Of a stretch of DNA of 64,000 nt, positions 1 through 64,000 are shown one piece after another. This stretch comes from Schmidtea nova (Eukaryota). Below the pieces are notes generated by a model, which did not search any database, had not been told where the DNA came from, and saw only the letters and a program-made list of their open reading frames with translations. Numbering within the stretch: the first letter of the stretch is position 1; each line of letters begins with the position of its first letter. Location of the stretch: assembly GCA_044892505.1 (NCBI GenBank), contig CM097883.1:119102001-119166000 (forward strand), written 5' to 3'. Position numbers and translations under genes: made by a program.

Positions 1-39
1 TAAAATAGTGATTGATAAATTTTACATGCACACACCATA

Positions 40-420
40 CATATTATACATATTATAAGGTTTTCAAATTTTGAACCTTGGAACTTTCAAGGGTATGACC
101 TTCGAACTCACCTTCAAAAGTCCTTTTGAATGATATGTATATTATAAGGTTTGAAAATTTTTGAAGGTTTAAGACAGTTGAAGGTTGAGCATACACAATA
201 GACCTTCGGGGGTATGACTATCATACTTACCTCTCAATTACCTTTCGAATAATATCTATATTATAAAGTTTGAAAAGATTTGAAGTTTTGAACCCTTTGA
301 AGGTTCATGACCCTCCATAAACCTTCGAAGGTATGACCATTGTATAGACCTCTCAAAGACCTTTCGAATGATACCCTTGTTTGAAGGTTTGACCTTATTT
401 AACCTTTGGAAATTCAAATT
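40..420. repeat. Imperfect tandem repeat, period about 119 bp, roughly 3.5 copies, rich in AAGGT/TGACC motifs
   Basis: GGTATGAC recurs at about 92, 211 and 330. TATATTATAA(G/A)GTTT also recurs three times. Confidence 0.7.
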
Positions 421-425
421 TGAAA

Positions 426-656
426 TGAGTCATCGATGACGTCATAAAATTCAAATTTGAAATGAGTCATCGATGAGTCATACTGATGAGTCATCGATGA
501 GTCATACTGATTAGTCATCGATAAGTCATACTGATGAGTCATCGATGAGTCATCCGGGCGGGGTGGGGTGGGGGTAGGGGTGACTCATGTTCTTTGTTAT
601 GAGTCATCGATGACGTCATTGTCTTTGTTTAACGATGAGTCAGAGGGCACATAACT
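426..656. promoter_or_regulatory. Dense AP-1 (TGAGTCA/TGACTCA) and CRE (TGACGTCA) array with a G-rich box; probable terminus of a mobile or virus-like element
   Basis: Perfect TGA(G/C)TCA at 426, 463, 474, 487, 498, 535, 546, 581, 600 and 636. TGACGTCA at 437 and 611. GGGCGGGGTGGGGTGGGGG at about 556-574. Function is inferred. Confidence 0.55.
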
Positions 657-1761
657 GCCTACTATTGCTTTCATAATGATCTTGAATATCATCCAGCAGA
701 AGTTTCGAGATGAACCAGATGCTGAGTCTAAATGTTTAACATGGTCTACAAAGGAAAATGTTGACATTTTCCTGAAATTGTTGGACAAATATCTGTGTAT
801 TGAAATGTATTTATGAATTTTCATCATAAGACTACAATCTATTCAAATCTATAATAAAATTATTTTGAACTTTTTCCCTATTTTCAAATTTTCATTACTA
901 GCTTGCTTGTTTAGTTTGTCAATTAATAAACTTTATCTGTGTCAACTTTTGCATTGTTTTCTGCTTTCTTATTGCGATGTGAAATAGTTATTTTTTGGAA
1001 CAATTAAACAAAACTTCATTAATCTCTATATTAACTTAAAAGAACTTATAGAATAAACTTCAAAATAAAAATTTCCTCAGTCAATTTAATCTGAAGCAGT
1101 AAAACAGCGATAAAACATTATTTAAAATTATTTTTATTCTAGAATTGATCAATTTTTATATTCTTAGTATGTCACTAAAAAGAATTTTTCAACAAATTTT
1201 GATTTATTAGACTCAAAATTTAATAAAATTCTTTATATTTATAAAATAAATTAAGTACTATAAAATATTTATCCTTAACTTCAAAGGAATTGGTTTTGTG
1301 ATAAACTAATTTTGTGAATATTTAGAAAGCTACGTATGTGAAATATAATTGTTGTAAGAAAATGGGTCTTGAGAGTCTGTAAGAAAAACTTGTTTGAAAT
1401 GATTTGCTGCATGTCTCAAAGTTTTCATAATAATATGCTGTAAGGTATGTTGTAGCACATAAAAATATATTTATAAAATTCTAAATTTATTTAATCCATC
1501 GACGCTTTATAATACTATTTTTGCTTATAAACCGAGAAAATTGTTTTCAGATTTAAGAATACTAGACCATTATTATGAGGAAGAAGAGACTAAATCATTC
1601 ATTGGTTACTGAAGGAATGAAAAAATTGTTAGAATGATCTGATATAACTTTTTGGAAAATATTAAAACTGCAAAATAATTTACATATAAAATCATCAATT
1701 TTCTGCGAAAATAAATTCTTATTTTAAAGTACGATAATATTATCATAATTATCTTTTTTCA

Positions 1762-1875
1762 CCTTTGATCTTTTTTTATTATTATTATCAATAATTCTCA
1801 TAATGACTATAGATCAAAATTTTTTTTTATAAACAATAACACAATATTTCGGCACAGCCTTTATCAAGTGTGTAA
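1762..1875 (-). mobile_element. Penelope-like element 3'-end fragment
   Basis: Reverse complement of 17397-17508, which lies directly downstream of a GIY-YIG ORF. Confidence 0.75.
1839..1873 (-). ncRNA. Minimal type I hammerhead ribozyme motif (U3-A8 variant)
   Basis: Minus strand reads ACACAC-UUGAUAA-A-GGC-UGU-GCC-GAAA-UAUU-GUGU, the same as the 17398 copy. Confidence 0.6.
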
Positions 1876-3293
1876 AATTATATTGATGTAAAATTATAAA
1901 AGTTATAAAAATATACTTGCTAAAATTGGTTATTCATTTAAAATATATTTTTTGCCATTTAAATGCTTCAAATAATCCATTTCGTAAAAAAGAAATTGTC
2001 GATCAATCTCCTCAATTGATTAAGTTAAGTCCACTGTATTTTATTGTACTGATTTTACATGAGTAGCAGACAATTTGTGAATCACGTTGCCATGACAATT
2101 ATAGGTATAGATTGCTTATTAGTGTGTGCTTTAAATAAGTGAAATTATTTTAAATTAGTATGGACATAGCTGGGCTGGACGTTTTAATATCTGTTTTTGT
2201 TTATATCATTTATTTTTTATTGAATATCACTAGCGAGTGAAGTAAAACACAATTCATTGAATACTATATAGGGTTTCTCATTTGATAGTATTAGTACCTT
2301 TGGATTAAATATTGTTAATCTTTCAATTATTTACATTCTTGCCAATTGTAAATATTTATTTATAATTATATTTTAAATGAATTTTAATACAAAATAAAAG
2401 TATAAGTGAACAAACAACGACATAGAATTTTTATACATAGAATTTCAATTAAATTGTAATTATAAATAAATTATCACAATTTCGAAAAAACAAAAATAAA
2501 TGAAATATTAACACTACTAATGCAAAGACCAAAATATCAAATGAGAAACACTACAAACTTTTAATTTATGGCGTATTTAAATCAAAATTAGTATAAAAAC
2601 ATCTATTAAACATCCTATTGTCAAATCAATTCTTGTCCAGGCCTTCGTTGTTGTGATTATGTAAACGAAATTTTCTCTATTTAGTCTAAAATTTACCAGT
2701 TGAAATGTTTTTACTTATTTATGAAACAATTTTAATTAAATTTAAATAATTTTTAATGAATATTTTTTCAGATAATTGTCATCGGTAGCTATATTATTGC
2801 ATCAATGTTTTTTCAAATATTTGAAATGGGAACAGACACTATTTTTCTTTGTNNNNNNNNNNNNNNNNNNNNNNNNNNNNNNNNNNNNNNNNNNNNNNNN
2901 NNNNNNNNNNNNNNNNNNNNNNNNNNNNNNNNNNNNNNNNNNNNNNNNNNNNNNNNNNNNNNNNNNNNNNNNNNNNNNNNNNNNNNNNNNNNNNNNNNNN
3001 NNNNAGATTTGGAAAGGAACGACGGTTCACCGGATAAACCTTATTTTATGAGCAAAGAACTAATGTCGATTTTGGGAAAAAATAATAATGATAATATGGA
3101 ATTAAAATAAAACAAATTAAACAGCTTTTAATCTACTTTTTTATTAGTTTCTCATATTTTTTTAGTTTGTTGTACCATGTAAGCAATTTGCTTTAACTTT
3201 CCAAACAATTTTCGAAGCGAAATATGAGAACTCTATTAGTACATAATTTTTATTTTTTAACGTTAAATTAGGAGCCAATTATTTATTTGTACT

Positions 3294-3605
3294 CAGGGAT
3301 GCTTTCCCAAAATTTATCAACCGGTTCGCAGTGATATTTTCTTACAAATTTTTTTATTTTTTTAATATTAATATTTCCATCAAAATATTATGGTTTGTCA
3401 GAGTAGCAGACTAAGTCAAGAATATTTAACTATCGTTCATATTCTTTGCAACAATAATGTAATAGAATAAAAGAGAATAAAAAAATAATTCAACGAGGTG
3501 AAAATCACTTTTTTTTATTTATTCATTTCAAGGGATACACGAACCATAGAATTTACACCTAACGGTTCGCACGAACCGGTGCGAACCGGTAGGAAAGCAT
3601 CCCTG
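3294..3605. mobile_element. hAT-type MITE
   Basis: Perfect 14-bp TIR CAGGGATGCTTTCC/GGAAAGCATCCCTG. Perfect 8-bp TSD TTTGTACT at 3286-3293 and 3606-3613. Confidence 0.92.
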
Positions 3606-3989
3606 TTTGTACTTAAATTTCAATCTGATTCTTGTGTTATTGATTCATCTATTTGTTCTCTTCATCGTTATCTGTCAAATTCTTTTTATATATATTTATT
3701 TTTTCTTGGATCTTTTTGTCCTAATTCATTTCATATTTGAATTCTTCTTTTGATAACTTTCTTTTAAGTTAGTACTCGCTAATTTAAAAGTGTCTTTTAA
3801 GTATTTTTCATCAGTGTCAACACAATACCTAAAAAATATTGATATTGTAAGTTTGTGCTGTGCTGTGCACTAATCAAAAAATTGATTCTAACTGATGAAT
3901 GTAAAAGAAGTTTTGAAATGGTAAAAAACAGATTGATTTAAACCCCAGTTTTGGTACTTGATTTACCTTTCTATAATCAACACAAAATC

Positions 3990-5300
3990 TCAAATTACCA
4001 TCTTGTTTTTTAACAACTACTATAGAAGATGAAAATGGTGATGAACTATCTCATATTATTCCGAACTCTTTCGTGTCTGTAATTTGTCTTTTACTTTTGT
4101 CTCGATGTATGTATGGAATTCTGTACGGTCACAATTTAATTGGTGTTTTATTGTATCTCCTGTTCGATTATTCGTGTTAATCCCAAATATTTATGCATAC
4201 ATTTTTATATTTCCGTTATAATTCGGTGAACTTTTGTTTTTGCTTTTCTGTCAAATCGATACTGTTAAATTTAGGTTCTTAATGAATCTTTATATTTCTT
4301 GATAATTTTTGTCTTTCTTCGTAATGAATTTTAGATAATTTTCACAGTTTCGTTTTTGGGTTCATTTGAACTGGTTAATTTGCACACTTCGCTATTTTAA
4401 CTGGGATCAGTTTATTTTATGCTTTCACCAACTTCTCACACATTATTGTATTATAATTTTCTATTAACGATTGGTTTGGTTCAAATATAAATTCATCATC
4501 TGGTACACTCATCGCATTTGCATAATATATAACTTCAGATTTCGGTGGTATAACCACTGTATGGTTCAGAAATACATCTCCCGTTTTATGTATAATTTCG
4601 TTTGTCCTGCTGTTGGTTAAATTTCTGCTTGTCAAATCGAGCGAAATTCCTTCGAATTGTTCCATCAAATTCATATCTAATAAGCATTTTACTGGACTAT
4701 TTTCAATTACCATTACATAATAAATTATTTCTTTATTTTTGATTGATAATTTACTTTTCAATTTACAAACTATTTTTATTTTTAATGTAGACGTATTTAC
4801 TACTGGTTCTGAGTGTGGGGAAAATTAACTCTAACCCTATTTTATTCAATTCTCAACAGTGGTATTTACATAAAAAGTTATAAAATGACGAAAAACGCAA
4901 AAGGCCCGATTTTTTGTTGGATACATTTATTGATTCGATCATAATCACATCAAATGACATTCTATACAAATTCGCGATTCCGTCAAATAAATAGGTGGGC
5001 AATCTATCTGGTTTGCTGAGGTTCTAAATCAACTACCAATTTGGGCACTGATTCTTTTTTGTTTCTGCAACGTTTTCTGGGTTCATCTGTACATATTAGA
5101 GTTTTCAGGTGACGGAATTGACGTTGTAAACCATTTTTCCAGGGTGAATGAAGGTCGTTGGTAACAAACGTTTGCGTCAAGTGTTTCCTACAATTTTTCA
5201 ATTCGTAACTTAGGGCGTCCATTTCCAATTTAAGATCTTGGATGGTTTGTTTGACACGACCGAGTTTATCTTCTACCGTCTTCATATCGTTGTGCGAGAA
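3990..5300 (-). pseudogene. Degenerate Ty3/gypsy gag-protease region
   Basis: ORF 4417-4761 resembles a protease C-terminus plus spacer. Its motif VIPPKSEVIYY matches ELPARSEVIYY in the decayed Ty3 pol at about 43650. Many stops are present. Confidence 0.45.
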
Positions 5301-5985
5301 ATAGCTACATTATAGGTCTATGATGCGCCGCTTCAGCCGTCCAGTGACTTCTACTCCTAAATTGGTCACGGGTGCGTCCTCTTTTCTCGTCTCACCGTCC
5401 TTTTCTCTCACCGTGGTCTTGGAACTCTTTCTAAAATAACAAAAATATACAGAAAAACCTTTTGCCTCTTTATGGGAATCTAGTCTTTATCCACCCATAT
5501 TCGATTTTCCGCTGGTAATGTATTCGCTTTCGTTCACTCTATAACTTATTTTAAAATGATTTTTGTTTTTAGCTTCCTCAATTTATTAATGGTATTTGTG
5601 TTGTCTTTGACAACTGGGAAGTAAGGATTTAGCCAAATTGTCATCAACTTCACTTTATTAAATTCAAGAAAATATAAATCATTTGAAATAGCTTCGCGTA
5701 ATTCTTGTTTTAATTATTTAGTTTCTGGCAATATATACACTGGTAGTTTAAATACCATATAGAAATTTTTCATGTTAAGATTTTTATTTCTATTCTATTG
5801 TAGTAGTAAAGTTCGTATCTCATTTCGGTTTAATCAATTAATTTTAAAATTAAACAAATAATACGGAAGATATTTCTAAACGTTTTAATTTTTGACAGCA
5901 ATTACAGTTAACGATATAACAATGATAAGCCGCAGAGGCCATTGATTATTATTTCAATTATGTTTAATATTCGGTACTCTATAGA

Positions 5986-7600
5986 TCAAGCTGGGCTGAG
6001 GGGAGAGTCCAGTGATTGACTGGATATGGACGGAAATACTAGCTTTCCCGTTTTCACAAAATCAGCGAGAGGGATGTTTCTAGTAAATATGATATTTTTG
6101 AATTCTGGACTATCACTTGGAGATTCGACGAAATAACTTGGGTAGTCCGAAGGATACGTTGCATCAACGTCAATTGGCCACTCTGTGCTCCCATGCCACA
6201 CAATCTGACCAGGGCTGTTTCGGTGTAGGCTAAATCTCATCGTCTCGCTCTCCTGCAAGAATGCTCTTTGGTGTTCCTGAAAATTTCTTGAGCTAATTCT
6301 GCCGGGATCTGTTTCGGGGCATCGTTATGACGAAATGATTGTCACAAATGAGCTCCCGGACTCACTGCTTTTTCTACTCAATTTGGACATCTCTCTCATT
6401 TCAGCTCTTCCCGAAATCTTAGTTCTACAGCAAAAATGGTTCATCTTATGCCCGGAAGAGAAATAGACAGTTTTGGTTATGAGAGTAGCAATTAATTATT
6501 TTACCACCCAGTCGAAGTTTAATCCCGGACAATTACAGCAACTATTTTGTGGCCATTTTCCCCCAGGTTTATCTTTATATAAAGTTTTTCGCAGCTTGTC
6601 GCTGGCTGTTAATGTAATCGTTTGGACTGAATAATTGACCAAATGGTCCATCTCTCACAGAATCCATAGTTACTAGATCTAAATCCATCAAAACTGCTCG
6701 GGAACATACTTTCAACCAGTAACCTCATTATAATATACATTAATTATTTCTAGTTGCAAATCGGAATCTCCGTGGTATGTACCAGTTGGATCAATACCAT
6801 GCTCATCAGAAATAACTTCCCAAAACTTGGCAACAATTTGGTTATCACAATGAAATGCGAAAATGGAATTTCAAAGTTATACAAAGACATAGAAGAAGCC
6901 ACTCGTATTGACTGAATTTCGGGACTATGGTAAAAAGTTTCCCTAAATTAGAAGCAATCGAAATTTCAGGATTTATGTCAGATAGATGGTGCAACGAATT
7001 AGACAGTGTCGATGTATCCTGTAAGTCTGAATAGTTTTTGAACTCAACATGATGAATTTGTTCGGTTTTAATATCACAATTCATAAATGCTGTTGAAGAT
7101 TCACTCATGTGGATATCATTGTCAGCAAAAGATATCGACAATTTGGTTTCTTTTTTAATGCCAGGTGAATCAATGAGAGCTGTTGGTGTATTGAGAATTT
7201 CTGAATTATCGACAAAAAAGGTTTGATTTTCAGATTTAGGAATTTTTGGAGTTCTGCTGTGAAAGAGGACATCTCGCATTTTCTAGGTTTTTAGGAACCT
7301 TTGCTTAATATTAACTCTTTCATTAACAGAATTGGACATATTGGACATGAATTAGTCATTGCAGTAGATTCGCGTGCTAATTTTTCAATTAGTTTAGCTT
7401 GTTCAAATATATTCTTTTTGTTTGATGCTTCATAAAGCTTTTTGATTCCACCAATACGCATTTCAAAGCGTGGAATTTCATCTGGCTACAACGTCAGTTC
7501 AGTATTATCGGTTATTTCTTTTAACATAGCTTCACAATTAAAGATAAAATATTTGGTTCGCCATAGATCCGATGATTTATCTTATGATATTGTACTTTCA
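5986..7600 (-). pseudogene. Highly degenerate gag-like or retroelement-derived coding remnant
   Basis: Broken ORFs with remnants resembling Zn-knuckles (GH-K motifs near 6440 and 6550). No confident domain call. Confidence 0.25.
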
Positions 7601-8956
7601 ATATTATAAAGTAAACGATTTAAATTTATTTCAACTTTGGATTTACTCATCTTAAATTATTAAAAAGTTTATAACCTCAAAATATTTATTTTCATATTTT
7701 TGAATTATCACTCTTCACAAAAATCACAAAATTTTCTATTTAAATTTTTAAAACACGAAATTCCCAAAATGCATAAAATTCATCCAGATAAACACAACCC
7801 TTTACCAAAACAAAATCCAAAATGGTTTTTAAACAAATTATATCAAATTTTTTTATAATTTTAATATTTATTTACAAAATTAACATGGTCTCACAATCTC
7901 TCAAACTTATTCAAATCCCATAAATCTTTAACTTAATTAAAATTATTTTAATTTAATTTTAATATGGTCGCCTCTAATGCGACCGTATACACATACTATT
8001 ATCTGATTACAGGTCGAAAGCACTTTTGTAATATATTTCGGGTGTATATAAGAGGCTTCTACTTTATTAAAGGAAATTCCCTCTATTGTTAACAACGCTT
8101 TGCTATTGTTTATCCTTATCGTTGAATGTCCCTCATCTAGTGTATCGTAACTTCTCGTTTCGTGACCGAAATTTTCAAGTAGATGGTTTAATTAATGGTG
8201 GCTTCTATGCTTTACAGTGATAATGACTCTCCAGCTTGAGTTGGCAATTATCTGAGAACTTTATTTGATTACAATTCACTTTATCCTCGGCCTTTTATTC
8301 TTTTAGCTGGGGTGAAACAATGTGATGAAAACGCATGCCTTCGGCTATTAAATTGAAATTTTGTGAGATCGTGTATATCTTAGATTCATTTTACCCTATT
8401 TGATTAATTGGAACTTATTCTGTTGTAACTAATTTTGGAAAATTATTGTCGTTTCATAAAGATTTTCTCTTTTTTGGTTTTTCTTCAAGTAACTATCACA
8501 ACCTCTGCATGCTGCTACCAAGCCCGGGTAATTTTGCTACTGCCCCACTTTACTTATCAGATTTTATATTTTTTCCGATGAGCCACCCACCGAAGATCGG
8601 CGACCGGTTGGGCTGACATTATCTTGAATACCATTAAGTTTAAAACATAATATGTGTAAATCAGAATAATAAATCATCGAAAAATGAAATCAAAATGAAC
8701 AAATAATTACTTGAATGAATATATAATTAAAATACAAGTACAGCGATTTTCTGCTACAAACTATTTTTCCAAGTTATCACGCAGTGTTCAAAAAGTGTTT
8801 TCACATTTTGTCAAAAAATCGTTTTAAAGTTTGCTCAAAACAGTTTATCTCAAAAATAAAAACTATTAGTTAAAACAAATTAAGTTAAGTTGGCTGAAAT
8901 CGGCTGGCTTTTATATTGTTGGGCATTTATTCAATTTCTCGGTTCTGTTTGTCTGC

Positions 8957-9195
8957 CTCACTGGTTGTCTGCAACTACATGCGTGAAGCCTGCGTGATGC
9001 ATCTTCTGAAGAAGTCCTTGCGAAAGATTGGTGGTCCGATCTTGATCGTCGAGATAGATGAGAGCATTTCCACTAAGCGCAAAAATAACGCCGGAAGAAG
9101 TCTTCTTCAGCAGTAGATTTTCTGAGGAATCTGCAGTGAGATGCGTCAATGCTTCCTCATCATGGTTCCAGATCGATCTACTGAAACGCTACTCG
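8957..9195 (+). pseudogene. Merlin (IS1016/ISXO2-like) DDE transposase fragment
   Basis: Translation NYMREAC...KIGGPILIVEIDESISTKRKNNAGRSLLQQ*IF*GICSEMRQCFLIMVPDRSTETLL matches the Merlin pattern IGG..IVEIDES..KRK.N.GR...QWVFGGI.R...CF..V.DRS..TL, with two in-frame stops. Confidence 0.85.
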
Positions 9196-10597
9196 ATTTT
9201 CATAATTTGTTAAAATTGGTCCCGGATAATCCTATAGTACCGAAAATTGTTTACTCACTTTTGGCTTCGCCCACTCTGGCGAACTTTGATATTTTCTTCT
9301 TAATTTTATAGTGCTTCTTTTGATGGATTTCCACTAACTGCCTGGTGGTGTTTCCCGATTTGACATTTCCTTACTTAAACCAAAATTGCCAATAATCCGT
9401 CCGTCAGCTATGTTCTTTGGGTTTCCCTTAAAATTAATTTTCTCATGGATGATTACCTGTCATACTGCTCATCCGGGCTTCCCACACTATTTGATCACCC
9501 CATTGTCTCGGGTTTCCCATTAGCTTGGGTTTCCAATTAGCCAATTAACTCTTAATTCATTTATTAATTCTTTTCTTCTGGGGACCCCCCATTAATTTTA
9601 TTGTATTATTTTTGAATTAGTCTCAATTTTTGGCATACACCCATACCAATTTCCAACGCTAGATCTCTATTTTCAAATTTTCTAAATTTTTTAATAATTT
9701 TCAAAATTTAATAATTTTATTAATTTTTACTAAGTTTTTATGGATTTTATTTTTGTATTTGACTAATTTTACTAAACCCCAGCAATATTGTGGTTTGTTA
9801 AACATGTCAGCCAATCAGATTTCTACCGCCCGGTAATTGTTTGAAAAATTAAAAAAACTTATCCAATTAAATTGGAGGTTTTTCAACCAAATATTCTCAT
9901 TTATTTTCTTATTTCTTTAAATTAATTTTGGATTTTTTTAAATTTTTTCTTTTATTTTCTGCTTGATTTCCAATTCTCAGGGATTTTTTGTTCAGCAGTG
10001 CTTTTAAAATTCAAATTAATAATTTCTTTAATGTTTTTGTTCTTTTACTTTTATTTTCTTTCTTATTTTCTTTTAATTTAATTATTTTAAATTTTCCTTT
10101 TATTTTTCATTTGTTCTTTTATTTCTTTAATTATTTTATAATTTATTCTTATTTCGAGAGGTTGTACAGACCCAACAAAATTAATAGAATTTAAATTTTT
10201 CAAATAAATTTTGAAAGTTTCAATTTTGATTTAGTGAATCTCGAGAATAAATCTTAATTTGTTTCAATAATTTATATTAAATGAGAATTCAGGATAATGA
10301 AAACTTCCAGCAAGAAGTATGCAGTCAATTGGAAAGAACTTTGTTTTGAAGTGATCAGGATTTTTTAAGATCTAACATTGTGGAGAAAGGCTTAACACTT
10401 ACCTTATTATTATACATAATTATGATTATTGTTATTGTAATTATTTTTATTGTTTTGTTTTCAATTCTATTTTTAGCACTCCTGTGCCATTTTTAATCTT
10501 GACTACGCGAGCAATTTATTTTAAGAATCAATTTAATTACGATAAAACTCATTTATTAATGCTTCTCAAAAATTATGATTTTACTAATAGCATTAGA

Positions 10598-10668
10598 AAA
10601 TTCATTTACCAATCTTTTTTAAAAATTATGATTAAACTAATTTTTTTTGAAATTTGATGCTGGCGTGA
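10598..10668. repeat. About 70-bp dispersed repeat, second copy at 16640-16710
   Basis: AAATTCATTTACCAATC...GAAATTTGATGCTGGCGTGA is near-identical in both places, on either side of the chimeric LTR locus. Confidence 0.8.
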
Positions 10669-10807
10669 NNNNNNNNNNNNNNNNNNNNNNNNNNNNNNNN
10701 NNNNNNNNNNNNNNNNNNNNNNNNNNNNNNNNNNNNNNNNNNNNNNNNNNNNNNNNNNNNNNNNNNNNNNNNNNNNNNNNNNNNNNNNNNNNNNNNNNNN
10801 NNNNNNN

Positions 10808-11456
10808 ACATCCTTTCAATTTTATTGTCAAATGAACCGGGGGGAATAACAAAATTAAGCATAAATATATCCTCAAAATCATCTTGATCGAAATAAAGTA
10901 ACGTCTGTAATGATTTCCCCAAGGTTGGATTGAGCTCGATTAAATCATCTAGATTAGCCTTTTCATTGGACAATGTTTTGAACATTACAAGAGGAGAGTG
11001 AAGATCAATCATAACATTATTGTAAATTGCAAGACCAAACAATCTACCGATTGCATTAAACTGCGGTAAATTATCATCAAATATCATTTTGTTAAACCAG
11101 CAGAGTCTTGATTCAGGATACATTTCAAAGAGACCATAATCGGGGTTTAAAACTTGAGGCACAACAAGTAAGAACAATTCCTTCATTACCCCGCCTTCAT
11201 CTAAAGCATCTTCACCCATGAAATTAACCCTAAATGACCTTTTAAGGTGACATTGAGAAGCACGCTGCAACTGGCTAACGGTATCACCTAGCAAATTATC
11301 TCTTCGTACAGTAATATGAAAACTGCTTTGTGCTACGAAGCATGGTAAATCTTCTGACATTAAGCATTTAGCCTCAATTTTCATCAAATGAGTTTTCGTA
11401 ATACCATCGAATGCGAAAGGATAGTTAAACAATGAAAATTCCATTTTTCGATACAC
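10808..11456 (-). CDS. Second, gap-truncated copy of the HERC-type HECT N-lobe ORF
   Basis: Same protein as aa 1-216 of the 1367-aa ORF except L91M and N210D. Runs into the gap at 10807. Confidence 0.75.
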
Positions 11457-15902
<4,446 letters not shown>

Positions 15903-16809
15903 TTAGCCGGAATTCATAAGAATATTCAAAAGAAACAAATCTAAATTTCCGTTTCTAAATTCACCCAAATCGAAACTAAATCCAAATCAAAACTAAATTA
16001 AAAATCCATTGGAGTATTTAAACAATAAGCCTTAAGTCACAGAATATCTCAAAATTCTAAATTCAACTAGAACGCGCACACAGACGCGAATAGACAATAC
16101 AACCTGAACATGCGCACACAGACGCGATAAAGAGCATCAATACCCACGCAGATATATATAAAACCCGCTCCACGCACACAGACGCGGGAGCATCACAAAA
16201 ACTAAAATGCACCCAATAATCAAACAGCCAAAGTTTGTTCANNNNNNNNNNNNNNNNNNNNNNNNNNNNNNNNNNNNNNNNNNNNNNNNNNNNNNNNNNN
16301 NNNNNNNNNNNNNNNNNNNNNNNNNNNNNNNNNNNNNNNNNNNNNNNNNNNNNNNNNNNNNNNNNNNNNNNNNNNNNNNNNNNNNNNNNNNNNNNNNNNN
16401 NNNNNNNNNNNNNNNNNNNNNNNGAGGCTCCCGCGAAACACCCTTCAGTGGATTTTGGAGCTGTTTTTATTAATTAAGTCTTAACCAAGTTTATTATTAA
16501 TCTTTTTTTATAAAGATTTTGTTATTAAAACCAATAAGATATCGAAAGAAAAGTTATTTATATACAAAAATGATATTGTTACAACACTTCCCAAACATCA
16601 CCATCAACAATAAAATGATTTTGTTAAATCTAAAATAACAAATTCATTTACCAATCCTTTTTAAAAATTATGATTAAACTAATTTTTTTTGAAATTTGAT
16701 GCTGGCGTGACCAAAAACAGTAAGATATTTATTATTATTATTATTATTATTATATGTTGCGTGTTTGTTATTGTTATTTATTGTTATTATTTGTTTTGTT
16801 ATTTAACAA

Positions 16810-17510
16810 ACACACAACATATCTAAGATTACCTTTCCTAAATGACACTACAGCCAACAAAATCACCAACATTTTTAATCAAACAGATCTGCCTATCCAC
16901 ATCCGTCCAACGTTCATAACCTCCGCACCGTTAAAATCACAACTCCGAAAGCCACCAATTTCCAACATCTCCAAACATAAATGTCTTTGCCGTTCCACAA
17001 CCCGATGCTTTTGCTTTTCCAAAAATATAGTATATAAACTTTCTTGACAAAAATGTGACGCTACTTACATAGGAGAAACACATAGAACTTTTCGCACCCG
17101 ACTTAATGAACACACTAAAATCAAAACCAGTAATTATTACGAACACTGGGAAAAAGTACATAAAACAACACCATCTATAGAAGAAACAAAATGTCAGATT
17201 CTACAAGAGGGATTCAAAAATTCATTACAAAGATTAGCTTCCGAGACGTTTTTCATAAAAAAATACAAACCGTCCATCAACATTCAATTCGCACAAAAAA
17301 ATTAAAATAAATTTATTCATCCAATAAAATCATTATAAAATATTAAAAAAATAATTAAGGCTACTATTTAGGATTAAATAAATATAACGATAGAAATACA
17401 CACTTGATAAAGGCTGTGCCGAAATATTGTGTTATTGTTTATAAAAAAAAATTTGATCTATAGTCATTATGAGAATTATTGATAATAATAATAAAAAAAG
17501 ATCAAAGGNN
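16810..17510 (+). mobile_element. 5'-truncated Penelope-like retroelement: RT-thumb/linker, C-terminal GIY-YIG endonuclease and 3' end
   Basis: YLRLPFL...KCLCRSTTRCFCFSKNIVYKLS*QKCDATYIGETHRTFRTRLNEH...YEHW...RLASETFFIKKYKPSINIQ, stop at 17303-17305. One in-frame TGA at 17045-17047. Preceded by an (ATT)n tract. Confidence 0.9.
17398..17432 (+). ncRNA. Minimal type I hammerhead ribozyme motif in the PLE 3' region
   Basis: Stem I ACAC/GUGU. Core UUGAUAA at 17404-17410. Stem II GGC-UGU-GCC. GAAA at 17421-17424. Loopless palindromic stem III AUAU. Predicted cleavage after AUU at 17428. Confidence 0.65.
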
Positions 17511-19054
17511 NNNNNNNNNNNNNNNNNNNNNNNNNNNNNNNNNNNNNNNNNNNNNNNNNNNNNNNNNNNNNNNNNNNNNNNNNNNNNNNNNNNNNNNNNN
17601 NNNNNNNNNNNNNNNNNNNNNNNNNNNNNNNNNNNNNNNNNNNNNNNNNNNNNNNNNNNNNNNNNNNNNNNNNNNNNNNNNNNNNNNNNNNNNNNNNNNN
17701 NNNNNNNNNNNNNNNNNNNNNNNNNNNNNNNNNNNNNNNNNNNNNNNNNNNNNNNNNNNNNNNNNNNNNNNACAACCAGAGTTGTTTAAATAACCAAATA
17801 AAACCAGCAGAATTTAAATTTAGAATCAACAAAAAATGCACTGGCACAAATTCAAAAAGCAATACAGTTCAAGATGGAGTTCGAACAACAGAAGAAAAGC
17901 GCAGCACCAATATATTTTCTTTCCAGTAAAATTTTGTTATCGATGATTATTTGTTCAGTCACGATAATTGGTGTCAGAACTGACCACTACAGTCCAATGT
18001 TTTAATCATATCAAAATTCTATGCCTCCTCAATCAATGATTAAACAGCAGCCTGGCCACTTTGTAATCGTAGCTTCGCAATACTAATCATATTCTGAGCA
18101 ACAATTGCTCATTAATACTATCAATAAAGGGTCTATATGACGGAAAGTTCACCAAATGAGTTATCAACATTGAGCAGCATCAAATGTTAATGCACAAATA
18201 TAAATCCAACAACAACATCAAGTTTCTCAACCGATTAGTTCTAGGAGTACGAATGCTTCTAATCACTAAAGCAACATGTCAGGAATTAACTGCACCACAG
18301 CAGCGTCAATTTCAAGCAACCAACCGAATGATATTATGTTCCCCGATGCAAATAGCATGGCCATACGTATTATTTATTATATTTATATTGATAAAATTTT
18401 ATTTATATTTATCATAATTTTATATATATTTTTAATAAATTTATTTATAAAATTACTTTTCCCGGTTTCTCTATCCCGTCTTTCTTCTTCCCTTTAAATC
18501 CAAAACACACCCATAATCCTAACCTAGATCCAACACACGATAACGATTCTTTCGCCAAAACCACACCGATACTACCAGCCTATATCCTTACGCGTTTTAA
18601 TAACAGAATACGGGAAATCGCCGTTACCTCCAATCTACACACCGACATTGCCACATCGCTTCGCATTGACAAGACCTCATTCTACGTGTCGTGCAATGGT
18701 TCTCTCGTCTCCTCTTCCACCCAGCTGCAGTCTTATTCAATCTTGGACATCAACTGTCGCATCCTAGAAGGCGGTAGTATCACAAAAGAGCCATCTTCGC
18801 AAGCAAACACAATTTCCGAAATGAACGTTGATCCGTCTACATTACAAGTACCTGGCTCAAAACCAAGACTTTATACAGCACAAACACCACCAAGCACACC
18901 TCGCACAATATTAACCCTAACACCAACAAAGACACTACACACAGCATTACCCACATCACCGCCAACAATATCATTCACAGTACCATCAAAAACACCACTA
19001 ACAATACCACAAGCATCGACTATTTCTTCTCACTAAGAAGCCAGCGCAGGCAAC

Positions 19055-22000
19055 ATGCACGTTCTACCACAGCCGCCACAAACCACATTTCATGCACCAC
19101 CCCCAACAATGCCCATCGTCACCACAAACAAGTCAGCCCTTACACTAATCTTACCTAGAATTGCCGGAAACTTCACAATCAACGCAGAACTGTTAGAAGA
19201 ATACGGCCAATCCGATCGACGTACCATAACACTACTTATAGACACAGGCTCCTCATATTCAATACTACCTATCACCTTCTCTGCAGACACACCTTGTTCA
19301 TCCTCCGCCGTACCAGTGAACGGAACGCACATACTACTCTCCGGTACAAAAACAATTCGGTTTCGCCTTCCAGGTTTTTCCAAACTTTTCTCACACTCCT
19401 ACATTGCTGATACCACATTTCCTATACTAGGCCTCGATTTCTTAAGGACCGAAGAAGTGAACATCGACTGTAAGAACAGAAGAATATATCAGCTCCTTAA
19501 GCAAGTTTCCACGATAGTTCCACAACAAACAACAATCTCTTTAACAGCAGACAATGTAGATTCAGTCATCGCCACACATTTCCCAAACCTTTTGACCAAG
19601 TCTACCACACACGTCCCCTGCAAACAGTCCGTCCATTTCATCACCACCGTCCCGTGCACACCACAAAACGCTCGTTCCCGACTTCTAGCTATTAATAAAC
19701 GACAGACCTTGGAACTCTAATTTTCCGAGCTAGAAGACAAAGATATCATCCGACGCACCTTCTCACCATGGACTTCTCCTATTCACGTAGTAACAAAGAA
19801 AGACGGTTCCTTTCGTCCTTGTGGGGATTTTCGCGCATTGAACAGCGTCACAATACACGATGCTTAACCAATGCCTCTCATCAAGGATCTGTTTTCACGT
19901 TTTATCAGGAACAGAGTTTTTTCCACAATTGACCTCGCCAAAGCATTCCACCAATTCCCTGTCAATCGATATAATATTCCAAAAACAGCAGTCACTACCT
20001 TTTTTGGCATCTTTGAATACTTTTTCATGTCATTTGGCCTCAGAAACGCAGCTCAGACACTACAACGCTTCATGGACATCATCTTCCGACACTTTAAACA
20101 CGCATTCGCCTATCTAGACGACATCATTGTCGCTTCCCCCGATGAATCTACGCACCCAATAGATCTAATGAAGGTATTTGACGTCCTCGACAAAAACAAC
20201 CTCCAGATCAGACCTGATAAGGGCAAGTTTTTCAAGTCGCGCGTCCGCTTCCTAGGCCATATACTATCCGCAGACGGATGTGAACCATTCCCAGAAATAC
20301 TAGATGTTATCCGTGCATTTCCAAAGCCGTCCACGGTCACAGAACTTTGCAGATTTCTCGGAACTGTAAACTTCTGCCACAGATTTATCCCAAACTCGTC
20401 CCACATTACTGCACCACTATCAGCACTTAATCACGGCCCCAAAAAGGATATTATCAAATGGTCCGACAAAACAGATCAGGCCTTCACAGGCGTTAAAAAC
20501 GTTTGACTAATATATCAACACTGTATTACCACATAACGACCTGCCATTCACTCTAACCACCGACGCCTCAGACATAGTAGCCGGGGCATATCTCCACCAA
20601 ATTAAAGACGACGTTCCCCGCCCCATCGAATTTTTTCCCGGAAATTCTCACTAGCAGAAACAAGGTACAGCGTCTTCGACAAAGAACTACTAACCATCGT
20701 GCTGTCCTTTAAACATTTCCGGCACTTCTTAGAGGGTAGACATTTCACAATATTCACCGACCACAAACCTCTCCTACACTGCCTCACCATGAAAGATCCT
20801 TCAAATATGATATTCCGTCAGCTCACTTTTCTATCATCTTCTGATTTCGAGATCAAACCCATCGCACGAGGTGACAACGTAATTGCAGACTGTTTTTCAC
20901 GCGCTATCTTAAACTCAATATCCTTTTTTCCATCTTCTCACTAGACACCCTAGCTTCCACACCACCCACCGAGAACGGCATTTCCAGGTTCAAAGACTGC
21001 GATAAACTCATCGACGGCGTACATTACGACACATCCTTTAATAACACACTGCGCCCCATACTACATGAATCACTCCGCAAAGAAGCGTTTCTCGCTGTCC
21101 ACAACCTTCATCACCCCGGCATTAAATCCACTTACGCATTACTCCACCAGAAAGTGACCTGGTAAACCCAGTTCAAAAATGTCAAACAATGGGGAAATGA
21201 GTGCCAAGGCTGTCAACAACATAAAGTTAATAAATGTCACTAAGCACGTCACCCGCAGACCACCAGCCTCGTCGAACGCGCTCACCGCACCATCAAGACC
21301 TCACTTCGCATCCTCGCATCTTCCTCTGACTGGACCAAATCTCTGCCATTCGTACTGCTCGGATGGCACAACACACTCAATCGCTCAAGCGGAGTATCCC
21401 CGGCACAATTACTATTCGGCGCCAATACACGCATACCATCAGAGCTCATAGAGACAGACTCTGAATCGTCTTTACAACAAATAAATCAAGCCCGTAGCCA
21501 CTTCCTTGCTTTAGACTCCAACCCGTCATTCACATACTCAACCTCTTACAAACCATACATGCCAAATACACTTACCTCAGCCTCACACGCCTGGTTGAAA
21601 TGCATTGATTCCACTAACGTTTTTCAAATTCTATTTTTATCACATTTTCATCATATTAAAACAACATTAATTGTTTAATATTACATTCTTCCTACATCCC
21701 CACCAGATTCATCTGAATCTTTAACAACTCTTTTTCTAATATCGCCCACGTGTCGTGGCATATCGTATCCATTACATCTGACTAAAAATTTTGTATTTGA
21801 TAATGGTTTGATGATAAGACCATCTTTCCATCTTTCTGTGCATTTTTGGTTCATATTCGGTTTTATCCATACAGGGTCACCAGCAGAATATTTTGCTTCG
21901 ACTAATATCTCTTTTTTATTGTAACTTGGCAAATTCAGCTTTGGATTATATTTAAATATAGCTCTAGATGGACAAATATTATTGTTGTTTGGTGTATTGT

Positions 22001-22720
22001 TGAACCAGTACACAGCTTCTGCGATTGATCCTGAGGACCTAGCTGCTAGCGATTTGATTGTCCGATGGCTGCGTTCAATGATCCCGTTTCCTCCTGGACG
22101 GTTCACTGTTCTAAATACCAACTCAACATTCCATTTATCTGCTAATTCTTGAAATTTTCTAGATCTAAAAGATAAGTAATTATCTAACAATATTTCACTT
22201 GGAGCTCCTCTTTCATATAACACTTCATTTAAAGCATTACATATCTCTTCTACATTTTCATACTTAATTTTCTTCCAGATTGCATATCTCGATGGTCCAC
22301 AATCAATAATTGTCAAATATTTATCTTTAGCAAATTTAGCTACATCAATTGCTAAACGGCACCAATTTTCATCACAGCTTAGTTCACCTTTTTCCCATTC
22401 TTGGCTTCCAAAATAATTTCGAGTTTGTCGAACCATTCTTCCACATCTGTATTTTTGCCATCGAATTTTCCAACATTTGCAATTATGATCTTGTTGATTT
22501 CCATTGCCCGGATAGCTTGTAAAACACAACGTTTTTCAAATTCTATTTTTATCACATTTTCATCATATTAAAACAACATTAATTGTTTAATATTACATTC
22601 TTCCTACAAAGGTCCTTCCCCGTCATCAAATTAAATAAAACACGGCCCAACTGCACATCGACGGCGAACTACACATCATAAGCCTGAACCGCCTAAAACC
22701 TGCTTTTGTACTATCCGATC
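19055..22720 (+). pseudogene. Ty3/gypsy pol (PR-RT-RH-IN) with stops, frameshifts and a nested insertion
   Basis: ORFs 19055-19720, 19871-20506 and 20699-20944. The integrase C-terminus (YKGPFPVI...RLKPAF) resumes after 22608. Confidence 0.9.
21617..22608 (-). mobile_element. About 1-kb mini LTR element (TRIM-like) nested in the Ty3 integrase
   Basis: 5' LTR 22518-22608 (91 bp, TGTA...TACA). 3' LTR 21617-21696 lacks its last 10 bp. PPT GGTGGGGA. The interior is a gag start (MEINKIIIANVGKFDGKNTDVEEWFDKLE) joined to the integrase core (WCRLAIDV..GAPSEILLDN..GNGIIERSHRTIK). Confidence 0.85.
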
Positions 22721-22982
22721 AGGACAATCAACTTCCACTGGACCACCCCTCAGATGAAGATTTAATCGAAGACCCCCATATGACCCAAGCTTCTAGGTTC
22801 CCCAATACCTATCCATTCTACAGGCCGAACCATTTCCTGATCTATCTTCACACAACCGCATCCGCCGTCCTCCACAGTATCTCGCAGACTACCATCTCGA
22901 TTTCCAATCCGACCCTTGATTACCCGTTATCGTATTTCCATACGCTCCGCGTACTTCGGCGGGGGCTATTGTAGTGCCTCCG

Positions 22983-23052
<70 letters not shown>

Positions 23053-26000
23053 TTATATTGTAATATATTAAGTATATACATATATATTAAATTAAAAATA
23101 TACTTATGTATAACAAACAAGCAGAGGTTTAAATAACCAAATAAAACCAGAAGAATTTAAATTTAGAATAAAAAAACGCACTGGCACAAATTCGAAAAGC
23201 AATACAATTCAAGATGGAGTTCGAACAACAGAAGAAAAACGCAGCACCAATATATTTTCTTTCAAATAAAATTTTGTTGTTATCGATGATTATTTGTTCA
23301 GTCACGATATATAATAATTATTATATATGAAATTTTATTAATTTGTGAATTGTATAAAAATTTGGATTTAAATTTCTTCTTATTTAAATAGAAGAATAAT
23401 AAATTGGAAATTTTATCATAGTGCGAATTCATAAAATTCTGAATTTAATTATTTTAGGAAAATTTATAAATATTGAAGGCAAATTATTATTTTATAAAAT
23501 CATTTAATAGAAATATATCATTCCATAAAATTCCCAATTAAGGTATTTATAAAATTTTATAAATGTAAAATTTAATTATTAATTCTGGAAAATTAGAAAA
23601 ATTAATTTATATATATATAACCCTCTTTTCATAAATACCTCATATAAAAGCCCAAAACAAGCAATAAAACCCTTTTTGCAATATATAACATTCATATCAT
23701 TCATTAGCACTATATATACTTAACACCACACCAGACTATCTATTCATTTACCAACACACACACACATCACTTCACTCAATAACATCCATCAGCATCACAC
23801 ATCCAGAAAATCTCACAAGCACTCAATCAACCTCATCAATTACTGAATTACCTATTTTACCCAAAATCCTACCAAACATACAATCACCACAATAAAAATT
23901 CATAACAAGTCTATAAAATTATATACTCATATCAACTTGTAATCACTACATCTCACATCACCAATTCATAGAAAAGCACAACATCCATTGATATAACCCC
24001 CTTGCATCTCACAACCTTGCCACCATAAATTCATTAAATCAACTTAGCTAGCAATCTACATCCACATCCATTGCACTACATATGAGAATTAAATCCTCCA
24101 CGCATCCATACAAATTAGTTCACCTCATTCGTCAAACATACTCAGTAACAATGAACTACATCCAGATTACATTATCAACCTGATACACTCAATTCACTTA
24201 CCAATGTAATACCTTAACTTCCTAGCTACCTATTTAGAAAACCAAATTTTTGTATTAAGGAATTGATTACAATTCGAATTATTCCTACAACTCATTAAAA
24301 ATTTATTCAGCTGTTCATATGAAGAATGTTGAAGTATGTCAAGATTCTTGTACTGCTACTTAATAATACATTTTGGGCTTCGAGCATTATTTCACCAAGC
24401 TCCAACTCCTAAGAAACATCAGTTCCCATTGGTATTATTATTAATTAAATGCCCAGATGAAAATATTAAAGAAAAATAATTTATCATAAATGTTGAGGTC
24501 TCAATAACTAAATTGAAATCTCAAATAGGGTGATAGGCTTATATAAATAAATGAGGCAATATGCAAGAAAAATGTATTTAATAACCAATACAAAAAAATC
24601 TTTACTTTGTACACAATTCACTAAATATTCGGAAGGGTTGGTTTACTATAAAAATCTTTTATCAGTATAATTCCGAACAACTGTTCCTGTTATATGATTT
24701 TTCAAGATTTGCACTTGAGAAAATTAGGTATTACGCTAATTTTTGATTTTAATTTTATGGTAGTTGATTTTCTTAGACAATCGTATTTATACAGTATTTA
24801 CACTACCAGTCGCGAACCACCACCGACTGCCAATCATACACAATCAGCTGACTTGGTCCAGCATCCGCCTGCCGACTTTGTATTTACTGAACCAAGTCTT
24901 ATACTTTACTAATTTAATAAAAAAAACGAATAATCAAATAAAGNNNNNNNNNNNNNNNNNNNNNNNNNNNNNNNNNNNNNNNNNNNNNNNNNNNNNNNNN
25001 NNNNNNNNNNNNNNNNNNNNNNNNNNNNNNNNNNNNNNNNNNNNNNNNNNNNNNNNNNNNNNNNNNNNNNNNNNNNNNNNNNNNNNNNNNNNNNNNNNNN
25101 NNNNNNNNNNNNNNNNNNNNNNTGACTCAAATAAGGTTTTTCAAAATAATAGTAATTCAAAGTAATTATGGATGATCGATAAAGATTTGATTGGGAATAT
25201 TGAAGAATTTGATTGGAAGTTCTGAGAGAATTGTGAGCAATAACGATTTAAATAAAAGCGTCTAGATTGAGCTTGAGGGATATTTATTGATTTTCCGAAT
25301 ACACATTTATCCGGTATTTGTTGGCACCTGTTTTATAATATTTATTCATGATGAATGCGTCGATGGGCCTACCCTCATCGTTCAACATAAACGTTATTGA
25401 CTTAGGAAAAATCCAACTAAAAGTAGCAAAGATTTTATTTACCAAAATAAAACATTTCAAAAACATCTACTTACAAAAGTTTTAACAAAAATCTGGCTCG
25501 AAAAGTACCACGTCATAAATAAGATAAATTCCATAAGTAAATTCATAGGTATATATTATATCTTCATCTAATAACTTGACGAATTGAATTGCTCCAACGC
25601 GATTGAATGGAAGCTGTAAGAAAAATGTGATAGAGATAATATAATAGTAAAACTACTATCATCAAATTATCTCGGAAGAGCGATGAATCTTCGAAGTTTG
25701 AGTCAAACCGATTGGCAGTTTTTAATGGAACAAATTTAAAACCTAGAAAATTTACACATATACTACATTTAACAAGAAAATTACCCATTTTACAGCAGAT
25801 TAGAAATCAGATCTTCGTTTCATCAGATCTACTCGTTGTTCTTATTGGGGAATTTGAATTTGACTTCTTCGACTAAAATTATTAAATATAGAGTATTAAC
25901 CTAGAGTTACTTAGAAAACATCCAATGAAAAGGGAAAATCCTAAAAATCTAAAAATACTTTCGAAATCAATAATCTGACATAACAAAATAGAATTTAATA

Positions 26001-26144
26001 ATATAACTTACTCAATATAACTAATTTCATTTTGAATTGTATGTATATGGTTTATTTCAGAATTGAAATTGGCCGTTTCAAAGAGTAAGGGAACGGGGGA
26101 AAACCTAATTTTGTAATATAAAATTAAAAGTACTATCTCTTCGC

Positions 26145-26201
<57 letters not shown>

Positions 26202-27337
26202 GAAATCCTAAGGCCTAACAACTCAGGTTTTCCTTTCGATATTAACTATAACTTTTGCCGTTGTCAAGGCCTCTGTGAAAGTTTCAATTTTAAAAACATT
26301 AAAATTCCACCAATAAAATTAAAAATAATATAAGGACAAGATAGACACTAGGTATAATAAATTATTTTATTTTATTTAAATTTTTTAACATAGAAAATAC
26401 GGAAATTGGAAAAATCTCGAACACAGTAATCTTTTAGTCAAAATCAGCAGCAATCGAATACCCCCCGAATATATGCATTTTTGAAGGATTATTCGGTCCA
26501 AGAATTGAGTAGCGATCAGATTCTACCTGAGAATGATGTTTTATGAGTAAATACATAAAAACCTTTACTTTTCTGAGATCAATAACTTTTGCTTGCTTGA
26601 TATAAATGTTTTAATAACTACAAATAAAGTAACATTCGTTGTAGACGTCGCAAACCGATCGATTTAATATCCGATCTGACGGAGAGGCTCACAAAATAAA
26701 ACCGCGGACAAATTTTCGCACGATCCGAATACTTCAATACCCTGGTGAAGTGATTGTAATAATTTTGCTGTGCTTGTTGATTTGTTATGTATATTTTAAA
26801 TGGGTTCTTTTGTGAATTTGTTAATGATTTGATGTTGGAATTATCCATTTTGATGTAGAAATAAATGTTTATCATGTAAATTGTTGATTTAAATCTCTAA
26901 TTAGGAGCTCAATGAAAGTTTATAGATAAATTGTGGATGAAGGGACAAAATTGGCATTAAACCTTCTATCGGTAGCCCTTGGGCCTAGGAGATATTCGGT
27001 CAATCATAGTTTCGAATTTCTCGAAACTCATTGATTGCGATTCCATTAGCACTAATTAATGTTAGATAAAATCATTAACTGAATTAATTTATCAAATATT
27101 ATTTATTAAAAGTTTCAGAGAAAGTCACCTGGTAAATTATAAAGTGATCTAAAAAATGCATTATTTAAAACAATATAATAAATCTTAAATCAATTTAGAT
27201 TTCTATTCTAATATAATCTGCAACATTTATTATTTTTTCTGTGTTTGTATTTGATTATAAACACCAAATTTTCAAATTAAAAATTACATGTTTTTTTAAC
27301 TACTTTTCTCATTGAATATAAAAGCTTAATATTAGTG

Positions 27338-30300
27338 ATGATTAACTTAAATTTAAGAAATATAACGACATTAAAACTAATCGGCAACAAACTTCTGTAT
27401 TCATCATCCAGTTATTCTATAAGCAAAGCGGACTTGAGTAAATTGCGAAAAATTTCTGGATTTTCTATTTCCAAATGCAAAGAAGCTCTAATTAAATGCA
27501 ATAGTAATATTGATGAATCTCATGAATGGCTCAGATCCGAGGCAGCGAAACACGGCTGGCTGAAAATGGGAAAGTTAGCTGAAAAACCTATGTCCAATGG
27601 ACTAGTTGGAATGCAAATCAACAATAATAAAAATTTCAGTTGTGGAGTGATGCTCGAACTTAATTGTGAAACTGATTTTGTTGCTAGAAATCAGAATTTT
27701 CACAAATGCCTTCACATGGCTACGTCAGCTTTCATGGAACATATTTGTGAAGTATTTACGATTTTCTCTCAAACAGCTAGTTGATTGTACCTAATATAGC
27801 TTCCGGATATTAATGCAATCCAATTGCACTCTGAAGAAATTAAACGATTGCTATATCTTGATGTCGATTCTAATAAAAAAGAAACTTTAGATCATTTATT
27901 AGCTGTCAATGTCGGTTCATTGGGAGAAAATATGCTATTCCGGCGTGCAGTTGCACTGAAAGCATTGCCAGGCTCGTATTTATCTCTATATTCGCATTTA
28001 TCGTGGCCAGATATCAATAAGAAATGGAAGGAAACCACTATTGGGAAATATGGAGTCATTTTAAAATACAAACCAAAAATGGATATACAGGTAAGGATTT
28101 GGTAAATTAATTTGAAATGAATATCAATTTGTTTTCATCCTGTAATGTAGCGTTTCTCAACATTTGTTAATTTTTCAGAACCATTGAGATAATATCCATG
28201 TTGTAGGGAACTTCGATTTACCAATTATTATATATCATTGTTAGTAGTTTTTATTATTATTTGTGAATTTAAAGATGACACTCGGTAGTTAATTTGATGA
28301 AATTACCCCGACATCTAAAGTTTAGACACCAATTGCTATGATTGGCTTATTTAGAACTCAAATTTATTCCTTTCAGAGAGCGTTTATTATTTTGAATTGG
28401 AGTGATCAGGATCTTTTAAGATCGAAATATTTAATCAAATAAAAATTGTGCAGAAAGGCGTAACACTTACCTTATTATTAGTGCACCAAAAAAACATATT
28501 TTTTAAATTGCATTTAAATATCTCTGTGTAACTAAAGAGAGAAAGAACATATTTTAATGTCTTTTTAATTTAAAAATAAATATGCTTTTTTATATTTTTA
28601 TTCATTGTTTGTTATATATTTGGTGTGTCTGAAAAGTAATGAGACTCCCCTTACCCCACTTACAAGACAGACAGTTTGCAGTAATGCAATTTATTTTCAT
28701 ACAACACAGTCCCCTTTGACTCGAATGACATCTTTACAATGGGTATACAATCGTTCCAGCTCATGCTGGAAGCGTTCCCGCTCAATGCGTCTGAACAGCT
28801 GCAACGATTCCTTCTGAACCTCTTCTTTGGAGTGGAAGTCCCTCTTTCTGAGGTCTTTTTTCAGGTGGTTGAACAACCAGCGATCGCATTGATTCAAGTC
28901 TGGACTGTAAGCAGACTGACGGATTAGCTTGACCTGCCTTTGTTCAAAGAATTCCCTGGTGTGTACAGATGCATGAGGACGTGCATTGTCATGTTGCCAC
29001 CAGAGCTGGTTAAGTCGTGTTGGAGAAGAATGCAGAGTCCTCCATTTTTCACCAGTATCATGGACAAACTCAGTGTATCGTTGAGAGGTCACTGTTTCAC
29101 CAGGTGGGACAGCATGAATATTGCACTTGCCATCTCCAGTGAATGCGAGAACAAGCACTCTTCGGTTGGTCGCACAGAGATGTTCGTGAACCTTCAGTGA
29201 AATCCTTACACCAGCGAAACACTGTGGCACGGGATGGTAGATCAGTCATCTGTGTTTCTTGTAGCTGCTCATAGACTTCTGTAGCTGTTCGTTCACGTTG
29301 TTGTTCAATAAACGCATATGCACGAAAGTGCTCTTTGTTCAGCTCCATTTGTGCAGTCGTTGCACTAAGACAAAGTATGCTAGGAATCATGCCTTATATA
29401 GGGTCACACACGCATGTGTGTGAGTAGCCACCTGATTGGTCAGATAGTATAAAGTCTTGTGATTCGTTTAACGCAGTACCAATGCATAGCTAGCAGTTTT
29501 GTGTGTGTGGCATACGAAATCTAATTACTTTTCAGACACGCCAAATATTTCAATTACATTAAGTAATAATTGTTTGTTTTATTCATTTTACCCTTAAATG
29601 CAATCATTAAAACAAATAAATTTTATTTGCCATTTTTAAATGCAATCCAATTTAAAACAAAAATTAAATTTTTTGGCATAAGAGATAAACTTCAGGCCGC
29701 CGATGTAGAGGCAAGATTCGACCAACTTATCCATAACAATGTAGACCAAGGTGACTTCTAATATGATGGTAAATATTATGGAAATAGATTTGATTGTTGA
29801 CGTTTGTTAGTGATTGTTAATGTTTGTTAAATAATATTATTTATTATGTAGTTTTGTGTACAAGAGAAAATTATTGACGAGCCCAAGAGAGTCACCGATT
29901 TGTGTTGGGACACTCGGGGTGTATGCGTATATCCTTTTGTGTGTGTGTGCGTGCGTAATAAGTGCTGTTTAGATACAATATTAACACAAACAAATAAATA
30001 AATAACGTAACAAAAATAAATATTATGCAAATTATATTTAACAGAAAATGTTTCTAAAAGAACAACTTTAGAACCACGAAAAGTTACTTGTATTAAACTG
30101 TTTGGATTTAAGATAGTTGTTAAAATGGGAAGTTTCTGCAACTCGTTTTTCTTTAAAAATGGATTTGAGATTGTTGTTAAATTTTAAGTTTCTCACAATA
30201 GTTCTTCTTTAAGATGGGTTTAAGATTGTTGTTAGGTTAGACAAATGGGAAGTTTCTGCAACTCGTTTTTCTTTAAAAATGGATTTGAGATTGTTGTTAA

Positions 30301-33300
30301 ATTTTAAGTTTCTCACAATAGTTCTTCTTTAAGATGGGTTTAAGATTGTTGTTAGGTTAGACAAATGGGAAGTTTCTGCAACTCGTTTTTCTTTAAAAAT
30401 GGATTTGAGATTGTTGTTAAATTTTAAGTTTCTCACAATAGTTCTTCTTTAAGATGGATTTAAGATTTTCTAACTCCTGCGTGAGTAGGTAATTGTGTTT
30501 ATAAAATAATTTATTCAAATTATCGATTTTATTCAATTGTCAATTTGCTTTCTATAGTTATTTACTATAGAAAGCAAAATTTAAACTTTTAAATTAAATT
30601 TTAATTTAACAGTAATTTAACAGAAAACAAAAAGTGGGGGGGGGACAAAATATAGGGGAAAATAAGGGTGTCAGGACGAAATTACACAAGACGAAATTAC
30701 ACAAGACGAAATTACACGAGACGAAATTACACGAGACGAAATTACACGAGATGAAATTACACAAGATGAAATTACACGGGATGAAATTACACAAGACGAA
30801 ATTACACTAAAAAATAGTAAGTTTAAAAAAAAATTAGTAAAAAGTTTTAATAAAAAGTTTTAAAAAAATTAGTAAAAGTTAAGTATTAAATTTAGCATTA
30901 AATATATTGAAAATTTTAAATAATAAAATAATAAAAATTTAAATAAAAAAATCAATATAAATTTAAATAAAAAAATAATTATAATATTTAATAATTAATT
31001 AATAAATATATTCAAATTACTAGTTTGTCTCTTTAATGATAATATAATTTTTAATTTTATGAATAGTGAGAGATAAAGTAAAAAAATAGAAATCAAACAT
31101 TTAATGTTAAGTAATATGAGCTATTGACCACAAAAACTCTAATCGTCTATTAGGGTTATAATTACGTACGATTCTCGAAATTCGTTGTTTTAAATTAGTG
31201 TAACGAATACGTCCTGGATTTATTTGGCCAGTTAAATGCTATTTTTTATTTACTATTTTTTAGTGTAATTTCTTCTTGTGTAATTTCATCCCGTGTAATT
31301 TCGTTTCAGTGTAATTTCGTCTCAGTGTAATTTCATCTTGTGTAATTTCGTCTCGTGTAATTTCGTCATGTAATCAAAATAAGACACAAGCATTGAGAAC
31401 ATTACAGTAAATATGCCTTCGAATTGTGAGTTATTTAAATATATTAATCTAAAAAGAGTACATACAGAGAGAAGCTTTAATGTTCTTTAAAATGTGTTGA
31501 CTGAAAAAAGAAGATCTATAAAATCAAAAAATCATCTAAATTATACAGCATTGACTACGAATAAAAAACTGTAAATATTATTAATTTTTTTAAGAATAAA
31601 TGTATGTTATAGATCATGGGTATTCAACTAAATATTATGAAGGGCCAAATTTATTTTATAACGGCAATCGAGGGCCGTATCAATTAAAAAGATGTTAGTT
31701 TTGTAGCGGATTACACTTTAACAAAATATAAACGTGTTTTAGTGATTGTTATTCTATTACCAAGTATTATAATGTTTACCATATATTTTTATATTATTAT
31801 GTAATTTTCCAGGCGCATTTTAAATTAATAACTTTATTACCATTATTTCATTTATTTTTTAAAATTTTAACGCATTTTCCAAGGAATTTGAATGATCGCA
31901 GCCGCTTATACACATATTTAATTTATTAAATATTAAATAAACCCCGTTTCCTATTCAAACTTACAAGACACCTTTTTCTAATATTTTACTGTTTTTTGCA
32001 AGTTTTTTTATTGCAAAACTATCGCAATTTACATGAATTCCCAATTTCTTCCTACCGTTAAAGCAATAAAAACACCATTTTGATCGGGTTTGAATCTAAA
32101 TAGACAGCCTTTTCTATATGCCATACATAAAATACTTGATCGTTTTATTCATATCTTTAATTTACCCATGAAATTGATGCGGCAGAGCATATTTAAGAAT
32201 CCATATTAATGCTTAAGTCTTGTATGAACAACATTGTTGGGTATAATCAAATATAATCTAATCTTTCACAGTATACTTGACGTACTCATTCTTTCATTTA
32301 TTAGTTGCTCTCCTCTCTGTTTACCGAAAAGTTTTATCTCCTAAGCATAGCCGTCATGGTTTCTAAAGTGATACACAAAATGTTTATGTTATATCGTTGC
32401 TGGCGTGCCAAAAACTTTTCTTCCACTTTAGATATTATATTTATCTGTGTAATAAAATTTGGAAAATGCATGAACAAATAAAGTCTATTTACATTATGAC
32501 CTTCATCAATTACAACTTTCTGAGATGGCTACTGGTCGTATGAATCTATACCGGGCTGTGGGAATCGTCGGTATGGGATGGGATCATGTTGCATACATTG
32601 GCGGCCATTTAAGCTTTCAACCCGATGCCATCATTGCTATAGCAGGTTGTTTGGACAAAACATTTCATGTTTCATTTTTTCGCCGACAAATGTATAATTC
32701 TATTGACTCCTCGATCTCATTTGATGAAAGTTCACTCGTTACAGCAAAAATATTCCAAATAACTAATGAATCGTGGCACCAGCGCCGGCTCTAGCGGTAC
32801 TATCACCCCGATGCAAGTTCCTGTTTAGCGCCCTGAATAAAAAAATATATCAACAAACTCAAATACAAATTAAACTATATTGATTATTGTATATTATTTG
32901 AAATTAAACATTTATTTGTTATCAATTGTAATTAACAGATATCAATTATACATAAAATAAATTGCACGATGAATTCAAAATTTTATTTTTCTTGCTTTTA
33001 TCGAAGCAAATTCATCCAAAATATCATTAATTTTTATTTCTTCGCAGATATCGCTTTCAATTGCAATCATTGCCAACCCAACTAATCTCTCTTGAGAAAT
33101 ACTTGATCGCAAATATGCCTTAATTAGTTTAAGTCTAGAAAATGATCTTTCGCCACTTGCGACAGAAACTGGTAGAGTTAATAGTATCCGCAAAGATATT
33201 GTTAAATTTGGAAATATTCCAAATAAATCATTTGTATATATATACTGTAAAATATTTAAGGGATCATAATTGTTTAGTGGCGTTATTGTATCTTTAAATA

Positions 33301-36300
33301 TAAACAGTTCATTATATAACTCTGAAGAATTTATGTCTATTTCTTCACCATCAGTTAATACAGTTTGTAAATCGGTACATTTAATTTTCATTACTTCATC
33401 ACCCAAATTATAAATTTCATTAAAATTTATAAGAAATTGAAACTTTTCAGCATGACTATTCAGAAGTTCGAATCTCTCTATTAAGGAGTTAATTGCACTG
33501 TCCACAATTGGAAGAAAGAATGAAATTTTATAGTTCTGTTCCGGGTCTCTTGGCCTCTCATCACTACATTCGTAATTAAACATACGTTTTTTACGCCGTC
33601 GTAATGGATTTTCTTTAAATTGAGGACAAATATCTACATCTTCTGCCAAGGTTACAGCTTTTTTTATTATATTGTTAAAATTGTCATCTAAGCGGAATTC
33701 TTTAAAAAAAGTTATTAAATTATTTAAACATTTTGTTGATTCATTTAGGTTGGTACTTGAAGATTGGAACATTTTGCTCACAACATTAATTCTGCTTAAA
33801 ATCTCGTACCAAATTATTAGCGAACAAATAAATTCGTAGTCAAGTTTCATTGCTAAAGATTTAGCTTCAGATTTTGTATTATTGTCATTATTTTCATTAT
33901 CGTATATGGCAAGTAAAGCATCTAAATAATCTCCAATATTGTTTCTTAATGTGCTAAGTGCTTCAATTCTTGATTCCCACCGAGTATCCGATAAAGGTTT
34001 GAGCGTAATTTTACTAAATTGTTTTAACACATCCCAACGTTTTGTTGAAGCACTGAAAAAATTGTAAAGTTCTTGTATAATACCAAAAAAAAATTATAGT
34101 TTCTGTATTAACTTTCGCCGCATCACTGACCACTAAATTCAAGGTGTGAGCTCGTGGATTCTCATTCAAATTACGTCTTTGAACACCGCTATGCTTACCG
34201 CGCATATTAGCACCATTACCATATCCCTGTCCACGTAAATGTTTTATATTTAAATCTAATTCTTTTAGTTTTTCAACTATGCATCTGAACAAACCTTCGC
34301 CAGTAGAATCATTTATTTCTACGAAACCCAAGAAATGTTCTTCTACGGTAATCTGGTTGCTTTCATTTTTGTGGACAAATCTGACAATTACAGTCGTTTG
34401 TTCAGTGTGACTTATGTCGGGAGTACAATCCAATATTTTGGAAAAATATTTGGCATTACTTACTCTCTGGATAATAGCATTCACACATTTTTTTGAAATT
34501 AAAGATATTATTTCATTTTGGATATTTTTTCCCAAATAATGGACGGTGTCTTTTTGTATGTTCTGAATTTTCGCGAGATGAGTTTCCATTACAATATCAA
34601 ATTTAGAAAATAGTTCAACTAATTTTAAAAAATTATCATTGTTTTTCTGAAAAATTATATCTGACGAGCCGCGAAGAGCTAAATTTTGTTTAGCGAGATA
34701 TTTTATTATTTCAACAATTCTTTCTAACACACTACGCCAATGTCGTTTTTCCCTTTCATATACCTTTTCAAGTTCACTATCTATTGTGGTATGTTTCTCC
34801 AACTGTTTTTTAGTTGAACCCATTTTATAAACGATGTTAAATGTGATCTACTTACTTCATGGAAACTTAATGTCTTTGATAAATTTTGCCAATTTGAGAA
34901 ACCATCTGTTGTTAAATGACTTTTTTCACCTGCAAATAATTTGCAACAAGAACAGAATACGCAGTTTTTAGAAGATGAATATTTGAGCCACGTTCGTGAA
35001 ACAGTTTCATTATTTGCTATCTTACGATAATAATTATTATTACTAAAACTACGACCAGAATCATCTCGTGGATATAATTTATTTTTTATCTGTACCATCG
35101 CACCTTGCTCAATAATAACTTTTCGTATTTTGTCATTAATAATTTCCGGCCAAGTGGCTGGATCATTTGAATTAAATGAACTAAAATCTTCACTTGCTGT
35201 TTCGCTTACTTGCACTGTATTTTCTGTTTGTTGTGGTGAAGATAAATTATATTCAGAAGTTGACATGTTTTCATGTTCATTGTGTTGATCTGGTAATGCT
35301 AAAGAATGTGAATCAGTAACTTTTTCTACTGTGACTGAATGTAAATTTTGCGGTTCATTGTTAGTACTATTTATATTTACAGAGCTGTTATCGTTTTTTT
35401 TTAAAAATTTAGTCAATTGACCTTTTAGCTTCTTTTCTTGAATTTCTCTCAGCGCTTTTCTTTTCCGGTACTCTGCTCCAGATAATTTCTTTTTTTCCAT
35501 TTTTAAAAATTTTGGGTAAGATACTGCAAAATTTTAATAATTTAAAATACATAAAATTGATAAAAATCATTATACTCACAAAAATAATATTATCCAACAA
35601 ATTACTTTTTCTCTTACACTTTAATGTCTAATTAAAATTAAATATTTAACAAAACAAATTATATTTTTTTTTATGTTATTATTAAACAAATTACAATTTT
35701 TTCTTACACTTTAATCCTTTAATGTCCAATTAAAATTAAATATTTCACAAAAGAAATCATATTTTTTTAATGTAATGAATACTATTTTTTCTTACTCAAA
35801 ATATCGACACAATATAATTAACATGTACAAACGTGAATGGAAAATGGAACAGTACGAAAAAAAATTAAATTAGTTGGAAAATGTGTGTCATTTTATAAAA
35901 ACAAAAATCTATTATGCGAATAAAAATTCGTTTGAAAAAAAGAACCTACTACGAATAGATTATTTTTCGTGTTATTTTTAATTGGTGCGAAGAAATTTTT
36001 TTTTCAAAAAAAAAAGGATTGGAAATTAGATTTTAAAAAAATTGAAAAAAGTGGATAATCACTTTTCGATTTCAACGCCATTTTAGAGTGGCGCCCCGAT
36101 GCCGTGAATCTTCTGCTTCCACTGTTGAGCCGGGCCTGCGTGGCACCCAGGAAATTTAGCTCCTAAATTCGCATAATTGAACATATTAAGTTAACGTTTT
36201 AGTAATTGAATTTCCTGCTCCCCGTTTTTTATATTAATTTGTTTTATTTGGGAAAATGTTGGCAAGATTCTTCATTAAAAACGAATACAGTTAAAAACTT

Positions 36301-39300
36301 TTAAAAATTGAAAGTTATATGGAAGTTGTTGAAATTTGAATAAATTTTATAAAATATATTACAAAAACATAAAAATTGATATTATTATAGAATTAAAACA
36401 TAATATTGGATGAGGAATTACGTGCAAGTCGCGAATAAAGAAGAAATTATAATATACAAGCTTCATATATTATTCCCGAATAAACATAATTTTATTTTTT
36501 CTGCACATAGTAATCCAATTAAGTCGTGTTCTAATGGGAAAAACTACATTTTTTGTCACTTGCCAGTTTCTTAAAATCTGGTTTGAATGAGCTTTCACAA
36601 ACATACGTTGAAGCAAACATGGTGAGTAGAGTTAATGCGATTTCACGAACAATCGGGTAACTGAACGCCGAAAGTATCCAAAAAACTTCCAAACTAACTT
36701 GTTTATCTTGTAACTGCGTCTTTAAATCCCCATTGCTCTGAAGATCTATAAGCTGAAGCAAGAAAGTGCTTTCGTCAATCCATGTATACGTTTCAGCAGC
36801 TGCACGTGCAATACATCTTTCTTTACCGACCGAGAAAGGATTTATAAGGAACAGGAGCAAAGTATCATTAAATGTGAAGTTCTCAAATCGCTGTTTAAAA
36901 TTAACAATCAGTTTTCGAATAAAACAACTCATTTTAGCGACATTTTCATCATTCAAATTAGATTTTGTTGCCTCTGCGAGAGTTGGGAAATGTAAAAATT
37001 ACCGACTTTCAATATCTTGTTCAAAAAATATTAGCTTCTTCCGAAAAGAAGTTACGTTATAATAAAGATCGGCAACATTGTGTCCTCTTCCCTGCAACTT
37101 TGTGTTCAAATCGTTTAGATGGCCAAATATATCACATAAAAACGCAACATTCATCATAAACTTACCATCATCAAGTTTCTCTTTGAACACTGCCGCCTTT
37201 ATTAATTTGCTAGTCGGCAGAAACATTTTCACTTTGTCTTGTAGACACCAGAGTCATTGAAGTACTCTTCCTTTACTGAGCCATCTAACGTCATTGTGTG
37301 CTAATAAATCGCCATATTCTGCTTCTATTTCAGTAAGGAATGATTTGAAAAGTCTATGTTGGAGTGATGAAGTTGATCGAATAAAGTTTATAAGTTTGAT
37401 TGCGCTAGACATGGTATCAGCTAATTCTTCTGATAGTTGAGCGCACAGCACATATTGGTGTATTATGCAATGAATTGTTGCAATGCATGGATTGTTATCA
37501 GCAAGCCTTTTTGATAGACCATTCACTCTGCCAATCATGGCTGGTGCTCCATCAGTTGTCAAAGAGACCTTTTTTTGCAAGTTGATTTGATTTTGAACAA
37601 AAAAAATATGTATTATTTCGTAAATATCATTAGCTCCTGTGTGCTCCATCAGTGGCAGTAAACATAATAATTCCTCATAAAAGACATCTTTATAAAGAAA
37701 CCGAACGTAAACGGCCAATTGTGCCACATCATTTCCATCGGTTCATTCATCCACGGCAATTGCATATTTATCCGCTGATTTAAGCGAGGAGCAGAGAATC
37801 TGGAATGATCCACCCGTCGTCCGGTGGTCGTGTCTGATAGTGGAATGTTGTTGATAGTCGAAATTATCTGCGCTTTTTCATTATCATTAAATATTGAGTC
37901 TATTACTTCCCGCATACATTCTTTTACTATTTCAGCATCACTAAATGGTTTCTTATTCTTTGCAAGAGTCCATGAAACTCTCAGTGATGCCTCCATTGCT
38001 CGTTCTTGATTCGATATGCTTTTTGTTAATATAAGTCGTGCACTTTTTAATGAAGATTGAAGCGATCTTTTTCTATCACGCCTGATAGTGGTATTTGGTG
38101 GGTATTCTTTCTCGAATTTGCTGTGCTTAGTTTCAAAATGTCTTTTCATATTCGACACTTTGTAAACTGCCACGCTTTCGTTGCACAGCAAACAAACAGG
38201 TCGACTTCCAATTAACGATAGAACAAACAAAAAATTGTCTGTCCATGAATCATGAAATACTCTGTTCTCTGAATCAACTTTACAGTTTCTGTTCATACGT
38301 GGCATTGCATTTTTAAATTTATTTAATTACAAAGAAATCAATTTTAATGTATTAATAAAATATTTCAAATGGATGCGAAGCTGCATTCAAAAATTATGGG
38401 GTAAGCAAGAAATGTATATCGCTTAAATATTAAAAAAAACAACAAACCCATATTAGCCGGATCTATTTTAACACGTCATTAAGGACAAATATTATACAGT
38501 AAAAAAATACCTGAGCGTTTTTATGTATATATCATCCAAATATTTTTATATGTGTAATATTCAAAGATATTGAAAGGGCCATTTTCAAATTTCGGTGGGC
38601 CGGCCCGCGGGCCGCCAGTTGAATATCCCTGCCCTATGCAATTACGAAAAAACGAGGATACTGCCCCAGTATATTTTGAAAAAAATAGAAAAGATAGTTG
38701 ACCAAGTTGGGACAAGAAAGAATTGATGTCATATTTTTTGGTCTATTGTATCAAAGACAAAGAGACACAGAAAGAAATAAAGATGAGAGATGCGATAAGC
38801 GTCGAAGAAATAAAAGGAATGATAAAGAAGGTCGATGATATAAATATTGAAGTGTTGGGAATTTCAGTTTTAAATAGAAGGAAAGAAACATTTGCGAATA
38901 TTGTCAAGGCAAGACAGGGATTTGCCGATAGACAGAATCAAAGCCGAAATTTTACAAATACACAATGGATTGAACAAAGATATGATTCAAGACCGATGAT
39001 AAAAGCAGATAGCAACTAGAATAACTTCTAACAAAGAGAAATTCCTGTTAGAAACAGACCAGTTATTACATGTTGGAATTGCCAGGAAGTGGGTCATATG
39101 AGTCGAGAATGTCGGAAACCAAGGATTCTGAAATGCTTCCAATGTGGAAAAGAAGAGCACAAATCCAGAGAGTGCAATCAGGGAGCATCGAATGCAAAGA
39201 TGAGATATTTTGCGTGTAAAGATATCGGACATAATAGAAGAGAATGTCCATCAATATCTTGCTCAGGATGCGGTAGAAGAGGCCATTTGCGATTTCAATG

Positions 39301-42300
39301 CTGGAACCAGACATACAGAAGAAGATACGCAGACGAGCGTGGACCACAGAGACGAACACAGGTAGCCGCTTTTCAGACCGATCGAACCGAAAATTATGAA
39401 AATAACTCATGTCAAGACGAAGACTACCCAAACGGAGAAGCTCCATCTTAGGGCGAGATGATCGGAGCAATGAATTAATGGGTAATAATGATGGTTGTGT
39501 ATGCCAGTATAAATGTATAAATAGATATAAATATATTAATAGTATTAATAATAAAGTGAATAGTATAATTCCTTTTGTAAATAATATAAAGAATAGTAAT
39601 AATAACGTGAATAGTTTAAGTCCTTTAGTAGATAATTTAAATAAAATAAATAATAAAATTTTGGATGAGAATAATGAAATTGAAAATAACGTTGGTAGTA
39701 AAGCTGTGGGAATCATCGATATAGTTGAAAAAAATAATGAGCTGAAAACAAATTTTAAAAAAGTGAATCAATGTTATGTAACAAAAAATTTTAAAAATAA
39801 AAAGTCAATAAAAAATAAATTTACGGATATTGATGATGCAATTATTTTAAATGTGCGGAATGGCAATCATTTTAATATTGATGACAATAATAAAAAAGTA
39901 TGCGGAAATAATTGTACCCAAATTTTATCGATAGACGACGTTAAATTTTTAAAGAAAGAAAAAAATATGATTTATGCACATATTGAAAAAGATAGAATAT
40001 TTGATACATGTGATTGTAAAATACAAAATAGAAATGAAACATATTCTAAGAAGGATCAGTATAATATTGTTTATGATAAAATGGGTGGACGTCCAAGTGT
40101 ATTAATAGGCATAAATAATTATTTTAAGAATTGTTTGTTGGATACAGGGGCAAGAATGAATGTGATGGATAGTTCGATTATAAAAGAGATAGGAAATCCG
40201 ATTTTAAATGAACAGGGTGACAAAATTTGGTGCGCAAATGGTAGTCCATTAAAAACTTTGGGAAGGATCAAAGTTAAAATAAATATAGAAAATAGAGAAG
40301 AAAATATTGTTTTTGTAGTAGTTGAAAATGTATCTCCATCGATAATAGGAGGAATCGATTTATTACGTAGATTTGACATAAAATTAGTGAAAGTTACAGA
40401 AAATAAGAGCAAAATTGCAACCGAATATAATGATAATATAGAAATATGTAACATTGAAGCCAAATTTGGGAAAAGAACGAGCGATGAACTTCGATTTAAA
40501 AGAACAATCGAATTAATAGGATCAAGTTGTGACAATAAGCTTTATGGAGTAATTAAAAGAAATGCCGAAGTATTTATGATAGATAAGTGGGATATCGGCA
40601 AAACCAATCTATTAAAACATGATATCAAAACTGTTGAGGGACCAATCCATTTGAACCCAAGAAGACAACCAGCCCACCTAGAAGAAAAGATTGAAGAAGC
40701 TATTAAAAATTTGGAAGAAAACGGCATAATTAGGAACTGTGACTCACCGTGGAATACGCCGTTAGTATGTGTCTGGAAGAAGGAAAAAATGATATTCGAT
40801 TGTTTTTAGATTTTAAAAGTCTAAATAAAATGACAGAAAGGCAAATTTTCGCAATGCCTAATATCGAACAGATGTTAGATTCATTAAACGGATCAATGTA
40901 CTTTAGCACCATTGATCTAGGAAGCGTGTATTATCAGGTTGAATTGACAACAAATTCGCAAGTAAATACAGCGTTCTTAACAAGATCGGGACAGTATTGT
41001 TTTAATAGGATGCCTTTCGGAATTGCGGCGGCTCCAGCTACGTTCCAAAAATTAATGAATATGGTTTTAGGAAAATTATTATGGAAAATTGCGATAGTAT
41101 ATTTAGATGATATTTTAATATTCTCAAAAGACAAAGAAGATCATATAACAAGAATAAATGAAGTATTAGAAAAAAATAATGCTAGTTTCGACACCATATG
41201 AGCTGTTCTGTCACAAATTGATGATTTAGGTAATGAACGTGTTATTGCCTATGGTTCACATACGATGAGTAAACATAAAATAGGATACTGTATCACGAGA
41301 AAGGAACTTCTAGCAATTTATTACTTTGTACAGCATTTTAAGCATTATCTTTACGGAAAGCGATTCCAGCTAAGAACAGACCACAAAGCTATAACATTTA
41401 TGATGACAACTAAAAAGCCTATAACAGCACAATTTCAGATATGAATAAACTTCTTGAGTAGTTTAGATACGGATATTAAATATCGAAAAGGAACGGACCA
41501 TTCGAACGCTGATGCGTTATCGAGAGATAAATGTGGGAGATGTACTCAGTGTATGGAAATTCATGAAGATCCAAAAACAGAAAAAGTAAAAACCAGATTG
41601 TTGGCAATGACAGCTACTAAACAAGGATTTCAATGGCAAAAAGGTAATGAAGAGATAGAACTTATGAGAAAAACAATTAATAAAAATGAGACTACAAGAT
41701 TTAAAATCGACGAAGATTTAATTTTAACAAGAGAAAATAAAATTTGGATTCCAAAAGAAAATAGAATTGAATTTGAAAAGCATGCACAAAATGTTGTGTC
41801 ACGCTGGGTGTAAGAAGGTAATCGATTATATTAAAATTAATTACGATGTGGAAGAATTAAATACAATCGCAACTCAATATATACAAAGTTGTGAAATATG
41901 CCAGAAAAGAAAAACATTGACAACAAAAACAAGAAATAATTGTAAAAACAGAAGTTGTGGAACCTTTTGAAGTTATAGCGATAGATTTTTGTGGACCTTT
42001 ACAGACGAACATTCATGGAAAAAAATATATTTTGGGAATTATTGACATGTGTAGTCGATACATTTCGTTAACAGCAGTTGCAAAACAGGATGAAAAAACT
42101 ACAGCGGATACTATTATGAAATTCTGGATATTAAAAAAAGGGGCACCTAGAATTATTCAAGTTGATTGTGGCAAAACATTTGAGTCTAACTTGATAAAAG
42201 AGTTGACAAAGAATCACAATATACAGCTACAATTTTCGAGCCCTTATCATCATAATACTAATGGTTTGATTGAAAGACCATTTCGAACAATACGAGATTT

Positions 42301-45300
42301 TATCATTACGTCATTAAAAGACAAACTTAAGAGGAAGTGGGTTGAAGTATTACCTGAAATCGAATTTACTTTAAATGCAACTATTCAGAGCACAATTGGA
42401 AAGAGCCCCTCAGAAGTAGTATTTGGTTTCCGGATATCTAGAGAATAGAACAATAATAATAGAAGATACAACGATAGAAGTAAAATAGTGGACGAAATAC
42501 AATCAAAACAAAGAAATTTAAGTTATAAAAATAAGAACCGGATACACCGAAAATTTGATATAAATGAAGAAGTTTTGGTTAAAGTAGATGTGAGAAAAAA
42601 AGAGGAAGATCGATATATCGGACCTTTTACGGTTGTTAGAAAGATACATGAGAATAGCTATGAATTACGAGACAGAGATGGGAAAATGATGGTCCGCAAC
42701 GTTGAATGGCTAAAACCTTTTAAACAAGGGGGATGTTATGGATATTTAATTAACTAATTTATAAATAACATATTTTGTATTATAAGTAATCAATTTTATT
42801 ATATAGTCAAATTATTATAAGTATAAATGCTGGCACGCATAATTGTCGTTAATATTTAATTGATTAATTCGCCATTTTAAATTTGTTCGAATAAGACAAA
42901 TTATTACGGAAGCAGTTTTTATTTGAATATAATTTATCAACAGCAAATCTTTAATTATTAACAATTATTATTATTATTATTAACAATTATTATTATTATT
43001 ATTAATAATAATAATATTATTAATATCAATAATTCCCATAATGGATGACTATAGATCAAAATTTCTTTAAATAAGTACACAATATTTCGGCACAGCCTTT
43101 ATCAAGTGTGTATTATTATTGGTATGCACCAACATTTGCACCAGCAGTACCCATGTATCAAAGTGAAAGAATAAAGGAGATAAAACCAGTAGATAATATC
43201 AAATTAGAATTAGAAAAAAATTGAGCCAATTAGTGCGAAAATTGAACGAAAAAACATGCTTGGACTACCATGTAGTTATGTGCTGATGACTATGGGGGAG
43301 AAGCCAATCAATATACAGTTTAACGAATGAATAGTCGAAGCCTTGTTGTACTCAGGTTCAAGTCACATAATAGTGTCGGATAAAATGTTAACACGTAAAG
43401 AAAGAGCAAGTATAAAGCCAACGGGTAAAAATATCAAATTAGTATCGCTTAACTGTTTAATTAGATGATAAATTATTTATCGAAGATAAAGAAATAACGC
43501 ATAGTTTAACAGTGATAAGGAAAAGTCTTAGTTGGTATGGGTGTTATGCGACAATTACAAGGAATTCCTTTTGATCTATGGACTAGGAAATTAATGAAAG
43601 GACAAACCGAGAAAAGTGTAAGTAAAAATGTCTTTTTAAATTTGTCTCTAGAATTACCAGCAAGAAGCGAAGTGATATATTATGTTGACGTAACGAATGT
43701 ATAATTGAGCCAAATCAGAAGATAGGAGAAAAATATGACATACCGATGTGTGATGAGATAGTAAAATACCAAACAGTAACATTAGAAATAGCTAACGATA
43801 GCTTAAAATACATTCAAATAAAACCCAAAACAAAGTTGGGAAGATTGACAAAATTTAGAACTGAAAAAGCTCAAAAATTGCCGAAAAATATCAAAATCTA
43901 TAGAAAACCACAAGTTATTAGCAACGATTTAACTTATGTACAAAAACGATAATTCATGGCGTTACTGAGAAGATACGAGAAAGTGTTTGCAAGGCACAAA
44001 TATGATTTGGGACTTACTCAAGTAATCTAACATGAGATACCCTTAATCGATGAAACTCACATTAAATTACGACCGTATAGAATTCCATATATATACATCA
44101 AGAAGAAAGCGATCGACAAATCAAAGCAATGAAAGAATTTAAAATAAAACGAAATAGTTCATCACCATTCTCTTTATCAATAGTCGTAGTCAAAAAGAAA
44201 GACGATGATTTAAAATTTTGTGTTGAATTATTGAAAATTAAATCAAGTTATGAGAAAATATACTTATCCTATTCCAGTTTCACAAGAAATTTTTAATCAG
44301 ATGGGAGAAGTGAAAGTTTTCACAGAAATTGACCTAAATAAAGGTTATAACCACTTTAAAGTAAAATAAGAAGATAGAAGAAAACAGCATTCTCATATAG
44401 CAAAGGTTTATATAAATTCAATGTATTGTCTTTTGGCTTAATAGGAGCGCCAGATACGTTCAAAATAGGTATGAATTTTGATTTGTGTGACATTCCACAT
44501 GCATTAGTTCAGCGTTTCCCAAAGTGTGTTCCGCGGAACCCTGGGGTTCCGTGGACTGATAGCAAGGGTTCCGCAAACTTTGTAAATAAATAATTTATAA
44601 ATAAAGATTAATAAATAATTCTCGATTTTATTTGATCCAATGTAAAATTCTTTTTCAATTCCATTGATATTGCCTTCAAAAATGCATTTCCATTCTATTT
44701 CATATGTGCCAATTCCATTTCATTCACTATATAAAAACTAGATCTGGCAACATTTGCATTTGATTTTTGTAAATAGGGTTCCGTCAAAAATTTGAAATCA
44801 AAAAGGGTGCCGCGCTGAAAAAATAATATTTTCTAGTAGTTTACAGAAATACTTAAAGGATGTAGAAACTGTATTCAATCGATTAATAGAAGCTAATTTG
44901 AAAGTAAAACTCTCGAAATACGAGTGGGGCAAATCAGAAGTAGCTTATGTGTGTCATATTATTTCGCGAAATGGATTACAACCAAACCCAGAAAATGTAG
45001 AGAAAATTAAAATTACTCAGTTTCTAAAGATATAGATCAGGTTCGGCAATTTCTCGGATTAGTCAGTTATAGAAAATTCATTAAAAATTTTCACATGTGG
45101 TACAACCTTTGAATATATTATTAAAAAAGCAAGCTTATTAGGGCAAAAGTCGAAGACGAGAAAGATCCTGTTATTGCCTATACTAGTAGAACATTGGAAA
45201 CTCTCGAAAAGAATTATTCTACTTTTGAAAAGGAGACATTAGCACTAGTTCATGGAATAACTACATTTAGACAGTAGTGTCCTGTCTACACCACCAGACC

Positions 45301-48300
45301 CCCGCCCTTAATGTCAAGGCTATTTTAAGGACATTTTGAGGTCAAAATTTAAGGGCATGTCGTTTTAATTTTAAAAAACTAGGTCAAATTTGATTTAAGG
45401 TCACCATAAGGACAAAGTGGTGTTAATAACCAAAAATATTTGCTGAGGTCATCATAAGGACAAAGTGGTGTTAAAAACCAAAAAGATTTACAAGATTTAA
45501 AAACCGATTTAAAACCGAATAAATTTCTTAAGTAGTCATTATTTACAAGTAGACTTTTATACACAGAAATTAATTCTCTAAAAGATAGTTTGAATTTAGT
45601 TTTTTCTCTACTAAACGCCTGATTTTTTGGAAATATATTTAGATTATTTTCTATGTAATATAGTATTTACTACAAGAAACCTTAAATTTATTTTCCCTCA
45701 TGTTTTATTTGTAAATTGTATAAGAACAAATCGCCAAATAAAAACTCCAACAGGTCTTTATACTAAGCATTGTTAACCATTAAAAATAAATATCACAGGT
45801 CACTATATAAAAGAAAACAAATGATCATACTAAACTTTTATTAAAATATATAATAAAAATCTTAAGTACATCTAGCACTATCGATTCTCTATACCGGTGA
45901 GGTTATATCCTTGTTGTCCATTTATAACCTTGAATTGAAACCATAATTCATTATCTTTGAAATCAATTGAATATAGATTTTTATTGATTTTCGATAAAAC
46001 TTTGTTTACTGCAATAAAATCTTTATTTAGATGTCCGATTAAATTTGCATATAATGATTTTGTTAGATTGACCGGATAAGAGAATCTGAATGGTATTTCA
46101 TCTGCCAAGAAATATATTTTATAGTCGTAGTACATTTGAACTGGTTTCACATCATTTTATTGACTTTAACATTCGTATCCTTTTTCAGTTGAGATGGCTT
46201 CATTGAGTTAATTGTTTCTTCAGTGTTAATAAGGCTGGTTTCTTTAAATACATTCGAGAATGTTCCAAAAACTGATTTATTTGAAATTATGAAATTGTCT
46301 TGTTTCGTCTTTGTATTTATAAGGTCAAAAATGTAGATGTCACCAATCAAATTCATGCATCTGTACTGCATATATTATGCATATGATTGTGCATCATGAT
46401 TCATTACCTACATATGTGTGAGCAGTAGATAACCTCTGTGACCTGTATGTGTGTATGATTCATTTTAGGTATTTGTCATGCATTCGTTTCGCATTTGTAT
46501 AAAATATTTCCAATAATTAAATCAATATAAATTATAATTAAAAACACTGTTTAAACGATTTAATTTAATAAATGCTCAACAAATAAAAAAAGATTTTCTA
46601 TAATATAAAAAAAAAGACAAATACCAAATAAATACTTATTACAGATCAACATTGTATTATCTGCATCATACATAATAATAATAATAAAAATTAAAAGTCA
46701 AAAATAATTTAAACATTTGTCAAAATAATACACTCGTTACTATATGAAAATGAAAACACCGAACTTATATAAATCACAAATGTAATAAAAAAACAAAGAC
46801 AAATACAAAGTAAATATTTATTACATATCAACAATAGATGCACCATGGAATTTTTCCAATTCCTTTCTTAGAAGCCATGTATAATATTTCTTCATACGCT
46901 TAATGTAGCATTCGCATCGATATGCACAAATGCTTGCTTTATTTACAATTGGGAGATCCTCGTCTACCGTCCTGAGATGCTCAATCAATATCGTAATGAT
47001 ATCAATACCAGTTATTGCACGGATCTTGAAAGGAAACATTTCCGGTGCGCAGTAAACGAGTTCCATCAACAGTCTAGGGTAAAACTCTTCCATCTTTCCG
47101 ATGAGAATAGACATTAATTTATTTAGAAACAAATAAAAAGTAAAAATAGAATATAAAATAATCTAAGTTTACCATTAATTGAGAACAAAGACATTTTTTG
47201 ATAAATACCGGAAAAATCTGTTGGTATTTATACTAGTTTATTTAAACACACTCATACAATCAACCAATCAGAATCGTGCATTTGTATTGCACATGTTATG
47301 CATTCATGGATATTAAAAAATCCAAAAAATCTTTATCTTCGATTATCAATTTTATTTCGCCAATAATTTGATTGGTGGTATCTTGATAATCTATATTTTT
47401 TATCCCAAGTAAAACGATTTTACCGCTAGGAAATATGTTTACGCACATTGGGTTATATTTAATAAATCTCAAAGCCGGAAATATTTCAGGTTCGTAAACC
47501 CATTCTGTTATCTTGGATAATTCATCTAAATTGATATGAGTTCCAATATCTGCGGTTACTGTGATTGGATGAATTTGCAAATCATGTATTTTGTATTGTA
47601 AATCTTGTACATTGATGGGTTTCTTACATTCCATTATTCGGCACTTACCGGTCTTAAAAAGTATTATAGGATATTTTCCGCTTCTATCAACAATTTTTTG
47701 TGGCTTTCCCTGTGGAAATTGTAAATGAGATACTGAACATTTTCCTTTGTAGTTTATGTTGCTTACCATTATTTTAAAGAATAATTTCTTAACTGTATTG
47801 ATGAAGAGTTGGAAAAAGATGGTGAATTTCAATCATTCTTCATTTCAAACTCTGCAAGATAAATGAGTGATACCTTTTTAGATCATGGTATCATTCTTTT
47901 AAATGAAATAATATCTTTAATTAATGAAAATGGAAGTAATTGGGCTATTAACAAAGGTAATGAAATCCATTTTGTTTTAACTAAATTTGTCCAAATTAAT
48001 AGATTAAGTGGCAGAGGTCATATAAATACCCCAAATTCTTTATTACCAAAACATTGCACAGTAAATGTAATAAACTCAGATAATTTATGTTTCATATGAA
48101 CCAAACAGTGATATCATCTGAGGGCCCAGCTAATCAAACATAATCAATCACACATACATACATAATACAATATAGAATAAGGGTTAAGGAAATCAAATAT
48201 CTCATTTTAATTACATCACAGTCGGGTTTATTTTAAAATTTTCCGCGTTCTTTTGAACAAACAACTAGATCTCAACAAATAACAAGGCTTATTTCATTTA

Positions 48301-50365
48301 TAACACAATCACAAAACCAATCGTTAATGATATTTAATAAATATAGGTGAGTCTTCCAATGGTGAACTACTCGATGATGCTTTAGGAAAGAACATTACTA
48401 TTCTTTATTATTATTACTTTGAAAACATTATGGCTTCATTTCTTTCTCGGTTCCTTCTTCTACCTCTGACTTTGTCCTCGGTTTTTTTCTCGAACTCTAA
48501 ATTTTCTTCAGATGCTGGCCGTATTTTGTCTCTTTAAAGTATTTTTCACCATACTTAATTATTGACTAGATCGTGGTTTCCGAGAACTGTAATTATTAAA
48601 CATATTCTAATTATACAACTGAGCCTTAATTTGGCAGCTCTCTGCTGTGCCTGTTACAATCGACAATCCCATTTCTTTTAGAGATTTATTGTTGATTTTT
48701 TTTGCATAGTTAATTAATTTTCATTTTTAAATACCATTACCTGACTATCCATCAAAATTTAATTGTTATCTTCATCTTTAACTTTTAATTTGCTCATACA
48801 TTTTCCCCTCAAAATACTGATTTTTAATTTTAGTAATAAGAAAAGATTACATTGCATCTAGAGACTTTGATTTAATTTGAGGTGTGTCCATAATTAGATT
48901 TTCCTTCGGAGGAGAGATAGGCTTTTTTAATTCTTCCAGGGAAATAATCAATATCAGAATTGATTGTGCAAATTTCGTTATATTACAATCTGCCACTGAG
49001 TCTATCATCTTATTTCTCACAAAATTAGTAAATGACTTCCTTATCGCGAATGTTTGGTTTGTTCTTGATTGAATTGATAACCTTTCGCGAGTAGTTATCA
49101 GCTTATTGCATTGGCTTATTGCATTGCATGAATTGGTTCTCTTTTCTATGTTTTTGTTACCATTATTGCTGACGCTGAAAGCAATGTCTTTGTATTTATC
49201 AGAATTTTGACGGTTTGTTTGCTAAATTCATCATTGCAAGAATAACAGTTAATTGTTGCATTACCAGAATGCACGGTGACTTGATTAATTCGCAATAATA
49301 AGTTGCAGGATGAGCAGACTAAAGCAGCCATGATTTTTTGAAGAAAAAATGCATTTCTGTTTTTATGATTATTTAAACAAAGTTAAAAAAAAATTATTTA
49401 ATTTAATAATACATTAATATTTGAATTAGTTTTTGTCCTAATTTAAATAAACTTTGCATTAAATTTTGAATTTTTATTTGTGCATTTTTGTGTAACCCCA
49501 AAATACATAAAATTCTATACCAGGATTTTTTTCATTTCGTTCATTCACAAAAATTCATTTTTGTAAATGAAATCTTTTTTGATATATAGCTTTAAAATGA
49601 AAATAAATTATACTTAAATCTAAAAAAAGACCAAAGGTAACGAAAATTTAAAATGTTAATAATTGTAATAATATTAATTATTCCCATAATGGTAAGACTA
49701 TAAATCAAATTTTTTTTAAACAAGTACACAATATTTCGGCACAGCCTTTATCAAGTGTGTATTTCAATCGTTATAGTAACTTAATCTTAAATACTAACCT
49801 TAATTATTTTAGATTAAGTTAATATAACGATTGAAATAACACACTTTATAAAGGTGCCGAAATATTGTACTTGTTTAAAAAAATTCTTACCATTATGGGA
49901 ATTATTGATATTAATACTGAAAAAAAGAACAAAAGTGAAACAAAAAGATAACTATGATAAAAATTGTAATAATATTTAAATACTCTGGGCTGATTTCACC
50001 CTGAAAATCTGAACAAAATATAAGTTGAGTACGTCACAGTATAATTTAATAAAACATTGTACATTTTGATTATAAAAATATTGATTATATTATTAATAAT
50101 AATGTAGGTGGATGATATTTGGACGAAAAATGCTACAAATACTGCAAATTCGATTTGCCAACACATTGTTGGTTTAGATCCAGTAAAGGTTGGTGATTCG
50201 GAAATTGACCAACCTAAAGAATCAATTGACAATGAAGACACACTAATTTATCAACGGTTTCTTCACGACGAAGATGTCAAAATAATCGATCTTTTAGAAG
50301 AAAACAGTTTAATCATTGAGGATTTTACACGATTTAATTGCGGGGAATTAGCTACATTTTCCTAA
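27338..50365 (+). CDS. TSFM: Mitochondrial translation elongation factor Ts; predicted join(27338..27751,27800..28090,50108..50365), 320 aa
   Basis: LSKLRKISGFSISKCKEAL, ELNCETDFVARN, LGENMLFRRA and C-terminal ICQHIVGLDP..EDTLIYQRFLHD..IIEDFTRFNCGE. Both introns are GT-AG and phase 0 (48 nt and 22,017 nt). Confidence 0.9.
28619..29545 (-). mobile_element. Internally deleted mariner (DD34D-type) element
   Basis: TIR TTTGG(T/C)GTGTCTGAAAAGTAAT with TA TSDs at 28617-18 and 29546-47. HTH region (PSRATVFRWCKDF) is joined out of frame to HDNARPH...YSPDLNQCDRWLF. The WVPHEL and first-Asp region is missing. Confidence 0.92.
30123..30470. repeat. 120-bp tandem repeat, about 2.9 copies
   Basis: AAATGGGAAGTTTCTGCAACTCG starts at 30123, 30243 and 30363 with near-perfect identity. 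Confidence 0.95.
30675..31367. mobile_element. Foldback-type non-autonomous element whose inverted arms are 15-bp tandem arrays
   Basis: Nine copies of GA(C/T)GAAATTACAC(A/G)(A/G) at 30675-30807. About 7 inverted copies at 31262-31367. Both arms end in the same TAAAAAATAGTAA segment. AT-rich core. Confidence 0.85.
31615..31680 (+). mobile_element. Buster-type hAT terminus
   Basis: CATGGGTATTCAACT...AAGGGCCA...GGGCCG resembles the TIR at 38631. The flanking 8-mer TTATAGAT has a central TA. Confidence 0.55.
32780..36138 (-). mobile_element. hAT transposon, ZMYM1/DUF4371-type transposase, frameshifted
   Basis: TIR CAG(CG/GC)CCGGCTC. Perfect 8-bp TSD CGTGGCAC at 32772-79 and 36139-46. ORFs 34781-35500 (TTF-type Zn finger, CVFCSCCKLF), 34014-34823 (ILDCTPDISH, LRGQGYGNGANMRG) and 32975-34030 (LSDTRWESR; PVSVASGERSFSRLKLIK..LRSSISQERL). 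Confidence 0.95.
36500..38631 (-). mobile_element. Buster/Charlie/SPIN-type hAT transposon (GTF2IRD2-like transposase), frameshifted
   Basis: Terminus CAGGGATATTCAACTGGCGGCCCGCGGGCC at 38631. ORFs carry RVFHDSWTDNFLF..PVCLLC..MKRHFETKH, TTDGAPAMIG, IHCIIHQ, HNDVRWLSKGRVL, AFLCDIFGHLNDLNTKLQG and FASTYVCESSF. Confidence 0.92.
38632..42963 (+). mobile_element. 5'-truncated, decayed Ty3/gypsy element
   Basis: Gag with four CCHC-type knuckles (CWNCQEVGHMSREC, CFQCGKEEHKSREC and others). Protease CLLDTGARMNVM, RT MPFGIAAAPATFQKLM..YLDDIL, RNase H, integrase (AIDFCGP, NTNGLIER). PPT AAGGGGGA. 3' LTR 42734-42963 (TGTTA...TAACA). Confidence 0.93.
43077..43111 (-). ncRNA. Minimal hammerhead motif in a PLE-end fragment (about 43020-43112)
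   Basis: Core, stem II and stem III identical to the 17398 copy. Flanked by (ATT)n tracts. Confidence 0.6.
43130..45272 (+). pseudogene. Heavily decayed Ty3/gypsy pol (PR-RT-RNase H)
   Basis: Remnants include KLRPYRIPY, VVVKKKDD, FGLIGAP, RLIEANLKVKLSK and EKETLALVHGITTFRQ, with many stops. Interrupted at 44510 and ends at 45272. Confidence 0.8.
44510..44820 (+). mobile_element. hAT (Charlie-like) MITE with a truncated right end
   Basis: Starts CAGCGTTTCCCAAAGTGTGTTCCGCGGAACCC and has recurring GGGTTCCG subterminal motifs. The right TIR and TSD are absent. Confidence 0.75.
45878..46150 (-). CDS. Small hypothetical protein in the Maverick-like segment
   Basis: Open frame of 90 codons with a GTG start; the first ATG is at MYYDYK. 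AATAAA lies downstream. No recognised domain. Confidence 0.35.
   Translation of the reverse strand: MKPVQMYYDYKIYFLADEIPFRFSYPVNLTKSLYANLIGHLNKDFIAVNKVLSKINKNLYSIDFKDNELWFQFKVINGQQGYNLTGIENR
46147..46371 (-). CDS. Small hypothetical protein (74 aa)
   Basis: ATG-started frame whose stop overlaps the next frame. No recognised domain. Confidence 0.3.
   Translation of the reverse strand: MQYRCMNLIGDIYIFDLINTKTKQDNFIISNKSVFGTFSNVFKETSLINTEETINSMKPSQLKKDTNVKVNKMM
46821..47132 (-). CDS. Small hypothetical protein (about 100 aa)
   Basis: Upstream CCAAT (CTGATTGG) and TATAAATA. The stop overlaps a poly(A) signal (TAATAAA). No recognised domain. Confidence 0.4.
   Translation of the reverse strand: MFLNKLMSILIGKMEEFYPRLLMELVYCAPEMFPFKIRAITGIDIITILIEHLRTVDEDLPIVNKASICAYRCECYIKRMKKYYTWLLRKELEKFHGASIVDM
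47296..47769 (-). CDS. Divergent minimal TATA-binding-protein-like protein (157 aa from the first ATG)
   Basis: INLDEL..VYEPEIFPALRF..PMCVNIFPSGKIVLLG matches TBP repeat 2 (YEPELFPGLIYR..IVLLIFVSGKVVLTG). IILFKTGKCRIM matches repeat 1 (ALIFSSGKMVCT). Confidence 0.8.
   Translation of the reverse strand: MVSNINYKGKCSVSHLQFPQGKPQKIVDRSGKYPIILFKTGKCRIMECKKPINVQDLQYKIHDLQIHPITVTADIGTHINLDELSKITEWVYEPEIFPALRFIKYNPMCVNIFPSGKIVLLGIKNIDYQDTTNQIIGEIKLIIEDKDFLDFLISMNA
47785..48099 (+). pseudogene. Remnant of the N-terminal domain seen in invertebrate Polinton-type pPolB/endonuclease proteins
   Basis: ENGSNW..IHFVL..RLSGRGHINTP..KHCTVNVINSDNLCFI* fits my recalled pattern GSGW...GSSYI.LP..K.AIINV.N.D..CF.W. 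The stop falls at the Trp position. Confidence 0.55.
49670..49915. repeat. Long inverted repeat of PLE ends with a hammerhead motif in each arm
   Basis: TTCCCATAATGGTAAGA (49681) pairs with TCTTACCATTATGGGAA (about 49885-49901). Hammerhead motif at 49726-49760 (-) and a degenerate copy at 49839-49868 (+). Confidence 0.85.
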
Positions 50366-50389
50366 AAGTTAATAGAGCTAATTTGTTAT

Positions 50390-51244
50390 TTAATAAATTT
50401 GTATTTCTTCGTTGTCAGTTGCTGTATAATAACTTTGTGATGATAAATCATTTCGTTTGAAAGGATTTTTTATTGAAATTTCTTTCTTCGAATGTTTTTT
50501 AGGATATAAGTTGGTTTTTACACTTAACCATAATCTTTTTATAAAATTTTGTTTCTCATTTTTGAAGTTGAGTGATACGTGATTCAAACTTAGATTTGAA
50601 GATGTTGACTGGCTGGTCAATGATCTTGCACTCTTATTGCTAACACTATTATTGTAAGAAAATCCGTTGAAGCACGAACTTACAATTGTTGTCGTACTAG
50701 ATTGAGAGCTTTCTATTTTATTTTCACTATTTAAATTTTTAGAATTTAATTCCGAAGTTTTGAATCCAAACATAGTATCCTTAACTCTTAGCATTAATTC
50801 CAAACATTCAATCATTTTTTCCAATTCTTTTTTGTGATGTATTATTCTATACTCTAAAATGATACAATCACTTTCCATCTCGCTAAAAGATTTATTTTTG
50901 AAACTTTGAAAATCAAAATTGAATGATGAATTAAACATATTGTCCTCATGAGCATTACTATTTTCATCTTTTTGAATTATATAGACGTTTTTATGTAAAT
51001 GCCTTTTAATTTTGGATTTAACATGTTTTTTATTATCAACTACTTTAAAGTCGTTTTTTGAATACTTTTCGACAGAATTACATAATTCTTTATTGTAGGT
51101 CTTATTTAACTTATGAATTTTCTGGGTCATAATATTGCTATGAATATATTCAGAACTAGGATGTATAATTTCATAAATACAATGATGCTCTTTGCGCTCT
51201 AAATGTTCTTTGAAATTCAAAAATTTACATTGTTTACCAATCAT
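50390..51244 (-). CDS. Intronless orphan protein, 284 aa, K/N/S-rich
   Basis: ATG-to-stop 855-nt frame in about 75% AT DNA, with an AT-rich promoter-like region upstream. No recognisable domain. Confidence 0.55.
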   Translation of the reverse strand: MIGKQCKFLNFKEHLERKEHHCIYEIIHPSSEYIHSNIMTQKIHKLNKTYNKELCNSVEKYSKNDFKVVDNKKHVKSKIKRHLHKNVYIIQKDENSNAHEDNMFNSSFNFDFQSFKNKSFSEMESDCIILEYRIIHHKKELEKMIECLELMLRVKDTMFGFKTSELNSKNLNSENKIESSQSSTTTIVSSCFNGFSYNNSVSNKSARSLTSQSTSSNLSLNHVSLNFKNEKQNFIKRLWLSVKTNLYPKKHSKKEISIKNPFKRNDLSSQSYYTATDNEEIQIY

Positions 51245-51532
51245 AATATTACTTTAAACAAAAACTCTAATATACAAAATAATTTTATTAATTTATAATG
51301 AAAATAATATAGTAAATTAATGTTATGTTAACATTATTATTATAAAAATTTTAACATATACAATCTATTATATTACAACAAATATGATTAATCTGTTTGT
51401 CGATCATCAAATTGTAAGAACTGTTATTAATTAAAATGTTAAACCTCGTCTAAATACACCATTACCGCTTTTTTATTTAGATCTTTTTATACTTGTCATT
51501 AATTCTTGAAAATCTATATATAGTAACATATT

Positions 51533-51840
51533 AGTTATCGCGCAGGGGGGGGTTCGAAAAAAAATTTGAAAAATTTTTTGTTTATATGAGTCATGTGTCT
51601 TTGTCTAGAAGGGGGGGTTTGTAAAAAAAATTTCTTTGTTAAACGGACATAGAAAAATTTCGATGTGTGTATCATGCAGATGTCCGCCATCTTGAATGAC
51701 CTTGATGAGTCATTGTCTTTGTTTCGAAATTTGAAATTTAAAAATCCCACTAAAATTCCTTGGTTTCCTCGGCAATTACCTCAATCGGATAAAAAACATG
51801 ACTTTTGGGTGGATGTAATTATCTGCAAAGATGAGTCATA
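51533..51840. promoter_or_regulatory. Second AP-1-containing G-rich terminal-like segment related to 426-656
   Basis: TGAGTCA at 51587, 51706 and 51832. Shares GTCATTGTCTTTGTTT with 614-630. Contains G-runs and CCGCCATCTT. Confidence 0.45.
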
Positions 51841-51849
51841 GTGGGCTCA

Positions 51850-52308
51850 CTTCTACTTACTAACGCCGTATTGAAGATATGTCAAAGGATGTCAATCTGC
51901 AAGTTAAAGAACATCTGTTTAATTGTGATATCATTAGCTAAATTTTCGCTTGAATTAATAGATTTTAAAAGCTCAAGTATTTGACAAGAAAAATTTAAAG
52001 AATTAAGAGCAGAACTTGAGAAAACTGAACAAATATTTTCTCAAGGAAAAAATTGACGCTGGAAAACTCAGATGCATGTATCAAATTGAAACTAACAAAA
52101 TACCAACCTGATTTAGAAAAATTGTACAAAGAGTTTCAACATCAAGAAAGTTATTAATCATTAATATTTTAAACTTTTTTATAACATATTATGTAATTTT
52201 ATAACAAAAATTTAATAAAAAATAATAAGTCAATTTTTACTTAGTTACCCGATAGAGAAGCACAAATATTGTAATTTGCCTGCTCTTAAAAAAGGTTGTC
52301 TACCACTG
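51850..52308 (+). mobile_element. Decayed, internally deleted Buster-type hAT remnant
   Basis: RRIEDMSKDVNLQVKEHL fragment. Right terminus GGTTGTCTACCACTG is followed by ATCTAAAG (central TA). The left end was not found. Confidence 0.55.
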
Positions 52309-53734
52309 ATCTAAAGAAAACTGCTTATTGCTTTATTAAATCAATCTTTTTAAAACGAACAATCTAAATATAAATACCGAAAAAAATTCATATTGTCGGC
52401 TTTTAAAATCATTGTGATTTGTTTCTCAGAGTACAATCTTGGAAGAAGTTAAAATCAAGTACAGAACAAAAATGCTTTATATAATTTTTTCGCAATTATT
52501 ACACAAACACACAACGTAACAAATAAGAAATAAATACATAATACGCCTCTATTGAAATAATTGTGAAATATTGGATAACGTTTTGTAAAAATCAAATTTT
52601 CGAAACCATTGTATTCGGTTATTTTCGATTATTTATTAAAAGTATTAAGCAAAAGGGATTGTGCGTTGGGAGTATCTCAACACTGATACGAATTAACTTT
52701 AAATATGGTCGAATTTTTGATGGATTCTAAAGGTTTTTGAAGGTTCCCATCCGGCTGGTGATTCGTCTTAAATTAGCTATAATCTATTGTCTGGTTGGGA
52801 GAGAAATAAGTATAAGGATCTCGAAAACGGAGTTTCGATGGAACTTACTCGTCGTCTAAATAGTGGGGAAGTTAAATAAAATCTTAAAAAGATTCTACAA
52901 TATTTTATCGAGAAATACAGACAAAAATCTTTAGATTCGCTAAACTATCAAAAAAAATCAGAAAAGCGGAACGCTATTCAAATAGTTGAAAGATTGATTG
53001 GTGTAGATACTAGGATCAACGTAGACTTTAACTAATGTTATGTACTGTTATTGAAAAATATAAATCTATGATCAAATGGGAATTTGATATAATAGGTATC
53101 GTGAGCGAAAGACTTTCTATCGACAGCCAGGAACCCAAAAAGAAAATGTAGTGAACACTAGTTTTGATTAACAAAACTCACTTCTCATTGGTTATAGATA
53201 ATTCCTGGACAGTAGTTATGTGCATACATTTAGGACAGTTGTTTTTTCACAAAGGTGTCTAAGTGACAGTAACCCTAGTAACGGTAAAATTTGAAGATTC
53301 ATACAAGAACATAACCAACGAGCTTTTCATCCAGTCAATGACCTCGAGTATAAAATAGTTAGTAGTAATTCATAATTGATTGTGGGAATTTAATGAAATG
53401 AATTTATTGAGGTAACAATAAATGCTAATTATTTAGAAAAAAACACTTTAAAGATGATAATAAATTTAAATGCAGGTTACAATTGCAAAATGATGAAGTG
53501 CATATTCATGATTTTAACAATATTTACTTCAAGTTTATTAGAAATTAAATTAAAATTTTTAAAAACAATTTCATATATTCTTTTCTAAAAATGAAATGTT
53601 TTTTAGCAAAAACCGAAATTCCTAAAAAAGTCTGTTTTTATATTTATTTTGACGTTGATAAAATTGTTTAAATATTCCATATATATTAAATAATCATTTA
53701 AATTGAATTTTTATACCTAGAGAATTTATAGACA

Positions 53735-56700
53735 ATGGATAGTACTAATTGTAATATCAAAAATCTTTTGGTGGAATTGGAATCCTTAAGATCTAAAGAG
53801 TCAATATATAAAGTATATAAAAAATATACATTAAATTTTTATTTATTAATTAAAATAAAGATGAAGGAAACCAACTTTTTACGGGATAAAGAAATACTCG
53901 AAGATTCAATAGGAAAGTTCCAAGCTGAACTACAGGAAAAATCAGAATTAATTCGTTCATTAAGACGTGATTTGGTAATTAACAATATCTTTCTAATAAT
54001 AATTTATATTCTTATCAATTTTTTAGAATACACAATCATCAAATCTTTTTAAAGATTTACAAATAAAAAACAATGAGGTTCATTTAGAATCACTTTTTAA
54101 CAATATTAGCATTTACAATTTAGCTTGAGAAAATGACACTGGAAAATGAAGATCTCAAGAAACAGTACGTAATTTCACAAGAAACAATTGATCATCAGGT
54201 TCAACGACTAGAAATGTTCCAGTCTGAAATGGATAAACAGTTGAAGATTTTCGAAAGAGAACTCGAATGCAAATCGAGACTTGCTGGATTTTATGAGGTA
54301 CTTTTAATTATTTGATTAATTAAATATTTTAATTGTTTTAGCAATTTTGGATTTTTTATTAATCCATTTTTAAACTTATCAATTGTTACATGAAATATTA
54401 TGCTTATTAATTAATATATTTTGCTATGTAATATACAATTTATTGGGGTTTCTATGTCTTTCTTGCTCAACTTTCAACAATAACTAGGGCCCAATTTATG
54501 TCATAAATTCGCCAAGATTAATTTTTACAACCCTATGGATTTAATTACATCGGTACTGACCTATTGTCACCAACTAATCAGGATAATTCTTTTAATTAAA
54601 TTGATCACTCACTAATAAATAAATAATTAGTAAATTTAGTTTAATTTAGCGATATTTAAATTATGTTGGTCCGTACTAATTGTTGCTATTTAAAATGATA
54701 ATTGTCAGACTTTGGACAGACGACAGAGCTTTTGATATACTGTTCAAAAAATACATAATACAAGAGCACATATTCATACAAACTTTGAAAAAACAATCAG
54801 AGTTATTGAATAAATGTTGAATATCAATAATTACACTTAATAATTACTATTTCTGTCATATTATTTCGATGGGTTAATATAAAAAATTGTTATATTCTTA
54901 GACTTTGGATCTAATTTAGCGAGTACTTCTAATTGACTCCCCTACATATTTTATTACGATTCAATTTTATCAATGTCTTTGTTTTCCTCTTTTCTATATT
55001 AAATTGTTCAATAAAATAATGTTACATAATTCTTTACCAACTATACTAACTATCTAATTCAGTCAAGCAACCAACAGAAAGACATCAAAATATCCGTAAT
55101 TACTGATGAAAATGAACATTACAAACATGAAATTAATGACTTGAAAGAACAGTTGAATAATTTAAAAGAAATAAATGAAGAGATGAGTAGAAACTATGAG
55201 GAATCATCAAATCAAATGAAGAATGATATAAATGATAAAGATCTCGAAATACATAGAATTAGAAATGAAATTCTCCAATTACAACAGAACGGAATATCCG
55301 AATTTCATTTGGAAAAAATGAATCCAGTCGCTGCCGCAACATTGAAAGTGTTTAAATCATCAAAAGGTTTAATGGAAATATATTCGGAATTGCATAGCAA
55401 AATCAGTGATGTCGATCGGTTGGAAATGGAAAAGAACAGATTGAAAAGAAATTACGATTCCCTCGAAACTGAATTGATCAATACAAAAATTTACGCAGAT
55501 AAATTAAAAAATGAATCCGATGAGACATCGAAAATTAATGAAAGCCTTAAAAGTCGATTATTAAGTCTCGTATCGGATTTAAGAACAACTCAATCGAAAC
55601 AAAGTGATCTCGAAAGACAGCTGATGGTCAGTAGAAAAAACTTGCAATCGAGTAACAGCGAAATCGAACGATTAAATGAACAAGTCAGCTTGTTTATTGT
55701 GATCGCAGAAAACGGCTCTCAGATTAAACAAGAAGCAGTAGATGCTGACAGTGGCTTGTATGCATCGGTGTCGGAATTACAGGAAATCAATCGGGCATTG
55801 AGACTCCACAATGAAGATTTGATAACTCAGTTGGAGTTGGGTGATTCGGAACAATATAAACGAAAATGTGAAGAACTCCAGAAATATGTCGATCAAACAA
55901 CCGATGAAATCAATCAACTGAGACAAGAAAATAGCGTCAATAAAAGTCAGATAGTACTCCATGAGAAACAAATCCAATTATTGCGTTATTTGATCGATCT
56001 TAAATCACCTGGATCATCATCGGCTATTGAGAATGGATTGAAACTGATTGAATCGGGTAATTTTGTCAATTTGGATTGTGATGATGAAATGGAACCGGAA
56101 TTGGTTAATTCATGTTTTGACAATGTGACAAAGGAGGAAAGTTCTGAACAGACTATTCTACAACAAGACGGCTTAATTAATGAATTTATTGACAATAAAC
56201 GCGCAAGTGATGAAGTTTACAAGTCTACAATCGAGCAAATGAGAATTCAATTAATGGAACTGTCAATGAAATCAAACGATCTGAGTGACAAGGTGAGTTT
56301 TGATCATTATATATAAAATTGAAAATTATAACATGCTTATAATATTTTGTATTTGAAAAAATGATAATCAATAAAAATAATTATGATAATCAATAAAAAT
56401 AATTATGATAATCAATAAAAATAATTATGATAATCAATAAAAATAATTATGATAATCAATAAAAAAATAATTATGTTAATCAATAAAAGATATGTTAATC
56501 AATAATCAATAATGTGTTAATCAATAATAAATAATTATGTTAATCAATAAAAAATAATTATGGTAATCAATAAAAAATATTTTTGTGATAGACATGGATA
56601 ATATTTTGTATAATTTCTTAATAATTTACATTTCAAATGAATTGATCGCAGGGAATTTCTTTTTTGATTTATTTTAATCAAATGACATCTGTTGTCCAGC

Positions 56701-59700
56701 TTCTATATAAATGATATATTATTGATTCCAATTGTAGCACTGTCTTTCTCAAGTGTTATTTATTTACTCTTTAAAAATTAAGATCTGGAATAAAATAACT
56801 TGTTTTAACCCTTTCGCAATGACTTTCATTTTGGACTTTAAACGAAAATATCATTACTGACTTAACAAATTTCTTTTGCATTCATTTATTATTACTTTAT
56901 AAAAACTATAGTACCTACCCCAATAATTACGTTTTCACTAATTGTATTCTAAAGCACCTCTTTGTGTACCAGCAGCTGCGAAAGGGTTAAAAATATTTAT
57001 TTCCTAATTAATATTTTTTTATTTTATAAATTCTCCAGCTAGAAAATGTTATTGAAAAATTGTCCAATGAAAAAGAAATGAATGAAAGATATCGCCAAGA
57101 AAGTGATCTTTTGAGATCCATCAACAAAAATCTTTTGTCGAATTCATCAAATTTGGAATCTGTTATTGAAGACCTAAAATTGAAACTTCAATCGAAAATC
57201 TCTTTACTTGCTGAAAGAAAGGCCAATTTAGACAGTTGCAAAAATTTACTGGATTTGGCCAAATCTGAAATTTTGCGATTGAAAATTGAACGGGATGATT
57301 CAATGAAAACAATTGATGTTCAGGAAAAGATATTTTCCAATATGTCCAGTTTGAAGGTTGACAATCATATTATTTTCATCTTTTCCTATAACGGCAATAA
57401 TCTAGAACGGTCTCGAGTTAGCTGACCATTTCAATAAAATCCAAGTTCGTAACAAAATCGAAAATTTGGACAAGTCATTGGAGAAAGCAATAAGCGATCT
57501 AAAAGAACGAGAAGAGAACATTGAGTTATTGAAAATTCAACTCGGCGAAAGCAGAGCATTGAATTTAATCAGAAGCTCTATTAGTTATTGTGATGTGAGC
57601 TGCCAGGGTGAAATATGGAATTTTTTAAAAAGCTAAATTAATTAATGGTATTCAGTTGATATTTCTTTATTTGAAGAATTCACAATCAGTGAAGAAATTA
57701 ATACAAAACCTGTCATTGACGAAGGAGCATTGATAAACTGCAGAAATCAAATCGCATCATTACAAACTCAATTGACTGGTGACAAATTAGAGTCGGACAA
57801 GAATATATTAGAGATGATGGGAGAAATGGAAAAATATAAGACGGAATTGCAAGAGTTAACAGAAAGTAATTATTGTTATAATTGTCGTGGAAATCATTTT
57901 GTGAAAATCAGAATGCGCATTCCTCGAGACTCAAATCAGCCTCCAAGAAAAGGCACGACAAGAAATACTCAGTGAAAACATCAAGATAACCGAAGAAGCT
58001 CACAAAATGGTATATTCCATCTGACTTATTCAATCAAATAATAATTTCAATCATTCAGAATGCCTCACTAAAGCAAGATCTCCATACCATCCAGGAAGAG
58101 CTGTCTGCTATGAAAATTCGACTAGAAGAAGCTGAGACGGTTGAAAGAACAGTGCAGGAAGTTATCGATAAATATATTAAAGAATCCAATGAAGCTAAAG
58201 CTAAATATAAGAGAGAACTAACTTTACATGCGGCCGATTCAAAGGTAAAATTTTTCTCTTTTTTATTCACTTTATTATGTTTAACTTTTGTCACAGCTTT
58301 TAGATGCAGCAAGAAAAGAAATCGATGCTCTGCAGTCGTTAGAGAAATCTTTTGAGGAAGAACGTTCAAATTTGAAATCAGAAGTGAAACAGTCGGAACA
58401 GTCTCGAAAGCAACAAATCGAAGAAATTCAAGCCCGGTACACGGATTTAGAAAGAAAGTTACAAGAATGTGAGAATAGAAATGAAAAACTATATGAGCAA
58501 TTAAAAGAAGTACGTTTAGTCTTCATTTTAATTTATTTTATTCATCTACTTATAATTATCAGTAGTAGATTTTCTAAGAAAATAGTTCAAATTATAATTA
58601 TATTACTTATGTTTATAGTAGAATAATATTCACTAAAATTACGTAAAATTAGACATGGATGGCGATGGGCTGACATTTGTATGCTTATATGATGCGGTAG
58701 TAGTAGGGTGCGTCCCCATCAGGCGCAACGCTTCTTTCAGCTTTGTTCTTTTTTCCCTCGTTTTTATATGAATTAATAAATTCCATTCATTGGTTGTGGA
58801 GTACATATAGCAGTCCGAATCGAAACTGACGAATTCCGGCAGATCTTCTTCATATTGTTTGCACAATTTTAATCGTCTTAATTTTATTTTAAATTACAAA
58901 AGTTACCTTTTGATCCTCTTTTGAAACGTTAATTTCCTTAGATTTCCACTATTTCTCTCGATCTAGGTCGTTATCTGACTTGGTCCTCAATTTATAAAAT
59001 GATATGGTTGGAACAACTTTTGCTCGTCTTAATTTTAATACATTACAATTACAAAAGTTTTCTCTGCNNNNNNNNNNNNNNNNNNNNNNNNNNNNNNNNN
59101 NNNNNNNNNNNNNNNNNNNNNNNNNNNNNNNNNNNNNNNNNNNNNNNNNNNNNNNNNNNNNNNNNNNNNNNNNNNNNNNNNNNNNNNNNNNNNNNNNNNN
59201 NNNNNNNNNNNNNNNNNNNNNNNNNNNNNNNNNNNNNNNNNNNNNNNNNNNNNNNNNNNNNNNNNNNNNNNNNNNNNNNNNNNNNNNNNNNNNNNNNNNN
59301 NNNNNNNNNNNNNNNNNNNNNNNNNNNNNNNNNNNNNNNNNNNNNNNNNNNNNNNNNNNNNNNNNNNNNNNNNNNNNNNNNNNNNNNNNNNNNNNNNNNN
59401 NNNNNNNNNNNNNNNNNNNNNNNNNNCAACGATTTATTTTCTATCTAATAATTCAATTAATTTTTTGCCGATTTTGATTACGACGGCTCACCAAATATGT
59501 TTGGATTTATAATACAACTTGGTATTATTATCTGACTACTCGTTCAACTACGTTCAACAGAATCAATAAACTTTGCCAAAAACACTTTTCTTTCGTTAGT
59601 GATAAGTCTTAAAAAGTGAAAACGTTTCTATAGGACTTGGGCATATCGTCATGACGATTTGAATATCTCATTGCGTTATCTGATCTTTGTTGTTCCTCAA

Positions 59701-62479
59701 TTTATAAAATAACAACTTTTACTCGTCTTAATTTTTTTATATCACAATTACAAAAGTTACCTTTTGTTTTTTATTTTCATCCTATTTTACTTTCTTGGCT
59801 CTTTTTATTTCCCCAGATTTTCCATATATATATTTTTATCTACAGTTTTTCTTAAAATAGTTTATTTTATGAGTGAAAATCTGATCGAAATAAAAAAAAT
59901 TGTCAATAATAATTTATTTATTTAGGTTAATAAAATGTTGTCAATTAAAAGTTAATCTACACAATTTGTAATTTTACAATAACTTATTTTTGAAAAAAAT
60001 TATAAAATTCGATTTTCAGATAAAATTGAAATAAAATAAATAATTTATTGAAATATCTAATTTATCAATTATTATTTATCAATTATAATTCTAGATCAAT
60101 AATCAGGGATCCAATTCAAGTTACATGGAAATAATTGAGTGATGATTGATAAAAATCTTTATAAAATCATATTTAACAAAGAATTTTAGGGATTTAAAAA
60201 ATCAAATCGACATAAAAAATATGTCAATGAATTTATCGGACGTGCAAAGGGAGCGATATGAAAATGAAATTTCTAGATTGCGAGAAGCATTAGCCGATTC
60301 AAATAAGGAATCAAAAGTCGCTATAGAAAGATTAAACAAGAGATTATCTGGCAATAATGTTTCTGTTACATTAGATCCGGAAGTCATTAGAGAAAGCAAT
60401 AGCGTACTACGACAACAGAAGGAACAATTGGAAAGGAACCTTATCAATACCAAATGTGAAGTAAGTTAAACGAAAGGCAGGAGGGTCAGTTATGATTCAC
60501 TCTCTTTTTAAGATTGAGGACTTGTCAGAACAAGTTTGTGGTCTCGAGGCTCGAATTGCGGATTTAACTGAGCAGAAAAATGTTTTAATTGAAAATAAAA
60601 GTGAATTAGTAGACGAGAAGAATCGCTGGAAAGAACGTTGCACTAAATTAGTTGAAAGGGCAGAACAAATGGATCCAGAACAATATAGGCTCGCTTGGTA
60701 ATTAGTTAATTAATTAATTAATTAATCATTTTCTTTAGCAATGATCGCGATAAATATCGAAAATTATCTCAAGAGTTGGAAAGTAATTTGAAAGAAACAA
60801 AAGATTCTACTAGAATAAAAACGGAGGAGCAAATGCAGAAAATAAGGGATCTGGAGAAGAATATGCAAATTGCGGAAGCAGATCGAAGGAAATTAGAAGA
60901 ACTGTCAGCCAGATTGAAACGAGAAGAAGGCATCATCGCTCAGTTGAAGGATATCGGGAGAAAGCATAAAGGAGAATCCGAGAAGCGCGGGCAATACATA
61001 TTGGAGTTGGAGAAGAAAATGTTGGAATTTCAGGAGCACTCGGAATCGTTTTTAAAGGAAAAAAGGAATTTGAGTGAGAAATTAAATGCGAAGGAATCTG
61101 AGTTGGAGTTGTTAAGGAAACAGCTGAAAGAATTAAGAACACGGTGTGATATTCTGGAAAAAGTCAACAAAAACAGAGAAAACACGATTGGGGAGCTCAA
61201 TGTCAACGTGGAACAATTAAAGTCTGATTTGTGTAGCATGAGGAGTAATCTGAAACGCCAAAGAAATGATTCCGAAGAATTGGATAATCAAAAAAGACAA
61301 AAGTTAAGCGAGGAAACTAAATCTCAATTTACTAATTGTGAAAGCCAAGAAAATGAGGAATTTGAAGAAATTTTGTTTGTAGATGAGAATATAAAGGAAG
61401 CAGAATATGAAGACGAAGAAAACGAAACAGAAACTGAAGAAGAAGAAGAAGAAGAAATGGAAAATGAATACAGAAGAATGGAAACAGAAAATGCTGATGA
61501 AGAAATAGTAAATGAAGTCGAATTTGAATGTGTGGAAAATGAAGTACAAATTGAAGAAGTAAATGAAGAAATAGAAGAAAATATTCAAGAAATAGAAGAA
61601 AATGTCGAAGAAATAGTAGAAAAGGTAGAAGAAACAGAAGAAAAGGTAGAAGAAATAGATGAAAATGTCGAAGAAATAAAAGAAAAGGTAAAAGAAACAG
61701 AAGAAAAGGTAGAAGAAACAGAAGAAAAGGTAGAAGAAATAGAAGAAAATGTCGAAGAAATAAAAGAAAAGGTAGAAGAAACAGAAGAAAAGGTAGAAGA
61801 AACAGAAGAAAAGGTAGAAGAAACAGAAGAAAAGGTAGAAGAAACAGAAGAACAGGAACAAATAATAGAAGTTGAAGAAAAGGAAGAAATTATAGAAAAA
61901 AGAAATTCGGGTGAAAAAGCATTTTTCGATGCTTGTTTTAATCAAGACAATAATGTTTTCGATGGAGAAGTCGAGAAAGATGAAATAGAAAATGAAAATG
62001 AAGAAGGAAAAGCAAATTTCGAAAACTTAACGGAAAATGAAAATATTATTGATAATGAAGATAAAAATGTAGAGGATGACAACGATTCGGAATTCAGTGA
62101 AGAAGAAGATGAAGACAATGAAAGTGTTGTTTTAATTGAAAGTGATTCTGACAGACAAGAAGAATTGGATAAAGAAGAGGAAGAGGATTGTGAGGCCATT
62201 GTGTTGGAGATAGAAAGCAGTTTGGAAAATATCGATAAAATGATTGAAGAAAGTCAAGAGACGATAGCTGAGAATGAAAACAATGACCTTCAGCAATCAA
62301 ATGCAAATGATGCGACAAACACCGATGTGTTGTGGAATGATAAACTAATCAATTTGGTAGTTGCTAGTAATCCCGTCATACCAGAAGTAACCAACACCCA
62401 GAATGAGGAACATAGACCGATAATGACCAGGAGTAGGCTCAGGCGGCAATTGAGGAGACCAAATCAGCCGACAGATTAA
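53735..62479 (+). CDS. TPR: Nucleoprotein TPR / Megator / Mlp1 orthologue, multi-exon (about 12-14 exons; exact structure not resolved, gap at 59068-59427)
   Basis: Long coiled coil with MNPVAAATLKV..GLMEIYS, SVSELQEINRAL, AKAKYKRELTLHAAD (TPR_MLP1_2 motif), NRWKERCTKL..DPEQYR and IAQLKDIGRKHK. Acidic disordered tail. GT-AG boundaries at ORF breaks. Confidence 0.9.
56362..56575. repeat. Intronic 22-bp minisatellite
   Basis: ATGATAATCAATAAAAATAATT, four near-perfect copies followed by several degenerate copies. Confidence 0.9.
56809..56986. mobile_element. piggyBac-type MITE in a TPR intron
   Basis: TTAA TSDs at 56805-08 and 56987-90. TIR CCCTTTCGC/GCGAAAGGG. Confidence 0.85.
61560..61855 (+). 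repeat. Coding 21-bp (7-aa, VEETEEK-type) tandem repeat in the TPR tail
   Basis: GAAGAAACAGAAGAAAAGGTA and variants repeat in frame about 13-14 times. Confidence 0.9.
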
Positions 62480-63349
62480 TATTTCATAGTATTTTGTGTT
62501 CAATAAAATGTATTATTTATTCACTAATGTTTTTGTTCATTAAAACTTTGTTATTGCTTTTCATTATAATATAAATTTGTCAGTTTAGAACGCTGGAAAT
62601 TATATTTACAGCATTGTGTTTGAAAAACAAGAGGATAAAGCAAATTCAAACATTTATTTATAACTTTCAAGGAAAACAAACTAGGAAAAAAGAGTTAAGC
62701 GAGTGTTGGGCTGGTAGAAGTGAAATTAAAATTTTGTTTTAATGCATCCAAAAATAGATTATCGCACACCCCCCCACCCTAGAAAATAGCACCACTGTCA
62801 CTATTTCGCGATACTTCAACTACCGTCTTAACCCGAAAATAACACCATGGTGTTATGTTTGAATATAAGATCACTCTGGTGTTTTTTTCAAGTATAACAC
62901 CATGGTGTTTTAAAATACTCTAATGTAATAACTTTTTTTTACATATTTTTAATATTAAAATAATAAAAAGTATTTCTTAAAATTTTATTATTATATATTC
63001 TTTTTTTTTATAAAATATCTTTTATAATTTTCAATTTTAAGTACTTTTAAAATTTTTCTTAATATAAGTTTTTAAGCTGTGTCCATTAAAGAAAATTGGA
63101 ACATTATAATAAAAAATGCAAATACTTAAACTTCATTTGAATATCTAGTATCAAATCCAATTCAAACTGTGGTAATGGTAGAAATTGATCAGTATTTTGG
63201 GATACATATGCTTGGTTAATTAGCATTATATTAATGTTTAAATATTAAATAAAAAACCATGGTGTTATAGTAGAGTAGGGGGAGCGCCCAAGAACAGGAA
63301 CAGGCCCCCCTCCCCCCTAAAATTTTTTTTACCCCCCCAAAAAAAATTT

Positions 63350-63953
63350 TTTTTGTTTAAATGAAGTGAATTTTTTAAATTTTTTATTTTGTTTAAATTA
63401 AGTGAATTTTTTATTTTGTTTAAATGAAGTCAATTTTTTAATTTTAATTTTTTGTTTAAATGAAGTCAATTTAATTTATTATTTNNNNNNNNNNNNNNNN
63501 NNNNNNNNNNNNNNNNNNNNNNNNNNNNNNNNNNNNNNNNNNNNNNNNNNNNNNNNNNNNNNNNNNNNNNNNNNNNNNNNNNNNNNNNNNNNNNNNNNNN
63601 NNNNNNNNNNNNNNNNNNTAATTTATATTTAATTTTTTATTTTTAATAATTTATTTTTATTAATTTATTTTTAATAATTTATATTTATTTATTTTAATTT
63701 ATATTTAATTTTAATTTATATTTATTTTTAATAATTTATTTTTATTAATTTATTTTTAATAATTTATATTTATTTTTAATAATTTATATTTATTTATTTA
63801 TTTTAATTAATAATTTATATTTATTTTTAATTTATTTTAATTAATATTTATTTTTAATTTATTTTTAATAATTTATTTAAATTTAAATTTATTTTTGGTT
63901 CAGTTTGAATAATAATAATAATAATAATAATAAAAACTTAGAAAAATTTTTAA

Positions 63954-63997
<44 letters not shown>

Positions 63998-64000
63998 CTT
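63350..64000. repeat. AT-rich minisatellite, low-complexity sequence and (AAT)n
   Basis: TTTTGTTTAAATGAAGT(G/C)AA repeats, pure A/T tracts and (AAT)n near the window end. Confidence 0.8.

Follow-up and report, generated by a model that had tools for sequence, protein, structure and literature searches.

The TBP-like locus

The window, by which we mean the whole 64-kb stretch analysed here, consists of AT-rich DNA of animal type in which genes with introns and numerous decayed transposons are found. It contains a 2.8-kb virus-like piece (45275 to 48096) that holds, in this order, a terminal-repeat-derived end, a frameshifted ORF195, ORF97, the TBP-like gene, a spacer stub and a fragment of protein-primed DNA polymerase B (pPolB). 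The features of this piece and its surroundings are listed below, (.) marking those without an assigned strand.

28697-29393, 32975-35533, 36531-38326, 39032-42757 and 43200-45274: decayed mariner-like, hAT (two) and Ty3/gypsy (two) elements
45160..45274 (+): RNase H region of a decayed Ty3/gypsy element, broken by the Polinton end
45275..45800 (.): Polinton end of an older subfamily, derived from a terminal inverted repeat; 74-88% identity to the best-matching other copies
45865..46353 (-): remnant, now frameshifted, of the accessory gene ORF195, which is conserved in Polintons; TATAAATA box at 46314-46321
46821..47114 (-): ORF97, a small accessory gene with Cys and His residues; next after the TBP-like gene in every own-genome family examined
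47225..47268 (-): host-type promoter of ORF97, with TATAAATA at 47225-47232 and a CCAAT box at 47264-47268
47296..47769 (-): shortened TBP-like gene, 157 aa, probably a relic copy; 87% amino-acid identity to family A
47770..47792 (.): spacer stub, ~23-25 bp left of the ~95-bp head-to-head spacer between TBP-like gene and ATPase
47793..48096 (+): internal fragment of pPolB; tblastn E 3.7e-21 and 5.8e-28

The Polinton end belongs to an older subfamily whose other termini are decayed, one pair of them facing inward at a distance of 13.4 kb and flanking Polinton genes. No continuation of the interrupted gypsy element is found beyond the Polinton end up to 54000, so that no target duplication can be read, and the junction between the two is spanned without differences by contigs of runs X1 and X2, which stem from one study and may themselves be the source of the assembly. 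An internal deletion has joined the pPolB fragment, 87-92% identical to decayed polB copies elsewhere in the genome, to the spacer, thereby removing the ATPase, integrase, capsid and protease genes together with the 5' part of pPolB; the window copy hence has a single end, and neither a right end nor any core gene besides the pPolB fragment is present within the window. The YATAAACR box of the ATPase gene, described below, is also gone from the spacer at 47770..47792, and the promoter of ORF97 is of the form retained in family A. In the alignment, the window TBP-like protein differs from that of family A at 21 sites, and conserved columns are altered by G47E, Q67H, S68P and S114P; among 48 outside members of the family, G47 is present in 47 and S68 in all 48. 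Since most of the upstream spacer is lost and near-invariant positions are substituted, we read the window copy as probably a non-functional relic.

Elsewhere in the window, host genes include mitochondrial EF-Ts and a TPR-nucleoprotein-like coiled-coil gene in exons (27281-28105 and 53732-62479). A 1363-aa ORF at 11796-15887 (-) joins HECT, Hsp70, ubiquitin and DUF1759 (retrotransposon gag-like) domains and adjoins a second HECT ORF at 10632-11444 (-); the former looks like gene capture by a BEL/Pao-type element.

Polinton families carrying the gene in this genome

A protein search of the genome with the window TBP-like sequence returns, in addition to the window copy, at least 149 further copies at 85-87% identity, and a second family, searched with its own query, comprises at least 150 copies at 99-100% identity. 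The back-translated motif EPE[IL]FPALR, which is absent from host TBP, has 10,367 exact matches genome-wide, some of them presumably in fragments or tandem copies, against 0 for the control, and the end of family A occurs 831 times.

Copies of family A span 16.9 kb and are arranged as ORF195, ORF97 and the TBP-like gene on one strand, then ATPase, ORF189, integrase, putative minor capsid, ORF128, putative major capsid, protease, ORF144 and pPolB. They are bounded by inverted repeats of 1.84-1.92 kb (1843 bp at 99.8% and 1919 bp at 99.9% identity in two copies) with the ends AGTAGTAG, a 6-bp target duplication is present in six of seven end pairs, and six copies are 98.8-99.8% identical over 10 kb. 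Pfam matches on family-A copies include Pox_A32 (E 3e-6) and an rve integrase (E 5.6e-9) carrying a chromodomain at its C end; the adenoviral-type protease is recognised as Peptidase_C5 (E 1.8e-5), and pPolB as PF03175 (E 1.9e-34) on an own-genome copy 77-86% identical to family A. Two ORFs of 425 and 361 aa at the expected place represent putative capsid genes, an assignment based on position and on one sub-threshold DJR-like Pfam match on a related copy (E 0.0056). At all 31 own-genome loci examined (19 of family A, 12 of family B) the TBP-like gene stands head-to-head with the A32-type ATPase gene.

ORF97 has no homologue in the protein search and no Pfam match, and its predicted model reaches a pLDDT of 54; for ORF195 there is no PDB match below E 0.68, and Pfam gives a weak match to DUF7006. 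In some families ORF97 bears an acidic C-terminal extension and a CxxC pair (L048:1676-2209; L150:128-787; L185:2147-2800), reminiscent of the 'Oncoid' genes in the available part of PMC8502044. A search of the same genome for a Polinton clade lacking the TBP-like gene brought up nothing but relatives of the families that bear it; L142 and L150, recovered in this way, carry the gene, and the matches to capsid and polB queries resemble families A and B.

We also note several structural peculiarities. The family-A inverted repeats are unusually long (1.85-1.9 kb), with internal tandem repeats that vary between copies (L023:6213-8050; L041:1259-3100), and tandem arrays of partial family-A copies, with units of ~2.3 and 5.6 kb, lie near the start of contig C2 (G000:C2:260000-515000; L014-L020, L029-L032). 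The integrase frame of families A and B is broken at the same site by a ~44-nt GT-AG intron-like insert (L024:1740-1785; L046, family B), which fits nuclear Pol II transcription of the elements.

Relatives beyond this genome and phylogeny

A profile search yields 56 clusters at E ≤ 1e-30 and 438 at E ≤ 1e-10, the latter set including cellular TBPs. Two grades of relatives can be distinguished, a short type like the window gene and an intermediate type that has the repeat-1 helices and lacks the stirrup Phe. At 50 metagenome loci, a core Polinton gene accompanies the TBP-like gene in 22, an accessory Polinton gene only in 13, and neither in 15, of which 13 are shorter than 2 kb; among loci of at least 3 kb, 16 of 21 have a core Polinton gene, in variable gene order. 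One further locus, L164, was recovered via its ATPase and also has the TBP-like gene. Viral-contig scans with TBP, capsid and integrase queries returned no relatives, the same scan with the ATPase query returned three distant elements only, and an Atlas search with the homologue P0018 returned TBP clusters only, with recognition below its threshold. Other cargo in TBP-bearing Polintons or their flanks comprises a ubiquitin-conjugating enzyme, a KilA-N protein and a PLA2-like protein (L098:222-722; L132:6944-7912 and 8993-9397). The Polinton pieces L164, L165 and L167 occur in contigs filed as bacterial genome bins, where they are probably host contamination.

A quick tree of 68 rows, built with SH-aLRT as its only support measure and without giant-virus TBPs, places 58 Polinton-type rows together (SH-aLRT 100), separated by a long branch from the rows of host and plant TBPs (96). 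Only the rows that come from loci have a known Polinton context, and two rows labelled cellular, P0075 and P0095, are actually family members. TBP-family loci of the host itself (L178-L182, L184) comprise a canonical TBP, which contains introns and shares 78% identity with a cellular TBP, and at least four divergent members, these five all scoring above the Polinton copies; a weaker candidate lies in L184. The view of the initial annotation that the gene is too divergent to be host TBP or TRF is in line with these separate groups, and, of its proposed checks, the phylogeny and the linkage to pPolB, integrase and putative capsid genes in full elements, which here also carry ATPase and protease, agree with an element-encoded gene.

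Could the gene nevertheless be a captured host TBP/TRF copy that decays as a passenger, or a host paralogue at a fixed place? The damaging-looking substitutions of the window copy and its position as the longest recent branch (0.10 vs 0.022 for family A) would suit a decaying passenger. In the young families, however, the gene is intact (mean nucleotide identity 99.7%) and its dN/dS of 0.13-0.27 in six pairs is well below 1; it is under purifying selection, yet evolves faster than the ATPase gene (0.03-0.04). A host paralogue is opposed by the separate grouping in the tree and by ~10,000 dispersed motif matches. The passenger or paralogue reading, which we consider highly improbable, thus fits the window copy only and is largely refuted for the family. 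The TBP-like gene is real, Polinton-encoded, conserved and widespread, and the data support it as regular cargo of a wide Polinton/Maverick clade rather than a one-off capture.

A shortened TBP fold with an altered DNA face

The predicted model and structure comparison show the two-lobed TBP saddle over the whole length of the protein, with about 21-24% structural-alignment identity to cellular TBPs and ~25 residues fewer. Together with the Polinton gene context, this confirms the 157-aa TBP-like core inside a Maverick/virus-like segment that had been described from the window alone. In comparison with cellular TBP, as aligned in the profile search, the equivalents of F116, F190, F207 and N69 and the acidic stirrup E186/E188 (YEPE[IL]FP) are kept; the F99 equivalent (deleted), the repeat-1 stirrup, most of H1 and all of H2 are lost. 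Three of the four intercalating Phe are thereby retained, in agreement with the initial reading of a lost repeat-1 motif and preserved repeat-2 Phe, and all 48 outside members have Ser at the position equivalent to N159. The yeast residue numbers used here (F99, F116, N159, I194 and so on) are those that we take to correspond to the family positions. Between residues 48 and 61 the predicted model has no long helix, and the alignment has a gap.

Conservation among the 48 outside members extends both to retained and to family-specific residues: F38, F97 and F113 are present in 48, E93 and E95 each in 47, and, of the family-specific residues, N6, M46, S68 and N111 in 48, R44 in 47 and R101 in 44; C109 is found in at least 90% of the alignment. 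Near-invariant substitutions on the DNA face comprise V71N, V122R, T124M, N159S, I194R, V203C and L205N. Positions 101, 109 and 111 align with yeast I194, V203 and L205, the equivalents of which face base pair 2 in the normal pose, whereas YATAAACR, the box described below, departs from the consensus at positions 1 and 7. From this pattern of the DNA face we infer that the protein was selected to read a different box. I194, V203 and L205 are the residues altered in the TATA-specificity mutant TBPm3 according to the available part of PMC1636458.

The protein-protein surfaces are affected unequally. In cellular TBP, the basic helix H2 of the N-lobe makes the contacts with TFIIA, TAF1 and Mot1. 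The repeat-1/H2 surface lost here is described as the contact site of these three factors, and the acidic stirrup E186/E188 as a contact for TFIIB, in the accessible part of PMC7221094.

A strand-specific box upstream of structural genes

Reading of the regions upstream of element genes led to recognition of the box YATAAACR. Within 90 nt upstream of the predicted start, it occurs in a non-redundant set in front of the ATPase gene in 14 of 14 cases (19 before removal of near-duplicates), of the putative major capsid gene in 8/8, ORF144 in 9/10, integrase in 7/9 and protease in 3/6, against shuffle means of 0.2-0.9 for the box-bearing gene sets; these box counts are post hoc, the motif having been noticed on the same loci, the starts were placed by homology, and the elements are kin, so that the counts are not independent. 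The putative minor capsid gene and ORF128 have no box within this distance (0/8 each). At a greater distance, four elements have it ~99-101 nt ahead of ORF128, and L098, L120 and L132 have it upstream of the minor capsid gene; in family A there is none within 130 nt of the minor capsid start.

The box is strictly oriented. In 48 kb of structural-gene regions from 11 elements it occurs 64 times in sense and 0 times in antisense direction (shuffles 8.4 and 5.7), and over 13 regions, two related ones included, 75 times and 0 times. The 64 sites fall in all three reading frames and also outside ORFs. The box is absent from 16.7 kb of polB coding sequence, and window DNA outside the element gives a background of 7 vs 8 by strand. 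As a weak comparison, the TBP-less controls consist of one decayed animal-type Polinton (L167, 0/0 in 6.5 kb) and three distant elements showing no strand pattern (L139-L141 with 7/5, 8/6 and 4/4, two being near-duplicates).

The genes for the TBP-like protein and its neighbours are equipped differently. Upstream of the TBP-like gene YATAAACR is seen in 1 of 32 regions (shuffle 1.2) and a canonical TATA in 15 of 32 (shuffle 4.4), and ORF97 and ORF195 are preceded by CCAAT and TATAAATA. We note that the other 17 of the 32 TBP-like upstream regions often have TTGTTTT/TTGTTTA ~45-65 nt before the start (L090, L102, L103, L106, L123, L124, L126-L129, families A-C), possibly a second promoter class or an autoregulatory site. 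The TATAAATA word was rejected as a target of the TBP-like protein, with 8 sense vs 8 antisense occurrences in the structural-gene regions; YATAAACR would be a better candidate than the neighbouring TATAAATA boxes that had initially been suggested for binding assays.

These distributions bear on what the box may be. One alternative is that the protein binds element DNA for a replication origin, packaging or self-repression, the box serving independently, for instance as a 3'-end signal or poly(A) variant. Tight gene packing indeed puts many boxes close to where the preceding gene ends, 7 of 64 lying on a stop codon, and the TBP-like gene often adjoins that of the packaging ATPase. The ATPase box of families A-C, however, sits in a head-to-head spacer where no same-strand gene ends, at 27-50 nt from the ATPase start, AATAAA has no such bias (97:82 by strand), and the acidic stirrup is kept; we give this alternative little credence.

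Alternatively, a host factor, be it host TBP, a paralogue or a Forkhead protein, reads the box, and the TBP-like protein acts as a decoy by sequestering TFIIB or obstructing host TATA boxes. Such a role would be compatible with a protein whose best-kept surface is the TFIIB stirrup and whose repeat 1 is cut down, in a host with five TBP-family loci; moreover, TATAAACA is one base off the TATA consensus, and the structure matches include 1qn3, a plant TBP on the C(-25) TATA variant. The ATAAACA within the box is also a Forkhead-type site, but the 64:0 strand bias and the narrow spacing misfit such a reader, and the other Forkhead-type word, GTAAACA, is distributed 10:5 by strand in the 13 regions. 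The family-specific invariant residues of the DNA face would be needless for a pure TFIIB sponge, the TBP-like gene itself avoids YATAAACR, and TBPm3 discriminates against C in downstream positions, as stated in the available part of PMC1636458. Overall, a decoy beside a host-read box appears unlikely. Of the two roles first considered for the gene, element-encoded transcription factor or decoy, the element encoding is supported by copy structure, linkage, selection and tree, and we favour the factor over the decoy in view of the non-canonical TATA-like box ahead of the structural genes, with its strand specificity and constrained distance.

Proposed mechanism

Based on the conserved surfaces of the protein and the arrangement of the box, we consider it probable that this shortened TBP-fold Polinton cargo is the element's own late-promoter factor, predicted to bind YATAAACR and to recruit host Pol II via host TFIIB. 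The TBP-like gene, ORF97 and ORF195 would be expressed first, from host-type promoters. The TBP-like protein would then bind YATAAACR ahead of the packaging, integrase and putative capsid genes, its remodelled DNA face accommodating the C at box position 7, a departure from the TATA consensus. Once bound, it would recruit host TFIIB and RNA polymerase II to the packaging and capsid genes, and loss of the basic repeat-1 surface may confer freedom from control by TFIIA, TAF1 and Mot1. Several observations count against this reading: one of the four intercalating Phe and the N159 equivalent are lost, the altered DNA-face positions and the departures of the box fall at different base pairs, the box is missing within 90 nt of the putative minor capsid gene and of ORF128, a canonical TATA is absent from 17 of 32 regions upstream of the TBP-like gene, and this gene evolves faster than that of the ATPase. 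For the more far-reaching proposal, i.e. an early-to-late cascade throughout a wide animal-Polinton clade in which one 150-aa rewired TBP with a private YATAAACR box operates outside TFIIA/TAF/Mot1 control and by itself recruits host TFIIB and Pol II, we regard the case as evenly balanced.

Should the function hold, a TBP-like factor would provide Polintons with promoter switching of the virus type. If true, the cascade would rank as the smallest viral promoter-switching system known and as a natural orthogonal TBP-promoter pair; it would also give sequence evidence for a truly virus-like programme of expression in Polintons. For animal Polintons, whose virus-like life cycle is putative, the literature examined gives no account of how the capsid genes are switched on; a dedicated factor and a defined 8-base box make such switching testable. 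In addition, matches to the gene signature are about two thousand times as numerous as the five host TBP-family loci, and de-repression could therefore affect host transcription. Silencing of Polintons by piRNA in a planarian is reported in the available part of PMC8532177.

Comparison with known systems

The elements share with Polintons, Mavericks and adintoviruses, as described in the accessible parts of PMC6431247 and PMC8502044, the pPolB, retroviral-type integrase, packaging ATPase, adenoviral-type protease, putative capsid genes, long inverted repeats and 6-bp duplication. The initial suspicion that TBP is not standard Maverick cargo holds for the standard gene lists in those parts of both papers, PMC6431247 not naming TBP among Polinton genes, and fails for the wide Polinton clade described here, in which it is a regular gene. 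'TBP' does appear as a figure-legend label for MELD viruses with adintovirus-like PolB, without analysis, in the available portions of PMC8502044 and its preprint; the word 'promoter' is absent from the main text of PMC8502044, as is 'polinton' from PMC7221094, and the accessible part of PMC12220804 holds nothing relevant. Beyond this label, neither the family nor the box is described in the mainly open-access literature covered on Polintons and TBP or promoters, and an annotation may exist elsewhere, for instance in subscription papers or Repbase.

With cellular TBP (PF00352; PDB 1ytb, 1cdw, 1mp9) the protein shares the two-lobed saddle, the F116/F190/F207 equivalents and the acidic C-lobe stirrup. 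Cellular TBP has four Phe, two central Asn and H2, whereas the Polinton protein is shorter, has polar changes on the DNA face and is encoded by a mobile element.

The best viral fold matches are TBPs of large DNA viruses (E 2.8e-7). TBPs are known from the nucleocytoplasmic large DNA viruses (NCLDVs) and, according to the available part of PMC7221094, are likewise divergent, with a conserved L5.1 Phe and loss of the N-lobe regulatory signatures. In the same source their stirrup acids are variable, ~40% conserved, whereas the Polinton family keeps each acid in 47 of 48 members. Most viral TBPs are argued there to use a viral TFIIB, and NCLDVs mostly encode their own; the 17-kb Polinton, in contrast, has no match to an RNA polymerase, and no Pfam match to TFIIB among the family-A ORFs, where remote homologues may remain.

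The closest functional parallel would be the TBP mimics of beta- and gamma-herpesviruses (EBV BcRF1, KSHV ORF24, CMV UL87), which are paired with TATT late boxes (PMC4893493, available part). In both systems a viral TBP-like protein is associated with a TATA box altered by one base before structural genes, with use of host Pol II and with canonical TATA on early genes, the Polinton side of this parallel being predicted from sequence. The herpesvirus mimics, however, are large proteins in a six-member viral complex (PMC4893493, available part), whereas the Polinton protein is a bare 157-aa core with a TFIIB stirrup; no Pfam match to further pre-initiation factors of the herpesvirus type is found among the family-A ORFs, several of which are without assignment. 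Foldseek matches to the mimics are distant (E about 1e-2 to 3e-3), and YATAAACR differs from the TATT box. The Polinton system would hence resemble the herpesvirus TBP-mimic/TATT system without being a member of it and, if the proposed function is true, elements of only 17 kb would offer a minimal counterpart to the herpesvirus strategy of combining a TBP mimic with an altered TATA box.
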